A stretch of 64,000 bases of DNA, taken from an uncultured Solirubrobacterales bacterium. Lineage in GTDB: Bacteria > Actinomycetota > Thermoleophilia > Solirubrobacterales > Solirubrobacteraceae. A model generated the notes under the pieces. That model was given only the letters and a program-made list of their open reading frames with translations, had not been told where the DNA came from and made no database searches. Shown in pieces: positions 1-64,000 of the stretch; within the stretch, counting starts at the first letter, position 1; every line of letters starts with the position of its first letter. The stretch covers positions 1,722,140-1,786,139 of the forward strand of contig CAVRUQ010000003.1 in the NCBI GenBank assembly GCA_963724405.1, written 5' to 3'. A program made the position numbers and the translations under genes.

Positions 1-48
1 TGCCACGCGAACATTCTGGCGGCCACGGCGGCGCGCCGGCGCCTCGCG

Positions 49-327
49 TCAATCGCCGGCTGTCGCCGTCCAGTCGCGGAAGGCGTGCAGCAGCTCCTCG
101 CGCACCGGCGCGTCGATGTCCTCCTCGCGCAGCTCCCCGAGCTCGCTCAGCGTCACGCGCAGCTGCTCGAGGTAGGCCGTGCAATGTGGGCAGCCCGCGA
201 TGTGCCGCTCAAAGCGGGACTGATCGCGCGAGGACAGGTTGCCCTCGAGGTAGTCGGTCACGAGCTCCACGAGCTCCCGGCAGGAGACGTTCGAGCGGCC
301 GAAGTTGAGACGTTCCAGCAGGCTCAT
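49..327 (-). CDS. Zinc-binding anti-sigma factor (ZAS family, RsrA/ChrR-like), 92 aa
   Basis: Translation carries an H-x3-C-x2-C motif (HIAGCPHCTAY). No TM segment. ATGA start/stop overlap with the upstream ECF sigma ORF at 324-327. Confidence 0.7.
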   Translation of the reverse strand: MSLLERLNFGRSNVSCRELVELVTDYLEGNLSSRDQSRFERHIAGCPHCTAYLEQLRVTLSELGELREEDIDAPVREELLHAFRDWTATAGD

Positions 328-1013
328 GCTCCTTCGTCCTCCCCAGCCGCCGCTTCGTTACTCCCGTTCGCCGCAGCCACGCCGTCGACGTACCCTGCGA
401 GCGCGGCCTGCAGCCTCGCCCGCCCGCGATGCAGCAGCACGCGCACGTTGTTCGTGGTCAGCCCGAGCGCCTCGGCGACCTCCTCGGTGGCGAGGCCCTC
501 GACGTCGTGCAGGGTGACGACGATCCGCTGCCGGTCCGGCAGCGCGGCGAGCGCCTCGCGCAGCTGCAGGCGCAGCTCGAGCAGCTCGGCGCGGGTCTCG
601 GGCAGCTCGAACGGGCGCGGCGGCGTCGCCCATGCGCCGTCGCGCCCGAAGCGCTCGGCGCTGACGGTGGGCCCCTCGTCCTCGGCCGGGTCGCCGAACG
701 AGGAGAACGGCAGCGCCCGGGCCTCGCGCTGGCCCCGCGTCATCGCCCGGTTGACGAGGATGCGGAACAACCACGTCTTCACCGACGATCGCTCCTCGAA
801 CGCGTCGAGCCCCTTGAGGAACCCGAGCCAGGCCTCCTGGACGACCTCCTCGGCGACGGCGTCGCTCGACACGTAGGAGCGCGCGACGCGCAGCATGGTC
901 GCGCGGTAGCGCCGCACGAGGGCGGCGAAGGCCGCCTCGTCGCCCGCCTTCAGGCGGACGAGCAGCGTCGCGTCGTCGGGCGCGGCGGCGTGCGTGTCAG
1001 CCCCACCGGGCAC
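324..1013 (-). CDS. ECF (sigma-70 family) RNA polymerase sigma factor
   Basis: Region 2 and region 4 like segments are present (LLVRLKAGDEAAF..., ...LHDVEGLATEEVAEALGLTTNNVRVLLHRGRARL). Translationally coupled to the downstream anti-sigma gene. The exact start is uncertain and the protein may be shorter. Confidence 0.8.
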   Translation of the reverse strand: MPGGADTHAAAPDDATLLVRLKAGDEAAFAALVRRYRATMLRVARSYVSSDAVAEEVVQEAWLGFLKGLDAFEERSSVKTWLFRILVNRAMTRGQREARALPFSSFGDPAEDEGPTVSAERFGRDGAWATPPRPFELPETRAELLELRLQLREALAALPDRQRIVVTLHDVEGLATEEVAEALGLTTNNVRVLLHRGRARLQAALAGYVDGVAAANGSNEAAAGEDEGA

Positions 1014-1017
1014 CCGA

Positions 1018-1704
1018 TCAGCGATGCTCGGCCGATTTCGGCCGGGAGGCGTCGGAGAACTCGTGGTACTCCCCGGTGACGATGAACGCCGCCTGCTCGG
1101 CGATGTCGACCGCGTTGTCGCCGACCCGTTCGAGGCTGCGCGCCATCAGCATCTGATGCAGCGCGAGCTCGCGGCGGCCGACCGGCCCCGAGACGTTGCA
1201 CGCCGCGGCGAACACCTCGCGATTGAGCAGGTCGAGCGCGTCGTCGTCGCGCGAGACGGACTCGGCCGTGGCCAGATCACGCGTCGCCAGCGCCTCGCCC
1301 GCCTTCGTGAGCTGGAGGCTCGCGTGGCTGGCCATCCGGCCGAGGCGCTGCAGGATGTGGGGGCTGCCCGGCTCCTCCGGGTCCATCTCCATCAGCTGCT
1401 CGGTGAGCAGCTCGAACTGGTTGGCGATCAGACCGAGGTGCTGGTTGATCTGGAAGAAGCCGAGCACGAGCCGCAGGTCGCTCGCCACCGGCGCCTCGCG
1501 GGCCGCGGCCACGACGAGCCGATCGTGCGTGATGCGGCCGCTGTCCCGCAGACGCTCCGCGTCGGCCTCGATGTAGCCGGGGGTCGGCCGCGACGGATCG
1601 CTGACGACGTCGCTGAGGCCGCGCAGCGTCGCGCTGGCGAGATCGGTGTCGCGCAGCAGCCGCCGCTCGATCGCGCCGAGCTCCTGATGAAACCCCTGCC
1701 GCAT
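1018..1704 (-). CDS. phoU: Phosphate transport system regulator PhoU
   Basis: Two PhoU repeats with characteristic motifs (E..ID..E, DLLNREV, ARSLERVGDNAVDIAE). 228 aa. Confidence 0.85.
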   Translation of the reverse strand: MRQGFHQELGAIERRLLRDTDLASATLRGLSDVVSDPSRPTPGYIEADAERLRDSGRITHDRLVVAAAREAPVASDLRLVLGFFQINQHLGLIANQFELLTEQLMEMDPEEPGSPHILQRLGRMASHASLQLTKAGEALATRDLATAESVSRDDDALDLLNREVFAAACNVSGPVGRRELALHQMLMARSLERVGDNAVDIAEQAAFIVTGEYHEFSDASRPKSAEHR

Positions 1705-1752
1705 GGCCAGGTGTCATACCACCCCCGGCCGGGGAGTGCGCCGCGGCCCCGC

Positions 1753-3510
1753 TCAGGTGTGCGCGGACCAGCTGATCGGCCCGCTCGTGCAGGCCGACGA
1801 GCCACCGGCCGTGTCGACCGCCGTCACCGTTCCGCTCACCGCGCCGGCGGCGCCGAAGGTTCCGCTCACGCTGTAGCTCAGGCCGGGCGGGACCGCGTAG
1901 CTGTGCGAGAAGGTCCAGCTCGCCCCCGGCAGCAGCGCGAGCGGGTTGGCCGGCCCGACGAGCGCCGGCGCGAAGGTGAGCGTGCCGCCGCTGCACGGCA
2001 GTGACAGCTCGAGCGTCAGGCCCGTCAGCGACGAGCCGGCGACCGTGAGGCCGAACGGAAGGCCCTGGGCGGTCTGCCCGTGGTACGCGCCCGCAGCAGG
2101 GGCCGGCCCGGGCGCAGCCGTCCCGCTCGATCCACCGGCGCCGGGCGCCGAGGTCCCGGCCGGCGAGTTGGGCCGCAACGAGCACAGCGGCGCGCCGGCG
2201 GCGATCGCGTTGCAGACGTCGAGCATGCCGTAGCGCCACGCGCGCCCGGTCTGCGGCACCGAGCGCGCGTACGCGAACAGGCGGGCGGCGACCTGGCGGT
2301 TGGAGAGCCCGCGCGCGAACAGCAGCGCGGCGGCCCCCGACACCATCGGCGCCGACACCGACGTGCCGCTGTCGAGGCCGAGGTCGGTCGGTCCGAGGCG
2401 GTTGGCGTACGTCGGCGCCGTGGTGAGGATGTTCGTGCCCGGAGCCGTCAGGTCGACCCAGCTCGCGCCGCGATTGCTGAAGGAGGCCGGGCGGTCATAG
2501 GCGTCGGTGGCGCCGACGGAGACGACGTCGTTGTAGGCGGCGGGATACTCCGGTCCGGTGGTGCCCGAGTTGCCGGCCGACGCCACGACCAGGTCTCCCT
2601 GATTCCAGGCCAGCGTCGCCGCCTGCGCGAGCAGCGAGCACGGCTGCGGGCCGCCCGAGGACACGTTGATGACGCGCGCTCCGGCCCGCACCGCGGCCAC
2701 GATCCCGTTGGCGACCGCGCTGCACGAGGCCGCGTCGCTGCGTGTGGCGTCGCCGTAGACCTTGACGTTGAGCAGCGACACGCGGTAGGCGACGCCGGCG
2801 ATCCCGATCCCGTTGTCGGGGATGGCGGCGGCGACGCCGGCCACGGCGGTGCCGTGGCCGATGCGGTCGCTGACGTCGTCGCCGTTGGCGGCGATCGTCG
2901 AGCTGGCGATGATCCGTCCCTGCAGGTCGGGCTGGGTCAGGTCGACCCCGGTGTCGACGATCGCGAGTCGCACCGAGGAGGAGCCCTTGTCGAGCGCCCA
3001 CGCGAGCGGGGCGTCGATGTCGTCCCCGAGCACGCCGCCGCCCTGCGGCTGCACCGTGGCGCGATCGTTCTCCAGGTACCACTGATCGACGAAGCCGGGG
3101 TCGTTCGGCACCACGCAGGCGGACGTCAGCGTGCAGTCGGCGTCATCGGGCACGAGCCGGACGTCGGGCTGCACCGACACGACGCCGCGCATCGAGGCCA
3201 TGGCCGCGACCGCGCGACCGCGCCGACCGGCGACCCGTACGACCAGCGCGTGCAGCGCCGGGATGCGCTCGATGATCGAGCCGCCCGACGCGGACGCCGT
3301 GGAGGCGATCGCGGCGGACCGGACGCCCGGGCGGTAGGTGACGATCTCGCGGTCCGGGATGATCCAGCGGCCCGGGTCCTGGACCGCCGGCGGGGGCGGA
3401 TCGTGCACGATGCTCGTCAGCGCCGGATCGGCGAGCGCGCCCGCCGGCCACAGCGCGACCGCGAGCAGCGGCCCGAGCAGCAGCGGCCGGCGCAGGACCT
3501 CGGGGACCAT
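1753..3510 (-). CDS. Secreted S8 family (subtilisin-like) serine peptidase
   Basis: N-terminal signal peptide. Catalytic motifs DTGVD (Asp), HGTAVAG (His) and GTSVSAPMVSGAAAL (Ser). Confidence 0.85.
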   Translation of the reverse strand: MVPEVLRRPLLLGPLLAVALWPAGALADPALTSIVHDPPPPAVQDPGRWIIPDREIVTYRPGVRSAAIASTASASGGSIIERIPALHALVVRVAGRRGRAVAAMASMRGVVSVQPDVRLVPDDADCTLTSACVVPNDPGFVDQWYLENDRATVQPQGGGVLGDDIDAPLAWALDKGSSSVRLAIVDTGVDLTQPDLQGRIIASSTIAANGDDVSDRIGHGTAVAGVAAAIPDNGIGIAGVAYRVSLLNVKVYGDATRSDAASCSAVANGIVAAVRAGARVINVSSGGPQPCSLLAQAATLAWNQGDLVVASAGNSGTTGPEYPAAYNDVVSVGATDAYDRPASFSNRGASWVDLTAPGTNILTTAPTYANRLGPTDLGLDSGTSVSAPMVSGAAALLFARGLSNRQVAARLFAYARSVPQTGRAWRYGMLDVCNAIAAGAPLCSLRPNSPAGTSAPGAGGSSGTAAPGPAPAAGAYHGQTAQGLPFGLTVAGSSLTGLTLELSLPCSGGTLTFAPALVGPANPLALLPGASWTFSHSYAVPPGLSYSVSGTFGAAGAVSGTVTAVDTAGGSSACTSGPISWSAHT

Positions 3511-3568
3511 GCCCGCGACATCGGTCCCGGACGCCGTTCCCTTGAGCGCGGCCCGGCACCGCGCCGGC

Positions 3569-3991
3569 TCAGTTGCGCGCGGGGCGAACGAACCGCGCGG
3601 TGACGGCCTGCGCCGTCATGTCGGGCAACAGGGCCAGGCGCCCCGGTACGTCCGCGCGGTCGCGAGCGATGAGCGCGGCGCACGCTCGGTGATAGCCGTC
3701 GGCGATCTCCAGCCGCCCGCGACCGTCGTGGACGAGCAGCAGCGGCGCCAGCGGGGCCGCCCCATCGATCCGGCGCAGCGCGGCGGCGACCTCGCTGCTG
3801 CGCTTGCGCCGCAGGGCCGGGAGCCGCGCCGCGCGCAGGATCGCCTCGGCCGGCCAGCTGCCGTCCGGCGCGGCGCGCAGCAGCTCGATCGCCTCGTCGA
3901 CCCGCGCGGGCGCGAGCAGGAGCGAGAGATAGCGGCGCGCGGCCGTGTACTCCTCCTCACCGGGTTCGCTCGCCCACCGCGCGGCGCTCAT
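3569..3991 (-). CDS. Hypothetical protein (140 aa)
   Basis: ORF fills the gap between the S8 peptidase and the desaturase. No recognisable motif. Coding status is uncertain. Confidence 0.3.
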   Translation of the reverse strand: MSAARWASEPGEEEYTAARRYLSLLLAPARVDEAIELLRAAPDGSWPAEAILRAARLPALRRKRSSEVAAALRRIDGAAPLAPLLLVHDGRGRLEIADGYHRACAALIARDRADVPGRLALLPDMTAQAVTARFVRPARN

Positions 3992-4024
3992 CCGGCCACG
4001 ATACGCGACGGCGCTGCGGCCCCG

Positions 4025-5236
4025 CTACGCCTGGGCTGCGCCCGGGGCCGGCGCGGACACGCCGGTGGCGGCGCGGTGCGCGGCCACCTCGGCGCGACCC
4101 GCCTGGCGGAACGTCACCAGGCGCCCATGCTCCGCGTCCCACAGCTTCAGCCGCGTGCAGCGCAGTCCGTCGCCGAGGGTCAGGACGGGAACGTCGTGGA
4201 AGATCTCGAGGTTGTCGTGAGCGGCCTGCAGGTTGTAGTTCGGCACCCGCGCGCTGAGGTGATGGACGTGATGCAGGCCGATGTTGCCGGTGAAGAACTG
4301 CAGGACCTTCGGCAGCTTCAGGTAGGAGCTCCCCTGTAGCGCCGCGTCCGCGTAGCTCCACTGATCCGAGCTCTCCCAGTAGGCGTCCTCGAACTGGTGC
4401 TGCACGTAGAACAGCCAGATCCCCGTCGAGCCGGCCAGGAGCGCCGGCGGCGCCCACACGAGCAGCAGCGGACCGAAGCCGAGCCACGCCGCGAGCGCGC
4501 CGAAGGCGACGAGCAGCGCGACGTCCGTGAGCATCACGCTGTGGCGCAGGCGGCTGCGCTGCTTGCTCGTCCAGATCCGCGGGCCGACGATCATCGCGAA
4601 GATCGGGCCGATCCCGAACATGACCAGCGGATTGCGATAGATGCGATAGGCGAGCCGGCCGCGCCGCGATCGGCCGTGATACTCGGCGACGGTCAGCGTC
4701 GGGATGTCGCCGACGCCGCGCCGGTCGAGGTCGCCCGCGGTCGCGTGATGGACGGCGTGGTCGTGACGCCAGCGCGCGAACGGCGCCAGCACCATCAGCC
4801 CGAGCACCCGGCCGAGCCACACGTTGGCGTGCTTGGACGGGAGCAGCGAGCCGTGCGCGCAGTCGTGAAACAGGATGTACGTACGCAGCAGGAAGCCGGC
4901 CGTCGGCACGGCGAGCACGAGGGTGACGAGGTACGACACGTGGCCGAGCGAGCGGTACATGAGCACCGAGAGCGCGAGGTACGGCACCACCGCGCTCAGC
5001 AGGTCGAGCAGGCTGCGCGCGAGCCGGGGTCGTGCGTACGGTGCGAGCGGCTCGCGCCAGAACGCCCCGGTGGTGTCGGCCTGCGCCTCGCTGCCTACGC
5101 CTGGTCCGGCTTCCGCTACTTCGCTCATCGTCACGCCCGATCTTGCTCGTCGTTTAACCGCGGCATGGGCGCGGCTGAGGTCGGCTGATCCTAATGATGC
5201 ATCGTCAAGCGGAGAGAAAATGTTGACCCCCGCCAC
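4025..5236 (-). CDS. Membrane fatty acid desaturase (His-box family)
   Basis: Three histidine boxes (HDCAHGS, HDHAVHHA, HHVHHL) in the spacing typical of acyl-lipid/acyl-CoA desaturases, with TM helices. The start codon is uncertain (an internal Met at MSEVAEAGP is possible). Confidence 0.8.
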   Translation of the reverse strand: MAGVNIFSPLDDASLGSADLSRAHAAVKRRARSGVTMSEVAEAGPGVGSEAQADTTGAFWREPLAPYARPRLARSLLDLLSAVVPYLALSVLMYRSLGHVSYLVTLVLAVPTAGFLLRTYILFHDCAHGSLLPSKHANVWLGRVLGLMVLAPFARWRHDHAVHHATAGDLDRRGVGDIPTLTVAEYHGRSRRGRLAYRIYRNPLVMFGIGPIFAMIVGPRIWTSKQRSRLRHSVMLTDVALLVAFGALAAWLGFGPLLLVWAPPALLAGSTGIWLFYVQHQFEDAYWESSDQWSYADAALQGSSYLKLPKVLQFFTGNIGLHHVHHLSARVPNYNLQAAHDNLEIFHDVPVLTLGDGLRCTRLKLWDAEHGRLVTFRQAGRAEVAAHRAATGVSAPAPGAAQA

Positions 5237-5377
5237 ACTCCTCGCTCGATCCTACGGCTCCCCCCGCGTCCTGACTTGCGGGTTTTCCTCCCTTCCGCGT
5301 TGCGGGTTTACCTCCTTCTTCGGATCGTGTTAGCTGCGCCTTGGGTGCGTGTTAGCGAGCACTCAGGGCCGCCTCCA

Positions 5378-6442
5378 ATGATGTCCACACACCAATTTGG
5401 AGGTACAACCCACGTGACCCACGGTATCCCCCGACTTCTCAGCGGCGCGGCCCTCGGCGCCGCCGCCGCTGCGGTCGCATTCCTCGCCATCTCGGCGCAC
5501 GGCTCGACCGCTCACCCCGCCGCGACCGGCGCCTCGGCTCCGAAGACGGCCACGATCTCGCACGCCACGCTCACGGCGAGCGGGGTCTACAAGCGCGACT
5601 CCGCCGGCGTGGTGGCGATCTCCGCCACCTCATCGTCGCAGTCCGACACGGGCACCGGCATCGTCCTGAACAACAGCGGGCTCATCCTGACCAACGACCA
5701 CGTCGTCTCGGGCGCGTCGAGCGTGACGGTGAGCCCGGGCAACGCCCCGAACACCACCCGCAGCGCGACCGTCGTCGGCGAGGACCCCGACGCGGACCTC
5801 GCGGTGCTGAAGATCGACCCGTCCGGCCTCGGCCTGAGGCCGCTCACCTTCGCCGACTCGAGCGGCGTGTCGGTCGGCCAGGCGGTCTACGCGATCGGCA
5901 ATCCGTACGGACTCGACGAGACCCTCACCACCGGCATCGTGTCGGCCGTCGGCCGGCAGATCCAGGCGCCCGACGGCGCGACGATCAACGACGCGATCCA
6001 GACCGACGCCGCGCTGAATCCCGGCAACTCCGGCGGTCCGCTCATCAACACCGACGGCCAGGTCATCGGGATCAACTCGCAGATCGCCAGCGACCAGAGC
6101 AGCAGCGGCGGCGGCCAGCCCGGAAGCACGGGCGTCGGCTTCGCCATCTCGAGTAACACCGCGTCGCAGGTGGCGCAGCAGATCGAGAGCAGCGGCGCGA
6201 GCATCCCGAGCACGCAGGGCCAGAGCTCGGGCAGCCAGACCCAGGACGGCTCCGGCTCGCCCTACGGCTCCGGCGGCGGCTCCGGCTCCCCCTACGGCTC
6301 CGGCTCCCCCTACGGCCAGTCCGTCGACCCCTACGGCTCCGGCCAGTCCGGCGCCGACCCGTACGGCTATGGCTCCGGCGGCTATGGCGCCGGCGGCTAC
6401 GGCTACGGCTCGGGCGACGGCGGCGCGGTCGTCGTCCCCTGA
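5378..6442 (+). CDS. Trypsin-like (S1C/HtrA-type) serine protease lacking a PDZ domain, with a Gly/Ser/Tyr-rich C-terminal tail
   Basis: His (TNDHVV), Asp (DLAVLKI) and Ser (GNSGGPLIN) catalytic motifs. N-terminal TM/signal segment. Start at the MMSTHQ ATG pair at 5378 (the ORF as listed begins at 5276). The C-terminus is repetitive (GSPYGSG...). Confidence 0.8.
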   Translation: MMSTHQFGGTTHVTHGIPRLLSGAALGAAAAAVAFLAISAHGSTAHPAATGASAPKTATISHATLTASGVYKRDSAGVVAISATSSSQSDTGTGIVLNNSGLILTNDHVVSGASSVTVSPGNAPNTTRSATVVGEDPDADLAVLKIDPSGLGLRPLTFADSSGVSVGQAVYAIGNPYGLDETLTTGIVSAVGRQIQAPDGATINDAIQTDAALNPGNSGGPLINTDGQVIGINSQIASDQSSSGGGQPGSTGVGFAISSNTASQVAQQIESSGASIPSTQGQSSGSQTQDGSGSPYGSGGGSGSPYGSGSPYGQSVDPYGSGQSGADPYGYGSGGYGAGGYGYGSGDGGAVVVP

Positions 6443-6705
6443 TCGAGGGCGCACCCCTGCGGGTTCGGCGGTCTACAACCGTCGGACCGCAGGGGCCGCG
6501 ATCGGCGCGTTCGAACCGGTGCGTTCGCGCCGGCCGGTCGGGGGTGACCGACTTTTCTTCAGATGATCTGAAGAAAAGTCAGACACGTCGTGTCCCTTGC
6601 GCCGTCGCGGCCTCGACCGCTGCGAGGGGCGCCGCGCCCCGGCCGCCGCGCGCCCCCTAAGATGGCCGCCGTGCCTCCCCCCGCGAACGAGAGAGCGCCG
6701 CGACC

Positions 6706-8019
<1,314 letters not shown>

Positions 8020-8061
8020 GCGTCCCAGGGGACTCCCAGGCTCGCTCGCCATAATCGACCC

Positions 8062-9450
8062 ATGACGACGACTCCGCTTCGCATCGCCATCGTCGGCGCC
8101 GGTCCGGCCGGCGCCTACGCCGCGGGCGCGCTGCTCGGCCAGGACGCGCGCCCGGTCGAGGTCGACATGTACGAGCGGCTGCCGACGCCCTGGGGGCTGG
8201 TGCGCGCCGGCGTCGCCCCCGACCATCCGAAGATCAAGACGGTCACCCGCGTGTTCGAGAAGACCGCCGACCTGCCCGGCTTCCGGCTGCTCGCGAACGT
8301 CGAGGTCGGCCGCGACGTCGGCCACGACGAGCTCACCGACTGGTACGACGCCGTGATCTACGCGAGCGGCACCGAGCGCGACCGGCGTCTGGGCATCCCC
8401 GGTGAGGACCTCCCGGGCAGCCTCCCGGCCACCGCGTTCGTGGCCTGGTACAACGCCCATCCCGACTGGCACCGGCTGCCGGTCGACCTCGACGTCGACC
8501 ACGCGCTCGTCGTCGGCAACGGCAACGTCGCGGTCGACTGCGCCCGGATGCTCGCGCTGCGCCCCGAGGAGCTCACCGGCACCGACACCGCCGACCACGC
8601 GATCGCCAAGCTGAGCTCCGGCGTCGTGCGCGAGGTGACGATGATCGGACGCCGCGGCCCCCTGCAGGCAGCGTTCACGAATCCCGAGCTGCGCGAGCTC
8701 GGTGAGCTGGCCGACGTCGACCTGCTCGTCGACGCCGCCGACCTGGCGGTCGAGGACGCCGACCTCGAGGCGGCCGAGCCGACGAACCGGCGCAACGTGC
8801 AGTTGCTGCGCGAGTACGCCGAGCGGACGCCCACGGGCGCCGCGCGCAGCCTCGCCCTGCGCTTCTACACGATCCCGGTGGAGATCCTCGGTGACGGACG
8901 GGTCGAGGCGGTCGTGCTCGAGCGCACGCGGCTCGTGCGCGGCGCCGACGGCCGCGTCAGCGCGCAGCCGACGGGTGAGCGCACCGAGCTCCCCGTGGGG
9001 CTCGTCCTGCGCTCGATCGGGTACTACGGCACGCCGATCCCCGGGCTGCCCTTCGACGAGGCCCGCGGGATCGTGCCCAACGCGGCCGGTCGCGTCGCCG
9101 GCGCCGGCGGGGAGCCCCTCACCGGGGTCTATGTGACGGGATGGATCAAGCGCGGCCCGTCGGGTGTGATCGGGACGAACAAGAAGGACGCCAACGAGAC
9201 CGTCGATTCCCTGCTCGAGGATCTCGACGCGGGCCGGCTGTCGGCCGACGCGGCCCGCCCGTCGGGCGAGGACGTGGTGCAGCGCCTGCGCGAGCGCGTG
9301 GAGCACCTGGTCGAGCTGCATCGCTGGCGGGCCATCGACGCGTACGAGCTCCAGCTCGGCCGCGCCGACGAGCGCCCGCGGGTGAAGCTCGCCACCCGCG
9401 AGCACCTGCTCGGCGTGCCGCACGGCGACGCCGAGCCGGCGTCGCACTGA
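8062..9450 (+). CDS. fprA: FprA-type NADPH:ferredoxin/adrenodoxin-like reductase
   Basis: N-terminal FAD-binding fold IAIVGAGPAGAYAA. PWGLVRAGVAPDHPKIK motif typical of the FprA/adrenodoxin reductase family. A second NADP-binding GxGxxA site. Confidence 0.85.
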   Translation: MTTTPLRIAIVGAGPAGAYAAGALLGQDARPVEVDMYERLPTPWGLVRAGVAPDHPKIKTVTRVFEKTADLPGFRLLANVEVGRDVGHDELTDWYDAVIYASGTERDRRLGIPGEDLPGSLPATAFVAWYNAHPDWHRLPVDLDVDHALVVGNGNVAVDCARMLALRPEELTGTDTADHAIAKLSSGVVREVTMIGRRGPLQAAFTNPELRELGELADVDLLVDAADLAVEDADLEAAEPTNRRNVQLLREYAERTPTGAARSLALRFYTIPVEILGDGRVEAVVLERTRLVRGADGRVSAQPTGERTELPVGLVLRSIGYYGTPIPGLPFDEARGIVPNAAGRVAGAGGEPLTGVYVTGWIKRGPSGVIGTNKKDANETVDSLLEDLDAGRLSADAARPSGEDVVQRLRERVEHLVELHRWRAIDAYELQLGRADERPRVKLATREHLLGVPHGDAEPASH

Positions 9451-9457
9451 GCGAGAG

Positions 9458-10030
9458 CTACGTCTGGCGCATCCGCCGTCGCAGCGTCGCCATCAGACCG
9501 GCCGCGGAGACGACTCCCGCGAGGACCCCGGCGACCTGCTGGCCGGCCGGCGCTGCGCCCGGGCCGAGCCGGCGCCGAAGGCCGGCGACGCTCCAGGGCA
9601 GCATCAGCAGCGCCGCGGTGGCGGCGCCCGGGTCCCAGCGCCGGTGGCGGGCCGCCCAGCCGAGGTGCAGGAAGGCGTTGCCGACATTCGAGATGGCCAC
9701 GGTGATGGGCAGGGCCTCGACGCGCTCGCCGAACGCCGAGGCGGCCAGGCTGACGCCCCACCCGAAGCCCACGTTGACCACGAACCCCGTCCTCGCGTCG
9801 AGCGGGACCTGCGCCTCGGAGCTGCCGAAGATGTCCTCGTTGAGCCACTCCATGAAGCCGTCGGGCCACACCCACTCCTCGAACTGGTGGCAGAGCAGGA
9901 TCGGCATCGCGGCCCAGAGCCAGCGCTGCTCGTCCGTCATCCGGTCGCGAGCGGCCAGCCACGCCGCGCTGCTCAGCGGCGCGCCGACCGCGGCGAGCTT
10001 CGGCCATTGCCCGTGGGAGGAATCGAACAT
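9458..10030 (-). CDS. HXXEE domain-containing membrane protein
   Basis: LCHQFEEWVWPDGF motif (H-x-x-E-E) with hydrophobic helices. Start placed at the internal Met (MFDSSHGQ) at 10030. The ORF as listed extends to 10336, probably artefactually. Confidence 0.5.
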   Translation of the reverse strand: MFDSSHGQWPKLAAVGAPLSSAAWLAARDRMTDEQRWLWAAMPILLCHQFEEWVWPDGFMEWLNEDIFGSSEAQVPLDARTGFVVNVGFGWGVSLAASAFGERVEALPITVAISNVGNAFLHLGWAARHRRWDPGAATAALLMLPWSVAGLRRRLGPGAAPAGQQVAGVLAGVVSAAGLMATLRRRMRQT

Positions 10031-10275
10031 CAGCTCGTCGATTGTCGCGCCGTAGCGTGCAGCGCGTCGTACAACGGCGGGAGAAAGCGCGCAACGTGCT
10101 GCATCTCCTCCGAGCAGTGGCGCAGCAGCGCGAGGCCGAGGGGGTCGACGCTCGTGCGGAGCGCTTGCAGCGCCGATGCATCCGGGGACATGACCGCCCA
10201 TTATGGGACACTCGCCCCAACGTGTGTCGCCTAAGCACCCCCGTGGCGCCACCCCGCCAGCGTAAGGAGCCAGCC

Positions 10276-11460
10276 GTGCACCGTCTCTTCGCCCTCCCGC
10301 CATCGCGAGCGCCCCGCCGTGCCCGGGCGCGGTCATCGCGCTGGCTGCTGCCGCTCGTGGTCGTGGCGGCGGCGGGCATCGGTGCGACCCCGGCGTCGGC
10401 CCGCACGGTCTGGCTGTGCGCTCCGGGGGTCGCCAACAATCCCTGCACGGCGAATCTGAACACGACGATCCTCGGCCCGAGCGGACCGACCGGCGTAGAG
10501 CACGTGCGCGATGCGAGCAAGCCGGCGATCGACTGCTTCTACGTCTATCCGACCGTCAGCGCCGAGGGCACGCTCAACGCGGACCTGAAGATCACGCCCG
10601 AGCAAACGCTCGTGGCGATCCAGCAGGCATCGCGCTTCTCGCAGGTCTGCCGCGTGTGGGCGCCGATGTACCGGCAGGTGACCGTGAGCGGCCTGCTCAG
10701 CGGCTCCGCGACGAAGGTCGCCGCCGGCGAGGCGATCGCCTACAGCGACGTCGCGGCGGCGTGGCGCGACTACCTCGCCCACGACAACCACGGCCGCGGC
10801 GTGGTGCTCATCGGCCACTCGCAGGGCAGCGGCATGCTCATCCGGCTGCTGGCGCAGGAGATCGACGACAAGCCGTCGGTGCGCCGGCGGCTCGTCTCGG
10901 CGATCATCCCCGGCGGCAACCTCGCCGTCCGGGTCGGCAGCGACGTCGGGGGCAGCTTCAAGCACATCCCGACCTGCCAGAGCGCTCAGCAGATCGGTTG
11001 CGCGATCGCGTACTCGACGTTCGACCAGACGCCGCCCGCGGACAGCATCTTCGGGCGCGAGTCGGCCGCCTACGGCGCCGTGCTCGGCGGGGCGCCGATT
11101 CCCGGCACGCAGGTCGCGTGCACCAACCCGGCCGCGCTCGGCGGCGGCAGCGCGACGCTGCAGTCCTATTCCGTGGACCGGCCCGTCCCCGGACCGCTCG
11201 GCGTCGTGGCCGCCGGCCTCGGTCCGCTGCCGACCGGCGTCTCGACGCTCTGGTTCCAGCCGGTCGGCGCGTACACGGCCCAGTGCGTGTCGGAGAACGG
11301 CGCGAACGTGCTGCTGGCCACGCCGACGCCCGGGACCGGGGTGTTGACGCCCGAGCCGACCGCCGAGTGGGGCCTGCACCTCGCCGACATCGATCTGTCG
11401 ATCGGCAACCTGGTCGACGACGTGCGCAGCGAGGCGGCTGCGTACCTCGCGCACCCCTGA
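10276..11460 (+). CDS. Secreted DUF3089-family alpha/beta hydrolase (putative esterase/lipase)
   Basis: GHSQGSGML nucleophile-elbow motif. Signal peptide after a GTG start at 10276, preceded by an AAGGAG RBS at 10264-10269. The ORF as listed starts at 10042. Confidence 0.6.
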   Translation: MHRLFALPPSRAPRRARARSSRWLLPLVVVAAAGIGATPASARTVWLCAPGVANNPCTANLNTTILGPSGPTGVEHVRDASKPAIDCFYVYPTVSAEGTLNADLKITPEQTLVAIQQASRFSQVCRVWAPMYRQVTVSGLLSGSATKVAAGEAIAYSDVAAAWRDYLAHDNHGRGVVLIGHSQGSGMLIRLLAQEIDDKPSVRRRLVSAIIPGGNLAVRVGSDVGGSFKHIPTCQSAQQIGCAIAYSTFDQTPPADSIFGRESAAYGAVLGGAPIPGTQVACTNPAALGGGSATLQSYSVDRPVPGPLGVVAAGLGPLPTGVSTLWFQPVGAYTAQCVSENGANVLLATPTPGTGVLTPEPTAEWGLHLADIDLSIGNLVDDVRSEAAAYLAHP

Positions 11461-11472
11461 GCCGCCCGGCTC

Positions 11473-12738
11473 CTACCCGAGGCGATCGGCGATGTACTCG
11501 GCGATCGCCAGCGAGGACGTCGCGCCGGGCGACGGGGCATTGCGGATCGCCGTCACGGCGCCGAGGTGGCTGATCTGGAAGTCGTCCAGGAGCGCGCCGT
11601 CGGCGCCGAGCGCCTGCGCGCGCACCCCGGCCGGCGCGCGGACGACATCCGCGTCGCGCAGCGACGGAACGAAGCGGCGCGCCTCCGCGAGGTACGCGCG
11701 CCGCGAGAGCGAGCCGCGCAACTCGCGCGCGCCCGCCCGCCAGTGCACCCGCGCAAAGCGCGCCAGGCCCGGCGCGCGCAGCAGGTCGCGCACGTCGCCG
11801 AGGCGCACGTCGCGGCGCCGGTACCCCTCGCGAGCAAGGGCGAGCACGGCGTTCGGCCCGATGTCCACCGTTCCGTCGACGCGCGGGGTGAAATGCACGC
11901 CCAGAAACGGGTACGCCGGATCGGGCACGGGATACACGAGGCCCCGCACGAGCCCCTCGCGCCCGCGCACGAGCCGGAAGTACTCGCCGCGAAACGGCAC
12001 GATCGCCGGCGCGGGTCCGTCCCCGGCCAGGCGCGCGAGCCGATCCGACTGCAGACCGGCGCACAGGACGACCCGATCGAAGGCGAGGCGCCCCTGCGGT
12101 CCGGCGAGCTGCACGGCCTCGCCGTTGGGCTCGATGCGACCGACCTCGAACCCGAGCCGCACCGCACCGCCGCCGGCCACGATCGCTGCGGCGTACGCCG
12201 CAGCGATCGCACCGTAGTCGACGATCGCCGTGTGGGGGGAGTGCAGCGCCGCCACCCCGTGAACGTTCGGTTCGAGCTGGGCGATCTCGCCGCCCTCGAG
12301 CACGCGCAGGCCCGGCACGCCGTTCGCGCGGGAACGGGACTCGAGCTCGCGCAGCGCCGGCAGCTCGGATTCGTCGCGGGCGACGACGAGCTTCCCTCGC
12401 TCGTCGTAGGCCAGGCCGTGCTGCGCGCAGTAGTCGCGCAGGAGCTCGCGCCCGCGGGTGCACAGCTGCGCCTTGAGCGAGCCCGGTGCGTAGTAGAGGC
12501 CCGCGTGGACGACGCCGCTGTTGTGGCCGGTCTGATGGACGGCGATCCGGGACTCCTTGTCGAGCACGGTGACGCGTGCCGCCGGGTCGCGCCGTTGGAG
12601 CTCGCGCGCGAGCGCGAGCCCGAGGATGCCCGCGCCGACGATGCCGACGCCCGCCGCTGTCGTTGGGCCGCTCAAGGGCGCCGACGGTAGAGCGGGGACG
12701 GGCCGGGTGTCAAGAACGCGCCCGCGCGGCCGAGTCAT
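11473..12738 (-). CDS. lhgO: FAD-dependent L-2-hydroxyglutarate oxidase/dehydrogenase (LhgO family)
   Basis: N-terminal GVGIVGAGILGLA dinucleotide fold plus HQTGHNSGVVHAGLYYAPGSLKA, characteristic of LhgO. Start at the internal Met at 12738 (MTRPRG...). Confidence 0.75.
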   Translation of the reverse strand: MTRPRGRVLDTRPVPALPSAPLSGPTTAAGVGIVGAGILGLALARELQRRDPAARVTVLDKESRIAVHQTGHNSGVVHAGLYYAPGSLKAQLCTRGRELLRDYCAQHGLAYDERGKLVVARDESELPALRELESRSRANGVPGLRVLEGGEIAQLEPNVHGVAALHSPHTAIVDYGAIAAAYAAAIVAGGGAVRLGFEVGRIEPNGEAVQLAGPQGRLAFDRVVLCAGLQSDRLARLAGDGPAPAIVPFRGEYFRLVRGREGLVRGLVYPVPDPAYPFLGVHFTPRVDGTVDIGPNAVLALAREGYRRRDVRLGDVRDLLRAPGLARFARVHWRAGARELRGSLSRRAYLAEARRFVPSLRDADVVRAPAGVRAQALGADGALLDDFQISHLGAVTAIRNAPSPGATSSLAIAEYIADRLG

Positions 12739-12827
12739 CCGGACACGCCGCCGCCAGGCAAACCGGACTGACCGATCCGGTACGTGCGTCGAGATCGTCT
12801 TCGCCGGTCTGCGGGCCGAGCCGGGCG

Positions 12828-13487
12828 CTACGCGTCGGCGCCCGCGGCCGGACCGCCGAGGAACGCCGCCAGGGCGCACGAGCTGAGCGTGTCCTCGAGC
12901 GCCGGCAGCTCGTCGATGCGGCCGGCGCGAATCCACACCGACACGAGCTGATCGACCCCGGCCGTGAGCAGGAAGAGCGCGTCCGGTGACGGTACGGCGA
13001 GCTCGGGATGCTCCTGCCGCCCGCCCTCGAACGACAGGCGGAACCGCTCCGCAAAGCGGCGCAGCGTCCGGTCGCGCTCGGCCTGCGCCCGGTCGCCGGC
13101 AAGCGGCAGCTCGATGAGGTGCGCGCGCGCGAACATCGGGCGCGTCGACAGCGACACGAGGTAGGACTGCATCCCGGCGCGCAGCTTCACGCGCCAGTCG
13201 CCCGGCGTGGCCCGCACCGCAGCGTCGATGTGCGAGATGAGCACGTCCACGCCGTAGCGGTAGCCCTCGATCAGGCAGTCCTCCTTGGAGGAGAAGAGCG
13301 CGTAGAACGTGCCGCGCGACACATGCGCGGCACGCACGGCGTCGGCGACGGTCGTACTGGCCCAGCCCTTCTCCCCGACGATGTTCGTCATCTCGACGAG
13401 CAGCCGCGCCCGCTGCGCGGCGTTGCGCGGACCGAGCAACGGCTCCACGGCCGGGTGGCTCGCGACGAGGGAGATCTCGGTCATCAT
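12828..13487 (-). CDS. TetR family transcriptional regulator
   Basis: N-terminal TetR HTH (TTVADAVRAAHVSRGTFYALFSSKEDCL). Confidence 0.8.
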   Translation of the reverse strand: MMTEISLVASHPAVEPLLGPRNAAQRARLLVEMTNIVGEKGWASTTVADAVRAAHVSRGTFYALFSSKEDCLIEGYRYGVDVLISHIDAAVRATPGDWRVKLRAGMQSYLVSLSTRPMFARAHLIELPLAGDRAQAERDRTLRRFAERFRLSFEGGRQEHPELAVPSPDALFLLTAGVDQLVSVWIRAGRIDELPALEDTLSSCALAAFLGGPAAGADA

Positions 13488-13575
13488 CGGACTGTAGCCG
13501 GTGGGACCGCTCGCGGGTACCCGCCGAGTACGCTCACGGAGCGAAGTGTCTCAGGCAAGCTGCGAAGCTTGCGCC

Positions 13576-14202
13576 ATGACGATCGAGCGCCAGAAGGGGT
13601 CGCCTCGGCCCGCGCGGACCCCGCTGCAACGAGCGCTCGCGGCCGAGACGCCGACCCGCCGGGCGACGCCCCTTGACGCGTTCCGGCTCGCCCGTCGCCG
13701 CTTCCACGCCGCGGAGCGGCTGGACATGAGCGCACTCGCCGAGGAGCTCGGCATCAACCGGGCCACGCTCTACCGCTGGGTGGGCTCGCGCGACCAGCTG
13801 CTGGTCGAGATCGCCTGGTCGCGCACCGAGATGACGCTCGACTACATCGACGACTCGGTGACGGCCACCGGCGCCGAGCGCGTGGTGCAGATCGTGACCG
13901 GGTTCATCGCCCTCGTCTCCAAAGACCCGGGGACGAGGCGCTGGCTCGCGGAGGAGGGCGAGTCGGCGATGCGCCTGCTGACGCTGCGCGACCCTGGGTA
14001 TCAGCCCCGCCTGATCGGCGCGATCGAGCATCTGCTCCACGAGGAGACGGCGGCCGGGCGGATGGCCTCGCCGATCGATCTGCATGAGCTCGCGTACGTC
14101 GTCGTCCGCCTCATCGAGAGCTACGTCTACCTCGGTGTCATCACGGGCGAGGAGCCCGACGCGCGCCGTGCTGAGCCCGTGCTGCGCCTCGTTCTGCGCT
14201 GA
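13576..14202 (+). CDS. TetR family (QsdR-like) transcriptional regulator
   Basis: HTH segment LAEELGINRATLYRWVGSRDQLL. Start at the ATG at 13576 (MTIERQ). Divergent from the other TetR gene. Confidence 0.75.
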   Translation: MTIERQKGSPRPARTPLQRALAAETPTRRATPLDAFRLARRRFHAAERLDMSALAEELGINRATLYRWVGSRDQLLVEIAWSRTEMTLDYIDDSVTATGAERVVQIVTGFIALVSKDPGTRRWLAEEGESAMRLLTLRDPGYQPRLIGAIEHLLHEETAAGRMASPIDLHELAYVVVRLIESYVYLGVITGEEPDARRAEPVLRLVLR

Positions 14203-14275
14203 GCCCGCCGGGCGGCCCGACCGGCCCCGCCGCCACACACGACGACGGGGCCGGCGCCACGCCTTCAGCCCGCGA

Positions 14276-16099
14276 TCAGAACGGGATCGAGGGCGGCGGC
14301 GAGGTCGTCAGCGTGTACGGATTGCCCGGGCCGGAGAACAGGAGGCTCAGGAGCGGTCCGATGATTCCGCAGCCGGTCAGCGAGGGGAACGTCGTCGTTC
14401 CGCTCGTGCTGAGCGAGGCCGAGGTGAGCTGGCCGAGCGCGATGCTCTCGTTCTGCGCGAGCGCGACCGGCTTGCTCGTGTGACAGCCGATCGGGATCGT
14501 GAGCGGACCGATGCTCGTGGAGACGAGCGTCAGGTTCGCCGACGTGCCGCCGGCGATCGTCAGCACGCCGGCGGGCGACAGCGACACGGTTCCGGTCAGC
14601 GGCCCGGTCGGTGTGAACGTCGCCCTCGACGTGATCGGGATGCCGAAGATCTTCATCGTCATCACGATCGGCGGGATGTTCGTCGTGCCCTGGAAGACCC
14701 CCGACGTGAAGTCGGCCGTGCCGCTGAACGTTCCGCCGGCCGGCAGGGGCAGCGCCAGTCCGAGCTTCTTCAGGGTCACCGAGCCGCCGAGGACCCAGTT
14801 GTTGAACGGGACGACGAAGTCGCCCGTCTCGGGCGTCGTGCGAGCGTCCGCCGGGAGTGGATCGCTCAGGTTGCAGGTGCTCGGCACCGGCTGGCCCGAG
14901 AGCCGGTCGGAGATCCAGGAGACGACGTTCGCCACCGCCGCGGGATCGGTGAGCAGGTGCTCCTCCGGGTACAGGTTGAAGTCGTCACTCACCCCCATCG
15001 CGCAGTACTGCTGCTTGAGCGCGAACTGCTGGGTCAGCGCCACGAACTCGTCATAGCGTCCGGCGTACTGGTACAGCGGCACCGGGATCGGGGATCCCCC
15101 GAGGTTGTTCTGGTTCAGGAACGAGCTGATGATCGGATCGGCCTCGAGCGTCTCCAGCGGCGTGTTCAGGTACTGGTCGATGTTCTGGTCGAGGAATCCC
15201 AACTGCGTCGCGATCGCGCACTGGCCCTCGATCGTCGGCACGATCGCCAACCCGGCGGCGTTGAACAGTCCGTTCAGCGAGATGAGATTCGGGAACGCCG
15301 TCGCTCCCCCGATGAGGCTGTAGAGCTCCAGCCCGGCGCCGACGGCGCCGTTGTCGAACCCGGCCAGCACCGACTGGTCGGCCGGCACGCCGCCCGCGGC
15401 CACGCCGATGATGTCGATCTCCGGCGCGTAGCTCTGGAAGACCTGACCGGTCCACGCGGCGGCGCCACCACCCTGCGAGTACCCCCAGACGACGACCTGG
15501 GCGCTCGGCGAGATCGGCGAGCTCGGGATCTGCTCGGCGGCGCGGAACGCGTCGAGCACGGCGTGCGCCTCGGCGAGGCCCTCGATGTAGGTCGGGGTCG
15601 CGCCGGTCGTGTAGCCCTGGTAGTCGGTGGCGACCACCGCCCAGCCCTTCTTGAGCGAGGCGACCACCTCGGCCGCGTCGTACTCGGTGCCCACGGCCAT
15701 CTGCAGCGACGGGGCGCATTGCTGCCCGAATCCCTGCGTGGCGAACGCGATGTCGATGACGGGCCGAGGTCCGGAGCCCCGCCAGGCGGCCGTCGGCACG
15801 ATCACGGTGCCGGTCACCGGATCGGGGCTCCCCTGCTCGTCCGTCGACAGATACAGCATGTCCCACGCCTTCGTGGCCGGCGCGGTCGACCCGAGGTTGA
15901 CCGTCGTCGACCGGTACTGGATCAACGTGCCCGGGTTGCCCGACGGCAACGGCGACGGCGGCTGGTAGAAGGCCAGCCCCGATGGACCGACGATCGGTTG
16001 GGCGACGGCGGATGACACCCCGGCGGCGCAGGCGAGTACGGCGACGAGCGCGGTCAGCCCAACCGTCGAGCCAACCGCGCGACTGAACGTACGCAACAT
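14276..16099 (-). CDS. Secretory lipase (LIP family alpha/beta hydrolase) with an extra ~170-aa C-terminal domain
   Basis: Signal peptide (MLRTFSRAVGSTVGLTALVAVLACAAG). GYSQGG nucleophile elbow. LIP-family-like N-terminal lid region. Start placed at the Met at 16099. Confidence 0.7.
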   Translation of the reverse strand: MLRTFSRAVGSTVGLTALVAVLACAAGVSSAVAQPIVGPSGLAFYQPPSPLPSGNPGTLIQYRSTTVNLGSTAPATKAWDMLYLSTDEQGSPDPVTGTVIVPTAAWRGSGPRPVIDIAFATQGFGQQCAPSLQMAVGTEYDAAEVVASLKKGWAVVATDYQGYTTGATPTYIEGLAEAHAVLDAFRAAEQIPSSPISPSAQVVVWGYSQGGGAAAWTGQVFQSYAPEIDIIGVAAGGVPADQSVLAGFDNGAVGAGLELYSLIGGATAFPNLISLNGLFNAAGLAIVPTIEGQCAIATQLGFLDQNIDQYLNTPLETLEADPIISSFLNQNNLGGSPIPVPLYQYAGRYDEFVALTQQFALKQQYCAMGVSDDFNLYPEEHLLTDPAAVANVVSWISDRLSGQPVPSTCNLSDPLPADARTTPETGDFVVPFNNWVLGGSVTLKKLGLALPLPAGGTFSGTADFTSGVFQGTTNIPPIVMTMKIFGIPITSRATFTPTGPLTGTVSLSPAGVLTIAGGTSANLTLVSTSIGPLTIPIGCHTSKPVALAQNESIALGQLTSASLSTSGTTTFPSLTGCGIIGPLLSLLFSGPGNPYTLTTSPPPSIPF

Positions 16100-16340
16100 G
16101 TGGCGCTCCCTCCTCGAAGTGGGCGCGAGCCACGACGGCCCTCCGCCGCGATCGCGCCGGTGAATGCGTCCTTGCTCGCGGGGCCGACCCATCCACCAGG
16201 AGCTCGGGCGCGGACACTCTAACCGGGTTACGCGACAAGCTCAAGATATGATGCATCTCGCGTCATCGAAGCACGTTGTCTCGCCGCGGCCGGCGGGGCC
16301 GGGGCGTCTCCACGCGCTCGTGGCGGACTACCCTGGCGGC

Positions 16341-16979
16341 ATGGCTCGAGCGGCCCAGCGCTACACCGGCACACGCCCCGGGGGGCGCAGCGCGCGCGTC
16401 CGCCGGGCGGTGCTCGACGCCTCAGCGGCGATGCTCCTCTCGGAGGGGCTCGACGCGCTGACCCTGGCCGCCGTCGCGCAGGCCGCCGGCGTTCACCACG
16501 CGACCGTGTACCGCCGCTGGCCGACCCGCTCGCGCCTCGTGCTCGACACGATCATCGACCTCACCGAGGCCCGCGTCCCGGCCCCGCCGCCGAGCACCGG
16601 CGGCGTCCACGGTGACCTGGTCGAGTACTTCACGCCGATCGTGCAGGGGCTGCGCGACCCACACGTGCAGGCACTCGTGCGCAGCCTGATCGCGCTCCCC
16701 GAGGAGGAGATCGCCGGGGAGCGCCGCGAGTACTGGCGCGCGCGTCACGCAGTGGCGACGGCGATCATCGAGGCGGGCGTCGCCCGTGGGGAGCTCGCCG
16801 ACTCGATCGATCCGTGGCACGTGGTCGAGCTGATCGCCGGGCCGATCTGGATGCGGATGCTCATCACCGGCGACGGCGTCGAGGACGCGATGCTCGAGCA
16901 GCTCGTCTCCGAGGCGCTGACCGTGGCCCGGCGCAGGACAAGAGGCGCGGCGCCGCGCGGGAGCCGGGCGCGAGCATAA
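16341..16979 (+). CDS. TetR family transcriptional regulator
   Basis: HTH LAAVAQAAGVHHATVYRRWPTRSRL. The start is ambiguous (16248 or 16341). Confidence 0.7.
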   Translation: MARAAQRYTGTRPGGRSARVRRAVLDASAAMLLSEGLDALTLAAVAQAAGVHHATVYRRWPTRSRLVLDTIIDLTEARVPAPPPSTGGVHGDLVEYFTPIVQGLRDPHVQALVRSLIALPEEEIAGERREYWRARHAVATAIIEAGVARGELADSIDPWHVVELIAGPIWMRMLITGDGVEDAMLEQLVSEALTVARRRTRGAAPRGSRARA

Positions 16980-17078
16980 ACACACATCGCTGCGCTTTTG
17001 TAATACAGTGCCCACGCCTCCGGAGCCGGCGTCCCGGGGCGCCTCACTCATGACCGTGGAAGCGAAAGCCCCACAGCG

Positions 17079-18116
17079 ATGACCGCCGCCGACCTGACGA
17101 CGCTCACGGGCGAGCCCGCCGCGTTCGAGCGCGGGTGGCACCAGCTTGCTCCCGGCGTCTCGGCCTGGCTGCAGCCCAACGGTGCGTGGGGCGAGGCGAA
17201 CGCCGGGCTGATCACCGGCGACGGCGCGTCGCTGCTCGTCGACACGCTGTGGGACGAGCGACAGGCGCGCGAGATGCTCGCCGGGATCGCCGCCGAGGCG
17301 GCGGCCGCGCCGATCCGGCTGGTCGTCAACACGCATTCCGATGGCGATCACTGGTGGGGCAACGGCGTCGTGCCCGCGGACGCGGTGATCGTCACCTCCG
17401 GCGCGAGCGCCGAGGCGATGCGCGCCGAGGCACCGCCCCGGGAGCTGGCGCGACTGGCGCGACTGACATCGCGGGGCGCTCGCCTGCCGGGCCGCGTCGG
17501 GGACCTGTCCCGGTACGTGGGCCGCATGCTCGCCCCATTCGACTTCGCGCACGTGCGCCCGCGCCACCCGGATCGGACCTTCTCGGGGGCGGACACGCTC
17601 GAGATCGGCGGACGCGAGGTGCGGCTGATCGAGGTCGGCCCGGCGCACACGGTCGGTGACCTCGTCGTCCACGTGTCGGACGCGTCGGTCGTGTTCGCCG
17701 CCGACGTGCTGTTCGTCGACTCCACGCCGGTCATGTGGCATGGCCCGGTCGAGGGTTGGCTGGCCGCGATCGACACGCTCATCGGGCTCGATGCCGAGGT
17801 CTACGTGCCCGGGCACGGACCGCCCTGTGGCCCGGGCGGCGTACGCAGCTTCCGCGAGCTGATGGCCGCGATCCACGAGGGCGCCCGTGAGCAGCACGCT
17901 GCGGGTCGGCCGCCGCTGGAGGCCACGCGCGCGCTGCTCGGCGGCGCCGCCCTGGCTGATTACCGCGCCTGGCAGTGTCCCGAGCGGCTGTACATCACCG
18001 TCGCGGCGATGTACCGCGCCTTCGACGGCGCCAAGCCCCTCTCGACGTCGCCGATCGGGCGGACCGCCGTGTTCGCCGCGGTCGGCCGGCTGGCCGCCGA
18101 GCGGGCGCGCGCATGA
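17079..18116 (+). CDS. MBL-fold metallo-hydrolase
   Basis: H-x-H-x-D-H type motif (NTHSDGDHWWGN), a downstream His (VGPAHTVGDLVVHV) and PGHGPP. Confidence 0.8.
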   Translation: MTAADLTTLTGEPAAFERGWHQLAPGVSAWLQPNGAWGEANAGLITGDGASLLVDTLWDERQAREMLAGIAAEAAAAPIRLVVNTHSDGDHWWGNGVVPADAVIVTSGASAEAMRAEAPPRELARLARLTSRGARLPGRVGDLSRYVGRMLAPFDFAHVRPRHPDRTFSGADTLEIGGREVRLIEVGPAHTVGDLVVHVSDASVVFAADVLFVDSTPVMWHGPVEGWLAAIDTLIGLDAEVYVPGHGPPCGPGGVRSFRELMAAIHEGAREQHAAGRPPLEATRALLGGAALADYRAWQCPERLYITVAAMYRAFDGAKPLSTSPIGRTAVFAAVGRLAAERARA

Positions 18117-19120
18117 GGCTTCGTCGCGTCGCGCTCTCCGACGGCTCCGGTCCCGCCACCGCCGTCCTCGACGAGCCGCGGCAGCGTTGGGTGCCGCTCG
18201 CCCCCGCGCTCGCGCACGCCCCGGAGCATGCGGATGCGCTCGGGCCCGGCGCTCGCGACGTCGTCGCCTTCCTCGGCGCCGGCGCCGCCTCGGCCGAGGC
18301 GGCGCGAGCGCTCTGCGAGCGCGTCGCCGACGTCGACCTCACCGCGACGTTCGTCGACAGCCCGCTGCTGCCCTTCGCACCGCGGGCACTGCGCGCGTTC
18401 GCGAGCTGGGAGCGCCACTGGATCGATGCGGCGCGAGGCCTGCAGCGCCGCTACGTGCCGGCCGCGCGACCGATCGTCGACGCGTTCGAGCGCGTCAGCG
18501 GACGCCCGTTCCCCGCGTTTCGCCCGCGCAAGCTGTTCTACACCGAGCCGTCGTTCTACATGGGCAACCACCTCAACTACTTCACCGACGGCGAGACGCT
18601 GCCGTGGCCGAGCTTCTGTCGTGACCTCGACTACGAGCTCGAGATCGGCGCGCTCATCACGTCGCCGCTGCTCGACGCGACGCCGGCGCAGGCCCAGGAC
18701 GCGATCGGGGGATTCGTCGTTCTCAACGACCTGAGCATGCGCGACGTGCAGTGGCGGGAGTACCGCCAGGGCCTGTTCGGCCCGCTCGGTAAGACGAAGA
18801 CGTTCGCCAACGCGATGAGCAGCGAGCTCGTCACCGCCGACGAGGTGCTCTCACGCATCGGGCAGTTGCGTGGGCAGGTGACCGTCAACGGCGAGCGATG
18901 GACGGACACCTCGACGGCGGGCATGCAACACTCGTTCGGCGCGCTCATCGCGCACGCCTCGCGCGGCGAGCAGATGCACCCGGGCGAGCTCGTCGCGTCG
19001 GGCACGCTGCCGGGCGGGTGCGGCCTCGAGCTCGATCGCTGGCTGCGCCCGGGTGACACGATCGAGATGAGCATCGAGGCGGTCGGCACGCTGCGCAACA
19101 CGGTCGGCTCGCCGCGATGA
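18113..19120 (+). CDS. Fumarylacetoacetate hydrolase (FAH) family protein
   Basis: FAH-fold C-terminal region (GTLPGGCGLELDRWLRPGDTIEMSIEAVGTLRN). ATGA overlap with the upstream MBL gene at 18113-18116. Confidence 0.8.
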   Translation: MRLRRVALSDGSGPATAVLDEPRQRWVPLAPALAHAPEHADALGPGARDVVAFLGAGAASAEAARALCERVADVDLTATFVDSPLLPFAPRALRAFASWERHWIDAARGLQRRYVPAARPIVDAFERVSGRPFPAFRPRKLFYTEPSFYMGNHLNYFTDGETLPWPSFCRDLDYELEIGALITSPLLDATPAQAQDAIGGFVVLNDLSMRDVQWREYRQGLFGPLGKTKTFANAMSSELVTADEVLSRIGQLRGQVTVNGERWTDTSTAGMQHSFGALIAHASRGEQMHPGELVASGTLPGGCGLELDRWLRPGDTIEMSIEAVGTLRNTVGSPR

Positions 19121-19124
19121 CCGG

Positions 19125-19730
19125 TCACCGCGCGAGACGCGGCTCAGGCGTGATGTTGAGCAGCAGCGCCTCCATCTGCAGCAGGCGGTCGACGTCGCCA
19201 CGGATGCCGGCGATCGCGTCGTTGTACAGGAACGCCTCGGCGATGCGCACGACGGCATAGGCGAGCGTCGCCGTGTCCGCCGGCGGCTCGTACGCGCCGC
19301 GCGCCACCTCGGCGTCGATGACGCCCTGGATGGCGGCGACGATCCTCGGCTGCACGTTCGCCGCTCCGGAGGTGAGCGTGTGCAGGGCCGCCTCGCGCTC
19401 GAGCTCGAGGTAGCCCCGCAGCGCCTGCGACCCGGCGAGCTCGCGATTGACGCGGTCGAGCGTGTCGAGGAGGCGCTGCGGGCCGCTGCCCCGCGCCAGC
19501 CGGTGCGCGCGGGCGACGACGTCCTCGCCCGCGGCCGCCAGCACCTCGCCCACGAGCGCCTCGCGGGAGCCGTACCACCGGTAGATCGTCGCCCGGCTGA
19601 GGCCGAGGCGACGCGCGACGGCCTGGACGTCGATCCGCCGGCCCGCGAAGTATTCCTCCGTCGCCACGGCGATCACGGCGGCCCGATCGGCGGCCGCGGG
19701 CCGTCCGCGGGGTCTTCCGGTGGTGGTCAT
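19125..19730 (-). CDS. TetR family (QsdR-like) transcriptional regulator
   Basis: HTH VARRLGLSRATIYRWYGSREAL. Start at the Met at 19730. Confidence 0.75.
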   Translation of the reverse strand: MTTTGRPRGRPAAADRAAVIAVATEEYFAGRRIDVQAVARRLGLSRATIYRWYGSREALVGEVLAAAGEDVVARAHRLARGSGPQRLLDTLDRVNRELAGSQALRGYLELEREAALHTLTSGAANVQPRIVAAIQGVIDAEVARGAYEPPADTATLAYAVVRIAEAFLYNDAIAGIRGDVDRLLQMEALLLNITPEPRLAR

Positions 19731-19815
19731 CGCGCAGACAGCGTACGGACCGACGCGGAGCCGGGTTTGCGTCCCGCTCCGGAGTGTGACCTGAGCGACA
19801 CATATGACTAGAAAT

Positions 19816-19827
19816 CTTCTCGAGAAG
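19816..19827. promoter_or_regulatory. 12-bp perfect palindrome CTTCTCGAGAAG (part of a ~18-bp imperfect palindrome) upstream of the TetR gene at 19125-19730
   Basis: Read directly. Located ~90 nt upstream of the TetR start in the TetR/GT39 divergent intergenic region. Typical position and size for a TetR operator. Confidence 0.4.
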
Positions 19828-20016
19828 GTTCGAGAGTCCGGCGGTGCCACGGATGCGTGTGGCCGCCCACCGCTCGGGCAGGGGGCGCCGACCGTCCGCG
19901 AGACCTTGACCCATCGCACGCCGACGGCGGAAGGAGCCGCCCGGCGCACGATCTCCCAGCTGATTCCCAGCCGGGATTAGCGCTACGCTTACCCGCTGTC
20001 GGCAGACTGCGCACGC

Positions 20017-22257
20017 GTGACCCTCCGCTCTCGCCACCGCACCGCCGCCGTGAGCGCGCTCGACGGGACGATCGTCGCGCCCGCCACGATCGCCACGCGG
20101 CCGTCCGAGCGCGACGCCTCGCGCGTGCGCGCGCTGCGTCTGCGCTATCCGGAGCTCATCCCGCTGCTGCTGCTCGCCGCCGCGCTCGATCTGTGGTCGC
20201 TGGCTCGCAACGGCTGGGCGAACGACTACTACAGCGCCGCCGTGCGGTCGATGAGCGCGAGCTGGCACAACTTCCTCTACGCGTCGATGGACCGCAGCGG
20301 CGTGATGACCGTCGACAAGCCGCCCCTGGCGCTCTGGGTGCAGGCGCTCTCGGCCCGCATCTTCGGCTACCACCCGTTGAGCATCCTCGTGCCGCAGGCC
20401 GTGATGGGCGTCGCGACGGTGGCGCTCGTCTATGACCTCGTCCGGCGGCGCTTCGGCCGCATCGGCGGACTCGTTGCCGGGCTCACGCTCGCCCTCACGC
20501 CGATCACGGTCGCGATGTCACGCCACAACAACCCCGACGCGCTGCTGACGCTCTGCTGCGTCGCCGCGGTGTGGTGCGTCGTCCGGGCCTTCGAGGACGG
20601 CCGCACGCGCTGGATCGTCCTCGCCGGCGTGTCGGTCGGCCTCGGCTTCGAAACGAAGATGGGTGCGGCGTTGCTCGTCGTGCCGGCGATCGGCGCCGCC
20701 TGGCTGTGGGTCGCCCCGCGCGGCCGGATCGCCGCGCTGCGTCAGCTCGGGGCCGGCGGCGCCGCGATGGTCGTCGTGGGCGGCGCCTGGCCGCTGCTCG
20801 TCACCCTCACCCCTGCGGCCGACCGGCCGTGGATCTCGGGCACGAGCGACAACAGCATCCCCTCGCTCATCCTCAACTACAACGGCGTCGGGCGCCTGGC
20901 CGGACAGTCGGGCGGTCCCGCCGGTGCCGGGCCGGGCGGTGGCGGTGGCGGCGGCGGGCTGTTCGGCGGCTCTCCCGGTCCGCTGCGGCTCCTCAACACG
21001 GCACTCGGCGGACAGGCGGGCTGGATGCTCGGATTCGCCGTCGTGGCCGGCCTCGGTCTCCTCGCGGCCACCCGGTTGCGCCGCGGGGATGAGCGAACCG
21101 GATGGCTGCTCGCGGTCGGCGGCGCCGGCCTGACGATCGCCGTCGCCTTCAGCGCCGCGGCCGGCATCTTCCACCCCTACTACGTCGCCCAGCTCGCCCC
21201 GTTCGCCGCCGCGCTCGTCGGCGCCGGTGCCGCGATGGTGCTCGGGCGCGCCCGCCTCGCGCGGATCCTCGCGCCGATCGCGGTGGCCGCCGGGGTCGCG
21301 AGCGAGCTGATCGTGCTCCACGACAACCCCGGTCAGCTGACCTGGCTGCCGGCGGTCCTGGTGGTCGCCGGCGTGCTCGCCGCGGCGGCGCTCCTGGCCG
21401 TCGCCGCGCCGCGGCTGCGCGTCGCGCTCGTGGCGGCGGTCGTCGGCCTGCTCCTCATCGCGCCCGCCACCTGGGCGGTCGACACGCTCGGCCACGCGAC
21501 CAGCGGCACCTTCCCCGCGGGCGGACCGGCCGATGCCGGCACCGCCCCCGGCCCCGGCGGATTCGGCGGCCCCGGAGGCCTCGGCCGCGGCTTCGGCGCG
21601 CCGGGCGCGAACGGGGCCACCGGCGGCGGCGTGCCCCTCTTCGGACCCGGTCCCGCGGGCGCGGTCCCCGGGACGCCCGCCGGCGCCGGCGCCGGCGGCG
21701 CGGGCGTTCCGGGCGCCGCGGGCGGGTTCGTTCCCGGCGGCGGCCCCCCGAGCGGCCTTGGCGCCGGCGGCGCGCGCGGCTTCGGCGGCGCGCGCGGCTT
21801 CGGCGCAGCGGGCGCCTTCGGCGGCCCGGGCGGGCCCGGTGGGTTCGGCGGCCAGGATCTCGGCGCCGAGCTGGCGTACATCAAGGCGCACGGCGGCGGC
21901 ACGCTCGCCGTGGCCAGTCAGTCGTCGGCCGCGAGCGCGATCGTCGCCGGCCAGACGAACGTCGCCGGGATCGGCGGCTTCTCCGGCAACGAGAGCGAGG
22001 TCAGCACGAGCTGGCTCGCCGGCGAGGTGCGCTCGGGGCAGATCCGATGGGTGCTCGCGAGCACGGGCGCCGCCGGGCCGCTCAGCGGCGGACGGGTCGG
22101 CGCGACCCGCGCGATGGCCGCCGTGCGGGCCGCGTGCGTCGCCGTCGCGCCGAGCGGCGCCGCAGCGACGAGCAGTTCGACGCTCAGCGGGCTCTACGAC
22201 TGCGCCGGACGCTCGGCGCAGCTGCTCGGTGCCGGCGCGGCCGGCGCCGCCGCGTGA
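20017..22257 (+). CDS. Glycosyltransferase family 39 (PMT/ArnT-like) membrane protein with a long Gly/Pro/Ala-rich C-terminal extension
   Basis: N-terminal polytopic region with GT39-like motifs (DKPPLALWVQALSARIFG..., ETKMGA). The ~330-aa C-terminal part is low-complexity GPGG-rich and is followed by a globular tail. Confidence 0.65.
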   Translation: MTLRSRHRTAAVSALDGTIVAPATIATRPSERDASRVRALRLRYPELIPLLLLAAALDLWSLARNGWANDYYSAAVRSMSASWHNFLYASMDRSGVMTVDKPPLALWVQALSARIFGYHPLSILVPQAVMGVATVALVYDLVRRRFGRIGGLVAGLTLALTPITVAMSRHNNPDALLTLCCVAAVWCVVRAFEDGRTRWIVLAGVSVGLGFETKMGAALLVVPAIGAAWLWVAPRGRIAALRQLGAGGAAMVVVGGAWPLLVTLTPAADRPWISGTSDNSIPSLILNYNGVGRLAGQSGGPAGAGPGGGGGGGGLFGGSPGPLRLLNTALGGQAGWMLGFAVVAGLGLLAATRLRRGDERTGWLLAVGGAGLTIAVAFSAAAGIFHPYYVAQLAPFAAALVGAGAAMVLGRARLARILAPIAVAAGVASELIVLHDNPGQLTWLPAVLVVAGVLAAAALLAVAAPRLRVALVAAVVGLLLIAPATWAVDTLGHATSGTFPAGGPADAGTAPGPGGFGGPGGLGRGFGAPGANGATGGGVPLFGPGPAGAVPGTPAGAGAGGAGVPGAAGGFVPGGGPPSGLGAGGARGFGGARGFGAAGAFGGPGGPGGFGGQDLGAELAYIKAHGGGTLAVASQSSAASAIVAGQTNVAGIGGFSGNESEVSTSWLAGEVRSGQIRWVLASTGAAGPLSGGRVGATRAMAAVRAACVAVAPSGAAATSSSTLSGLYDCAGRSAQLLGAGAAGAAA

Positions 22258-22316
22258 CGAGACCGGCGAGCCCCTAGGCTGTCGGCGTTCCCGTCAACGG
22301 ACCAAGGAGCTGCTCC

Positions 22317-23111
22317 GTGTGCTTTGCCTTCGACGCCCGTCCGCCTGAGCTGCCCGCCGATCTCCCGCGGCCACCGATCGCCGGCGGCGCGCCACCGGAG
22401 ATCCTCGAGCTCGTGTCGGCCGACGACACGCATTTCTCCGCGGCGCTCGCCGAGTCGCCACACCGAACGAACCCCGGCGTGGTGATCCTCCCCGACGTCC
22501 GCGGCCTGTACGCGTTCTACATCGAGCTCGCCGAGCGCTTCGCGCAGGCCGGTCATGCCGCGATCGCGATCGACTACTTCGGGCGCACAGCGGGCCTCGG
22601 CCCGCGCGACGAGGCGTTCGAGTTCTGGCCCCACGTCACGCAGACGACCGTCGAGCAGATCCAGCTCGACACGGCCGCGGCCGTCGAGGCGCTGCGCGAG
22701 CGCACCGGCGTGAGCAGCGTCGTCACCGTCGGGTTCTGCTTCGGCGGCATGCAGTCGTTGCTCGCCTCCACGAACCCCGACCTCGGCCTCGACGGCGTCG
22801 TCGGCTTCTACGCCGGCCTGTCCACGCAGGAGCGCTTCGGGTTCCCCGGGCCGCTCGAGCGGGCCTCCGAGATCGCCGGACCGCTGCTCGGCCTGTTCGG
22901 CGGCGCCGACCAGGGCATCCCGGTCGAGAAGGTGAACGACCTCGACGCGCGACTCGACGAGGCCGGCGTCGAGCACGAGATCCACATCTACCCGGGCGCG
23001 CCCCACTCGTTCTTCGACCGCTCCTTCGAGGAGCACGCCGAGGCGTGCGCCGACGCCTGGCGGCGCGTGCTCGGGTTCCTCGAGAACGTCGGGGCGCGGG
23101 CGACGGCGTAG
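22317..23111 (+). CDS. Dienelactone hydrolase family protein
   Basis: Alpha/beta-hydrolase with a GFCFGG nucleophile motif and a C-terminal YPGAPHSF His motif. Confidence 0.8.
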   Translation: MCFAFDARPPELPADLPRPPIAGGAPPEILELVSADDTHFSAALAESPHRTNPGVVILPDVRGLYAFYIELAERFAQAGHAAIAIDYFGRTAGLGPRDEAFEFWPHVTQTTVEQIQLDTAAAVEALRERTGVSSVVTVGFCFGGMQSLLASTNPDLGLDGVVGFYAGLSTQERFGFPGPLERASEIAGPLLGLFGGADQGIPVEKVNDLDARLDEAGVEHEIHIYPGAPHSFFDRSFEEHAEACADAWRRVLGFLENVGARATA

Positions 23112-23218
23112 GGGGCGCCAGCGGCGCCGCGCGACGAGGCGAGACGCGAAGCGTGCTCGATCCTCTCTCCTGGTGGAAGAAGATCGAGCAACCTTCACCC
23201 TCGAACCGCCCGCACACC

Positions 23219-24481
23219 TCAGCCCGCGGCGCTGAGCGCGGCGCCCGCCGCGGGCTCGCCCCGCGACGGCCGGATCCGCCGGACCGCCGCCACGCCGATC
23301 GCGGCGACGAGCAGGCAGGTCAGGCCGCCGAGCCCGAGGCCCGCGCGGGCCCCGGAGGCGGCCATCACGAGGCCCACGATCGGGCCGCCGATCGGGGTGG
23401 AGCCCTGGAAGGCCACGAACCACAGCGACATCACGCGGCCGCGCATCGAGGGCTCGGCGATGAGCTGGAGCGTCGCGTTGCCGGTCGACATGAAGGCGAT
23501 GCTGCTCGCCCCGACGAGCGCGAGCGCGACGAGCTCGACGGCGAGCGTGGGAGCGGCGGCGGCGAAGAGCATCGTCACCCCGAAGGCGGTCGCCGCCCCG
23601 GTGAGGAAGCGCAGCCCGATCCGTCCACGGCCGGCGACGAACAATCCGCCGATCACCGCGCCGACGCCCATCGCCGCGGTCATGAAGCCGAAGCCGGTCG
23701 CGCCGACGTGCAGCCCCTGCCTGGCCATCACGGGCAGGGAGACCTGGAACTCGTACGCGAGCGTCCCGGCGAGCCCCATCATCAGCAGCGGCACCGCGAG
23801 CTCGGGGGTGCGGGCCACGTAGCGCAGGCCCTGACGCAGCTGACCCCGGGCGCGCGGCGCCGGCGCGCTCGGCGTCAGGGCGGACCGGTCGAGCATCAGC
23901 AGCGAGGTGACGACCGCCCCGAAGCTGGCGGCGTTGATGAGGAAGCACACGCCGACTCCGACGGTCGCGATGAGGATGCCGGCCACCGCCGGGCCGATGG
24001 CCCGGGCGACGTTGACGAGCACCGAGTTGAGGCTGACGGCATTGCGCAGGTGGACGGGCCCGACCATCTCGAGCATGAACGACTGACGCGCCGGGTTCTC
24101 GAAGGCGTTGTTGACGCCGAGCAGGGCCGCGAGCAACGCGATCTCCCACACGCGCGCGGACCCGGACACGACGAGCAGCCCGAGCACGAGCGCCTGCAGG
24201 CCCATGAGGCTCTGCAGCCCGATCATCAGCCGTCGCTTGTCGACACGGTCGGCGATCACGCCGCCGTAGGGCGCGAGCAGCAGCACCGGCAGCGTCTGTG
24301 CGGCCACGACGAGGCCGAGCGCCGTGCTCGAGTGCGTCAGCGTCAGCACGAGCCACGACTGGGCGGTCATCTGCATCCAGGTGCCGACGAGCGACACCGA
24401 CTGCCCGGAGATGTAGCGCCGGTAGTTGGGGACCGCGAGCGCCGCGAAGGTGATGCGTCCCGCCTTTTCGACGCGGGTCAC
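23219..24481 (-). CDS. MFS transporter (12 TMS, EntS/YbdA-like)
   Basis: Polytopic. Motif GGVIADRVDKRRLM (MFS loop 2-3 signature). Coupled to the upstream MarR gene. Confidence 0.85.
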   Translation of the reverse strand: MTRVEKAGRITFAALAVPNYRRYISGQSVSLVGTWMQMTAQSWLVLTLTHSSTALGLVVAAQTLPVLLLAPYGGVIADRVDKRRLMIGLQSLMGLQALVLGLLVVSGSARVWEIALLAALLGVNNAFENPARQSFMLEMVGPVHLRNAVSLNSVLVNVARAIGPAVAGILIATVGVGVCFLINAASFGAVVTSLLMLDRSALTPSAPAPRARGQLRQGLRYVARTPELAVPLLMMGLAGTLAYEFQVSLPVMARQGLHVGATGFGFMTAAMGVGAVIGGLFVAGRGRIGLRFLTGAATAFGVTMLFAAAAPTLAVELVALALVGASSIAFMSTGNATLQLIAEPSMRGRVMSLWFVAFQGSTPIGGPIVGLVMAASGARAGLGLGGLTCLLVAAIGVAAVRRIRPSRGEPAAGAALSAAG

Positions 24482-24921
24482 GCGCGCCGGTCCTTCAGTC
24501 GCTCGGCGAGCGCCTCGAGCACCGGCAGCGCCTCGTCGAGCACGCGCCGCTCCTCGGCGCTCAGTTGGGCGAGCTGGACGTTAAGCACGTCGCTGCGCTC
24601 GTTGAGGATCTTCTCGCGCACGCGCTGGCCCGCCGGGGTCGCGTCGACGAGGGCCGCGCGGCGATCATCCGGGTCGGCGACGCGTCGCACGAGTCCCCGC
24701 GCACCGAGCTCGGCGATGACGCGCGAGAGCATCGTCGGATTGAGGCCTTCGAGCTCCGCGAGCTCGGACAGGCGCAGCGGGCCCCGGCGACAGACGGTGG
24801 CGAGCACCGAGATGAACGTCGGCGTGAGGCCGCCGCCGGCCAGCGTCGGGCGCAGGCGGCGCGAGAGCTTGCCCACCACCGCCCTCAGGCGGGAGGCAGA
24901 GTCGATCCGGGTCTGCGGCAT
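24478..24921 (-). CDS. MarR family transcriptional regulator
   Basis: Winged-helix segment LSELAELEGLNPTMLSRVIAELGARGLVRRVADPDDRRAALV. ATGA-type overlap with the MFS gene. Start at the Met at 24921. Confidence 0.8.
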   Translation of the reverse strand: MPQTRIDSASRLRAVVGKLSRRLRPTLAGGGLTPTFISVLATVCRRGPLRLSELAELEGLNPTMLSRVIAELGARGLVRRVADPDDRRAALVDATPAGQRVREKILNERSDVLNVQLAQLSAEERRVLDEALPVLEALAERLKDRRA

Positions 24922-25041
24922 CGCGCCTCCTTGTTCCAAATACTTGCTTGCCAGCAAGCATTTTAGCGCGTCTCGGCGGGCGCGCCGGGGCCCGCACGGT
25001 CAGCCGGCCCTCCTGCCGATGAGCGACGCGACCTGCGGGGC

Positions 25042-25659
25042 TTACGACGCCCGGCGCGCCGCCACGCGCGCGAGCAGCCGGGCACCGAGGCCCCGCGGCG
25101 GCGCGGCGGCGTCCGGCTGGATGCCGAGGCTGTTGATCACCCCGGCGAGCATCTCGTAGTGCCCGATGAGCATGAGCAGCTCGATCAGCTGCCCGTCCGA
25201 GTAGGCCGGGCGGAGGGATTCCCAGGTCGGATCCGAGACGCGACGCCGCGCGAACAGCTCCTCGACGGCGCGCAGGAGCCCGCGCTCGTGCGCGTTCCAC
25301 AGGGACGCATCGGCGCCCTCGCGGGCGGCCGCGATCCGCTCCGCCGACAGCCCGGTGGCGGCGGCGATGCGCTCGTGCGCACGCCATTCGTACTCACAGT
25401 CGCTCAGGTGGGCGACCCGCAGGATGACGAGCTCTGTGTCGATGCGCGGGATCGTGCCGCCGGGCATGAGCGTGCCGGCGAAGCGCAGCCAGCGACGGAA
25501 GAGCCGGCGGTTGCGCCCGAGCGTGGTGAACAGATTCAGCGGCCCGGTCCCGGTCGCTGCCCCCGAGATCTCCGCAATGAGCGCGTTGACCGATCCGATC
25601 TCGGCGCGGCTGCCGGGAGTCAGGCGAGGCTCGGGGTACGCTTCTGGACGGCCAGGCAT
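25042..25659 (-). CDS. Carboxymuconolactone decarboxylase (CMD/AhpD-like) family protein
   Basis: LSDCEYEWRAHE motif region typical of CMD-fold proteins. Start at the Met at 25659. Confidence 0.6.
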   Translation of the reverse strand: MPGRPEAYPEPRLTPGSRAEIGSVNALIAEISGAATGTGPLNLFTTLGRNRRLFRRWLRFAGTLMPGGTIPRIDTELVILRVAHLSDCEYEWRAHERIAAATGLSAERIAAAREGADASLWNAHERGLLRAVEELFARRRVSDPTWESLRPAYSDGQLIELLMLIGHYEMLAGVINSLGIQPDAAAPPRGLGARLLARVAARRAS

Positions 25660-27166
25660 GACCCGTACCGTATTGATGCGCGGGTATGAGCGTCCGGTCG
25701 CGCCCGTGGCGTGGCCGGCGGTCTTGGGCATGGCCGCGGCCGCGATGGCCGCGCTGGCTCTCACGAGCGGCCGCTACGGCTATCACCGCGACGAGCTGTA
25801 CTTCATCGCCGCCGGCTCGCACCTCGCGTGGGGATACCCCGACCAGCCGCTGCTGACCCCGCTGCTCGCGCACGCGATGAACGGGCTCGCGCCCGGCTCG
25901 CTGCTCGCGCTGCGCGCCCCGGCGATCCTCGCCGGCGGCGTCACGACCGTCGCCACCGGCCTGCTCGCGCGCGAGCTGGGCGGGGGCCGACGGGCGCAGC
26001 TGCTCGCGGCTGCGTGCTGGGCGGCCGGCGCGATCTGCCTCGTGACCGGCCACTTCCTCACCACCACCACCGGCGACGTGGCCGCGACGGCCGTCGCCGC
26101 ACTGCTGATCGTGCATGTGCTTCGCACGGGGGACGATCGCTGGTGGCTTCCGGCCGGGCTCGTCGTCGGCGTCGGTCTGCTGAACAAGTCGCTCGTCGGC
26201 GTCGTCATCGCGCTCGTGCTCGGCGCGCTCGTGTTGCTCGGTCCCCGCGAGACGCTGCGCTCGCGCTGGTTCGTGGGCGGCATCGCGGTCGCCGTGCTCG
26301 GCGCCCTGCCCTACGGCCTCTGGCAGCTCGCCCACGGCGTGCCGCAGGAGGCGCTCGCCCGGTCGATCGCATCGACCGGCGCCGAGGGCGGCCGCGTCGG
26401 CGTCATTCCGTTCCAGTTCCTGCTCATCGGCCCGCTGCTCGCGCCCGTGTGGATCGCCGGGATCGTGTCGCTGCTGCGCGACCCGGCCCTGTACGCGTAC
26501 CGCTGCTTCGCCGTGGCCTACCTCCTGCTCATCCCGCTGCTGATCGTCACCGGCGGCAAGGCCTACTACACGGCCGGCCTCCTTCCGGTGGCGCTCGCCG
26601 CCGGCTCGCGCGCCACCGAGCGGTGGATGTCGCGGCGGCCCCGCCGGGTCGCGGCGCTCGTCCTGGCCGTCGGGCTCACCGCGGCGATCAGTGCGGTCAT
26701 CGGGCTGTCGGTGCTGCCGGCCGACCAGCTGCGCGGCAGCATCGTGGTCGCGCTGAACCCGGACGAGGGCGAGATGGTCGGTTGGCCGCGCTTCACGGAC
26801 ACCGTCGCGGCGGTCTACCACTCGCTGGCGCCCGCCCAGCGCATGCGCACGGCGGTGTTCACGAGCAACTACGGCGAGGCCGGGGCGATCGCGCTCCTCG
26901 GCCCGGCCCGCGGGCTGCCGTACCCGTTCAGCGGCCACAACGGCTGGTGGTTCTGGGGCCCGCCCCCGAACTCCGACACCTCCGCGCTGCTCGTCGGGAT
27001 CGACCGCTCGACGGCCGCGAGCGATTTCGTCGGGTGTCGCGTGCGGGCGCGGATCGACGACGGCATCGGCCTGAACAACCAGGAGCAGGGCGAGCCGGTC
27101 TGGGTGTGCCCGGCCGAGCGCGAGCCCTGGTCGCGGCTGTGGCCCTCGCTGCGCCACTACAACTGA
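25658..27166 (+). CDS. Glycosyltransferase family 39 (PMT/ArnT-like) membrane protein
   Basis: Polytopic. The N-terminal conserved region (RDELYFIAAGSHLAWGYPDQPLLTPLL) resembles GT39 dolichyl/undecaprenyl-phosphate-sugar transferases. Start at 25658 or 25676. Confidence 0.65.
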   Translation: MTRTVLMRGYERPVAPVAWPAVLGMAAAAMAALALTSGRYGYHRDELYFIAAGSHLAWGYPDQPLLTPLLAHAMNGLAPGSLLALRAPAILAGGVTTVATGLLARELGGGRRAQLLAAACWAAGAICLVTGHFLTTTTGDVAATAVAALLIVHVLRTGDDRWWLPAGLVVGVGLLNKSLVGVVIALVLGALVLLGPRETLRSRWFVGGIAVAVLGALPYGLWQLAHGVPQEALARSIASTGAEGGRVGVIPFQFLLIGPLLAPVWIAGIVSLLRDPALYAYRCFAVAYLLLIPLLIVTGGKAYYTAGLLPVALAAGSRATERWMSRRPRRVAALVLAVGLTAAISAVIGLSVLPADQLRGSIVVALNPDEGEMVGWPRFTDTVAAVYHSLAPAQRMRTAVFTSNYGEAGAIALLGPARGLPYPFSGHNGWWFWGPPPNSDTSALLVGIDRSTAASDFVGCRVRARIDDGIGLNNQEQGEPVWVCPAEREPWSRLWPSLRHYN

Positions 27167-27208
27167 CCGAGCGCGGCCCGCGGGGGCCGTGGCAGCGGTG
27201 CTCCGGCG

Positions 27209-29479
27209 TCAGTCGGGAAGGTGGAAAGGCACGGCCGTGATCGCGATCCCCTCGTAGTCGCGCAGGGCGCTGCGCAGGCGCGGGCCGAGTCGGTTGTGCA
27301 GGACCTGCTCCCAGCGATGGCGGGTCACGATCTCGGCGACGATGACCGTGAGCGTCACGTCGGACCGCTGCAGGTGCAGGGCCTCGATGTAGTTGGCGAG
27401 CGGCTCGAGCGTCGCGCGGTAGGGCGACACGACGACCTCGAGCGGGACGTGATCGCCCCACGCCCCCCAGTAGCGGTGGAAGCGATCGGCCTCGTCCTCG
27501 CTCGGGCTGATGTGCACCGCGAGCACGGGTACCGAGAGCGACACCGCGTAGGCGAGCGCGCGCAGCGCGGCGAGATCGAGCACGGCGGTCGGGACGACGA
27601 GGAGGTGGCGGATCTCGGAGGGGTCGGCCTGCTCCTCGAGGCTGTGGTGGATCTCCGGCACCCGCACGCGGCCCGGGGCGAACGAGCGCGTGTGCGTGTC
27701 CCGGTCGGGGTGCGGCGTGAGCGCTTCCCGCGCGCGGTCGTAGTGGCGGCGTATGCGCAGGCAGAGCAGGACGATCGCCGGGATGAGGATGACGACCACC
27801 CAGGCGCCCTGGGTGAACTTCGTCAGGGCGGCGATCACCACGACGATCCCCGACAGGGATGACCCGACCGCGTTCGTGACCAGCGCGCCGCGCCAGCCCG
27901 CATCGCGGCTGCGCCACCAGTGCGCGACCATGCCCGCCTGCGCGAGCGTGAAGGCGAGGAACACGCCGACCGCGAACAGCGGGATGAGCGGCTCGGTCTG
28001 CCCGCCGAAGGCGGCGTAGATGATCGCCGAGGCGATCGCGAGCAGCATGATGCCGTTCGTGAAGGCGAGCCGGTCGCCCATGCGCAGGAACGCGCGCGGC
28101 ACGTACCCATCGCGGGCCATGAAGAAGAGCAGGCGCGGCAGGCCGTTGAAGGCCGAGTTGGCGGCCACGAGCAGGATGAGCGCCGTGGCCGCCTGCACGA
28201 ACCCGTACAGCACGCCCCCGCCGACGGTGAGGTGGGCGAGCTTGGAGAGGACGGTCTGGGTGCCGCCGGGGCTGACGCCGTCGAGGTAGGCGAGCACGAC
28301 GACGCCGACGAACATCGAGATGAGCAGGCCCATCATCACCGTGAGCGTGCGGCGGGCGTTGACCGCCTCGGGCGGCTTGAACACCGGGACCGCGTTGGAG
28401 ATGACCTCGATGCCGGTCATCGCCGTCGCGCCCGAGGCGAACGCACGTAGCACGAGCAGCACGCCGAGCGCCTCGGTCGGGGCGGTATAGGGCGGGGGCA
28501 CGGGTTTGAATCCCGTCGAGCCGGAGTCGACGAGCCCGACGACCAGGACGAGCCCGATCGCGAGCACGAACAGGTACGTCGGGGCGGCGAAGAGCGCACC
28601 GGCCTCGCGCGTCCCGCGCACGTTCCCGGCGACGAGCAGCGCGATCACGACGAGGCCGAGCGGGACGACGGCCGAGCCGAGCGACGGCACCGCCGAGGTG
28701 ACGGCGGCCACCCCCGAGGCCACCGACACCGCGACGGTGAGTATGTAGTCGAGGATCAGCCCCGCCCCGGCGAGCACCCCCCAGATCGGGCCGAGGCTGT
28801 CGCTGGCGACGATGTAGGAACCGCCGCCATGCGGGTAGGCGCGGATCACCTGGCGGTAGCCGAGGCCGACGGCGAGCATGAGCACCGCGATCGCACCGCC
28901 GATCGGCAGTGAGAGCTTCAGCTCGGCGCTGCCGGCGAGCAGCAGCACGGCGAGCATCGCCTCGGGGCCGTACGCGACCGACGAGATCGCGTCCGGGGAC
29001 AGGACGGGGAGGGCGAGTGCCTTGCTCATTCGCTCCTCGGCGAGCGCGGTGGAGCGCAGCGGCGCGCCCACGAAGACGCGGCGCGCGGCGAACAGCGCGC
29101 GGCCGAGACGCGACTCGGGCTCGGACGCCTCCGGCGTGGCCTCGAGGTCCTCCGGGTGCCCGGGCCGGACCGTCGCGATCCGGACCAAGCGCCCCGGTCC
29201 GCTGACCTCCTCGTACTCCAGGTGCGGGTCGACCGGCAGGGCCTTCTCCCAGGCCTCGCGATCGGGGACGCATCCCGACCAGGATTGCCCGACCGCCTGG
29301 AGCGCGCGGAGCTGGCGCGTGTCGAGCGCGGGCAGCGTCGCCGTCGGGCTGACGGTCGCGTCGATGGAGCCGGCGTGCGACCCGGCGGGCGCGCCGTTGT
29401 GCTCTGGTGGGTCCGCTGGCGTCGGGTTGTCCGTGTCGTTCACAGCGGTCCTGCTCACACGGCCGGGGGCGCGCGTCAT
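27209..29479 (-). CDS. APC-superfamily amino acid permease with a cytoplasmic C-terminal regulatory domain
   Basis: N-terminal cytoplasmic LRSTALAEERMSKALALPVLSPDAISSVAYGPE segment followed by 12 TMS, as in actinobacterial APC permeases. A ~280-aa soluble C-terminal domain. Start at the Met at 29479. Confidence 0.7.
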   Translation of the reverse strand: MTRAPGRVSRTAVNDTDNPTPADPPEHNGAPAGSHAGSIDATVSPTATLPALDTRQLRALQAVGQSWSGCVPDREAWEKALPVDPHLEYEEVSGPGRLVRIATVRPGHPEDLEATPEASEPESRLGRALFAARRVFVGAPLRSTALAEERMSKALALPVLSPDAISSVAYGPEAMLAVLLLAGSAELKLSLPIGGAIAVLMLAVGLGYRQVIRAYPHGGGSYIVASDSLGPIWGVLAGAGLILDYILTVAVSVASGVAAVTSAVPSLGSAVVPLGLVVIALLVAGNVRGTREAGALFAAPTYLFVLAIGLVLVVGLVDSGSTGFKPVPPPYTAPTEALGVLLVLRAFASGATAMTGIEVISNAVPVFKPPEAVNARRTLTVMMGLLISMFVGVVVLAYLDGVSPGGTQTVLSKLAHLTVGGGVLYGFVQAATALILLVAANSAFNGLPRLLFFMARDGYVPRAFLRMGDRLAFTNGIMLLAIASAIIYAAFGGQTEPLIPLFAVGVFLAFTLAQAGMVAHWWRSRDAGWRGALVTNAVGSSLSGIVVVIAALTKFTQGAWVVVILIPAIVLLCLRIRRHYDRAREALTPHPDRDTHTRSFAPGRVRVPEIHHSLEEQADPSEIRHLLVVPTAVLDLAALRALAYAVSLSVPVLAVHISPSEDEADRFHRYWGAWGDHVPLEVVVSPYRATLEPLANYIEALHLQRSDVTLTVIVAEIVTRHRWEQVLHNRLGPRLRSALRDYEGIAITAVPFHLPD

Positions 29480-29557
29480 GCTAGCGGCGGCGGCACCCGG
29501 CCGAGCCGTGCGGCGCCGCCGCGGCACGCGGCGGGTCGACGCGTCATCGTGTGCGCG

Positions 29558-30253
29558 GTGAAGCGGATCGGCCTACTCGGCGGAATGAGCTGGGAATCCT
29601 CGGCCGAGTACTACCGATTCGTCAACGAGGCGGTCCGGGCCCGTCTCGGCGGTCTGCACTCGGCCGACTGCCTCCTGCGCTCGGTCGACTTCGCCGAGAT
29701 CGAGGCGATGCAGCGGGCCGGCGACTGGGTGGAGGCGGGGAGCCGGCTTGCCGGCGAGGCGCGGGCGCTGGTGACCGGCGGGGCCGAGCTGATCGTGCTC
29801 TGCACGAACACGATGCACAAGGTCGCCGACGCGATCGCGGACGGCCTCGGCGTTCCGCTCGTGCACATCGCCGACACCACCGCCGACGCCGTGCACGCGT
29901 CCGGGCTGCAGACCGTCGGCCTGCTGGCGACCGCGTACACGATGGAACAGGACTTCTACGTCGGCCGGCTGCGAGAGCGCCACGGGCTCGAGGTGATCGT
30001 CCCCTGCGCGGACGACCGCCGGCTCGTGCACGACGTCATCTACGAGGAGCTCTGCCGCGGCGTCGTGCTCGAGACGTCACGGAGCGTGTACCGGGCCGTG
30101 ATGCGACGCCTGGTCGCCGCCGGGGCCGAGGGGATCCTGCTCGGCTGCACCGAGATCGAGCTCCTCGTCGGCCCCGACGACGCGCCGGTTCCCCTGTTCG
30201 ACACGACCCGGCTGCACGCCGAGCGTGCCGTCGAGCTCGCGCTCGCGACCTGA
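29558..30253 (+). CDS. Asp/Glu/hydantoin racemase family protein
   Basis: N-terminal RIGLLGGMSWESSAEYY and a second-half LGCTE motif pair (two catalytic Cys regions). GTG start near 29549-29558. Confidence 0.8.
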   Translation: MKRIGLLGGMSWESSAEYYRFVNEAVRARLGGLHSADCLLRSVDFAEIEAMQRAGDWVEAGSRLAGEARALVTGGAELIVLCTNTMHKVADAIADGLGVPLVHIADTTADAVHASGLQTVGLLATAYTMEQDFYVGRLRERHGLEVIVPCADDRRLVHDVIYEELCRGVVLETSRSVYRAVMRRLVAAGAEGILLGCTEIELLVGPDDAPVPLFDTTRLHAERAVELALAT

Positions 30254-30260
30254 GCATCGG

Positions 30261-30923
30261 TCAGTGCTTGCTCGCCTCCTGGGTGGCGAGCGCGAGCGCC
30301 GCGTCCCAGTCGATGACGATGTACTGGTCCCCGCGATCGGGGAGTCGCTTGGCCGGCACCGTGTTGCCCGGGTAGATGAGCGGCACGGCGTCGGCGGGCA
30401 CCGGGTTGCCCACCTGCACCTGGTAGGGCGCCCGGCCGTCGGCCATCACCGTCAGCAGGAACGCGTACATGTCCTTGCCGGCCTGGTTGCGCGTCCCGAG
30501 CGGCTGCGACTGGACGATGACGGCGCGGCAGTGCTCGCCGTATTCGAGGACCTCGGCGGCCGAGCTCGTGTTCGGATCGCCGTTCGCCGCCATCGTCACG
30601 GTCGGTGGCGCCTCGTTGAGCGACAGCGCGATCTCCGAGTGGTCGTTCGGGTTCACGCGCACGGCGACGGTCGGCTGACCGCTGATGAGCTGCGGCAGGA
30701 CGGTCGCCATGATCGCCTGGCGGCACGTGGCGGTGTAGCGCGGCTCGTTGTCGAGCTGGACCTCGACGGTGAACACGCAGACGTGCGCCGGGTTGAAGTC
30801 GGCGCCCACGCTCACCGAGGTCTGCTTGACGTCGACGATGATGCCCCGTCCGAGGAGCCCGTCCTCGAGCAGCTTCTCCGACACCGAGCCGGTCAGGTTG
30901 CGCAGCTTGCCGAACAGGCCCAT
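30261..30923 (-). CDS. Hypothetical protein with two tandem beta-barrel-like repeats (220 aa)
   Basis: Start at the Met at 30923, preceded by an AAGGAG RBS. Two similar ~90-aa segments (GRGIIVDVKQTSV... and GEHCRAVIVQSQPLG...). No database-recognisable motif. Confidence 0.4.
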   Translation of the reverse strand: MGLFGKLRNLTGSVSEKLLEDGLLGRGIIVDVKQTSVSVGADFNPAHVCVFTVEVQLDNEPRYTATCRQAIMATVLPQLISGQPTVAVRVNPNDHSEIALSLNEAPPTVTMAANGDPNTSSAAEVLEYGEHCRAVIVQSQPLGTRNQAGKDMYAFLLTVMADGRAPYQVQVGNPVPADAVPLIYPGNTVPAKRLPDRGDQYIVIDWDAALALATQEASKH

Positions 30924-31003
30924 CTGGATCTCCTTCTCGTCGTGCTGGTCTGGCGGTCGGAGCCAGTCTCGCCCCGCGCCGACCGCCGCGCAGTGCCGGA
31001 TGG

Positions 31004-31357
31004 GTGTCAACCTGCTGTCGAGTTGCTGCCGACGAGCGTGACCCTTCCGCGGGCGGGCCCGAGGCGGCTGCCGGGCGCCGAGAGTTTGATGAGATTCTCC
31101 TGCACGGTACGCGCCTCGACTGGTACAACTCCGCCGTGGCCTCTGACGAGCAAGTGTCCGGACTGTCGGGCCGGCTGACGATCGCCACGCGCGGCGCCGC
31201 CGGGCCCGGCGAGGTGAGCCTCCGCACGGCGGGTGGCACCGAGTCCTACATCGCCTTCTCCGAAGTGCCGATTCCCCGAGGGGCGACCGTGCTCGTGCTG
31301 AGCTTCGAGGGCGCCAGGACGGTCAACGTCATGCCCTGGCAGGAACCAGCCGCCTGA
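31004..31357 (+). CDS. NfeD-like OB-fold protein (short form, no TM)
   Basis: C-terminal segment GEVSLRTAGGTESYIAFSEVPIPRGATVLVLSFEGARTVNV matches the NfeD C-terminal beta-barrel pattern. Sits immediately upstream of the flotillin gene. Confidence 0.35.
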   Translation: MSTCCRVAADERDPSAGGPEAAAGRREFDEILLHGTRLDWYNSAVASDEQVSGLSGRLTIATRGAAGPGEVSLRTAGGTESYIAFSEVPIPRGATVLVLSFEGARTVNVMPWQEPAA

Positions 31358-31400
31358 CCGGCCGCGCGGCGCGGCAATCCCCGAAAGGACTGAGGAGAAC

Positions 31401-32600
31401 ATGCTCGGAATCAGAGTGCCCGAACCCGATGAGGCGATGCTCATCGCCGGCGGCAAGAGCGGCAACGACGGCGCGCCGTTCCGGGTTGTCGTCGGCCACA
31501 GGGCGTTCGTACTGCCCTTCATCAACCATGTCAGCTTCCTCACGCTGGCGATGTGCGAGGCAGAGGTCGCCGAGCAGTGCGTCACCAAGCAGGGCATCTC
31601 CTTGCAGGTGAAGGCGGTCATCGCCTTCAAGGTCGGCAACGACGTCGACAGCATCATCAATGCCGGTCAGCGCTTCCTGTCCGACCAGAATCAGATGACC
31701 GTCCTCACCGGGCGCATCTTCGCCGGGCACCTGCGCTCGATCGTCGGGTCGATGACCGTCGAGGAGATCGTCACCGAGCGCCAGAAGCTCGCCGAGCAGG
31801 TCCTCGACGGATCCAAGGGGGAGATGGCCAAGATGGGCCTCGTCGTCGACTCCCTGCAGATCCAGTCGATCGACGACCTGGACAGCGGCTACATCGCCTC
31901 GATGGCGGCGCCGCACACTGCAACGATCCAGCAGGCGGCGAAGATCGCCCAGGCCGAGGCGAACCGGGCCGCGGCCGAGGCGGAGCAGGAGTCCGCGCGC
32001 AAGCAGGCCGAGTACGAGCGTGACACGGTGCTGGTGCGCGCCAAGTACAAGGCCGAGACCGACAAGGCCGAGGCCCAGGCGAATCAGGCCGGTCCGCTCG
32101 CGCAGGCCGAAGCCGAGCAAGGGGTGACCGACAAGCAGGCCGAGCTCGCCACTCGCCAGGCCGAGCTGCGCCGGCAACAGCTCCTGGCCGAGATCGTCCG
32201 CCCGGCCGAGGCGGAGGCCGAGAAGGTGAAGACGCTCGCCGCAGCCAACGCCGACGCGACCAAGCTCGAAGCCGAGGCCGCCGCATCGAACAACCGAGTC
32301 GCACTCGAGCGCATGCTCATCGAGCAGCTCCCGGACATCGTGGCGGCGGCCGCGCAAGGACTGGCCGGCGCCAACGTCAGCGTCCTCAACGGGACCGACG
32401 GACTGAGCGACATCGTGGCGGGGCTCGCCGGCCAGGGCCTGAGCATTCTCGACGTGATCCGCGGCCGGATGCCGGATGGCGGATCGTCCGCGAACGGGCC
32501 GGGCCCGAGCACTCACGCCCCGTCCTCGGCCTCGCAGGCCTCCGACGCCGCCGCGCTCTCGAGCGGCGACGACACTCAGGCCGGGACCGACAGCCGATGA
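31401..32600 (+). CDS. Flotillin / SPFH (band 7) family protein
   Basis: SPFH domain followed by a long Ala/Glu-rich coiled-coil (AEAEQESARKQAEYERD..., EAEKVKTLAAANADATKLEAEAAA). GAGGAG RBS upstream. Confidence 0.85.
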   Translation: MLGIRVPEPDEAMLIAGGKSGNDGAPFRVVVGHRAFVLPFINHVSFLTLAMCEAEVAEQCVTKQGISLQVKAVIAFKVGNDVDSIINAGQRFLSDQNQMTVLTGRIFAGHLRSIVGSMTVEEIVTERQKLAEQVLDGSKGEMAKMGLVVDSLQIQSIDDLDSGYIASMAAPHTATIQQAAKIAQAEANRAAAEAEQESARKQAEYERDTVLVRAKYKAETDKAEAQANQAGPLAQAEAEQGVTDKQAELATRQAELRRQQLLAEIVRPAEAEAEKVKTLAAANADATKLEAEAAASNNRVALERMLIEQLPDIVAAAAQGLAGANVSVLNGTDGLSDIVAGLAGQGLSILDVIRGRMPDGGSSANGPGPSTHAPSSASQASDAAALSSGDDTQAGTDSR

Positions 32601-32681
32601 ACGGGACTCGGCGGCTCTGCTCGCTCGCGCGCGGGCCGAGCAGCCGTGGGCGTCGGGCATCGGAGCGCTACGGTCTGCATC

Positions 32682-33545
32682 GTGCGGGTGGCCACCTGGA
32701 ACGTCAACTCGGTCAGGCAACGCCTCCCACGGCTCCTGCCATGGCTGGACGAGCGGCGGCCGGAGGTCGTCTGCCTGCAGGAGACCAAGCTCGCCGACGA
32801 CGCCTTTCTCGAGCTGCTCGGCGACGAGCTCACCGGGCGCGGATACGAGATCGCCGTCCACGGTGAGCCGGCCTGGAACGGCGTGGCCATCCTCTCCCGC
32901 GCGGGTCTGGACGACGTGGTGAAGGGTCTTCCCGGTGCGCCGGGCTTCCCGGATCCGGAGGCGCGAGCCGTGGCCGCGACGTGCGGCGGCGTCCGCATCG
33001 TCTCCGTCTACGTCCCCAACGGCCGCGAGCCGGACTCGGACCACTACCGGTACAAGCTCGCCTGGCTCGCTTCGCTGCGCGAGACGGTGGCCGCGGGCCC
33101 CGAGGCCATGATCGTCTGCGGGGACATGAACATCGCTCCGACCGACGACGACGTGTTCGATCCTCAGGCCTACGTCGGTCATACCCACGTCACGCCCCCG
33201 GAGCGCGCCGCGCTCGCGGAGCTTCGCGATGCCGGCCTCCACGACGTCGTGCGCGACCGGTGGCCCAACGAGCGGGTGTTCACGTACTGGGACTACCGGG
33301 CCGGCATGTTCCACCAGGACCTCGGCATGCGGATCGATCTGGTGCTCGCATCCGCGAGCGTCGAAGAGCGCGTCAAGGCCGCATGGGTGGACCGTCAGGC
33401 CCGTAAGGGGCGCGGTCCGAGCGACCACGCGCCGGTGATCGTCGACCTCGACGAGGCGCCGGACGGGGACATCGGTCCGGTCGTACCGCCACCCTCTGCG
33501 CCGGTCACGGTCCGCGGGGCGGCCAAGCTGCCGCAGTCGCGCTGA
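32682..33545 (+). CDS. xthA: Exodeoxyribonuclease III (AP endonuclease)
   Basis: N-terminal VRVATWNVNS, the LQETK motif and a C-terminal SDHAPV motif. GTG start at 32682 or nearby. Confidence 0.85.
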   Translation: MRVATWNVNSVRQRLPRLLPWLDERRPEVVCLQETKLADDAFLELLGDELTGRGYEIAVHGEPAWNGVAILSRAGLDDVVKGLPGAPGFPDPEARAVAATCGGVRIVSVYVPNGREPDSDHYRYKLAWLASLRETVAAGPEAMIVCGDMNIAPTDDDVFDPQAYVGHTHVTPPERAALAELRDAGLHDVVRDRWPNERVFTYWDYRAGMFHQDLGMRIDLVLASASVEERVKAAWVDRQARKGRGPSDHAPVIVDLDEAPDGDIGPVVPPPSAPVTVRGAAKLPQSR

Positions 33546-33569
33546 CGGTTGTCTCCCCCCGTGTCCGGC

Positions 33570-34658
33570 CTACCGGCCGGGACGCTCGCGGTCGCGAGAG
33601 GGCTGTACGCGCTTCGGCTCGCCCGGCATCTTCGGGTAGTCCGGCGGGTATGGCATGTCTCCCTGACCTTCGCCGAGGTCGCGCTCGTAGAGGTCGAGCA
33701 GCGGCTGAAGCGAGTGGGCGACATCGTCGATCGTCGCGTGTCGGTCGCCGAGCTCGGCGAAGCGGGCCGGCATCGTGGCCACGGTGAAATCCTCGGGCTG
33801 GACCTCGCCGAGCTCCTCCCACGCCAGCGGGGCGGACACGGGCGCGCCGGGTTTCGGGCGCACGCTGTAGGCCGACGCGATCGTGCGGTCGCGCGCGTTC
33901 TGGTTGTAGTCGACGAAGATGCGCTCGCCGCGCTCCTCCTTCCACCACTTCGTCGTCACCTCGTCCGGGAGGCGACGCTCGAGCTCGCGTCCGAATGCGA
34001 TCGCCGCGTGACGGACGTCGGTGAACGTCCAACGCGGCTCGACGCGGACGTAGATGTGGACACCGCGGCCGCCCGAGGTCTTCGGAAATCCGAGGTAGCC
34101 GAGCTCGCCCAGCAGCGCGTGCGCCTCGGCGGCGACGCGCACGGCGTCGGCGAAGTCCGTCCCGGGCTGGGGGTCGAGGTCGATCCGCAGCTCGTCCGGG
34201 TGATCGACGTCCTCGCGCCGCACGGGCCAGGGGTGGAACGTGATCGTGCCCATCTGCGCCGCCCAGGCCACGACCGCCACCTCGGTGGGTGCGATCTCAT
34301 CCGCGTGGCGACCCGAGGGAAACTCGATCCGTGCGGTCTGGACGTAGTCGGGCGCACCCTGCGGAACGCGCTTCTGGAAGAAGGCGTCGCCGCCGCCCCG
34401 CTCGCGCGTCGACACCACCACCCCGGGATGCACGCCCTTCGTCCAACGCTCGAGTGTCGTCGGCCGGCGGCAGAGCGCCCGCATGATCCCGTCATCCACG
34501 GCGAGGTAGTAGCGCACGACGTCGAGCTTGCTCACCGCGTCCGTGCGGTCGGTCGGCGGGAAGATGACGCGGTCCGGGTTGGAGACGCGCACGTCCCGCC
34601 CACCGGCGTCGATGACAACGGCCTCAGGCCCACCCATGCCCCGGAGTTGTATCGGCAA
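33570..34658 (-). CDS. Stand-alone LigD polymerase/primase domain (NHEJ PolDom)
   Basis: KTSGGRGVHIYV signature and the surrounding primase-polymerase fold. No ligase or nuclease domain in the ORF. Confidence 0.8.
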   Translation of the reverse strand: MPIQLRGMGGPEAVVIDAGGRDVRVSNPDRVIFPPTDRTDAVSKLDVVRYYLAVDDGIMRALCRRPTTLERWTKGVHPGVVVSTRERGGGDAFFQKRVPQGAPDYVQTARIEFPSGRHADEIAPTEVAVVAWAAQMGTITFHPWPVRREDVDHPDELRIDLDPQPGTDFADAVRVAAEAHALLGELGYLGFPKTSGGRGVHIYVRVEPRWTFTDVRHAAIAFGRELERRLPDEVTTKWWKEERGERIFVDYNQNARDRTIASAYSVRPKPGAPVSAPLAWEELGEVQPEDFTVATMPARFAELGDRHATIDDVAHSLQPLLDLYERDLGEGQGDMPYPPDYPKMPGEPKRVQPSRDRERPGR

Positions 34659-34900
34659 CGGCGCTTCGGGCGCACGCCGTGGTCACACCGCTGCTGACGG
34701 TCGTCAACCTCGATCGGTTTCAATGCCGCCTTCGGGATCGGCTCGGCCGGGTCCAGCGAGGGGATAGTGTGCGTGCCCCCGGACCGGCCCTCCCCCAGCC
34801 CCGCCCTGGCGAGGATCGCCTGGAGAACGGCCCGATCGGCCGGGCGGCGGCGAATGGCCGGCTTGTGGGAGCCCGCGGCCGGCCTACCGCGGCGAGCAAA

Positions 34901-35986
34901 ATGGCGACGGTTTCAGAGGATCAGCTCGTATATGTCCATGGCGGCGAGCTCAGTCTGCGACGGGAGCAGAGCCGAGCTCATGGTGAGCTCGTCATCGTCG
35001 ACAGCGTGGGTGAGCGCGTCACGGACGACGAAACGCTGGCGCGGATCAAGGCTCTGGCGATCCCGCCGGCGTGGACGGACGTCTGGATCGCCCTTGACCC
35101 GAACGCGCACCTGCAGGCGACCGGGCTCGATGCCAAGGGGCGACGCCAGTACCGGTATCACCCGCTCTGGCGGGCGCGGCGCGACGAGGAGAAGTTCGAG
35201 GACATGCTCGAGTTCGCGCAGCGGCTGCCAACGGTCAGGTCAACGGCCCGAGAGCTTCTCGGCTCCGACAGCCCACGTCGAGAGCACACCCTCGCCCTTG
35301 CGGTTCGGTTGCTCGACATCGGGTTCTTCAGGGTGGGATGGGATCGGTACGCGCGCGACAACGGCCACGTCGGTCTCACCACGCTGCGGCGCGAGCACGT
35401 GTCGGTCCGCGGCTCGGAGATCCACTTCGACTACATCGCGAAGTCCGGCAAGCGCCGTCGGATGGTGGTGAGGGACCCCCAATCGAGACAAGCCCTCGCC
35501 GCGCTCAAGCGCCGCCGCGGTCTGCCGGACGAGCTCCTCGCCTACCGCTCGCGGGATGATTGGCGGCGCGTCCACGCCGCCGACGTCAACGATGCCATCC
35601 GCAGCTGGGCTGACGGCCCATACTCGGCCAAGGAGTTCCGCACGTGGGCGGCGACGGTGCTCGCAGCGGTCGCGCTCGCCCGCCAGCACGCTTGCGCCAA
35701 GAGCGGCCAGCGGGCGGTCAATCGGGCGGTGCGCGAAGTGAGCACGGCGCTCGGAAACACACCGACGGTGGCCCGGAAGAGCTACATCGATCCGCGTGTG
35801 ATCAGCCGGTTCGAGGAGGGCGTGGTCATCGATCTTGCCGACCGAACGCCCGCAGCCGCCGCCCCGCTGCGCATCGAGTCGACCGCCGACGGCATCGTGA
35901 TCGAGATGCCGACCGACGTGGACGGCGATGCGATTCGCCTCGAGACCGAGCGGCAGGTGTGGGACCTGCTGCGGACGGGGACATAA
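34901..35986 (+). CDS. DNA topoisomerase IB (poxvirus-type)
   Basis: Motifs LAIPPAW, DAKGRRQYRYHP, GLTTLRREHV, FDYIAKSGKRR and a C-terminal NTPTVARKSYIDP containing the S-K-x-x-Y catalytic tyrosine motif. Start at the ATG at 34901. Confidence 0.8.
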   Translation: MATVSEDQLVYVHGGELSLRREQSRAHGELVIVDSVGERVTDDETLARIKALAIPPAWTDVWIALDPNAHLQATGLDAKGRRQYRYHPLWRARRDEEKFEDMLEFAQRLPTVRSTARELLGSDSPRREHTLALAVRLLDIGFFRVGWDRYARDNGHVGLTTLRREHVSVRGSEIHFDYIAKSGKRRRMVVRDPQSRQALAALKRRRGLPDELLAYRSRDDWRRVHAADVNDAIRSWADGPYSAKEFRTWAATVLAAVALARQHACAKSGQRAVNRAVREVSTALGNTPTVARKSYIDPRVISRFEEGVVIDLADRTPAAAAPLRIESTADGIVIEMPTDVDGDAIRLETERQVWDLLRTGT

Positions 35987-36139
35987 GGCCTGGGTCGTGG
36001 CCGCCGTTGCGCTCGAGCTCGACTCCAGCGTCAGCTTCGTGGTCCTCTACCGGGTGTTCTTCGATCGTGTCGACGGTCGCGACGCGCCGGCGGTGATCGG
36101 CGCCGACCGCCACCGGGCGCCGCCGGTGCGCCCAAAGGT

Positions 36140-37930
36140 TCATCGGCCGAGGTCGAGCAGGTCCTGGTACAGGGCGAGTGAGGCCTCGGCGATCCGCTCG
36201 ATGACAGCCTGCTCGCCCGGGCCGGCGGCGACGACCGGCAGCCAGACGACTCCCTGCCGCGTGACATTGACGTCCCGGTCGCGCTCGAATTGATCGGCGA
36301 TCGTGAACCAGCCGGCCGGCCTGCCCGCCCGTTCGACCGCTGCGCCCCGGTCGGAAACCGATGTCCGCTGCGCCCGGTGGGTCACCGTAACCGTGACCGG
36401 CTCGCCTGGCCCGTAGGCCAGTGCGGTCGTGACGGTGTCGTCGGTGCGCGCCTCGTGAGCGGCAAGGAGGAGCTGCGCCCTGGTCTGACCGTGGTGCTCG
36501 GCCCACCCGGCCGGCGTCGCGTCGTGGCCCGTGTCGCGCAGATTCGGGTTCGCGCCGTGGTCGAGCAGCAGCTCGGTGATCGCGAGGTTGCCTCGCATCG
36601 CCGCCTCGTGCAGCGGAGTGGTCCGTTCACGAGCGTTGACGTCGAAGCCGAGCTCGATCAGCTGCCGGACGCCCTCGACGTTGTCGCGGCGTGCGGCACG
36701 GATCAGCTGCGCTGGCTCACGGGCGATCGCGCGCTCGACGAGGGCCGGGTCGCCGGCGCGCATCGACTCCACCCTCTCGCGGTCGCCGGCCGTGGCGGCC
36801 GCCAGGAAGGCCTGGACGTCGTCGAGCGCCGAGCGCGCCCCGGCGACTTCGAGCATCGCCACGATCTCCTGGTCGCCCGACACCGCTGCCTCCTCGATCG
36901 GCGAGCGGCCCTCGTAGGTCGGGTGGCGGCTGCCCGTCCCGTCAGGGTCGGCTCCGTGGTCGAGCAGCAGCCGCACCCGGTGGGCGCGGCCATGGCCCGC
37001 GGCAGCCATCAGCGCGTCCTCGAGCATCTGCCGCGGACTGTCGTGTCGTTCTCCCAGCAGCCGGCGCCACGGCCCGCCGTCGCCGCGACCGAGCCCGAAC
37101 TCGAGCAGTAGCCTGAGCCATTCGTCGCCCGGGAAGCCGCCCATGTTGTAAACGGTCTGACCGTCGTTGGGATCGGCGCCGCGCTCGAGCAGTAACCGGG
37201 CGATCCGCAGGCCGTCCGGGTGCGCCGGGTCCGTGCCCTCGCCGCTGCCGAAAGCGCCGGTCAGGGCGGTGAACGGCGGGCACAGGCCCTCCCACAGAAA
37301 TCCGGCGTTCGGATCGGCGCCGTGGTCGAGCAGCAGCTCGGCGGTCTCGAACGCCGCCGGCGCCGCCACGCGCGAGTAGGTCAGATACAGCAGCGGCTGC
37401 CAGCGGTGCGGACCCGACGGGACCCGAACGGCACCCGGATCGCGCAGCAGCAGCTCGCGAGCCGCGTCGAGCGCGCCGACCGCGGCCATCGTGGCCAGGT
37501 TCGCCGTCGCGAGCTCCGGGGCGACGGCGAGCATCCGGTCGGCCTCCGCCCACCGAGCGGGTTCGTCGCCGCCGTAGGTCAGACACGCGAGTCGCAGGAA
37601 CTCGTCGGCCGGGCTCTCGCTCGGACCGACTTCATGCGGGGAGCGGGCAAGCGGCGCCACCAGCTCGAGGTGGGCCTTCAACGTCGGCCAGCTCGCGAAC
37701 CCGAACCGGCGCGCGATGACGAGCAGCGCATCGGCACGCGAGAACACGGCAAGCTCCGGCGAGCCGACAGTCGCGTCCCCGAGGCGGGGGTGGAACTCGC
37801 GCACGACCGCGGCGGCGCCGGCGTCGCCGGCGCGGACGGCGCGCTGGAACGACTTGGCACCGTTCTTCAACCGCTCCAGGTTGGCGTTGCCGGGAAGTCC
37901 GCGGGGTGGCACGTAGGCCTCCTTTCGCAC
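36140..37930 (-). CDS. Ankyrin repeat domain-containing protein (596 aa)
   Basis: Multiple ankyrin consensus repeats (TPLHEAAMRGNLAITELLLDHGANPN, LLLDHGADPDGTG, LLLERGADPNDG). Confidence 0.75.
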   Translation of the reverse strand: MRKEAYVPPRGLPGNANLERLKNGAKSFQRAVRAGDAGAAAVVREFHPRLGDATVGSPELAVFSRADALLVIARRFGFASWPTLKAHLELVAPLARSPHEVGPSESPADEFLRLACLTYGGDEPARWAEADRMLAVAPELATANLATMAAVGALDAARELLLRDPGAVRVPSGPHRWQPLLYLTYSRVAAPAAFETAELLLDHGADPNAGFLWEGLCPPFTALTGAFGSGEGTDPAHPDGLRIARLLLERGADPNDGQTVYNMGGFPGDEWLRLLLEFGLGRGDGGPWRRLLGERHDSPRQMLEDALMAAAGHGRAHRVRLLLDHGADPDGTGSRHPTYEGRSPIEEAAVSGDQEIVAMLEVAGARSALDDVQAFLAAATAGDRERVESMRAGDPALVERAIAREPAQLIRAARRDNVEGVRQLIELGFDVNARERTTPLHEAAMRGNLAITELLLDHGANPNLRDTGHDATPAGWAEHHGQTRAQLLLAAHEARTDDTVTTALAYGPGEPVTVTVTHRAQRTSVSDRGAAVERAGRPAGWFTIADQFERDRDVNVTRQGVVWLPVVAAGPGEQAVIERIAEASLALYQDLLDLGR

Positions 37931-38170
37931 TGGCCCGGCGTCCGCATGCTCGGGCCGGAAAGGAGACGGGCCGAAACGAGCACAGCTGAGCGACTCAGGC
38001 GGGCTTGGCCCTTTCCGCGGACCGGATGCGCCCCGCGCGCGAGCCTAAGCCTAGAGCTCCGGGACCCGAGACCACAAGGAGTCGGCACCTCGATCGCGAG
38101 CTTGCCGGTGTTCTCCCCCACTGTCTGTCGCGGTGCCCGCGGCGCGGGCAGGCCGCTTCGACGGGCCCGG

Positions 38171-39127
38171 TCACCGGCGGGTCGGCGAGAGCTCCCGCCG
38201 CGCCTGGGCGGCGAGGCGCTCGGCACGATCGCCGACCTCCTGGACGCGTACGAGCGCGTCTGCGACCGACCGCCGGCCGGTGCAGACCGACCAGCACTCG
38301 AGCATCGTTGGGCGCCCCCTGATCGCACCGGCCAGTCGCGCCAGCTCGCCCTCCTCGAGGCGGACGTGTCTCCGATACCGGGAGCTGACGACGTCGATCA
38401 GGCGTGGGTGCATCGAACCGGCGGCCCACAGCAGGACGCCGATCGCCCACACACGCGGTCCGCGTCCGGCGCCGGCCCAGTCGACGATGACGAGCTGCTC
38501 GTCGGCGGTGGGGATCGCGTTGCGCAGCACGAAGTCCGGGTGCACGAAGGCGTGCGGCAGGTCCGAGCAGTCGTCGCTCCGCTCGACCAGGTCGCAGAGG
38601 CGGTGGTAGTCGCCGAGATCGCGCAAGCCGATCTGGGACGCGTGCTCCTCCAGCAACTGCCGGGCCGCAGCGATCTCGTGTGCCGGCCCGCCGGTCGGCG
38701 AGAGGTGGTGCCAGGCGCCGCCCGCGCGCAGCCCCTCGGCCGAGTGGGCGCTGAGCCGTCCCAGCAGCGCACCGAGCAGTGCGGCCGAGCGGCCCGGCCG
38801 CAGCGGCGCGGCCGGCTCGACGAAGCCCGTCACGAGCACCGGCCGCCCGTCGAACATCGACACCGGATCCGCCGCAGCACAGCGCTCGGCGGGGAAGCCG
38901 CCGCGCTCGAGCGCCCGGAGGATCTGGGCGTCGGCCTCGGCCTCCGCGACCGGCCGGGCGCCGCTGAAGACGCGCGCGACCCAGCTCGGCCCGTCGGCGC
39001 GATCGATGCGCACCACGCTGACGTCGAGCGCCGCGGTCGCGGTCACCGCAACCCCGTAGCGGTCCGCCAAGTGCTCCGCGAGGCGGTCGCCGTTCACTGA
39101 TTCAAGGACGCCAGGGGCTGCCGTCAT
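38171..39127 (-). CDS. Aminoglycoside phosphotransferase-like (APH/CotS family) kinase
   Basis: Brenner motif region HPDFVLRNAI and VDWAGAG (APH-type catalytic loop and DFG-like). Start at the Met at 39127. Confidence 0.65.
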   Translation of the reverse strand: MTAAPGVLESVNGDRLAEHLADRYGVAVTATAALDVSVVRIDRADGPSWVARVFSGARPVAEAEADAQILRALERGGFPAERCAAADPVSMFDGRPVLVTGFVEPAAPLRPGRSAALLGALLGRLSAHSAEGLRAGGAWHHLSPTGGPAHEIAAARQLLEEHASQIGLRDLGDYHRLCDLVERSDDCSDLPHAFVHPDFVLRNAIPTADEQLVIVDWAGAGRGPRVWAIGVLLWAAGSMHPRLIDVVSSRYRRHVRLEEGELARLAGAIRGRPTMLECWSVCTGRRSVADALVRVQEVGDRAERLAAQARRELSPTRR

Positions 39128-39247
39128 GCGCCTCAACTCTGAACGATGGCCGGCGCGTCGGCATCGATGGCCTCCCGCGCGCATCGGCATTCGCCCCCAG
39201 GACGAAGCCGTCCGCCGACGAGCAGCCATCGCTCAACCGCTCGTCCT

Positions 39248-39733
39248 TCAATCCTCGGCCAGCGCTTTCTCCAGGAGCGCGCGGATCCTCGCCTCTTCGG
39301 TGGCCGTCAGCTCCTTCAGCGCGAATTCGACCGGCCACATGGCGCCTTCGTCGAGGTTCGCCTTGTCGCTGAAGCCGAGAGTCGCGTATCTCGTCTTGAA
39401 CTTCTCCGCGGGTTTGAAGAAGCAGAGGACTTTGCCGTTCTGGGCGTAGGCGGGCATCCCGTACCAGGTTCTCGGCGACAGGTCCGGCGCGCTCGCTTTG
39501 ACGACGGCGTGTACCCGCTGGGCGATGGCCCGATCGGCTTGCCCCATTTCGGCGATCTTGGCGAGCACGTCGCTCTCTCCGTCCGCCTCCCCGCTCTTGG
39601 CGCGCGCGGCCGCCTTCAGTTCTCGGCTGCGCTCCTTCATCGCGGCTCGTTCCTCGGCCGTGAATCCATCGAGGTTCCGGTTGGCTGCGGTGGTGCGTTC
39701 GGCGGGCTCGTGGGCGCTTGTCTTCGGGGTCAT
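39248..39733 (-). CDS. DUF1801 (YdhG-like) domain protein
   Basis: WYGMPAY...KVLCFF...YATLGF pattern resembling the YdhG/DUF1801 family. N-terminal charged extension. Confidence 0.4.
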
Positions 39734-39849
39734 GAAGCCTCCTCGTCGGGTTCAGGTGGATGCCAGCGATAGTCGCCAATGATGGTAGCGGACTATCATG
39801 GCTTTGGTCAATGATTGTGGTCGTCCAGCTAATCTGCGAAGCTACAGGC

Positions 39850-40326
39850 ATGACGTCGTCTCTATCGACCGACATCGAGGTGGCCGAGTTCACCGGCCAA
39901 CTGTTCTTCCGGCTCTGGCGGGCCTCGCATACGCGCACAGCTGAGGCACTGAACTCGATTGGCCTCACCCCGGCGCTGTTCGCGCTCCTCAATGTGCTCG
40001 GCGCCCGCCAAGGGGCGATCCAGCAGCATCTGAGCTCCGACATGGGCATCGACCCGAGCGCCATGGTCAAGCTGATCAATGAACTCGAAAGCGCAGGGCT
40101 GGCCGAGCGCCGACGGCGCCCGGGCGATCGCCGCGCCTGGGAGGTCGCAATCACGCCGAAGGGTCGGCGCACTCTCGAGCGGGCCAGACGCCTGGTCGCG
40201 CAGGTCGAAGACGAGGTGCTGGGCGGGCTCAGCGACAGCGATCGCCGCCAGCTGCTGACGCTTTTGCGCCGAGCGCTCGTCTCGGCGCCTCCGCAACCTC
40301 CGTGGCGCTCGGAGGAAGGAGCCTGA
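39850..40326 (+). CDS. MarR family transcriptional regulator
   Basis: Winged HTH (GAIQQHLSSDMGIDPSAMVKLINELESAGLAERRRRPGDRRAWEVAIT). Start at the ATG at 39850. Confidence 0.8.
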   Translation: MTSSLSTDIEVAEFTGQLFFRLWRASHTRTAEALNSIGLTPALFALLNVLGARQGAIQQHLSSDMGIDPSAMVKLINELESAGLAERRRRPGDRRAWEVAITPKGRRTLERARRLVAQVEDEVLGGLSDSDRRQLLTLLRRALVSAPPQPPWRSEEGA

Positions 40327-40363
40327 GCGATGCGGCAGAGCGCACGACGTACGCTGTGGATGC

Positions 40364-40768
40364 ATGTCTCGCGCCGTGGAGGATCGCAACCGCCGGATGT
40401 TGCGCGCGCGCGACACGATGGACCGCGCGTTTGCGCAGCCGCTCGACGTGCCCGCGCTGGCGCGGATCGCCCACGTCTCGCCTGCCCACTTCAGCCGCCA
40501 GTTCCGGGACACGTTCGGCGAGACGCCGCACAGATACCTCCAGCGTCGCCGCGTGGAACGGGCGATGGAACTGCTGCGAGAGACGGAACGTTCGGTGACC
40601 GAGATCTGCCTCGATGTCGGCTTCAACAGCCTCGGCACCTTCAGCCGCACGTTCCGGGATGTGGTCGGCGATTCACCGAGCGCCTACCGGTTGCGGTTCG
40701 CGGACGGCGGCGCGGCGTTGCGCGTGCCGGCGTGCTGGGCGATGGCCTGGACACGACCCGCCGGCTGA
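40364..40768 (+). CDS. AraC family HTH-only transcriptional regulator
   Basis: Two AraC HTH repeats (LARIAHVSPAHFSRQFRDTFGETPHRYL and TEICLDVGFNSLGTFSRTFRDVVGDSPSAYR). Confidence 0.75.
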   Translation: MSRAVEDRNRRMLRARDTMDRAFAQPLDVPALARIAHVSPAHFSRQFRDTFGETPHRYLQRRRVERAMELLRETERSVTEICLDVGFNSLGTFSRTFRDVVGDSPSAYRLRFADGGAALRVPACWAMAWTRPAG

Positions 40769-40828
40769 GCGTCGAGACAGAGCAGTTTCGGAGAAGCGGT
40801 GACGCTTGAGAGGGATTACCGTGAGGCC

Positions 40829-41284
40829 ATGCTCACACGGATCTCCCACACCTTCATCCACGTTCTCGACCAGGACGAAGCGCTCGACTTCTACGTCGGC
40901 AAGCTCGGCATGGTCGTCCACACCGACGCCGATCTCGGCGCCATGCGCTGGCTCACCGTCACCCTGCCTGACCAGCCCGACCTACAGCTCGCCCTGATGC
41001 GACCGGGCGCGCCGGTCCACGACGACGCGACGGCCGAACAAATCCGCGAGCTGGTCGCCAAGGGCGGTGCCGGCGGTGGGCTGATCTTCGAGACCGACGA
41101 CTGCCGGGCGACCTATGAGCGGTTGCACGCCGCCGGAGTCGAGTTCACCCAGGAGCCGGTCGAGCGCTTCTACGGCACCGACTGCGCGCTGCGCGACCCG
41201 TTCGGCAATTCGATTCGCATCACGCAGCCGCCCGCGGGACCGATCGTCGTGCCGTCGGCCGAGGAGCTCCGCGCCGGAGCGTAG
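40829..41284 (+). CDS. VOC (glyoxalase/bleomycin-resistance) family protein
   Basis: ISHTFIHVLDQDEALDFY and the C-terminal DPFGNSIRITQ are typical VOC-fold metal-binding segments. Paired with the AraC regulator. Confidence 0.8.
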   Translation: MLTRISHTFIHVLDQDEALDFYVGKLGMVVHTDADLGAMRWLTVTLPDQPDLQLALMRPGAPVHDDATAEQIRELVAKGGAGGGLIFETDDCRATYERLHAAGVEFTQEPVERFYGTDCALRDPFGNSIRITQPPAGPIVVPSAEELRAGA

Positions 41285-41388
41285 GCACGCCCGCACGTCG
41301 CGGCGGGACCTGGTCGACCGAAGCTCGGAATCATCGCTGTTGAACGACAGGCCCAGATCGACCCGCCGGGCACCGCAATGCGAACGAG

Positions 41389-41991
41389 CTAGCGAACGTC
41401 GCCGAGCACGAGCGCCATCGCGCGTCGGGCGCGCTCGAGGGCCGTGCGGTCGCGGTGCAGCTGGTAGTCGCAGTTCGCGCCGATCGCCAGGGCGTTGATC
41501 GTGAAAGCGATGTCCGTCGGGTCGGCGTCGGCGGGCAGCTCGCCGTTCTCGATCGCGATTCGCGCCTCGCCTTCGAGCACCCGCTTCCAGCGGGTGGCCG
41601 TGCGCCTGATCGCGTTGTTGACGGGGCCGGGACGGCCGTCGAACTCGACCGAGGCTGCCGTGAGGAAGCAGCCCCCTTCGAACGGAGGGTCAGCGAGGTA
41701 CTCGAGCCACGCGCCGGCGATCGCGCGCAGGCGCGGCAGACCACGCGGCCGGGCGGCGGCCGGTTCGTACACGATCTCGCGGAACATCTCGGACGCCCGC
41801 GCCAGAGCGGCGAGCTGCAGGTCCTGCTTGGAGCCGAAGCGACCGACGAGGCCGCTCTTGCTCATCTCGAGCTGCTCGGCCAACCCGCCGAGGGTCAGGC
41901 CCTCGAGGCCGACGACCGAGGCGAGCTGGACCGCCGCGCCGAGCGTCTCGGCACGGGAGTCGGCGACCTGGGCGGCGGAGCGGCGGGCCAT
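41389..41991 (-). CDS. TetR family transcriptional regulator
   Basis: HTH LGGLAEQLEMSKSGLVGRFGSKQDLQLAAL. Confidence 0.8.
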   Translation of the reverse strand: MARRSAAQVADSRAETLGAAVQLASVVGLEGLTLGGLAEQLEMSKSGLVGRFGSKQDLQLAALARASEMFREIVYEPAAARPRGLPRLRAIAGAWLEYLADPPFEGGCFLTAASVEFDGRPGPVNNAIRRTATRWKRVLEGEARIAIENGELPADADPTDIAFTINALAIGANCDYQLHRDRTALERARRAMALVLGDVR

Positions 41992-42080
41992 CGTCTGTTG
42001 AATTTAGCGAACGGTCGTACGGAATCCCTGTATATTCCGCACGAGCGTTCGGTAAGCGACGATTTCGGGAGGACCGCGAT

Positions 42081-42866
42081 ATGAGGATTCGTTGGCTGGG
42101 CTGGGCGGGCATCGAGGTCGAGGCGGAGGGCGAGCGCATCGTCATCGACCCGCTCGAGGATCCCGGCGCGGTGTTCGCGCCGTACGGCGAGCCTGCTGCC
42201 GGCACGCCGGTGCCCGAGGTCATCGCGCCGCAGCCGGACGCGGTCGCGGGACTGGTGACCCACCTGCACCGCGACCACGCCGATGCGGCGGCGCTGCGCG
42301 CGGCCCTGTCCGACGAGGCGGTCGTGTACGAGCCGCCCAGCTACGGCGGGGACACTGCCGAGCAGCTCGCGCTCATCCAGGCCGACGGCGAGATGACGGG
42401 CGCCGGACTGACCCGGGAGCCGACCGAGCCGTGGACCACGGTGACCGTCGGCCCGTTCTCGATCACCGCGCTGCCGGCCGTCGACGGCACCGGAGACCCC
42501 CAGGTGTCGTGGCTGGTCGAGGCGGGCGGCCAGCGGATGGTGCACCTCGGCGACACGTTGTTCCACGGCTGGTGGTGGCGTTTCGCCGAGCGCTTCGGCG
42601 CGCCGGACGCCGTGTGCGCGCCGATCAACGGGGCCCGCCTCTCCTTCCCCCACCGCCGGCCGGCCAGCCCGCTCCCGGGTGTGATGGATCCCGAGCAGGC
42701 GGCGCTGGCGGCGGAGTTGCTGCGCGCGACGCGCCTTGTCCCGATGCACTACGACGGCTATGCCTTCCCCGGCGTGTACGAGCCGGTGTCCGACGCGCTC
42801 GAGCGGGTGCGGTCGGCGAGCGAGCGGGTGGTGGCGCTCGGGCTCGGCGAGACGCTCGCGCTGTAG
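42081..42866 (+). CDS. MBL-fold metallo-hydrolase
   Basis: LVTHLHRDHAD motif and a downstream HLGDT; beta-lactamase fold. Confidence 0.75.
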   Translation: MRIRWLGWAGIEVEAEGERIVIDPLEDPGAVFAPYGEPAAGTPVPEVIAPQPDAVAGLVTHLHRDHADAAALRAALSDEAVVYEPPSYGGDTAEQLALIQADGEMTGAGLTREPTEPWTTVTVGPFSITALPAVDGTGDPQVSWLVEAGGQRMVHLGDTLFHGWWWRFAERFGAPDAVCAPINGARLSFPHRRPASPLPGVMDPEQAALAAELLRATRLVPMHYDGYAFPGVYEPVSDALERVRSASERVVALGLGETLAL

Positions 42867-42887
42867 GCGTCGTGGTCTCGGCGGGCG

Positions 42888-44414
42888 CTACGCGCCGGCG
42901 GTCGAGCGCTCGTGCACGCGCGAGAAGCGGTAGTCGTCGAGGTCGAAGCGCGCGCTGCGCCAGGCCGCCTCGAGCGTCGGCGAGGCGCGCAACGGCACGT
43001 CGCCGTGCGAGTCGAAGTAGTAGCTGTTGGCCAGCGAGCAGGTGGGCTGGAAGAAGATCTGGCGGCCGCGCCGGCCGAGCATGCGCTCGAAGTAGCGCGC
43101 GTTGGCCCCGGGGCTGACCTCGATCGCCGTCGCCCCCTCCTGGCGCGCGCGCGTGAGGCAGCGAACGATGTGGCGCATCTGGTTCTCGATCAGTGTGAAG
43201 TAGCTCGCACCGTTGAAGCTGTACGGGCCGAGAATGAGGAACAGGTTGGGGAAGCCCGGCACGCTGACGCCCTCGTAGGCCTGGAAGCGATTCTCGTCCC
43301 AGAACCGCTCGAGGTCGACCCCGCCGGCGCCCTGGACGGAGAACGGCGGCATGTTGCCTTGGTCGAAGACCTTGAAGCCGGTGGCCAGCACGAGCACGTC
43401 GATCTCGTGCCGGGTGCCGTCGGCGGTGCGGATGCCGCTGCGCGTGATGGTCTCGATCGGCGTCGTCTCGAGCAGGACGTTGTCACGGTTGAAGGTGGCG
43501 AGGTACTCGTTGGAGAAGCCCGGGCGCTTGCAGCCGAGGCCGTACTGCGGGGTGAGCTTCTCGCGGACGGCGGGGTCGTGGACCTGACTGCGGAGATGCG
43601 CGTGCCCGGCGCGCTCGCCGCGGCGCGAGAGCGGCACGATGCCGTGAAAGTGGGCGGGCAACGGGAAGGTCAGCTCGACGAAGGACTGGCTGAGCCACCG
43701 CGCGGCGCGCGCCGCTCCCGGAACCCGGCGCAGCACCCGCCGCCGCCAGCCGTCGATCGGGCCGTCGGGCTTGGGCAGGCACCAGATCGGCGTGCGTTGG
43801 AAGACGGTGAGGTGGTCGACGATCGGGGCGATCGAGGGGATGACCTGGACGGCGGACGCGCCGGTGCCGATGACCGCGACCCGTTTGCCGCTCAGTTCCG
43901 CGGCGTGGTCCCAGCGCGCGGTGTGCATGACCGTGCCGGTGAACTCGTCGATCCCGGCGATGTCCGGGAACGTCGGCTGGCTGAACACCCCCGTGGCGCT
44001 GATGACGAAGCGCGCCGAGATGGTGTCGCTGTTATCGGTGCCGAGTCGCCAGAGGTGGGCGTCCTCGTCGAAGGCGGCGGAGACGATCCTCGTGTTCAGA
44101 CGGATGCGCGACTCCAGCCCGTACTTGTCGACGAGGTCGGTCGCATAGCGCTTCAGCTCGCGGCCCGGCGCATACACCCGCGACCAGTCGGTTCGCCGCT
44201 CGTAGGAGAACTGGTAGCTGAAGGACGGGATGTCGACCGCGACCCCCGGATAGGTGTTCCAGTGCCAGGCACCCCCGACGCCGTCGCCGTCCTCGATCAC
44301 GGCGAAGTCGTGGATGCCGGCGCGGTCGAGCGCCATCGCCGCGCCGATGCCCGAGAAGCCGGCGCCGATGACGGCGACCTCGTGATCGGCGCTGGCGGTG
44401 GACACGGGCGTCAC
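42888..44414 (-). CDS. Flavin-containing (Baeyer-Villiger type) monooxygenase
   Basis: FAD fold VAVIGAGFSGIGAA, GGAWHWNTYPGVAVDIP, FxGxxxHxxxW-like region and a second GxGxSA NADP site (VIGTGASAVQ). Confidence 0.85.
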   Translation of the reverse strand: MTPVSTASADHEVAVIGAGFSGIGAAMALDRAGIHDFAVIEDGDGVGGAWHWNTYPGVAVDIPSFSYQFSYERRTDWSRVYAPGRELKRYATDLVDKYGLESRIRLNTRIVSAAFDEDAHLWRLGTDNSDTISARFVISATGVFSQPTFPDIAGIDEFTGTVMHTARWDHAAELSGKRVAVIGTGASAVQVIPSIAPIVDHLTVFQRTPIWCLPKPDGPIDGWRRRVLRRVPGAARAARWLSQSFVELTFPLPAHFHGIVPLSRRGERAGHAHLRSQVHDPAVREKLTPQYGLGCKRPGFSNEYLATFNRDNVLLETTPIETITRSGIRTADGTRHEIDVLVLATGFKVFDQGNMPPFSVQGAGGVDLERFWDENRFQAYEGVSVPGFPNLFLILGPYSFNGASYFTLIENQMRHIVRCLTRARQEGATAIEVSPGANARYFERMLGRRGRQIFFQPTCSLANSYYFDSHGDVPLRASPTLEAAWRSARFDLDDYRFSRVHERSTAGA

Positions 44415-44512
44415 GGCAGAGAGGCTATCCGGAGAGTCGCGCGGGCGGTACTGCGACGGTGATCAAGCGGGCGACAGCGAAGGCGGAATCGCGCATGCGC
44501 CTCGGCGTCTCC

Positions 44513-45664
44513 TCAGCTCGGGCGCGCCCGGTCCGGCCAAGTGAGGCGTCCGGCTCCATCAGGTCCGCGGGGCGGTCCCCCGATGGAACCAAGGGTCACG
44601 CGCAGGAACAGCCAGGCGATCGCGCCGCCGACGAGGGGCACGAGCTCGCCAACCGCCTGGTACAGGATGACCGCGACGGCCGCATCGCCGTGCGGGACCC
44701 CATACAGAGAAAGCATGCCGACCATGCCCAGGACCGAGCCGATCCCGGCCGGCAGCGGCACGGAGCCGCCGAGGGCACCGATGACGTAGGCGAGCAGCAC
44801 CACGCCGAACGCAGGCTGCGGGTGAGTGCCGAGCGCGATGAACGCGCACCACAACACCGTCACGTCGAACACCAGGTAGACGATCGCGCCGAGCACGCTC
44901 CCGAGCCCGTTTCGATGAGTGAGAAGGGCTCGGGTATCCTCGACCGCGCTGGTCAGGGTCTTCACCGCGTTGGCGAGCTTGGGGTGGGCGGCGTCGGTCG
45001 CCTGGGCGTAGCCGGGGCCTCTCGCCGCAATCCACAGCACGGCGGCCAGGGCGAGCGCCGCGAGGAGCGCGGGCAGCAGGGTGAGAGCGAGGTTCTGGCT
45101 ACCGGGCAGGATTCCGCTCGCCAGCCCCAGGCCGAACACGATCAGCGCCAGCGCGTCGACGGCGGTGTTGAGAAACTGGAGGTTGAACTGACGCTCGGCG
45201 ATGAGCTCGTTCGGCATCCCGAACCGATGCAGAATCCAGGCGCCGACGCCGACGCTCGACAGCGACCCGCCGGGTACCAGCATTCCGCCGCCGAGCTGCA
45301 CCCAGGCCAGCCGCGTCGCCGTCCGTTCGCCGCGGCCATCGCAGCACAGCACGTCTTCGGGATCGACGATCCGCCGCCAGGACGCCACGAAGCCCAGCTC
45401 CGACACGAACTCGAGCGCGAACGCGATCGCCAGCCACTCCCCCTGCACTCGTCCCAGCGTTCCGATGTCGTGCTCCAGCCCGGGCACCAGCCTGACGAGC
45501 AGGTAGGCCAGTGCGACGTACCCGATCGCCTTCAAGGCCTTCTTGCCGAGGTGGCGCCTGGCCGCCCTGACGGCGTGAACGCTCTCATGCCAGGGCGACT
45601 CGCGTGAAGCGCGGGGCCCGGTGAGGGCGGGGCCGGCAATCCGGTCAGCGTCGACCTTGGACAC
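44513..45664 (-). CDS. Flippase-like (lysylphosphatidylglycerol synthase TM region / UPF0104) membrane protein
   Basis: 8 predicted TMS and conserved Gly-rich helices (VIGALGGSVPLPAGIGSVLGMVGML) typical of this family. Confidence 0.6.
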   Translation of the reverse strand: MSKVDADRIAGPALTGPRASRESPWHESVHAVRAARRHLGKKALKAIGYVALAYLLVRLVPGLEHDIGTLGRVQGEWLAIAFALEFVSELGFVASWRRIVDPEDVLCCDGRGERTATRLAWVQLGGGMLVPGGSLSSVGVGAWILHRFGMPNELIAERQFNLQFLNTAVDALALIVFGLGLASGILPGSQNLALTLLPALLAALALAAVLWIAARGPGYAQATDAAHPKLANAVKTLTSAVEDTRALLTHRNGLGSVLGAIVYLVFDVTVLWCAFIALGTHPQPAFGVVLLAYVIGALGGSVPLPAGIGSVLGMVGMLSLYGVPHGDAAVAVILYQAVGELVPLVGGAIAWLFLRVTLGSIGGPPRGPDGAGRLTWPDRARPS

Positions 45665-45945
45665 GGTGGCTACCCCGGAGCGGGCCTACGGAGGCGAAGT
45701 GGCCCGGGTAGCCCGAGCATCGCGCCGAGGCCGCGCGGCGCCGCGCCGCGGTACCGCGTTGGTGACCGCCCCCTCTCGCGCGCGGCGCGCCTGCGCCAAC
45801 AACTTCGCGGTCCGCGAACGTTGTTGACTCCCATCGCGCGATCCTAGCGCCGGTGAGTGGTCGTGTCGCCGGGAACACGGCAGCCGTGACCTCCGGCGCA
45901 CGGCTGGACGTCTGCGCAGCGCGCTCAGCGAGCCGGACACCATCG

Positions 45946-46476
45946 TCAATCCTCGCGTCCGGTGGAGAGGGAGAACCAGCTGGCGCCGAACACGGCGCCG
46001 TCCCTCTCGGGCGCGAACGGGATTCCGGCCGCGACCGCGCGGGGTACGACCACCGCCGCCTGGGCGGCACGATTGAGACCGAGCATCAGCAGGATCGCCG
46101 CGATGCCGGCGGCGACGTGCGCGCCCGCCGCGTTGGCGATGCCGCTCACTGCCAGGCGGCTGATGAACAGCCCGCCCCACAGCCACAGACCCTGCTTGGG
46201 GAGCTGCGCCCACAGAGATCCGGCGCGGCGCTCCAGGCGCGTCATCGCGCCGAGCCCGGCGCCGGTCGCGATGGCTACGGCCGCGCTCACGACCAGCAGC
46301 ACGATATCCATCGCATGCGGGTGCGAGTTGTGGCCGCTGATGTCGAGGATCCCGATGACGGTCAGGACGGCGGGCAATACGACCAGACGCTTGCCGCTCA
46401 CCGCGCCGCCGACCAGCTGCTGACCGATCGCGTAGACGATGATTCCGATTGCGCCCAGCGCTGTCAGAAGGGACAT
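45946..46476 (-). CDS. Small membrane protein (DUF1453-like)
   Basis: Four hydrophobic helices. Start at the Met at 46476 with an AAGGAGG RBS. The function call is weak. Confidence 0.4.
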   Translation of the reverse strand: MSLLTALGAIGIIVYAIGQQLVGGAVSGKRLVVLPAVLTVIGILDISGHNSHPHAMDIVLLVVSAAVAIATGAGLGAMTRLERRAGSLWAQLPKQGLWLWGGLFISRLAVSGIANAAGAHVAAGIAAILLMLGLNRAAQAAVVVPRAVAAGIPFAPERDGAVFGASWFSLSTGRED

Positions 46477-46851
46477 CTCCAGACCTCCTTGGCGGGTCGA
46501 TTCACGGTCCCTGACGCTACGGCGCCGCGGCCCCGCGCACATCGGTCCACGGCTTGATCTGCGGGTTGATTCCGGGTGGAGATCCGGGTTGAGAGCAGGT
46601 TGAGGCCTGCGCTGCGATCAACCGACGGTCACGCACAAACCACCCGGCTCGGCGCTCCCCTTGACGAAGCGCCGGACGCTTCAGGCCGCGAGCAGCGCGG
46701 CGAGACCCCCGGCGTCCGCGGCGGACACCGGGTGCACGATCACGACGCGTACGGTGAGATCGTCGGCCAGGAGCAACGAGGCGCTCTCCAGCGTGGCCGG
46801 AAGATGTCACATCTGGCGCGCGGTCTGTCGCTGAGCGGCGGGGAGGACAAG

Positions 46852-47088
46852 TCAGTCGTCGGGAAGCGCCGCAAAATCACGCTTGGCCTTTCGATACCAC
46901 CCCATCCCTGACACGGGATGCTTCCACCTGCCCTTCATCTCCTTCAGGGCACTCTCGTGCGTTTCATCACCCGCTGAGACGATGTCCTTCAGATGCTTGT
47001 CCTGCGCCTTTATGACCTCGTCAGCGGTGTCTCCCTTGTGCGGGAGATCGCACGGTCCACCCAATTGTCTACACGTCATCGTCTTCAT
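46852..47088 (-). CDS. DUF1059 family small protein
   Basis: MKTMTCRQLGGPCD N-terminus is typical of DUF1059. Locally lower GC than the surroundings. Confidence 0.55.
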   Translation of the reverse strand: MKTMTCRQLGGPCDLPHKGDTADEVIKAQDKHLKDIVSAGDETHESALKEMKGRWKHPVSGMGWYRKAKRDFAALPDD

Positions 47089-47292
47089 GGCTGTCGGTCC
47101 CTTTCAGTACTCGGCCGCCAACTCGGACCAGATTGGAACGGATGAGAGATCTCGTCTCAGCACCTCGCGCCGGCGTCCGCTCGATCCACGGCGCCCAGAC
47201 GATCAGGCTACGCGACCGGTCGCGTTCCCGGTCCACGAAGGCGGGTAGTGGCCACCCGGGTCCGACGGCCTCGAAAGCAACGGCTGAGTGAC

Positions 47293-48864
47293 TCATGCCC
47301 CGGCGCCCTCCGCCGACGAACTGCCATGTGCCCGCTCCTCGCGCTGCGCGTGCTCGTGGCCGTGGGCAGGCGCCGCGGCGGGCGCGCCGGCGGGCGCGCG
47401 GCCCCGATCGACCGCCGCGAGCACAACGGCGAGCGCGCAACCGACGAGGGCGGCGGCCACCCAGAACGCGAGGTGGTAGCCCGCGGTCAGCGAAGACGCG
47501 ACTGGATGCCCGCTCGCCGTCAGCGCGTTGCTGCGTGACGTCGAGAGCGTCGCGAGCACCGCCAGCCCGAGCGCGCCGCCGACCTGGGCGGTCGTGTTCA
47601 CGAGGCCCGAGGCGAGGCCCGCGTCCTGCGGCGTCGCGCCCGACATCGCCAGGTTCATCAACGCGGGGAACGCCGTGCCGGCACCGAGACCGAGCAGCAG
47701 CATCGACGGCGCGACCTGGGTGGCATAGTCCGCGTGCACCGGCGCGAGCGCGAACACGACGAGGCCCGCCAGCACGAGCGTGAGCCCGGCCAGCAGTGCC
47801 CGGCGCGCGCCGAGCGCGATGAAGATGCGCTCCGAATACCGGATCGAGAGCGTTCCCATGGCGATCGTCACCGGTAGGAACGCAAGTCCGATTTCGAGCG
47901 CGTCATAGCCGAGCACGCGCCGCAGGTACAGTGCGCCCAGGAAGAACATCCCGAACATCCCGGCGACCGACAGGATCTGGATCGCGTTCGCGGCTGCGAT
48001 CGGCCGTGAGCGGAAGATCCGAAGCGGCATCAAGGGGCTCGCGGCGCGCGTCTCCTGCGCGACGAACGAGGCCAGCAGCGCAATCGAGCCCGCCCCGAAC
48101 AGCAGCGTGCTCGCCGAGGCCCAGCCCTGTCTCGCTGCGGGGCCCACGATCGTGTACACGCCGAGCATCAGCGCGCTCGTGATCAGCACCGCGCCCGGGA
48201 CGTCCGCGCCCTGGCGTAGCCCGATGCCCGGCTCGTCGGGCACCAGCCGCCGCGCCGCGAGCGCCGTCGCGATGCCGATCGGCAGGTTCACGAAGAAGAT
48301 CCAATGCCAGTCGAGCGACTGCGTCAGCACGCCGCCGGCGAGCAGGCCGACCGAGCCGCCCGCCGACGCGACGAACGCGAACACGCCGATCGCCTTCGCC
48401 TGCTGGCGGGCGTCGGAGAACATCGTCACGATCATCCCGAGGATCACCGCCGACGTCATCGCGCCCCCGATGCCCTGGACGAAGCGCGCGGCCACGAGCC
48501 ACCACGCGGCCTGCGCGACCCCGCACAGCAGCGACGCGCTCGTGAACAGCGCGACGCCCGCGAGAAATATGCGCCGGCGGCCGACCAGGTCGCCCAGGCG
48601 GCCGGCCAACAGCAGCAGTCCTCCGAACGCGATCAGGTACGCGTTGACGACCCACGCGAGGCTCGACGTCGAGAAGTGCAGGTCTTCCTGGATCGACGGC
48701 AGCGCGACGTTCACGATCGTCACGTCGAGAACGATCATGAGCATCCCCACGCACAGCACGTAGACCGCCAGCCAGCGCGCGCGGTCGCTCCCGCCGTCCG
48801 CGACCCCCACCTCGAACGAGGGAGGCGTCTGCGTGGAGTCGGTGGTGCCGGCGCCCACGCTCAT
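47293..48864 (-). CDS. MFS transporter, DHA2 (14-TMS drug:H+ antiporter) family
   Basis: LDVTIVNVALPSIQEDL and GRLGDLVGRRRIFLAGV motifs. 14 TMS. Start at the Met at 48864, overlapping the SRPBCC stop (ATGA). Confidence 0.85.
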   Translation of the reverse strand: MSVGAGTTDSTQTPPSFEVGVADGGSDRARWLAVYVLCVGMLMIVLDVTIVNVALPSIQEDLHFSTSSLAWVVNAYLIAFGGLLLLAGRLGDLVGRRRIFLAGVALFTSASLLCGVAQAAWWLVAARFVQGIGGAMTSAVILGMIVTMFSDARQQAKAIGVFAFVASAGGSVGLLAGGVLTQSLDWHWIFFVNLPIGIATALAARRLVPDEPGIGLRQGADVPGAVLITSALMLGVYTIVGPAARQGWASASTLLFGAGSIALLASFVAQETRAASPLMPLRIFRSRPIAAANAIQILSVAGMFGMFFLGALYLRRVLGYDALEIGLAFLPVTIAMGTLSIRYSERIFIALGARRALLAGLTLVLAGLVVFALAPVHADYATQVAPSMLLLGLGAGTAFPALMNLAMSGATPQDAGLASGLVNTTAQVGGALGLAVLATLSTSRSNALTASGHPVASSLTAGYHLAFWVAAALVGCALAVVLAAVDRGRAPAGAPAAAPAHGHEHAQREERAHGSSSAEGAGA

Positions 48865-49316
48865 ACCGTCGCGACCCCCTGCGCGAGCGCCTGGCCGAGC
48901 TTGTCGAGGAGCTCCTTCGTTCCGTGCTCGCGCAGCTCCGGCTTGTCCTCGCCGTCGAGGAAGACACCCTGCTCGGTGTAGCGCAGGTGCGTCCCCGCGC
49001 CGACGGCGACCAGCTCGACGGTCGTCACCGAGACCGACATCCGCACGCCGTCGCGGTGCATGTTGTACGTGTAGACGATCCGCTCGTCCGGGACGATGTC
49101 CTCGTAGGAGGCGTCGTAGGAGTAGACCGCGGCCCCGCCCGCCACCTCGAGGTGCTCGCGGCCGCCCTCGCGGAAGTCGAGCTCGTGCTCGCCGCCCGCC
49201 CCGAACCACTGGCCCTTCGCATTCACATCCCGCCACGCCGCGAAGACGCGCGCGGGGGATGCGTCGTAGTCGCGCTCGATCACGAACGTCGAGTGTGTCG
49301 CTGACCTGTTGCTCAT
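48861..49316 (-). CDS. SRPBCC (AHSA1/polyketide-cyclase-like) family protein
   Basis: N-terminal IERDYDASPARVFAAWRD pattern typical of the Aha1/SRPBCC fold. Coupled between the ArsR and MFS genes. Confidence 0.75.
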   Translation of the reverse strand: MSNRSATHSTFVIERDYDASPARVFAAWRDVNAKGQWFGAGGEHELDFREGGREHLEVAGGAAVYSYDASYEDIVPDERIVYTYNMHRDGVRMSVSVTTVELVAVGAGTHLRYTEQGVFLDGEDKPELREHGTKELLDKLGQALAQGVATV

Positions 49317-49720
49317 TGCGATCTCCTTCTCGGTCTCGCCTTCTTTGACGGTGTGGACGGCCCCGACTCATCGGTCTCTTCTGCGAGGAATCGGCCGAGC
49401 CGATCGAGCCGCGCTTCCCACGCCGCGCGCCGCTCGCTGATCCAGCGCTCGGCCGTGCTGAGCGCGAGCGGCTCGATCTCGCACGTGCGCACGCGCCCCA
49501 CCTTGTGCGAGCGCACCATGCCGCTCGCCTCGAGCACGTGCAGGTGCTGGATGACCGCCGGGAGGGAGATCCCGAGCGGGCGCGCGAGCTCGCTCACGGA
49601 GACCGGCCCGTCGAGGAGACGGTCGATCATCGCACGCCGGTTCGCGTCCGAGAGGGCGTGGAACACGACGTCGATCGGCGGTTCGCCTGGTGTGGGTTGC
49701 GCGGGCAGATACTGAAGCAT
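49313..49720 (-). CDS. ArsR/SmtB family transcriptional regulator
   Basis: HTH HALSDANRRAMIDRLLDGPVSVSELARPLGISLPAVIQHLHVLEASGMV. ATGA overlap with the downstream SRPBCC gene. Confidence 0.85.
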   Translation of the reverse strand: MLQYLPAQPTPGEPPIDVVFHALSDANRRAMIDRLLDGPVSVSELARPLGISLPAVIQHLHVLEASGMVRSHKVGRVRTCEIEPLALSTAERWISERRAAWEARLDRLGRFLAEETDESGPSTPSKKARPRRRSQ

Positions 49721-49816
49721 CTACTTAAGTATTGCACGAAGCACCCGGGGTCATGAGCCGCAGAGCTGTATCTTGATGCTTGCTTTCTAACATCACGATT
49801 CGCTAGGCTCACTGGT

Positions 49817-50053
49817 ATGCGCACCACTCTCACCTTGGCGGACGATGTCGCGGCCGCTATCGAGCGAGTTCGTCGTGAGCGCTCGATCGGCCTGAGCGAA
49901 GCCGTCAATGAACTTGTTCGTGCCGGCCTCGTCGTCACACAGGACAGACCACCGACTTCGTTTCGGCAGAAGTCCCACGACCTCGGCCGCGGGATCGACT
50001 TCGACAACATTGCCGACACCCTCGAGACGCTCGATGGACCGTCGAGCAGCTGA
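49817..50053 (+). CDS. Ribbon-helix-helix antitoxin (VapB/CopG-like)
   Basis: 78 aa. N-terminal TLTLADDVAAAIERV RHH pattern. 1-nt stop/start overlap (TGATG) with the downstream PIN gene. Confidence 0.6.
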   Translation: MRTTLTLADDVAAAIERVRRERSIGLSEAVNELVRAGLVVTQDRPPTSFRQKSHDLGRGIDFDNIADTLETLDGPSSS

Positions 50054-50478
50054 TGCTGCTCGACGCCGACCTGCTGCTCTACGCCGTTCACGAGCGCGCC
50101 GAGCAACACGAGCAGGCCACGGCGTGGATGACGGAGAAGCTCAACGGCGCAGTTCGCGTGGGGTTTCCATGGCAGAGCATCAACGCGTTCCTGCGCATCT
50201 CGACCCATCCACGCGCGTTTCAGCGGCCGCTTGACCCTGAAACAGCATGGGAGCGCGTCACCGACTGGCTCGCCGCGCCTGTCGCCTGGGTCCCGCAGCC
50301 GGGCTCTGAGTATCAACGCATCTTTGGCGAGCTCATCGGAACCCACCAGGTACGCGGCAACCTGATTCCCGACGCCGCGCTTGCCGCCCTCGCCGTCGAA
50401 CACGGCGTCACGCTCGCCTCTACCGACACGGACTTCGCGCGCTTTCGCGGGCTTCGGTGGGAGAACCCGCTGAACTGA
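50053..50478 (+). CDS. PIN-domain toxin (VapC-like)
   Basis: N-terminal LLDADLL acidic motif, a mid Asp/Glu and the C-terminal TDTDFARF motif, as in PIN nucleases. Confidence 0.65.
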   Translation: MLLDADLLLYAVHERAEQHEQATAWMTEKLNGAVRVGFPWQSINAFLRISTHPRAFQRPLDPETAWERVTDWLAAPVAWVPQPGSEYQRIFGELIGTHQVRGNLIPDAALAALAVEHGVTLASTDTDFARFRGLRWENPLN

Positions 50479-50784
50479 GCGAATGGGGCAGGGCCGATCC
50501 GCGCCTCCCGGGGCGACTCTGACAAACTCGACCGTTGCGACCGCCGCGCCGATCGCTCGCGCATGTCATTGCTGGATCGCGAGCTCGATCCGACGTCCAA
50601 CACACGATCGAGGCAACCTCGAGCAGCTGGCTGAGCTGCCTCAGCACGGGCGGGAATCCATGCCAGGCGAGCTCTCTGGTCGACCGACCACCCGGCATGT
50701 TTGACATCCGTCTGACGCGCGCCCGATTCGGGCGCAAAGCGGCGTCGCCGTGGTCGCGATAAGCCGGCCGATCGGGTGCACCCT

Positions 50785-50860
<76 letters not shown>

Positions 50861-50981
50861 GCCTCGACACCAGCCGGCACGATGCGGATGGGTCGGTCCG
50901 TATCAGGTTTGGCGGGCCGGCGCTCTTCGTCTTTGAGCACCGACCCGATCGGTTCACCACACGCCAAGACAGGGGAGTTCG

Positions 50982-53087
50982 ATGAGTCCTCAGCCACCCG
51001 AGTTCGAAGCGGGAGGGGCACCCAAGCTCCCGCGCGAGCGCGCGCATTTCACCGAGCTACTGCTCGCCAACCACTTCAAGGAGATTGCTGCTCCGGCGGA
51101 GGGGACTCCGCCCGAGGGCAACACGACCTACGAACAGCTCACGTGCATCGGCTATCAGCCACAGCTCGGCCAGCTCAACGCCGTCGTGAGCCTCAAGCAG
51201 GCGAACGGCTACTCGGGCGGGATCTGCAGTGCCGGCTCGCAGGAGTACGTGAAGTTCTTTGCCTCGACCGACGGCGGTGCAACATGGACCACGCTTGGCG
51301 TCACCTCGTTCACCTCCCGGGACGTGGCCGGACCGAAGCCCCTCGAGTTCGACGTCACCCTTCCGGTCGATCTGGCCCAGGCGTGCTGCAAGAAGGAGAA
51401 CCTCGTCCTCATCCGCGCGATCCTCTCCTGGCGGGTGCCGCCGGGCGGCGCCACCGACCCGGTGGTGTGGGGCAATGGCGTCGACGCCTACGTCCAGGTC
51501 GCTCCGCTGACGCTCGGCACCCTCACCGAGGTCTTGGAGTGCCTGGAGATCCCGCTTGAGCCCCACGTGCTCAGCGAAATCGCCAACCCCGAGCAGATCG
51601 TCGAGTTCGGTCCCGCCAAGCCGCTCACGCCGCTGCAGCTGCACGAGCTCTACCGCGACACCGACATTCCCCAGCATCGGTACCTGCTCGGCCCCGTGGC
51701 GCAGCTGCTGGCCGATCCGGTGGCCCTCGGCGCCGCGGTCGACCAGCCTGGGCTGCAGCTGTTTCCGGGACTGCAGGGCATCGCCGAGATCGGATCGATC
51801 GTCGGCAGCATCCTGGATCCGCAGGGCAACGAGACCTACGAGCAGCTCGGCTGCATCGGGCTGAACCCGAGCACCAGCGCGCTCGTGGCCACGATCGACG
51901 TCAAGCAGTCGGCCGGGTACTCGGGCAGCCTCTGCACCAGCGGCAGCCAGGAGTACGTCGCCTTCTGGGCCGACTCCGGGAGTGGCTACGAGTACGTGGG
52001 GACGAGCTCGGTCAACGTGCACGACCTCCCGTCGATCCCTGCCGGCGGCGTGCGGTACTCCGCGGCGCTGCCGTTCCCGCAGGCGCTCACGCAGCGCCGG
52101 GCATGCACCGACGGACCGAACACGGTGGCCATCCGGGCCGTGCTGTCGTGGGCGACGCCCCCGTCGGACACGAACCCGTACGCGGTTCCGGTCTGGGGCG
52201 GGCATCTGGAGGCGACGGTCCTCATCCCGCCCGGCGAGCCGGTCATGCCCGGGGGCGGCCCGGACCTCGAGTCCATCGGCAACATGCCGATCGGCCTCAT
52301 CGACCAGGGGACCGGCCTGGCCACCGGCCAGTCGCTGGCCACGTTCGTCGCCACCGCGTCGCCGTTTGGCGGAGTCGTCAACTTCAGCGGGCACGTGATC
52401 AATCCGTCGGGTGGCGTGGGCGGCACCGGCCTCAGCTACCGGATCCTCATCAGCACCGACGGTGGCGTCACCTCGACGCCGATGACCGCGCCGTTCCACG
52501 TCGAGACGAACAACTGGATCACCTCGGTTCAGACGTCCGTCCTGCAGACACCCGACTCGTCCGGGTGGGTCAGCTGCCTGGAGAACTACGCCGCGAACAC
52601 CGACGTCGTCGGCAACCTGCTCGGCCAGTGGACGACTGCGGGCAACGGACAGCTGTGGGTGGCGATGGAGGCTCGTCAGGGCTCCACGCCCCTCGGTCCC
52701 GCGATGCCGACGTGGACGCTCATCCAACTGGACAACACCGCCCCGTCTCCGGTCACGGTGGAGATCACCAGCGGCGGCGGCTCGTGCGGCGACTTCCAGC
52801 CGGGAGCGCTCATCGAAGGCACCTACTCGGCGGCCGACAACGAGGATCTCCGGGCCGTGAGCATCGCAGTCGAGATGCCGATGCCCGGGTCGACCCTGAC
52901 CAAGGTGCCGACGTTCACCAGCCTGACCAGCGAGTCGGGCACGTGGAGCCTGCAGACGCTGCCGACGACGGAGCCGTGCGGGTACACGATCGTCGCTCAG
53001 GCCAGCGACAACACGATCGTCAACAGCGGGTTCGTCGGCTGGACCACGGAGGCCTTCACCGGTCTGTGCCTGCGGCCCGCCACGTGA
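50982..53087 (+). CDS. Uncharacterised 701-aa protein with an internal tandem duplication of a ~205-aa domain
   Basis: Residues ~47-250 and ~284-490 are clear paralogous repeats (NTTYEQLTCIGYQPQ...YSGGICSAGSQEYVKFF... versus NETYEQLGCIGLNPS...YSGSLCTSGSQEYVAFW...). Conserved Cys pairs. No signal peptide at the annotated start. Confidence 0.5.
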   Translation: MSPQPPEFEAGGAPKLPRERAHFTELLLANHFKEIAAPAEGTPPEGNTTYEQLTCIGYQPQLGQLNAVVSLKQANGYSGGICSAGSQEYVKFFASTDGGATWTTLGVTSFTSRDVAGPKPLEFDVTLPVDLAQACCKKENLVLIRAILSWRVPPGGATDPVVWGNGVDAYVQVAPLTLGTLTEVLECLEIPLEPHVLSEIANPEQIVEFGPAKPLTPLQLHELYRDTDIPQHRYLLGPVAQLLADPVALGAAVDQPGLQLFPGLQGIAEIGSIVGSILDPQGNETYEQLGCIGLNPSTSALVATIDVKQSAGYSGSLCTSGSQEYVAFWADSGSGYEYVGTSSVNVHDLPSIPAGGVRYSAALPFPQALTQRRACTDGPNTVAIRAVLSWATPPSDTNPYAVPVWGGHLEATVLIPPGEPVMPGGGPDLESIGNMPIGLIDQGTGLATGQSLATFVATASPFGGVVNFSGHVINPSGGVGGTGLSYRILISTDGGVTSTPMTAPFHVETNNWITSVQTSVLQTPDSSGWVSCLENYAANTDVVGNLLGQWTTAGNGQLWVAMEARQGSTPLGPAMPTWTLIQLDNTAPSPVTVEITSGGGSCGDFQPGALIEGTYSAADNEDLRAVSIAVEMPMPGSTLTKVPTFTSLTSESGTWSLQTLPTTEPCGYTIVAQASDNTIVNSGFVGWTTEAFTGLCLRPAT

Positions 53088-53102
53088 CCGCGGGGAGGAG
53101 GG

Positions 53103-53442
53103 TCACATGCGCCTGACCGACCCACCGGCGCGTTTCGTGCTGGCGTCACTCGCCACCTGGCGAGTGACGCACCTCCTCGCCGAGGAGGACGGGCCGGCCG
53201 ACGTCGTCGTGCGCCTGCGGGCGCGCGCCGGCGCCGGCCGGCTCGGCGGCCTGATGGACTGCTTCGGCTGCCTGAGCATCTGGGTGGCGGCGCCCTTCAG
53301 CGTCGGCCTGGCCGGCGCGCGACGCCGAGGCCCGGTGGCGTGGCTCGCCGTGTCCGGGGCGGCCTGCCTGCTCGAGCAGGCCACCCGCGCGCGCACCGCG
53401 CCGTCCCACGTTCCGACCGAAGAGGAGACCGAACAGCCATGA
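53103..53442 (+). CDS. DUF1360 family small membrane protein
   Basis: Motifs RVTHLL, DGPADVVVRLRA and DCFGCLSIWVA (C-x-x-C-x-S-x-W), characteristic of DUF1360. GGGAGGAGG RBS. Confidence 0.55.
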
Positions 53443-53807
53443 GCTGCTGCGGCGCTAAGCGCGAGACACTGAAGCGAGGTGGGACGGCGACCTCGGGGCG
53501 TGCGTCGCAGTCGCCTCGCGCGGCGGGGGCAGCGCCGGCGCCTGTGCGGGACCCCGGGTCGGGCAGGAGTGTGGCCATCCTGGCATACCTCGCGCGCAAT
53601 GCGCCCGGGCGCAAGGCGTGAGCGGGACGTGGCTGACCGTGCGCGGCCGCCACGACGGCTCGACCTCCCGATCACGAAAGGCCGCAGAGACAAATGAGGG
53701 CCAGCTGACGATCGCATCCAACGACTGCGTCGTCGCCAGCCCGCCCGACGCTGGTAGGGTGGCCACCACCGTCCGATCTGGGACGGGACGTTGCGCAAGG
53801 GGGCGTC

Positions 53808-54389
53808 ATGACGAAGAAGGCGATCAGACGCGCAGCCACGGCTGGGGCTCTCGCGTTGGGCCTCTTGCCGATCGGAGCAGTCGCCGCGCCGCCGACGCCG
53901 GCGACCGCGCACGCCGGTTACGTCGGCACGGTGAGCGGCAGCCGGGCCTTCGTCGCCGTCGTAGTGAACGGCGGGAGCGTGACGGCCTACGTGTGCGACT
54001 CGCACTCGGTCGCTCGGTGGTTCAGGGGAACGGTCCACGGTGGACGGGCCACGCTCGAGTCGACCACCGGCGACTCGGTCCTGGCAGTCACCGTCGCGCA
54101 GCGGCGGGCAACGGGAACCGTCCGCCTTGCCGGCGTGACGCACTCCTTCTCGGCCACCCCCGACGACGGGGAGGCGGGCCTGTATCGCGGCACCAGGACC
54201 GCGGCCGGTCAGCGGTATCTCGGCGGCTGGATCATCCTGCCCGACGGGCGCCAGCGCGGCGCGGTCGTCTCCGGTTCCACAGTGGTGGCCAGCCCCACGC
54301 TCAACCCGAACGACCTGACGGTCGACGTCAAGCCCAAGGACATGCCGAAGCACGTGGTCATCGCCATCATCGCGATCCTCATCGGCTGA
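53808..54389 (+). CDS. Signal-peptide protein with a C-terminal TM anchor (193 aa), uncharacterised
   Basis: N-terminal signal peptide (AGALALGLLPIGAVAAPPTPATAHA). C-terminal hydrophobic anchor HVVIAIIAILIG. The C-terminal 50 aa is duplicated at 60470-60645. Confidence 0.5.
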   Translation: MTKKAIRRAATAGALALGLLPIGAVAAPPTPATAHAGYVGTVSGSRAFVAVVVNGGSVTAYVCDSHSVARWFRGTVHGGRATLESTTGDSVLAVTVAQRRATGTVRLAGVTHSFSATPDDGEAGLYRGTRTAAGQRYLGGWIILPDGRQRGAVVSGSTVVASPTLNPNDLTVDVKPKDMPKHVVIAIIAILIG

Positions 54390-54761
54390 GCGCGCCGGCT
54401 GCGAGGTCTCCCATCAATCGGGTAGGGGCCGGGCGGCCCCGGCCCCTCCCACACCACCGGACATGCGGGTCGTCCCAGAGACTCCCGCAGAGGCCTCCCG
54501 GGATAAGGCCAGCCACCTTCCTCGCGCACCCGCCGCATTTACGTGACGGCCCCCTGATGACATCGGGCTTCGCCATATCGTGCTGGCTCGCCCAGACCGC
54601 CCCGCCTCTGATGCGATTCGTGTCCCTCGGGTCGCGATTTTCGCCTCCGGCTTCCTTCCCACCCCGCCTCACGACGACGCAGTTGCCCTTGACTTGTGGT
54701 TGGTGTCATCAACCTCCACAGGGGACTCGCACCCCCAAGCGGCTGGTCATGCCCGGCGTAC

Positions 54762-54893
54762 ACGCCGAAGGCCGCCCTCGCGGGCGGCCTTCGGGTCTCA
54801 GTCGGCCTCCGTGCGGGCCCTTTCGGGCCTCGCGCTGCGGTCGGCCGGGATAGCGGGGGCGGGATCCGAAACCCGCGACCTTCGGTTATGAGC
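54762..54893 (-). repeat. Repeat A: hairpin flank plus degenerate tRNA-fMet 3-prime half
   Basis: Contains GCCGAAGGCCGCCCTCGCGGGCGGCCTTCGGGTCTC hairpin, GGCCTCCGTGCGGGCCC..., CGGTCGGCCGGGATAGCGGGGGCGGGATCCGAAACCCGCGACCTTCGGTTATGAGCC. About 90% identical to copy D. The anticodon stem is disrupted. Confidence 0.8.
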
Positions 54894-54920
54894 CAAGACG
54901 GGGTCCTGCTGAGCGGAGCG

Positions 54921-55547
54921 TCAGGCCGCCGGCGCGACGACCGTCTCGACCAGGCCGCTGACGACGTCGTAGACATGGCCGGACAGTCTGATGCGAGGAG
55001 AGATCGCGGGCGCCGCGCGGAGGCGCTCCACGTCGTCGGCGACGGTCGCCGCGGGATCGACGACAGCGTGCGCGCGCAGGCTCGATTCCTCGGCGCCGAT
55101 CCGCGCGGCGTACCGGTGTCGGAAGGTGTCGTCAGCGAGCGCCCCGGCGCCGCACTGGTTGTGGTGGATCACCGCAACCTCGAAGAGTGGCCCGTCGTCG
55201 GGGATTGCGTACTCCGCGATTTGGCCGATGAAGGCCACGTCGTTGATGACCTCTGGGGTAGCGCGCCCGCCCACGTTGCGGACGACCATCGCGTCGCCGA
55301 GGCGGAGGCCCAGGAAGTGCGCGGGGTCGACGCGCGGGTCAAGGCAGGTGATGACGAACAGGCGCAGGTTGGGGAACACGACGGCGCCTTCATGGCCGCC
55401 CGCGACGGCGAAGGCGCGGTTGCGCTCGAGCGCGATCTCGACGTTCCCGGCGACCGGCTCGGCGGGCCTGGCCAGCTCGAATCCGGTGGCCCGGCCGATC
55501 CCCGAGCCGGCGTTCGTGCGGAGCGGTGTGGATGGATGGTTGCTCAT
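54921..55547 (-). CDS. Beta-class carbonic anhydrase
   Basis: C-x-D-x-R motif (ITCLDPRV) and H-x-x-C motif (HHNQCGA), the zinc ligands of beta-CA. Confidence 0.8.
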   Translation of the reverse strand: MSNHPSTPLRTNAGSGIGRATGFELARPAEPVAGNVEIALERNRAFAVAGGHEGAVVFPNLRLFVITCLDPRVDPAHFLGLRLGDAMVVRNVGGRATPEVINDVAFIGQIAEYAIPDDGPLFEVAVIHHNQCGAGALADDTFRHRYAARIGAEESSLRAHAVVDPAATVADDVERLRAAPAISPRIRLSGHVYDVVSGLVETVVAPAA

Positions 55548-55579
55548 GGTGTGCTGTCTCCTGCGGCTTGGGGATGGGA

Positions 55580-57148
55580 TCAGCTGCTCGCCCTAGCGGT
55601 GGTGGGCGAGCCGGTTGCTCGCAGCTCGGCTGCTTGATCGTTGCTCACGCTCGGCTGGGCGGGCAGCAGCGAGAGCGCCATCACCGCGCCTGCGGCGGCA
55701 ACACCTGCGGCCAGGTAGTTCGCGGCGTGGAAACCGTGGAAGAACGCTGCGCTTGCGGCGTTGTGAAGAGCCGCCGCGAACACTGGATGGCCTGCTGACC
55801 CCAGCTCACTTGACGCGGTGAGCGCGGCGCCAACGGACGCGTGCGCGGTCCGCGCGACGGCGGTCGGCAATCCGATCGGGAGCGCGATCGAGAGCCGGCG
55901 GGCGTACAACGAGGCGTACAAACTCCCCATCACCGCAACGCCGAGCGTGCCGCCGAGCAGGCGCGTGGCGTCGTTGATCGCCGACCCGACGCCGGCCTTG
56001 GCCTTCGGCACCACGCCCATGATCGCCTCGGTCGCGGGTGCGCTCGTGAGGCCCAAGCCCGTCCCGGCCACGACCATCTGGGCGGCGATCGTCCCATAGC
56101 CGGTGCCGGCCGTTGCGGTCGTGAGCCACAGGTAGAAGGCAGCCATCAAGAACAGCCCGGAGGCCACGACCAACTTCGTGCCGAGCCGCACGGCCAGCCT
56201 GGCACCGAAGATCGAGGAGACGGCGACGCAGGAGGCGACCGGCAGCAGACGCACCCCGGTTGAGAGCGGGCCGTAGCCCTTCAGGAACTGGAAGTACTGG
56301 GTGACGAGGAAGATGAACCCGGACAGCGCGAAGAACGAGATCGCGACCGAGGCACTCGCGGCGGTGAAGCGAGGGTTGGCGAACAGGGTCAGGTCGAGCA
56401 TCGGCTGCTTGGTGCGGCGCTCCCAGGCCACGAACGCCGCCGCCAGCGCGGCCGTGAATGCGAAGCCACCGAGTGTCCGCGCGCTAGCCCAGCCTTGGTT
56501 CGGGGCCTCGATGATCGTGTAAACGAGCAGCCCGATCATTGCGGTCGAGAGCGCGAAGCCGGCGCGGTCGGTGTCGGGCGCGTGCGGGTCGCGCGAGGCC
56601 GGCGCGTAGCGGGCGACGAGGAAGCCGGCAAGAGCGGCGATCGGCGCCATCGCGAAGAAGATGCTGCGCCAGTCGAACGCCTGTAGCAGCCACCCGCCGG
56701 CGATCGGGCCGAGCGCGATCGCCGCTCCCGTGGTCGCACCCCACAGTCCGATCGCCCGTGCGCGCTCGCCGCGTTCGCTGAAGACGTTCGAGATCAGCGA
56801 CAGCGTCGAGGGAAACACCATCGCCGCACCCACGCCCATCACCGAGCGCGCCGCGATCAGCGCGCCGGGACTGTTCGTCAGCCCCCCGGCCAAGCTCGCC
56901 AGACCGAACACCGACAGGCCGGCGAGCAGCATCCCCTTGCGCCCGAACCGGTCCGACAGGCTTCCCGCCGCCAGCACCGATCCAGCGAACAACAGGTTGA
57001 ACGCGTCCACGACCCACTGCAGCTGCGAGTTTGACGCGTGCAGCTCGCGGACGAGGGTCGGCAGCGCGACGTTGACGATCGTCGTGTCGAGGTTGATGAC
57101 GAACGCCGCCAGCAGCAGCGAGGTGAGGATCAGCGGCTTGAGTTTCAT
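55580..57148 (-). CDS. MFS transporter, DHA2 (14-TMS) family
   Basis: LDTTIVNVALPTLVRELH and LSDRFGRKGML motifs. Start at the Met at 57148 with a GGAGGAG RBS. Confidence 0.85.
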   Translation of the reverse strand: MKLKPLILTSLLLAAFVINLDTTIVNVALPTLVRELHASNSQLQWVVDAFNLLFAGSVLAAGSLSDRFGRKGMLLAGLSVFGLASLAGGLTNSPGALIAARSVMGVGAAMVFPSTLSLISNVFSERGERARAIGLWGATTGAAIALGPIAGGWLLQAFDWRSIFFAMAPIAALAGFLVARYAPASRDPHAPDTDRAGFALSTAMIGLLVYTIIEAPNQGWASARTLGGFAFTAALAAAFVAWERRTKQPMLDLTLFANPRFTAASASVAISFFALSGFIFLVTQYFQFLKGYGPLSTGVRLLPVASCVAVSSIFGARLAVRLGTKLVVASGLFLMAAFYLWLTTATAGTGYGTIAAQMVVAGTGLGLTSAPATEAIMGVVPKAKAGVGSAINDATRLLGGTLGVAVMGSLYASLYARRLSIALPIGLPTAVARTAHASVGAALTASSELGSAGHPVFAAALHNAASAAFFHGFHAANYLAAGVAAAGAVMALSLLPAQPSVSNDQAAELRATGSPTTARASS

Positions 57149-57262
57149 GACTCCTCCGGTCGAACGCGGTCGGACAAGGCTCGACATCGTTCTAAACCAA
57201 GAAGACAAGAAAATCAAGTTATCAGACTAATATTAGTACCTTCTGCTAGAGTAAGTTCGCAA

Positions 57263-57937
57263 ATGAGGTCCTACGACGAGTACTGCGCACTCGCGAAATC
57301 GCTCGACGTCGTCGGCGACCGGTGGACGCTGCTGATCATCCGCGAGCTCGCGTTGCGCGGACCATGCCGGTACACCGACGTGCGTAACGGACTCCCCGGG
57401 ATCGCCAGCAACCTGCTGGCCGAGCGGCTGCGCGAGCTCGAGCACGCCGGCGTCATCGCGCGCGAGGAAGCGCCGCCACCGATCGCGACCACCCTGCTCC
57501 GCCTCACCCCGCGCGGCGAGCAGCTCCGGCCGGCACTCGAGGACTTGATCCGGTGGGGGCTTCCGCTGATGACCGATCAGAAGCCCGATGATGCCGTCCG
57601 GAGCCACTGGCTGGCGTGGGCGCTCGAGCTCATGCTCAGCGATCGCCAGCCGGACGCACCCGCCGTGACCGTCGAGCTTGTCACGGGCGATCAACCGATC
57701 GTGATCGAAACACGCGACGGCGCGATCCACACCCGGCTCGGCCCGGCCGACGGAGCCGACGCGACGCTCACCGGACCCCCGAAGCCGATCCTCGGGCTCC
57801 TGCTCGGCCTCCTCCAACCCGCCGATGCCAAGGCGCGCGGAATCGACTACCAGGGCGACCCGGCCATCCTCGACCGCATCGGCGTTGCACACGACACCAA
57901 GCGCTTCACGGAGCTGAACGCAAACGGACCCTCCTGA
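57263..57937 (+). CDS. HxlR family winged-helix transcriptional regulator
   Basis: YCALAKSLDVVGDRWTLLIIRELALRGPCRYTDVRNGLPGIASNLLAERLRELEHAGVI is the canonical HxlR signature. Divergent from the MFS gene. Confidence 0.8.
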   Translation: MRSYDEYCALAKSLDVVGDRWTLLIIRELALRGPCRYTDVRNGLPGIASNLLAERLRELEHAGVIAREEAPPPIATTLLRLTPRGEQLRPALEDLIRWGLPLMTDQKPDDAVRSHWLAWALELMLSDRQPDAPAVTVELVTGDQPIVIETRDGAIHTRLGPADGADATLTGPPKPILGLLLGLLQPADAKARGIDYQGDPAILDRIGVAHDTKRFTELNANGPS

Positions 57938-58077
57938 TGCGGGAGCGACCGTGCGGCTCTGGCGATGGACAGAGCTGATCGGCGCTTTCGAACCGCGTGG
58001 ACGTGGGAAAACTCGCGGCGGAACTGGCGGTTGCCGCCTGTTGTGACCGTTGACGCGGCCCCATTTCACGGCCTGCG

Positions 58078-58216
58078 CCACCAACGCCGAAGGCCACTTC
58101 TCGACTGGCCTTCGGGTCTTCGGTCGGCCTCCGTGCGGGCCCCTCGGGTCACGCCCCTTGCTCGGCCGGGGTAGCGGCGGCGGGATTCGAGCCGGAGACT
58201 TCGGATTATGAGCCCG
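58078..58216 (-). repeat. Repeat B: hairpin flank plus degenerate tRNA-fMet 3-prime half (most diverged copy)
   Basis: CACCAACGCCGAAGGCCACTTCTCGACTGGCCTTCGGGTCTTCGGTCGGCCTCCGTGCGGGCCC...GGTAGCGGCGGCGGGATTCGAGCCGGAGACTTCGGATTATGAGCCCGG. The hairpin keeps compensatory base changes. Confidence 0.75.
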
Positions 58217-58613
58217 GAATCTGGGAGCGAGGCTGCGCCCGCCCGGCGATTCGGTTGAGCTTCTTGTCGAGCGTCAGCAGCGTCGCGTCCGCGCCCAGCG
58301 CAGTCGCGAGAGACAGCGCATCGGGCAGACGCAGCGAGGGGTGGTCGGCCCTGAGACGAGCCGCGCGCCGAGCAACGGCGCGATCGACCGGGACGACCGC
58401 GATGCCCGCTGCATCGAGAAATCCCTCCACCGTCGAGTCGGTCCCCTGCTGCAACGGGCGCACGATCGTCTCGGCATAGACAGTCGCGCCCAGCAGCAAC
58501 TCGTCGCCCGCTGCCAGCCGGGGACGCAGCTGCGCCACGGCGCGGTCGTGCTGATCGTCCCCGGGATCGAGGAATGCGATCACGACGTCCGCGTCCAGCG
58601 CTACCCGCGCCAC
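58206..58613 (-). CDS. PIN-domain toxin (VapC-like)
   Basis: N-terminal ALDADVVIAFLD, mid AETIV and C-terminal LTLDKKL motifs. Overlaps the upstream antitoxin ORF by 13 nt. Confidence 0.7.
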   Translation of the reverse strand: MARVALDADVVIAFLDPGDDQHDRAVAQLRPRLAAGDELLLGATVYAETIVRPLQQGTDSTVEGFLDAAGIAVVPVDRAVARRAARLRADHPSLRLPDALSLATALGADATLLTLDKKLNRIAGRAQPRSQIPGS

Positions 58614-58822
58614 TCGCCACGCAGCTCGTCGAGGTGCCCACGCGGATACGTTCCAGCAGGCAGGCTGCCGGCGTATCGGTCGATCACGTCGTCGGCGCGC
58701 TCGACCTCGATCCGGCCGCGGCCCGCCGCTCGAATCACGACCTCGTCACCCGCTGCCAAGCCAGCCTCCTTGATCACGCGAACGGGAAGGGTCACCTGAT
58801 TCTTTCTAGAAACCTTGCTCAT
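58601..58822 (-). CDS. AbrB/MazE/SpoVT-type antitoxin
   Basis: MSKVSRKNQVTLPVRVIKEAGLAAGDEVVI swapped-hairpin beta-barrel signature. Start at the Met at 58822 in a locally AT-richer promoter region. Confidence 0.65.
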   Translation of the reverse strand: MSKVSRKNQVTLPVRVIKEAGLAAGDEVVIRAAGRGRIEVERADDVIDRYAGSLPAGTYPRGHLDELRGEWRG

Positions 58823-59010
58823 CGCTTTACGATCATAGCAATAGGTAAAGCAGTAGGCGGCGGGCGTGACGGTCATCCTGCTCGCTGCAACTGTCCCGTT
58901 CACAGACCATGTGATGCCGCCGAATGGATGCAGGTTCGCGAGGCCGTGCTGGAACGCGAAGGTGCCCATCGGCCCGATCCGGCCCATGCGGACTCTGAAG
59001 CATCCGGCCC

Positions 59011-59149
59011 CACCAACGCCGAGGGCCGCCATCACGCGCGGCCTTCGGGTCTCTGGTCGGCCTCCGTGCGGGCCCTTTCGGGTCTCGCGCTGCGGTCGGC
59101 CGGGGTAGCGGGGGCGGGATTCGAACCGGCGACCTTCGGGTTGTGAGCC
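59011..59149 (-). repeat. Repeat C: hairpin flank plus degenerate tRNA-fMet 3-prime half
   Basis: CCACCAACGCCGAGGGCCGCCATCACGCGCGGCCTTCGGGTCTCTGGTCGGCCTCCGTGCGGGCCCTTTCGGG...GGTAGCGGGGGCGGGATTCGAACCGGCGACCTTCGGGTTGTGAGCC. The anticodon loop is mutated (CTCACAA). Confidence 0.8.
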
Positions 59150-59279
59150 AGAACGCGTGCCGGGATCGCTGCGGTCGAGCGTGACCGTGACGCTTCCTGC
59201 TTCCCGCGCTTGACGATCCGCAGACGCGCCGCAGGTCGCCCCAACCGACCGCTAACCGACGCTTTCTGCGGCGTGCCCG

Positions 59280-60401
59280 GTGGACCGCGCGATCACCGGC
59301 TGCGTCCGCTCTCCGGCGCGGGGCGCGATCAGGGCCACCGTCAGCGCGGCCCCGACGCCGGCGAAGCCCGCGCCGAGGACCGGTCGATTCGCCGGCCTGT
59401 TTGTCGTCATCTGGTGGGTCTGGGTCGCCCTCACCACCTACGCCGATCGATTCGGCACCGAAGACGGGTTCAACCGCGTCGCCATGCTCGTGGCGATGCT
59501 CCTGGCCAGCGCGCTGGCCGCCTCCGTGCCCGGTGCGTTTGCCGGGCACACGGCGCCCTTCGCGATCGCCTATACGCTGCTCGAGTGCGAGGAGGTGGCG
59601 CTGTACGAGCGCGCCCGCCGACAGGTGATCGCGGTCCGCGAACTCCACCGCCGCTATGTCTTGACAGGCGTCGTGAGCCTGGGCTTCTGGCTGGCGTCGC
59701 TCACGCTCGTCGGCACTGGGCGATACACGCTATGGGCGATCGCCATCGCCATCGAGATGGCCAATCCATGGCTCAGCCTGAAGGCGTCCCGCCCGGCGCC
59801 GCATAACGCCTCTCACCTGCCCGAGCGCTTCGGCACCTTCATCCTCATCGTGCTCGGCGAGTCGGTCGCGCGGCTCGTCAGCGCCGCCGCACAGCGGCCG
59901 TGGACCGTGGCGCTGTGCGTAGTGCTCGCCGCCGCGTTTGCAATCGTCGCAGGCCTGTGGTGGATTTCCTTCGGCGCCATCGACCATGGCTCGGTCCGGC
60001 GCGGTCGGCGAGCGACCTTGGCCTACATGTACACGCAGTTGCCGATGGTGGCCGGCATCGCAGCCGCGAGCGCCGGCCTGCATCGCGCCATCCTTGCGGC
60101 CGCGGGAGCCGGCCCGATCGCGATGGGCCCCCGAGCAGCGCTGTACGGCGGCGTGGGCCTGTATCTGCTTGCCGCGGGCGCCTCGGCGTCTCAACACGGC
60201 CGCCGGCGCGCTCGGCGGGTCCGTTTGGCCGCGGCCGTGTCGTCCTTCGGACTCATCTTGATGGGCGCGATCGTCGCACCCGTCTATCTCGTCCCGGCCC
60301 TCACGGTCGTCGTGCTCGTCGCGATCGCGCTCGATGCGCCGCGCCGCCGTGATCCCGAGCCGGTGCGTCGAGTCGGGTCACTCGCGCTCGCGCGGGCGTA
60401 G
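59280..60401 (+). CDS. LtrA (low temperature requirement A) family membrane protein, apparently N-terminally truncated
   Basis: IWWVWVALTTYADRFGTEDGFNR and LPERFGTFILIVLGE motifs of the LtrA/DUF1211 family. The first two TM helices expected upstream of the IWW motif are missing. The ORF begins within 130 nt of repeat C. Confidence 0.6.
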   Translation: MDRAITGCVRSPARGAIRATVSAAPTPAKPAPRTGRFAGLFVVIWWVWVALTTYADRFGTEDGFNRVAMLVAMLLASALAASVPGAFAGHTAPFAIAYTLLECEEVALYERARRQVIAVRELHRRYVLTGVVSLGFWLASLTLVGTGRYTLWAIAIAIEMANPWLSLKASRPAPHNASHLPERFGTFILIVLGESVARLVSAAAQRPWTVALCVVLAAAFAIVAGLWWISFGAIDHGSVRRGRRATLAYMYTQLPMVAGIAAASAGLHRAILAAAGAGPIAMGPRAALYGGVGLYLLAAGASASQHGRRRARRVRLAAAVSSFGLILMGAIVAPVYLVPALTVVVLVAIALDAPRRRDPEPVRRVGSLALARA

Positions 60402-60469
60402 GGGCCCCGGGCATGGATCCCGGTCAAGCGACCTCGCGGCAACATCGGCCGGCAGGGCTCCTGTGAACG

Positions 60470-60645
60470 ACAAGTGGCGCGGTGGCCGAGATCGGATCAT
60501 CCTCCGCGACGGGCGTCAGCGCGGCGCCGTCGTCTCGGGCACCGCAGTGGTGGCCAGCCCGACGCTCAACCCGGCGGACGCCACCGTCGAGGTCAAGCCC
60601 AAGGACAATCCGAAGCAAGTAGTCATCGCGATCCTCATCGGCTGA
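60470..60645 (+). pseudogene. Gene fragment paralogous to the 3-prime end of the 53808-54389 gene
   Basis: About 80% nucleotide identity over ~170 nt, including the stop codon (IILRDGRQRGAVVSGTAVVASPTLNPADATVEVKPKDNPKQVVIAILIG). The upstream part of the listed ORF (60334-) lacks homology. Confidence 0.5.
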
Positions 60646-60852
60646 GGACGCCGGCCGGGCGCCGCCTGCCCGCTCTTCTCTACGTGGGGAACGTCCTGCA
60701 TGGCCGTGGCGCGGCGGGCGCTGATCTCGAGACACCGAAGGCCACTCTTTCCCGGTCTGGCTCGGTGTCGGTCGGTCCCGGGTGGACTCGATGCCGCCGT
60801 CAGCTCTGGCGGCGCGGCGGCGGTATGAAGTCTGAACCGTAGAATCGCGGCC

Positions 60853-61254
60853 ATGCCGTTCACGCTCAGGAACCTCAGGGAGGATCTGCCGGACGTCGGG
60901 TCCAACTTCGACGGCGCACCGGACCTGGAGTTCCGCCCCGCGACTAAGGCGCTCGAGCTCGAGCAGTCCGGCCTGAGCTATCAGCGCATCCCGCCCGACT
61001 ACCGGTTCCCATACGGCCACACGCACGCGGAGCAGGAGGAGGTGTTCGTGGTCCTCGGCGGGAGCGGGCGGATGAAGCTCGACGACGAGATCGTCGAGGT
61101 GAAGAACTGGGACGTCGTGCGCGTTCCGCCCGGTACATGGCGAGGGTACGAGGCCGGGCCGGAGGGCCTCGAGATCCTCGTCTTCGGCGCGCCCAACGTC
61201 GGCGAGAACCCGCGGGAAGACGTGGAAGGTCAGCGAGACTGGTGGGCTGACTGA
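60853..61254 (+). CDS. Cupin domain protein
   Basis: Cupin motif 1 (GHTHAEQEEVFVVLGGSG) and motif 2 (GTWRGYEAG). 133 aa. Confidence 0.7.
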   Translation: MPFTLRNLREDLPDVGSNFDGAPDLEFRPATKALELEQSGLSYQRIPPDYRFPYGHTHAEQEEVFVVLGGSGRMKLDDEIVEVKNWDVVRVPPGTWRGYEAGPEGLEILVFGAPNVGENPREDVEGQRDWWAD

Positions 61255-61373
61255 GCGTCGCCCGGCGGATGGTCGGCGGTTGCTTTCGCGGAACCGGCTC
61301 GCGTCGTGGCGTGCCTCCTGGCCGATGTTCGACATCCGTTGTTTGACACGTGCCCAATTCGGCCGCCTCCCGA

Positions 61374-61465
61374 GAACGCCGAAGGCCGCCCTCGCGGGCG
61401 GCCTTCGGGTCTCTGGTCGGCCTCCGTGCGGGCCCGTTCGGGCCTCGCGCCTCGGTCGGCCGGGA
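61374..61465 (-). repeat. Repeat D flank: conserved double-hairpin sequence immediately downstream of the intact tRNA-fMet
   Basis: GAAGGCCGCCCTCGCGGGCGGCCTTC perfect 11-bp stem plus the GGCCCGTTCGGGCC hairpin. The same block recurs in repeats A-C. Probably acts as the tRNA terminator. Confidence 0.75.
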
Positions 61466-61539
<74 letters not shown>

Positions 61540-61647
61540 TCGCTGCTTACGTTTTAGCACAACATCTGCGCCCTGAACAACCGGACCGGACGCCGATCGG
61601 GGCGTCGACCGGCTCCGTGCGCAGGCCATTCGCGGCCCCCGGCTACG

Positions 61648-62580
61648 ATGCCCCGCGTGCACGTGGCGGTCGTCGATATCGGGACCAACTCCACCCGCCT
61701 GCTCGTCGCCGACGTCCGGGACGACGGCGGAGTCGACGAGCTGGTGCGCCGTTCGGAGGTGACGCGGCTCGGCGAGGGAGTGGACGCAACCGGCACCCTG
61801 AGCGAGGAGGCCATGAGTCGCGTCTTCGCCGTGCTCGACGACTACCGGCTTGCGATCGACGAGCACGGCGTTCAGGCCAACCTCGCGGTCCTCACCAGTG
61901 CCGTTCGCGACGCGGCCAATGGCGCGCAATTCACCGCGCGCGTCCGCGAGGAATACGGTCTCGACGCGCGCACGCTTTCCGGCGACGAAGAGGCCGCGCT
62001 CACGTTCCTCGGAGCGACGAGCGAGCGTGACGACGTGACGGAGCCGCTCGTCGTCATCGACATCGGCGGCGGCTCGACCGAGTTCGTCGTCGGCGAAGGG
62101 CACCACGCGTCCTTTCACGTCTCGACCCAGGCGGGCGTGGTGCGGATGAGCGAGCGTCACATCCATTCGGACCCGCCGCGCCCGGAGGAGCTGCAGGCGC
62201 TCGAGGCGGACACGCACGAGGTGTTCGAGGCTGCGCTGCCCGAGGCGGAGCGACGGCGGGTCACCGAGGGCATCGCCGTTGCGGGGACGGCGACGTCGGC
62301 GGCCGCGATCGAGCTCGAGCTCGAGCCGTACGACCCCAAGCGGGTGCACGGGTACCGGCTGCTGCTCGCGACGGTCGAGCTGCTGCTCGCGCGCCTCGCC
62401 GCGATGACCGACGACGAACGGCGTCGCGTCGCCGGTCTGCATCCCGAGCGGGCGCCAACGATCGTGGCCGGGATGATCCTGCTCGCCGAGGCGATGCGGG
62501 CGTTCGGGCTCAGCGCCGTCGAGGTCTCCGAGCACGACATCCTGCGCGGCGGCGCGCTGCGCCTCGCCGGGCGCGGCTGA
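61648..62580 (+). CDS. Ppx/GppA family phosphatase (exopolyphosphatase / guanosine pentaphosphate phosphohydrolase)
   Basis: ASKHA-fold motifs VAVVDIGTNSTRLLVA and VIDIGGGSTEF. Confidence 0.85.
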   Translation: MPRVHVAVVDIGTNSTRLLVADVRDDGGVDELVRRSEVTRLGEGVDATGTLSEEAMSRVFAVLDDYRLAIDEHGVQANLAVLTSAVRDAANGAQFTARVREEYGLDARTLSGDEEAALTFLGATSERDDVTEPLVVIDIGGGSTEFVVGEGHHASFHVSTQAGVVRMSERHIHSDPPRPEELQALEADTHEVFEAALPEAERRRVTEGIAVAGTATSAAAIELELEPYDPKRVHGYRLLLATVELLLARLAAMTDDERRRVAGLHPERAPTIVAGMILLAEAMRAFGLSAVEVSEHDILRGGALRLAGRG

Positions 62581-62690
62581 AGCGGCCGGGGCGGGGAGAC
62601 CGGGGCCCGGCGACCGGCGACCGGCGACCGGCGGTGATGCGGCTACCCCCGCGCGCGGGCCGCGGGGACGCCCAAATCGGGCCGCGCGCG

Positions 62691-62738
62691 GGAAGTTTGG
62701 TCGATCTTGTCGCACCAGCAAAGAAGATCGACCAAACT
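62691..62738. promoter_or_regulatory. 17-bp perfect inverted repeat (GAAGTTTGGTCGATCTT ... AAGATCGACCAAACTTC) with a 14-nt spacer
   Basis: Read directly from the sequence. Lies in a 750-bp convergent intergenic region. Could be a bidirectional terminator or a regulator operator. Confidence 0.5.
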
Positions 62739-63332
62739 TCGAGCGAGAGCTGGCTCCCCGCCGCAAACCCGAACGCGCGCCGCCCGCCGCACCCGCCCCG
62801 GACGCGCCCCGGACGCGCCCCGAAACACGCACGCCCCCCGAACGCGCCCCGCCCCCAAACGCGCCCCACCCACCGAACGCGCCCCGCCCCCCGCACCCGC
62901 CCCGCCCGCCCCGCCTGCCGACCAGCGCGCGCCCCGACTCGCAGCCCCCACCACCTCCGCGCTTCAAGTCGCGCCAACCGACCCGCCAGCGACCAGCGCC
63001 CAAACCCTCCCGCACACCAAATCTCCCGCAAATACGGGGAACGACTGGACGTATGTACGATTGCTGGCCAGCCAGCCAGCCCGGATACTCCCCTCATCGA
63101 CGGGCATGGCGAGCTTGCTTGCCGTTCCCGCTGATCATAGGTTCGGGCGTATTTGCCGCCTCGTGCGGCACCTCCCGCCGTCCGAACCACACCACCCGGC
63201 CCCTCATAGGTACGTACCCCTGCCCGTCCTTGGGGCCAGCTTTGAAGGCCGCCCGTGAGGGCGGCCTTCAGGCTTTCGAGACCGGGCGCGCCGCGCCCGG
63301 GCACGACCCGCGGCGGCGCTTGCGCGACGACC

Positions 63333-64000
63333 TCACGCCAGGTTCGCGCGCCGCGGGTACGCGATGCTCGGATCCGTGAGCACGTTGACGAGCGCCGGGC
63401 GCCCGGCCTCGAACGCCCGCGCGAGCGCCGGCTTGAGGTCCTCGGGACGCTCGACGAGCTCGCCGTGGCCGCCGAGGGCCTCGACGACCTGGTCGTAACG
63501 CGTGCCCGGGCGCAGGTCGGCGGCGACGGAGTAGCCGTAGAGGAACTCCATCGGGTGCTTCTCGAGCGCCCAGATCCCGTTGTTGCCCATCACCCCGACC
63601 ACGTCGACTCCGTGCCGGGCCAACGTGTCGAACTCCAGGCCCGAGAAGCCGAACGCGCCGTCGCCGAGCAGGAGCACGACCTGGCGGTCGGGATGCGCGA
63701 GCTTGGCCGCGAGGGCATACCCGGGGCCCGAGCCGAGGCATCCGAACGGACCGGGATCAAGCCAGCACCCCGGCTCGTAGCTGTCGATCACCCGCCCGGC
63801 GTACGAGACGAAGTCGCCGCCGTCGCCGACGATGATCGCGTTGCGGTCGAGCACCTCCCCGAGCTCCCGGTACAGCCGCATCGGATGCAGCGGCGAGCGT
63901 CCGTCCGCGCGCTCGGCCTCCTCGCCGGCGCGCTTGTCCGTCTCGCCGGCGCGCAGGCGCTGCAGCCACGCCGCCGTTTCGAGCGGACCGCCCCCGGCCG
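63333..64000 (-). CDS. Thiamine-pyrophosphate-dependent enzyme, C-terminal TPP-binding domain (partial, continues beyond the window end)
   Basis: GDGGDF...[15 protein letters not shown]...NNGIW TPP-binding motif (G-D-G-x24-27-N-N). The reading frame stays open upstream to position 64000 with no stop. Confidence 0.7.

Follow-up and report, generated by a model that had tools for sequence, protein, structure and literature searches.

The locus lies in a stretch of 64 kb of DNA (the window) from an uncultured Solirubrobacterales bacterium and holds a stand-alone polymerase gene, a type IB topoisomerase (TopIB) gene divergent from it, and an exodeoxyribonuclease III gene (xth) convergent with it. 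The features are as follows:

32682–33545, forward strand: xth (exodeoxyribonuclease III); ORF from 32646, with a probable start at GTG 32682 for a product of 287 aa, matching relatives
33546–33569: spacer of 24 bp (ORF coordinates) between the convergent stop codons of xth and Prim-PolC
33570–34637, reverse strand: predicted Prim-PolC orthologue, a stand-alone AEP primase-polymerase of 355 aa (PF21686, PDB 6SA0/5OP0, Loop 3, catalytic motifs)
34645–34658, reverse strand: conserved promoter-like motif TTGCCGATACAACT, core GTA[C/G]AACT; it ends 7 nt before the ATG of Prim-PolC
34659–34900: lineage-specific intergenic part without similarity to relatives, in which synteny breaks between TopIB and the block of Prim-PolC and xth
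34901–35986, forward strand: bacterial type IB topoisomerase of 361 aa (PF21338 and PF01028); the start in the public annotation is GTG 34769

The longest ORFs run from 33570 to 34658 (polymerase, reverse strand) and from 34679/34901 to 35986 (TopIB, forward strand). A polymerase start at TTG 34658 (362 aa) was rejected, as this codon belongs to the conserved non-coding motif and the corresponding frame of a related locus (L082) is interrupted by a stop codon; an exact-protein look-up of the 362-aa form gave no match. The start at ATG 34637 gives 355 aa, the exact sequence of public protein P0271, and the spacer to TopIB is therefore 263 bp (34638–34900). The spacer of about 240 bp given in the preliminary description holds for the longest ORF (242 bp) but not for this start, and a TopIB start at GTG 34769 would reduce it to 131 bp. 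That start (P0001, 405 aa) is disfavoured by an N-terminal extension that is absent in homologues and has a non-coding-like codon composition. TopIB homologues cover 97–100% of the 361-aa form, and the exact look-up of P0001 matched one 2.6-kb Logan contig. The xth product scored at equivalog level for exodeoxyribonuclease III in NCBIfam (TIGR00633, 236 bits, cutoff 99; TIGR00195, 207 bits, cutoff 183) and had an Exo_endo_phos match in Pfam.

The head-to-head arrangement of a stand-alone polymerase with TopIB had been recognised correctly in the preliminary description, which took the polymerase for a fragment of the NHEJ protein LigD, consisting of its polymerase domain (PolDom). The ORF does match LigD_Prim-Pol in Pfam (PF21686, E 2.9e-88), with no ligase or phosphoesterase domain found by the same scan. 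Its best correspondence, however, was to Prim-PolC of M. smegmatis (PDB 6SA0/5OP0; E 7e-116, 57% identity over 329 aa), versus 5e-41 (5DMU), 1e-35 (2FAO) and 1.5e-27 (2IRU) for LigD PolDoms and other AEPs. The AEP catalytic motifs (DxD, SxH, hD) are present as RIDLDPQPG, KTSGGRGVHIYV (the motif quoted earlier) and FVDYNQN, aligned with those of M. smegmatis. A C-terminal Loop 3 is also present: GQGDMPYPPDYPKMPGEPKRVQPSR aligns with GLGDLPYPPNYPKMPGEPPRVQPSK, with P320, K324 and R331 kept. In Prim-PolC this loop (residues 313–333) is needed for the filling of short gaps, and the enzyme fills gaps of 1–3 nt with a preference for rNTPs (PMC5663958, PMC7442782). Because the match to Prim-PolC is at 7e-116, versus 1e-27 to 5e-41 for the others, and because Loop 3 is specific to Prim-PolC, we conclude that the window polymerase is, judged from its sequence, not a LigD fragment but an orthologue of mycobacterial Prim-PolC, a short-gap BER polymerase.

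The M. smegmatis enzyme (PolD1, MSMEG_6301; 5OP0, 6SA0, 6SA1), which is LigC-associated, is likewise a stand-alone protein of ~350 aa and shares DLDP, SGGRGVH, DYNQN, R179 and W219/W220/K221 with the window protein. The two differ at the Loop 3 "pin", where N321 is Asp in the window protein, and the 5'-phosphate pocket appears only partly conserved in the predicted enzyme (N20 kept; K23R, Y25I, K35V and P65T; an alignment gap nearby). LigD polymerase domains (M. tuberculosis 2IRU, P. aeruginosa 2FAO) belong to the same AEP fold family, PF21686, and have the same catalytic motifs but are without Loop 3, and they are fused or operonic with LigD ligase/PE and Ku, whereas the window protein stands alone. 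No Ku, ligase or PE was found in the 64-kb window by six-frame tblastn with Pfam-verified Ku, ligase, PE and PolDom queries, which confirms the earlier remark that Ku and ligase are absent and argues further against an NHEJ LigD identity. Pfam scans of most window ORFs agreed, also yielding no Ku, ligase or PE; the ORFs at 19976–22278 and 53709–64000 were covered for Ku, ligase, PE and PolDom by six-frame tblastn only.

The poxvirus-type TopIB with the catalytic motif RKSYIDP had been identified accurately. The protein contains Top1B_N_bact (PF21338, E 7e-22) and Topoisom_I (PF01028, E 6e-30) domains in Pfam and matched D. radiodurans TopIB (DraTopIB; 2F4Q) at E 1e-48, sharing with it and with the poxvirus-like bacterial family the two-domain architecture, the catalytic pentad and a length of ~350 aa. 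The pentad residues R144, K181, R247, N286 and Y295 all align with the DraTopIB motifs, the tyrosine of ARKSYIDP with the catalytic Tyr. Among 52 diverse homologues, four of these residues lie in invariant columns and the N286 column is at least 90% conserved. The window TopIB is thus predicted to be an intact relaxing enzyme with a full R-K-R-N-Y pentad; as a type IB enzyme it would relax DNA independently of ATP by way of a 3'-phosphotyrosyl intermediate. Solirubrobacteraceae TopIB proteins form a clade of their own; among 50%-cluster representatives, the nearest is 65% identical and the next 54%. Prim-PolC and TopIB are both ordinary members of known families. Apparent fusions of TopIB to repair domains in other proteins (P0205, P0149, P0255 and others) were set aside; the extra parts are glycosyltransferase, SelA_N and ADH, and are probably gene-call artefacts.

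The region between the two genes was examined for a LexA or other operator shared by them, as had been proposed for 34659–34900, and none was found. The motif core (34645–34658) is kept in six Solirubrobacteraceae loci, with minor variation in one of them (L152), but the sequence further upstream is not, and DNA similarity to relatives ends at ~34657. Placed as it is at the Prim-PolC ATG, the motif is compatible with a leaderless transcript. The segment 34659–34900 resembles neither the Prim-PolC upstream region nor the TopIB upstream region of relatives, and the region upstream of TopIB in nine relatives compared had nothing in common with the window. Within the intergenic region we found no sigma-70 consensus, no LexA/Cheo box with up to 3 mismatches allowed, no convincing PafBC-type motif and no Rfam match; inverted repeats were weak and GC-rich, with nothing stronger. 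A shared operator or bidirectional promoter was rejected on these grounds, conservation being limited to the 14-nt motif proximal to Prim-PolC. The synteny break itself falls within the intergenic region.

Comparison with relatives revealed that the two genes keep different company. No PolDom was found beside TopIB in any of the eight relatives with usable upstream sequence (L002-4, L086, L087, L088, L090 and L092; 66–73% identity), and TopIB was near Prim-PolC in none of six lineages with a related Prim-PolC (L082, L083, L151, L152, L153 and L168-170; 84–91% identity). Gene context is unlike even among TopIB relatives that are 66–79% identical, the neighbours including DUF1232, DUF2461, DJ-1/DUF2188, DUF2267, cupin and NTP-transferase genes. 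One relative (L091) has a PE domain as its neighbour downstream; its upstream sequence is too short for the PolDom test. The exact pair was observed elsewhere only in L001, a contig with identical proteins. For the three closest TopIB relatives (L084, L085 and L167; 78–79% identity), the available sequence reaches no more than 331 bp upstream, so that a narrow sub-clade could share the pair. The preliminary description had envisaged a fixed module in this lineage, made up of TopIB and an NHEJ LigD PolDom under a shared operator. Divergent genes with a spacer of 131–263 bp are what such a module might look like, and Rhizobium does have a TopIB-PolDom unit. Nevertheless, we consider a fixed module here very unlikely, given that the polymerase is of the Prim-PolC type and not the LigD type, that none of the relatives examined has the pairing, that no operator was found and that the promoter-like motif of Prim-PolC is self-contained.

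A common mobile origin, with the pair having arrived on a plasmid, phage or island, had also been suggested. TopIB is indeed frequent on alphaproteobacterial megaplasmids and chromids (376 records). The window itself, however, carries no mobile-element signature: no integrase or transposase appeared in Pfam scans of its ORFs, its only tRNA is at 61466, 25 kb from the pair, and there was one phage match, a weak one. The GC3 of both genes (0.84–0.90) matches that of their neighbours, Prim-PolC is a highly conserved gene of the family (84–91% identity), and the xth side is syntenic with a related locus (L083). Arrival of the pair on a mobile element is thus highly improbable.

What is conserved around Prim-PolC is xth, which lies tail-to-tail with it in all seven lineages examined. 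Each of the related loci listed above has the convergent xth, and the upstream neighbour differs in each; spacers in relatives measure 3–28 bp. Mycobacterial Prim-PolC adjoins the LigC gene, in contrast to the window gene, for which no operonic LigC was found in the 64-kb window. No ligase was present within 8–10 kb of Prim-PolC in L082, L083, L152 or L153. In L151 a three-domain ATP ligase lies 3.4 kb upstream of Prim-PolC, and in L153 an AbiEi insertion separates Prim-PolC and xth. Prim-PolC works with LigC in BER, with processing of 3' ends by ExoIII/XthA/EndoIV (PMC5663958). The conserved xth partner is an independent fit to this published BER role and extends it outside the mycobacteria. 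By analogy with the mycobacterial system, exonuclease III would clean the 3' ends left at sites of base loss or damage, Prim-PolC would then fill gaps of 1–3 nt, with ribonucleotides preferred, through Loop 3 and its grip on the 5'-phosphate, and an ATP-dependent ligase encoded elsewhere would seal the nick. The Prim-PolC/xth pair was seen to be conserved inside a single family only (at least 84% identity), and the Prim-PolC of L020 (47% identical) has no adjoining xth; the pair may therefore be plain inherited synteny.

To our knowledge, no physiological role has been established for any bacterial TopIB. We surveyed TopIB loci, mostly from Actinomycetota, with neighbour gene calls verified by Pfam. 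A Ku, PE, ligase or PolDom gene lay within 2.5 kb of TopIB at 12 of the 80 loci from genomes and at 8 of the 67 from metagenomes, counts that ignore kinship. In the remaining 882 kb (0.88 Mb) of genome-set flank only one locus had such a gene, giving an enrichment within 2.5 kb of ~30-fold. Loci with such neighbours occur in scattered parts of the TopIB tree and in several phyla. Some bacterial Ku/LigD NHEJ operons embed or adjoin TopIB (L011, L015, L016, L019, L060, L113, L124 and L133), unlike the window, which is without Ku, LigD ligase and PE. These include ku→topIB tandems with a 29-bp gap (L011 and L019) and a TopIB placed between Ku and a PolDom (L015). Stand-alone PE domains adjoin TopIB in L071, L091 and L138. 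RNase HII, PolX and DinB were seen as neighbours in single cases only; a plasmid of B. japonicum carries RNase HII divergently from TopIB and beside PolX and a ligase.

A further TopIB context is a glgX→topIB→PolDom unit in 96 Rhizobium plasmid records, in which topIB and a stand-alone LigD-type PolDom overlap by 4 bp. We know of no earlier description of this unit. In these chromids of the Rhizobium leguminosarum group, as in the window, TopIB is paired with a stand-alone LigD-family primase-polymerase (PF21686, E 1e-90). The Rhizobium genes are co-directional, whereas the window pair is divergent, and the Rhizobium PolDom, of 292 aa, is without Loop 3 and 31% identical to the window polymerase. 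An association of TopIB with LigD PolDoms, on which the preliminary description had staked its case, does therefore recur in the survey, as do Ku, LigD and ATP-ligase neighbours, but the window pair proved to be a one-off. Similarly, the suggested shared repair role finds support at the level of the TopIB family and not as a fixed pair in the window lineage. The window-level result is thus a correction, of a "LigD fragment" to a Prim-PolC orthologue, and the strong enrichment of TopIB beside Ku, LigD, PolDom and ATP-ligase genes is a lead on its role in bacteria.

The adjacency could be pure coincidence, i.e., a neutral rearrangement that put TopIB beside Prim-PolC with no regulatory or functional meaning. 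The pair is confined to one genome among those examined, nothing conserved or recognisable as a shared element lies between its genes, TopIB relatives of the same clade differ widely in gene context, and of 147 other TopIB loci just one (L020) has a Prim-PolC-type gene close by. That one case is, however, a second and independent proximity of the two genes. Random placement beside one of the few AEP/NHEJ genes of a multi-megabase genome has a probability of ~1e-3, and the TopIB family as a whole shows the ~30-fold enrichment given above. We regard coincidence as rather unlikely.

Type IB topoisomerases have ribonuclease activity, with eukaryotic Top1 and vaccinia TopIB both incising at ribonucleotides. 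Under direct mechanistic coupling, TopIB, AEP polymerases and ATP ligases would take part in the same repair reactions. For instance, TopIB would incise at ribonucleotides inserted by Prim-PolC or LigD-Pol to leave 2',3'-cyclic-phosphate nicks, which ExoIII or the LigD phosphoesterase would heal before refilling and ligation; alternatively, it may relax or process DNA at Ku-bound ends. The tight and probably co-transcribed ku→topIB tandems, the Rhizobium overlap, the TopIB sandwiched by Ku and PolDom, the neighbouring PE domains and RNase HII, and the rNTP preference of Prim-PolC (PMC5663958) are all consistent with such coupling. Against it, ~85% of TopIB loci lack a neighbour of this kind, many have general-stress genes only, and Deinococcus has TopIB with Ku and LigD absent (PMC6300522). 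Nor did the literature searched, subscription journals being outside its scope, contain biochemical or genetic data for coupling or any link of TopIB to NHEJ, LigD or Prim-PolC. On balance we consider direct coupling unlikely, and an obligatory TopIB-polymerase machine is unlikely as well. A broader version, in which bacterial TopIB is an accessory enzyme of stationary-phase repair by AEP polymerases and ATP ligases (Ku-LigD NHEJ and Prim-PolC-type gap repair), is put forward only tentatively, as it is probably not correct. TopIB might then incise at polymerase-inserted ribonucleotides and pass 2',3'-cyclic-phosphate ends to PE or ExoIII, or it might act on Ku-bound DNA. If so, the TopIB/Prim-PolC/xth cluster of the window would be one instance of a TopIB-repair partnership.

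The explanation towards which we lean, with moderate confidence, is that two separately transcribed chromosomal genes were joined by a lineage-specific rearrangement and do not form a fixed module, the TopIB family being drawn to loci for DNA maintenance under stress. The conserved unit would be Prim-PolC with xth, with TopIB outside it, and TopIB genes would gravitate to stationary-phase or stress loci such as Ku/LigD clusters, stand-alone PolDoms, ATP ligases and UdgX. The adjacency in the window is most likely a loose co-localisation of enzymes for non-replicating DNA. TopIB and Prim-PolC are possibly co-expressed there, and we only infer co-regulation in the organism.

The survey also found TopIB beside UdgX and in stress islands with trehalose/glycogen genes, CsbD and ferritin-like genes; in Alphaproteobacteria, several of these islands follow a general-stress promoter consensus of the EcfG type. 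Because of the repair-gene enrichment together with these general-stress and desiccation islands, our data suggest that TopIB works on non-replicating DNA alongside end-joining and gap-repair enzymes. The family-level linkage of TopIB with repair genes, which we did not find in the literature searched, appears worth following, and the idea can be tested in tractable Rhizobium strains that carry the topIB-PolDom unit. In S. meliloti, the ku and ligD genes are controlled by the EcfG sigma factor RpoE2 (PMC6379672). An EcfG-type promoter consensus lies upstream of glgX in the Rhizobium unit, and in a scan of 13 plasmid loci from Alphaproteobacteria the sequence GGAAC-N16-17-CGTT was present upstream of glgX-topIB or topIB in six.

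The preliminary description placed a stand-alone LigD-type primase-polymerase domain (PolDom) of NHEJ head to head with a type IB topoisomerase (TopIB), and both ORFs were recovered in that divergent arrangement, with the quoted peptides present in their translations. The window has a GC content of ~72%, and homologues of the two proteins were found in Solirubrobacteraceae/Solirubrobacterales (Thermoleophilia, Actinomycetota) genomes and in soil metagenomes. The genes at the locus are as follows:

32646/32682-33545, + strand: xth, exodeoxyribonuclease III gene (equivalog match, 236 bits vs. a cutoff of 99), convergent with the polymerase gene across a 24-bp gap
33570-34658, - strand: polymerase ORF (Pfam LigD_Prim-Pol, E 2.9e-88, sole Pfam match)
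ending at 35986, + strand: TopIB ORF (Pfam bacterial TopIB N-terminal domain and type IB catalytic core)
36140-37930, - strand: ankyrin-repeat protein gene (596 aa), convergent with TopIB

The ankyrin-repeat gene was missing 3' of TopIB in the relatives examined, where cupin or other genes were found instead. Six-frame tblastn of the 64 kb with Pfam-verified queries detected no Ku, ligase, phosphoesterase (PE) or other PolDom gene, the polymerase itself being the sole match, which bears out the earlier remark that ligase and Ku are absent from the window. The ~40 other ORFs scanned by Pfam were ordinary chromosomal genes, with no integrase or transposase among them. Four ORFs, 50937-53087 (+), 45946-46617 (-), 38171-39229 (-) and 30261-31010 (-), have coding-like codon composition without a Pfam match; the last has a 78%-identical homologue in the related locus L083.

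Comparison with all PDB sequences showed that the polymerase is not the NHEJ LigD fragment originally proposed. Its best matches were Mycobacterium smegmatis Prim-PolC (6SA0 and 5OP0, E 7e-116; 57% identity over 329 aligned residues), vs. E 5e-41 to 1.5e-27 for LigD-type PolDoms. It also retains Loop 3 (residues 313-333), which is reportedly unique to Prim-PolC and needed to fill gaps of >1 nt (PMC7442782). P320, K324 and R331 of this loop are the same as in the M. smegmatis protein, while its "pin" residue N321 is replaced by Asp. Elsewhere, R179 and W219/W220/K221 are the same and the 5'-phosphate pocket is partly conserved. The LigD assignment was rejected based on this much closer similarity and the presence of Loop 3.

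The Prim-PolC/xth pair is conserved within the Solirubrobacteraceae, many of which encode Prim-PolC proteins 84-91% identical. We examined six related lineages (L082, 90%; L083, 88%; L151, L152 and L153, 84-86%; and the public protein P0272, 91%, on contigs L168-170), and xth was convergent with Prim-PolC in 6/6, at a spacing of 3-28 bp except in L153, which has a gene between them. The L152 xth was absent from the gene calls and was recovered by tblastn. The gene upstream of Prim-PolC differed in every genome, and the gene order that L083 has in common with the window extended further on the xth side only. No xth adjoined the 47%-identical Prim-PolC of the more distant locus L020. In mycobacteria, Prim-PolC is a partner of LigC in base excision repair, fills 1-3-nt gaps with a preference for rNTPs, and acts once EndoIV, ExoIII or XthA has cleaned the 3' ends (PMC5663958). 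The tail-to-tail pair is consistent with this published role, and Prim-PolC and Xth may cooperate in short-gap base excision repair here as in mycobacteria. The gene between the pair in L153 (9106-10041) is of the AbiEi_4/MTES_1575 type (abortive-infection antitoxin-like). Prim-PolC of L151 has a three-domain ATP-dependent DNA ligase gene (3051-4565) 3.4 kb upstream of it, and a DinB/IMS polymerase (13524-14702) is encoded 4.3 kb past xth; repair genes appear to be clustered in this region.

The start of Prim-PolC is ATG 34637, because an identical public protein (P0271) is 355 aa. The alternative TTG 34658 sits within a conserved DNA motif, and its reading frame meets a TAG stop in L082. The conserved TopIB protein begins at ATG 34901, and 350-370-aa homologues span 97-100% of that form; the public annotation (P0001, 405 aa) places the start at GTG 34769, and codon-position GC in 34679-34900 is non-coding-like. 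The spacer is thus most likely 263 bp. The motif (34645-34658, - strand; core GTA[C/G]AACT) lies 7 nt before the Prim-PolC ATG, and its core is conserved in six Solirubrobacteraceae loci (the window, L082, L083 and L151-153), L152 departing from it slightly. No other upstream sequence is conserved, that beyond the motif differing among these loci, and on this comparative basis the motif could be a compact promoter, perhaps one giving a leaderless mRNA. A shared LexA or other operator had been suggested for the intergenic region; none was found in the spacer, as searches for LexA/Cheo boxes (up to 3 mismatches), a sigma-70 consensus, terminators and Rfam matches were negative, and it was not conserved in the sequence upstream of TopIB in relatives. 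Its inverted repeats are weak and GC-rich.

The topoisomerase matches the Deinococcus radiodurans TopIB structure 2F4Q (E 1e-48), and the R-K-R-N-Y active site of that enzyme aligns with R144/K181/R247/N286/Y295. Among 52 diverse homologues that were aligned, N286 was at least 90% conserved and the other four residues were invariant.

The pairing of TopIB with Prim-PolC is not conserved. TopIB was absent near Prim-PolC in 6/6 related lineages (8-10 kb of flank at five long loci; 242-768 bp upstream in L168-170). Conversely, no PolDom, nor any other gene in common with the window, was found at the eight TopIB relatives of 66-73% identity with usable upstream sequence (L002-4, L086, L087, L088, L090 and L092), whose neighbours were assorted small stress-type or unrelated genes. 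L091 has a PE-domain gene 3' of TopIB and upstream sequence too short for the PolDom test; the three closest relatives (78-79%; L084, L085 and L167) each have at most 331 bp upstream. The same arrangement occurred only in L001, a 2.6-kb contig with identical proteins. DNA similarity to the Prim-PolC relatives ends at ~34657 and that to the closest TopIB locus, L167, begins at ~34909, and therefore a synteny breakpoint lies inside the intergenic region. The window genes add new members to known families, and their arrangement is not conserved.

At the level of the TopIB family, NHEJ, AEP (primase-polymerase superfamily) and ligase genes are enriched next to TopIB. The sample comprised 80 loci of species-representative genomes and 67 metagenomic loci, mostly of Actinomycetota, and the counts ignore phylogenetic kinship. 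With the window polymerase as query, a PolDom lay within a few kb of TopIB at 6/80 genome loci. Ku, PE, ligase and PolDom proteins from Pfam-annotated first-pass loci were then reused as queries, and the nearest such gene was within 2.5 kb at 12/80 genome loci (360 kb surveyed), vs. one locus in the other 882 kb of flanking sequence; in metagenomes, the figures were 8/67 and none further out. The arrangements varied among loci:

L011, L019: ku→topIB, 29-bp gap
L015: PE-ligase→ku→topIB→(one gene)→PolDom
L016, L006: topIB then PE-ligase gene; in L016, ku and PolDom after that
L113, L117: PE, ligase and PolDom genes upstream of topIB, opposite strand
L124, L126, L133 (37-38% GC): Ku and PolDom near topIB; PolDom-PE fusion in L124/L126; DUF892/DUF2383 stress genes
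L060 (Blastococcus): Ku and LigD 2-3 kb 3' of topIB
L071, L091, L138: stand-alone PE adjoining topIB
L020: second Prim-PolC-type gene, 1.9 kb from topIB

In a neighbour-joining tree of TopIB proteins, one Thermoleophilia clade was mostly NHEJ-linked and the other linked cases were scattered. The outcome that the preliminary description had named as refuting it, a lack of recurrent association between TopIB and LigD PolDom, was not obtained at family level. Overall, that description was right in its observation and in proposing a recurrent bacterial link between TopIB and the LigD family, and wrong on the polymerase subtype and in suggesting that the pairing is fixed in this lineage. Across Solirubrobacteraceae genomes there are at least two lineages of TopIB, which share ~50% identity; in the tree, one (the L008/L011/L015/L019/L035 clade) is embedded in NHEJ loci and that of the window is in variable contexts.

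Annotated plasmids and chromids are independent support for the linkage of TopIB to repair genes. TopIB was present on 376 plasmid records, mostly alphaproteobacterial, and 13 loci were inspected. Rhizobium leguminosarum and R. johnstonii carry a glgX→topIB→"ligD" unit (L158, 6986-8868; L162, 3986-5868), in which "ligD" is a 292-aa stand-alone PolDom (PF21686, E 1e-90) overlapping topIB by 4 bp. Within the R. leguminosarum/phaseoli group, 96 records contain the topIB-PolDom segment (≥80% coverage); those of R. etli type retain topIB and have lost the PolDom. Bradyrhizobium japonicum plasmid pS11L-1 (L160, 2646-8047) has PolX, MOSC and two-domain ATP ligase genes as well as an RNase HII gene that is divergent from topIB, a set suggestive of roles in the repair of ribonucleotides and gaps; a further ligase gene, degraded, occupies 1633-2281. 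In Phaeobacter, topIB is preceded by UdgX and a radical-SAM "DNA modification/repair" gene and followed by a ligase-associated exonuclease and an ATP ligase. At the other eight loci, topIB was amid general-stress genes (CsbD, ferritin-like, DUF2934, CBS, BON and trehalose/glycogen otsA/otsB/treZ/glgX), plus unrelated genes. An EcfG-type promoter consensus (GGAAC-N16-17-CGTT) was present just upstream of glgX-topIB or topIB at 6/13 loci, from rhizobia, Sulfitobacter and Paracoccus (L157 ~4750, L158 ~4764, L161 ~1760, L162 ~1757, L164 ~4823 and L165 ~4910); ~0.005 per region would be expected by chance, and the four sites from rhizobia are orthologous. The same general-stress sigma factor controls ku and ligD genes of S. 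meliloti (PMC6379672).

We infer that TopIB is part of a gene set for DNA maintenance in stationary phase or under stress. A bolder and less probable alternative, suggested by gene order, is that TopIB is coupled directly to the repair mechanism, for example by incising DNA at the ribonucleotides that AEP polymerases insert; the close packing of ku with topIB and of topIB with PolDom, and the RNase HII neighbour of topIB, would favour it. Under the stress-maintenance reading, the window adjacency would be a loose instance of the tendency of TopIB toward such genes and not a dedicated machine. A Deinococcus review notes that TopIB can exist without Ku or LigD. Full-text literature searches found no paper linking bacterial TopIB to NHEJ, LigD or Prim-PolC, and the family-level association, the Rhizobium topIB-PolDom unit included, is apparently undescribed; it is the side result most worth pursuing. 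UdgX-family uracil-DNA-binding/glycosylase genes were also observed in TopIB flanks, at L021, L022, L028, L032, L057, L139, L157, L158 and L159.

Follow-up and report, generated by a model that had tools for sequence, protein, structure and literature searches.

A conserved gene module combining large cysteine-rich proteins with a DUF1360-like membrane protein and an MSCCG mini-protein

The genes between positions 50,982 and 54,389 of the 64,000-nucleotide stretch of DNA analysed here (the window), from an uncultured Solirubrobacterales bacterium, raise the questions of which of them belong together and what they do. A preliminary description had grouped three open reading frames, of 701, 111 and 193 amino acids, into a possible undescribed surface or envelope module carried by an insertion segment. 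All three reading frames are present, and a fourth, overlooked in that description, lies among them:

50982..53087, + strand: 701-aa large protein (open reading frame; GC3 0.91; no hydrophobic window)
53107..53442, + strand: 111-aa DUF1360-like membrane protein (PF07098, E = 6e-6; conservation; downstream of the large gene)
53439..53621, + strand: 60-aa MSCCG open reading frame (sequence; GC3 0.80; same position in related loci)
53808..54389, + strand: 193-aa signal-peptide protein (open reading frame; family alignment; adjacent gene only)

The host genome has a GC content of 70%, and GC3 was used as the indicator of coding sequence; the values for the 701-, 111- and 193-aa frames (0.91, 0.90 and 0.89) are typical of coding sequence in this genome.

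Gene neighbourhoods were compared in 80 species-level GTDB loci retrieved through the large gene and, reciprocally, in 80 metagenome loci retrieved through the DUF1360-like gene. In 27 of the 80 GTDB loci, from at least two phyla, the 701-aa homologue has the DUF1360-like gene as its immediate downstream neighbour, and in 26 of these 27 an MCCG open reading frame comes next; the MCCG frame is present in 27 of the 80 loci overall. In the window, the 111-aa frame starts 19 nt past the stop codon of the 701-aa frame, preceded by the Shine-Dalgarno sequence GGAGGAGGG, and the ATG of the 60-aa frame overlaps the DUF1360-like stop codon (ATGA). Of the 24 loci where the call is dependable, 22 have the MCCG start inside the 3' end of the DUF1360-like gene, with overlaps of 4 to 215 nt, which suggests translational coupling. 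The 60-aa frame, which is without annotation in the source record, reads MSCCGAKRETLKRG...AILAYLARNAPGRKA and belongs to a family of 481 proteins. The only invariant feature of the small protein is the N-terminal C-C-G, its cysteines lying at positions 3-4 in the window (MSCCGAKR). The protein is hydrophilic throughout (maximum KD 0.56), with no lipobox or hydrophobic segment. This small gene, rather than the 193-aa gene, is the third member of the trio.

The same trio was recovered on independent contigs retrieved via the small protein. In the metagenome set the MCCG frame is kept in 59 of 80 loci; the adjacent large open reading frame belongs to the 701-aa family in 10-13 of the 80, and to one of three other families with related terminal cysteine motifs in at least 24, in same-strand, divergent or downstream arrangements. 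The pair of small genes is therefore found with at least three other unannotated, signal-less, cysteine-rich families of large proteins. None of 10 alternative partners tested has a significant Pfam match (one weak match falls below the cut-off), and reading by eye found no signal-like hydrophobic stretch at the N-termini of these proteins. The large families appear to share a C-terminal cysteine motif, '[P/C]-C-[G/A/S]-Y ... F-C', and hhalign comparison of domain 4 of the 701-aa protein with the alternative partners gave P = 4e-5 (22 columns) and 1.3e-4 (98 columns), with probabilities of 54-70%; a C-terminal cysteine-bearing domain thus appears, with moderate support, to be common to all of them. 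These neighbourhoods indicate that the large, DUF1360-like and MCCG genes form a conserved module of unannotated genes in several bacterial phyla, and the module matches no described system. Loci with the two small genes fall in essentially one clade of the large-protein tree, from Actinomycetota and Acidobacteriota, comprising about one third of the 701-aa family. The remaining two thirds or so are solo genes, so the small pair cannot be generally required. The tree itself does not follow taxonomy.

The 701-aa protein is divided into the following regions:

51111..51509, + strand: repeat domain 1 (residues 44-176; self-alignment E = 2e-26; AF2 secondary structure)
51510..51818, + strand: helical linker (residues 177-279; AF2 secondary structure, helices 181-278)
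51819..52235, + strand: repeat domain 2, paralogous to domain 1 (residues 280-418; self-alignment; AF2)
52239..52706, + strand: domain 3, beta-sandwich (residues 420-575; alignment; AF2)
52707..53084, + strand: domain 4, C-terminal beta-sandwich (residues 576-701; alignment; AF2)

Self-alignment matches residues 44-176 to residues 280-418 with 42% identity (E = 2e-26). The tandem duplication reported in the preliminary description is thereby borne out, as are its motifs (C55-I-G and C82-x-x-G-S-Q-E-Y-V-x-F in repeat 1, C291-I-G and C318-x-x-G-S-Q-E-Y-V-x-F in repeat 2), but the repeat unit is ~135 aa long and not ~205 aa. A helical linker of ~100 aa follows repeat 1, and the distinct C-terminal region, which had been put at ~210 aa, extends over ~280 aa and comprises two more beta-sandwich domains in the AF2 model. 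This model (pLDDT 86, pTM 0.80) predicts a fold of four generic Ig-like beta-sandwiches and a helical linker. Repeat domain 1 is modelled as a seven-strand beta-sandwich with an Asp-box, S95-T-D-G-G-A-T-W102; domain 3 has a degenerate Asp-box, S-T-D-G-G-V-T, and the last domain opens with L-D-N-T-A-P, a motif typical of Ig-like repeats. A sialidase-like beta-propeller of the BNR/Asp-box type was considered and rejected, as the protein has one perfect motif (residues 95-102) and one degenerate motif, its fold is a beta-sandwich, and its BNR score is 15.2 bits against a Pfam cut-off of 27.

The 701-aa protein is no orphan; it is a member of an unannotated family of ~700-aa proteins. Its homologues number 1,599, the family forms 1,411 clusters when grouped at 50% identity, and at least 475 GTDB species carry it. 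The phyla represented include Actinomycetota, Acidobacteriota, Chloroflexota, Proteobacteria and Cyanobacteria, and strict anaerobes and archaea are among the carriers; no member was found in viral contigs. As first reported, the protein resembles no recognised family, with no significant match in Pfam, NCBIfam, PHROGs, PADLOC or PDB sequences, and remote-homology and fold searches placed the repeat domain in no characterised family. The top fold matches are all extracellular Ig-like domains. Searches for domains of adhesin, receptor or toxin type came up empty, and the earlier suggestion of such a role is not upheld.

The assignment of the 111-aa protein to DUF1360 holds, with a PF07098 match of 26.6 bits (gathering cut-off 21; E = 6.3e-6) that spans only profile positions 48-101 of 102, the C-terminal half. 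Residues 1-40 of the protein lie outside the alignment, which marks a divergent subfamily, and an acidobacterial orthologue scores 23 bits against the same profile. The protein has three hydrophobic segments and an acidic, charged C-terminal tail. The subfamily is conserved at 45-70% identity across phyla, and W-R-x-x-H-L, E-D-G-P, D-C-F-x-C-x-S-x-W and S-G-A-A-C-L-L-E are invariant in it; these include a CxxC and a third invariant cysteine, along with invariant His, Glu and Asp. Its sole PHROG match is a family without known function, and since the function of DUF1360 is not known either, the PF07098 match gives no mechanistic explanation.

Invariant cysteines occur in all three module proteins, which supports a cysteine-centred chemistry. 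Our best explanation, which we put forward tentatively and with low confidence, is that 50982-53087, 53107-53442 and 53439-53621 constitute one conserved, horizontally mobile operon, in which the DUF1360-like and MCCG proteins may serve as a dedicated, membrane-associated, thiol-active helper that matures, exports or tethers the large proteins. The helper pair would engage its large partner through the latter's C-terminal domain, oxidising or cross-linking the protein, exporting it or tethering it, and the partner would end as a binding or structural protein of the cell envelope or the extracellular space.

An envelope or surface role for the large protein, as the preliminary description had proposed, is plausible from its family. 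Sec or lipoprotein (lipobox) signal peptides occur in 5 of 153 members, with the cysteines kept in those 5; certain members are fused to PG_binding_1 and LTD, to ComEA-type HHH_3 (HhH) or to TTR-like domains; and the extracellular nature of the top fold matches and the co-loss of cysteines described below point the same way. However, neither a signal peptide nor a transmembrane segment is present in the window's own 701-aa protein, and an in-frame stop lies upstream of its start codon. Signal peptides are also missing from the PG_binding_1 and HhH fusions, whose sequences are archaea-like, and these fusions are therefore no proof of an outside location. Counting against the helper reading, 148 of the 153 members (97%), the window protein included, have no signal peptide, and no export route was found. 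Also against it are the charge bias of the DUF1360-like protein, which is ambiguous for membrane topology, the solo genes that make up about two thirds of the family, the only moderate support for homology of the C-terminal domain, and the finding that none of the three module proteins gave a match to an enzyme motif or fold.

In a bolder form, the DUF1360-like protein and the Cys-Cys-Gly mini-protein would be a two-component pathway that recognises the shared C-terminal cysteine-bearing beta-sandwich and exports, covalently cross-links or tethers several unrelated signal-less, cysteine-rich families of 650-900 aa in Actinomycetota and Acidobacteriota. We consider this distinctly unlikely; if true, it would be a new Sec-independent surface route or a new thiol-based protein-maturation system, and the first function for the DUF1360 superfamily.

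The cysteines of the large protein bear both on the helper reading and on its first rival. Nine are invariant in an alignment of 27 sequences (C55, C82, C136, C291, C318, C375, C602, C666 and C696), exactly three in each of domains 1, 2 and 4; those of domain 4 are C602, C666 (P-C-G-Y) and C696 (G-L-C-L-R). The joint loss of C55 and C291 in 12 sequences, against 7 single losses, implies that these two cysteines pair, and the pattern of co-loss fits disulfides. Replacement of C602 by His in two cases and loss of C696 alone in eight count against the helper reading; a metal site would fit these changes better than a disulfide. Several sequences have Glu/Glu or Glu/Asp pairs in place of C55/C291. 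These substitutions favour a cytoplasmic thiophilic-metal or thiol-redox relay, as do the three-cysteine sets, the scarcity of signal peptides, the strict anaerobes and archaea among the carriers and the invariant His, Glu, Asp and Cys of the membrane partner. In such a relay the large protein would bind a soft metal or metalloid, or carry redox equivalents, via its three sets of three cysteines (domains 1, 2 and 4), and the ligand would pass across or to the membrane by way of the small protein's N-terminal Cys-Cys and the membrane protein's CxxC/Cys/His/Glu site; the vicinal-cysteine hand-off of MerT/MerP/MerA offers an analogy. We nevertheless regard the relay as unlikely, since no conserved metal-sensing regulator, efflux pump or reductase was found nearby, a few members are clearly exported, and a multi-domain Ig-like architecture would be unusual in a cytosolic metal handler.

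The genomic setting of the module is marked by copies of a tRNA:

50815..50871, - strand: tRNA-fMet 3' half (pseudo-tRNA, att-like repeat; Rfam tRNA 30.6 bits; exact 41-nt repeat of the intact tRNA)
59110..59150, - strand: second tRNA-fMet 3' half with 3 mismatches (repeat search; alignment of the three copies)
61466..61539, - strand: intact tRNA-Met (CAU) (tRNA and Rfam calls)

By its C1-U72 mismatch and the three G-C pairs of its anticodon stem, the intact tRNA is of the initiator type. Copies of the tRNA-fMet 3' half lie at 61470-61510, 59110-59150 and 50819-50859, where none would be expected by chance. A segment of ~8.25 kb has the pseudo-tRNA as one boundary, some 110 nt ahead of the start codon of the 701-aa frame, and the 59110..59150 copy as the other; GC within the segment is slightly lower (0.66-0.70 versus about 0.73). 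The three copies are the only evidence for the insertion segment of the preliminary description: Pfam scans found no integrase or recombinase family among the candidate open reading frames from 54921 to 61335, and no excisionase or transfer genes in those of two scanned segments. In eight related loci scanned for tRNAs, the module had no link to tRNA-fMet or an att site.

Location in a tRNA-flanked segment, a patchy, HGT-like distribution and a constant small pair with variable large partners would suit a bacteriocin-like operon on mobile DNA, made up of a signal-less large toxin whose N-terminal bodies are polymorphic effectors, a membrane immunity protein and a small release factor. The order and sizes of the genes resemble those of colicin operons, with their activity, immunity and lysis genes. 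We find this very unlikely, because toxin, nuclease, pore-forming and lysis-lipoprotein features are absent (Pfam, NCBIfam, PADLOC) and the 60-aa protein lacks a signal peptide as well as a lipobox and hydrophobic segment. The putative immunity protein is, moreover, conserved across phyla far above what is usual for immunity proteins, and its gene is missing beside two thirds of the large-protein genes; polymorphic toxins vary C-terminally, whereas here the C-terminus is the constant part.

A role for the large protein in a protease-linked conflict or signalling system, as a sensor or substrate that works alongside proteases, CHAT or others, and ECF sigma/anti-sigma pairs, is highly improbable. 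The Terriglobia trio is followed by an ECF sigma factor, a zf-HC2 anti-sigma factor, DUF8256 and a TPR-CHAT protein, CHAT proteins are also encoded close to solo genes of Chloroflexia and Acidobacteriota, and a Methanosarcina locus is adjoined by S8-TPR and Trypco2-Pepco, Pepco being a protease-activated effector according to a 2025 preprint (10.1101/2025.11.14.688446). Such neighbours are missing, however, from the window, from the actinobacterial loci and from other trio loci; CHAT occurs non-syntenically in 4-5 of ~55 loci, by our estimate within chance for CHAT-rich phyla, and neither a PADLOC match nor an occurrence in viral contigs connects the family to such a system.

In keeping with the signal peptide and C-terminal anchor first ascribed to it, the 193-aa protein begins with a hydrophobic, signal-like segment and ends in a hydrophobic stretch of 12 residues (...VIAIIAILIG, conserved in its family of 53 proteins). 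The pairing of the first two genes of the original trio stands, but no homologue of the 193-aa gene occurs in any of the 80 related GTDB loci, and L089, the one other genome with readable context, has it in different surroundings and with no 701-aa gene there; it is an unrelated neighbour outside the conserved module. That it forms one surface module with the 701- and 111-aa genes, as island cargo, is exceedingly improbable despite the co-orientation and close spacing of the genes and its own signal peptide and hydrophobic tail, given its absence from the related loci, its unrelated context elsewhere and the 186-nt gap between it and the operon.

If the module acts as a unit, it would be a new system built from three families that are blank in databases, DUF1360 among them; it would give a role to a family of mini-ORFs that is widely overlooked, and would raise a testable question, that of the maturation or transport to the envelope of signal-less Ig-like proteins of disulfide type, which number in the hundreds. 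Even with a mundane mechanism, there is a clean definition of a family of ~1,400 clusters (50% identity) from at least 475 species of bacteria and archaea, with a domain map, a cysteine pairing hypothesis and partner genes usable for annotation.

The segment resembles tRNA-linked genomic islands in the direct repeats of a tRNA-fMet 3' half that flank it; unlike them, it has no detected integrase, and its cargo mixes a group II intron remnant with ordinary genes. The 701-aa protein shares its Ig-like beta-sandwich domains and the L-D-N-T-A-P motif with multi-Ig-like surface proteins and adhesins (the PrgB Ig-like domains, Antigen I/II, Big-domain proteins) and with the MG-domain chains of alpha-2-macroglobulin. 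In contrast to Ig-like adhesins it has no signal peptide, LPXTG or other anchor; TM-scores of 0.1-0.2 leave its overall arrangement unmatched, sequence profiles give no PDB relative, and the high pTM of its model points to compact packing, not to beads on a string. An alpha-2-macroglobulin or thioester protein was rejected on separate grounds: there is no CGEQ (the nearest is S-C-G-D-F), the length is 701 aa against ~1,500 aa, and Foldseek TM values are 0.07-0.13.

The DUF1360-like protein, compared by sequence, recalls DsbB/VKOR in being small and polytopic, with an invariant CxxC at a membrane boundary as well as Cys, His and acidic residues that are likewise invariant, and in being paired with cysteine-rich client proteins. 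It differs in having three hydrophobic segments and not four or five helices, and one CxxC plus a single cysteine instead of two pairs; there is no Pfam or NCBIfam sequence match, and no quinone site was identified. The encoding of a signal-less large protein beside one of ~110 aa that has a charged C-terminal tail and three hydrophobic segments is also reminiscent of type 10 secretion by TcdE-type holins, but no endolysin or muramidase partner lies nearby and the DUF1360-like protein is far better conserved than usual holins. The sharing of a C-terminal beta-sandwich among unrelated large proteins, together with a dedicated membrane component, parallels the C-terminal-domain sorting of type IX secretion. 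Type IX cargo, however, has N-terminal Sec signals and needs large outer-membrane machinery, whereas the module occurs in actinobacteria, which are monoderm, as well as in Acidobacteriota, and shows no sequence similarity to type IX C-terminal domains. Another likeness is to Pfam DUF1360 (PF07098) itself, in the C-x-x-C-x-S-x-W segment and the size of ~110 aa; only half of that profile is matched, the W-R-x-x-H-L, E-D-G-P and S-G-A-A-C-L-L-E motifs are the subfamily's own, and the subfamily is further set apart from DUF1360 at large by partners that look obligate, namely a large cysteine-rich protein and the MCCG gene.

The three open reading frames that the preliminary description had placed in this segment were all found where it had put them, and their third-position GC (0.91 for the 701-aa, 0.90 for the 111-aa and 0.89 for the 193-aa product) is typical of genuine genes in the window, which has a G+C content of ~70%. 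Its assignment of the second gene to DUF1360 is borne out, as the 111-aa protein scores above the Pfam cut-off and matches the C-terminal half of the model; this was the sole match for all window proteins in Pfam, NCBIfam, PHROGs and PADLOC. A further open reading frame, which we call the MCCG ORF, lies between this gene and the third, and was not annotated, judging by the absence of its exact product from the protein collection.

50982-53087 (+): large gene, 701-aa protein
53107-53442 (+): DUF1360-like gene, 111-aa membrane protein
53439-53621 (+): MCCG ORF, 60 codons, between the DUF1360-like and 193-aa genes; MSCCGAKRETLKRG...AILAYLARNAPGRKA
53808-54389 (+): 193-aa gene

In the sequence ATGA, the start ATG of the MCCG ORF overlaps the stop codon of the DUF1360 gene. 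Among the 80 best species-level loci of the large gene, 27 have a DUF1360-like gene directly downstream on the same strand, and the MCCG ORF comes next in 26 of these 27; in 22 of the 24 loci where the call is dependable, its start lies inside the 3' end of that gene, with an overlap that is typically 4, 31 or 38 nt long. Contigs retrieved via the small protein carry the same trio. The genes for a large beta-sandwich protein without a signal peptide, a membrane protein of DUF1360-like type and a mini-protein with an N-terminal Cys-Cys pair constitute a conserved operon, in which the overlapping starts suggest translational coupling, and the three genes very probably form a functional unit. Loci with the small pair belong essentially to one clade of the large-protein tree, made up of Actinomycetota and Acidobacteriota with two outliers, and the pair has been lost from a few members of that clade. 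The large gene stands alone in the remaining ~50 of the 80 loci, where no other widely conserved neighbour was found. In a Solirubrobacterales MAG (L001/L003, ~12100-12220) the small pair has decayed, since only an 18-residue DUF1360-like remnant stays behind the intact large gene.

In Terriglobia (L053, 12818-17935; L083, 8357-13392) a seven-gene cluster runs along one strand: after the trio come genes for an ECF sigma factor, for its zf-HC2 type of anti-sigma factor, for a DUF8256 protein and for a protease of TPR-CHAT type; a general association with CHAT or other proteases was unconvincing outside this one synteny block. Proteins of Trypco2-Pepco and Peptidase_S8-TPR type adjoin the archaeal homologue of Methanosarcina sp. 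T3 (L043, 12427-14453), a protease-effector pair of a kind recently described as antiviral defence.

The reciprocal search, a metagenome scan with the DUF1360-like subfamily, gave >547 relatives, from which 80 loci were kept. The MCCG ORF is retained in 59 of these. The adjacent large gene belongs to the 701-aa family in only 10-13; in at least 24 it comes from three other families, whose proteins are 650-900 aa long. The two small genes are a constant core that serves several different large partners. None of the ten alternative partners run against Pfam had a significant match, the sole weak one falling below the cut-off, and inspection of their N-termini by eye revealed no signal-like hydrophobic stretch. 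Cysteine makes up 4-5% of both alternative partners counted (L154, 1240-3921; L153, 664-2859), which carry N-terminal repeated helical Cys motifs such as C-x3-C-x7-C-x3-C-x3-C and, having no Pfam match, are further unannotated families. The C-terminal motif of the 701-aa family, '...P-C-G-Y-x-I ... D-R-T-I-V ... G-F-C-L', has related forms in the alternative partners ('P-C-A-Y-I-V ... I-x-F-C-K', 'E-C-C-G-Y-x-F ... D-K-T ... C-I-C-N-D-L-P' and 'N-C-S-Y-V-V ... F-C-I-C-G-H'). When the profile of domain 4 was set against those of the alternative tails, hhalign gave P = 4e-5 over 22 columns (probability 70%) and, in a second comparison, P = 1.3e-4 over 98 columns (probability 54%); on the strength of these matches a C-terminal domain is likely to be common to the 701-aa family and the alternative partners. 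Directly upstream of the small pair, and often between it and a divergent large gene, L100, L116 and about ten more metagenome loci from actinobacteria have an ORF (260-300 aa) that by eye resembles a SARP/BTAD-type transcriptional activator; in one locus the large gene is downstream.

The DUF1360-like partner is 45-70% identical across phyla, with the invariant motifs W-R-x-x-H-L, E-D-G-P, D-C-F-x-C-x-S-x-W and S-G-A-A-C-L-L-E; its membrane topology is ambiguous by charge bias. A literature search found no functional data on DUF1360 or DUF8256. The MCCG family comprises 481 proteins with no Pfam match, in which nothing is invariant but a C-C-G at the N-terminus, with Q-K-R usually next to it. 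Invariant cysteines are present in every component of the module.

Self-alignment of the 701-aa protein matches residues 44-176 to residues 280-418 (42% identity, E = 2e-26), with C-I-G and C-x-x-G-S-Q-E-Y-V-x-F in both copies. The tandem duplication and motifs reported previously are thus present, with a repeat unit of ~135 aa, as delimited by this alignment, in place of the ~205 aa proposed. An AlphaFold2 model built with 27 homologues as input (mean pLDDT 86, pTM 0.80) predicts the following arrangement.

Residues 18-30: N-terminal helix
Thereafter: beta-sandwich 1, a helical linker of ~100 residues, and beta-sandwich 2
Residues 420-575 and 576-701: two further beta-sandwich domains (3 and 4)

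Domain 1 contains an Asp-box (S-x-D-x-G-x-T-W) and domain 3 a weaker one. Searching PDB sequences with a profile made from the family alignment returned nothing (best match E = 0.86), and the idea, taken from two JGI names, that the linker is a ComEA-like HhH was ruled out by hhalign (probability 0.3%).

The 701-aa protein is a family member, not an orphan. A word-indexed search gave 1,599 homologues, which differ very little in length, an exhaustive profile search gave 1,411 clusters at 50% identity with E <= 1e-3 (531 with E <= 1e-30), and a scan of one genome per species located the family in 475 species. Its hosts include Solirubrobacterales (closest, 66-70% identity), Acidobacteriota, Chloroflexota, Proteobacteria, Cyanobacteria, Planctomycetota and Deinococcota, together with the archaea Methanosarcina and Nitrososphaera. 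Phyla are freely mixed in a neighbour-joining tree, which indicates horizontal transfer of the large gene; a phage origin is unsupported, as no viral contig carrying a relative was found in IMG/VR. Accessory domains occur in archaeal members (ComEA-type HHH_3), in cyanobacterial members (transthyretin-like) and in some very acidic members, apparently of haloarchaeal origin, with an N-terminal PG_binding_1 and a C-terminal lamin-tail domain.

The 27-sequence alignment contains nine invariant cysteines, and domains 1, 2 and 4 have three of them each. Across 303 sequences C55 and C291, which occupy equivalent positions in the two repeats, were lost together 12 times against 7 single losses, so that these residues most likely contact each other. 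Loss of C82/C136 and C318/C375 was almost never seen; C696 was lost alone eight times and C602 was replaced by His twice. This pattern fits disulfides in domains 1 and 2, and domain 4 is a possible metal site. The extra vicinal C135 was tested as a marker of helper-linked genes and did not serve as one, being specific to actinobacteria only.

We tentatively propose, with low confidence, that the small pair would be a thiol-active, membrane-associated helper acting on the common C-terminal domain of its partners. Its effect on them would be oxidation or cross-linking, export, or tethering, and the large proteins would have their role at the envelope or outside it. Against export count the lack of any hydrophobic segment in the window protein, the in-frame stop upstream of its start, and the fact that, of 153 relatives whose N-terminal motif could be recognised, 148 have no signal at all. 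For export count the other five, which keep the cysteines and carry a clear signal peptide, of Sec or lipoprotein type, ahead of that motif. The general lack of such peptides, together with the Cys to His changes, favours the main rival, a rather unlikely one, in which everything is cytoplasmic and the cysteine triads are soft-metal or redox sites. Bacteriocin-like and protease-linked conflict readings of the module are weaker.

The 193-aa gene, previously counted as the third member, is a neighbour of the module and does not belong to it. No homologue occurs in the 80 large-gene loci; in the one other genome with readable context a homologue is flanked by unrelated genes, with a TrwC relaxase and a large serine recombinase in its vicinity, and a second context is only a 1.8-kb contig. 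The protein starts with a signal-like hydrophobic segment and ends in 12 hydrophobic residues. In its family of only 53 proteins (homologues P0243-P0294) the signal peptide is conserved, and the hydrophobic C-terminus, ...VIAIIAILIG, hardly varies and lacks a basic tail; this end may be a signal for sorting or anchoring of a type not yet described.

Fragments of a tRNA bound the segment that carries the module and its 193-aa neighbour.

61466-61539 (-): intact tRNA-Met, initiator type
59110-59150 and 50819-50859 (-): tRNA-fMet 3'-half copies
50749-50894, 59040-59185 and 61400-61545 (-): the three tRNA-fMet 3'-half repeat regions
54508-54678 (-): group II intron remnant, 171 nt, full-length match to Rfam group-II-D1D4-3 (126 bits)
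54921-55547 (-): beta-carbonic anhydrase
55580-57217 (-): MFS transporter
within 57038-57937 (+): HxlR-type regulator
59280-60401 (+): LtrA-family protein, in the next segment

The three 3'-half copies, two of which (at 61.4 kb and 59.1 kb) have ~65 nt beyond the tRNA end in common, suggest tandem accretion of two island segments of ~2.3 kb and ~8.25 kb. The 8.25-kb segment, from the 59110 copy to the 50819 copy, holds the module, the 193-aa gene, the intron remnant, the carbonic anhydrase, the MFS transporter and the HxlR-type regulator. The remnant sits between the 193-aa and carbonic-anhydrase genes, with no other intron parts or reverse-transcriptase ORF nearby; the genes at 54921-60401 are ordinary cargo, for which no connection with the module is apparent. 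A Pfam scan of candidate ORFs in the two segments revealed no integrase, no tRNA-Met or att-like site adjoins related modules in eight other loci, and the window flanks show no synteny with the loci of the closest relatives. The segment has the look of an island that is old and has decayed, and it is incidental to the module's biology. Just outside its tRNA-fragment boundary, a small ORF and a PIN-domain gene (49817-50053 and 50053-50478, +) resemble a VapBC-type toxin-antitoxin pair.

Taken together, the preliminary observation was largely right, and its interpretation holds in outline: the module is undescribed and may be envelope-related, but loses its third gene and has no evident surface location. 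Its interest lies in the wide families and the modular design of a constant small pair plus a variable large partner, and further in the missed mini-ORF and the handling of signal-less Ig-like cysteine proteins. The module is unlike any described system.
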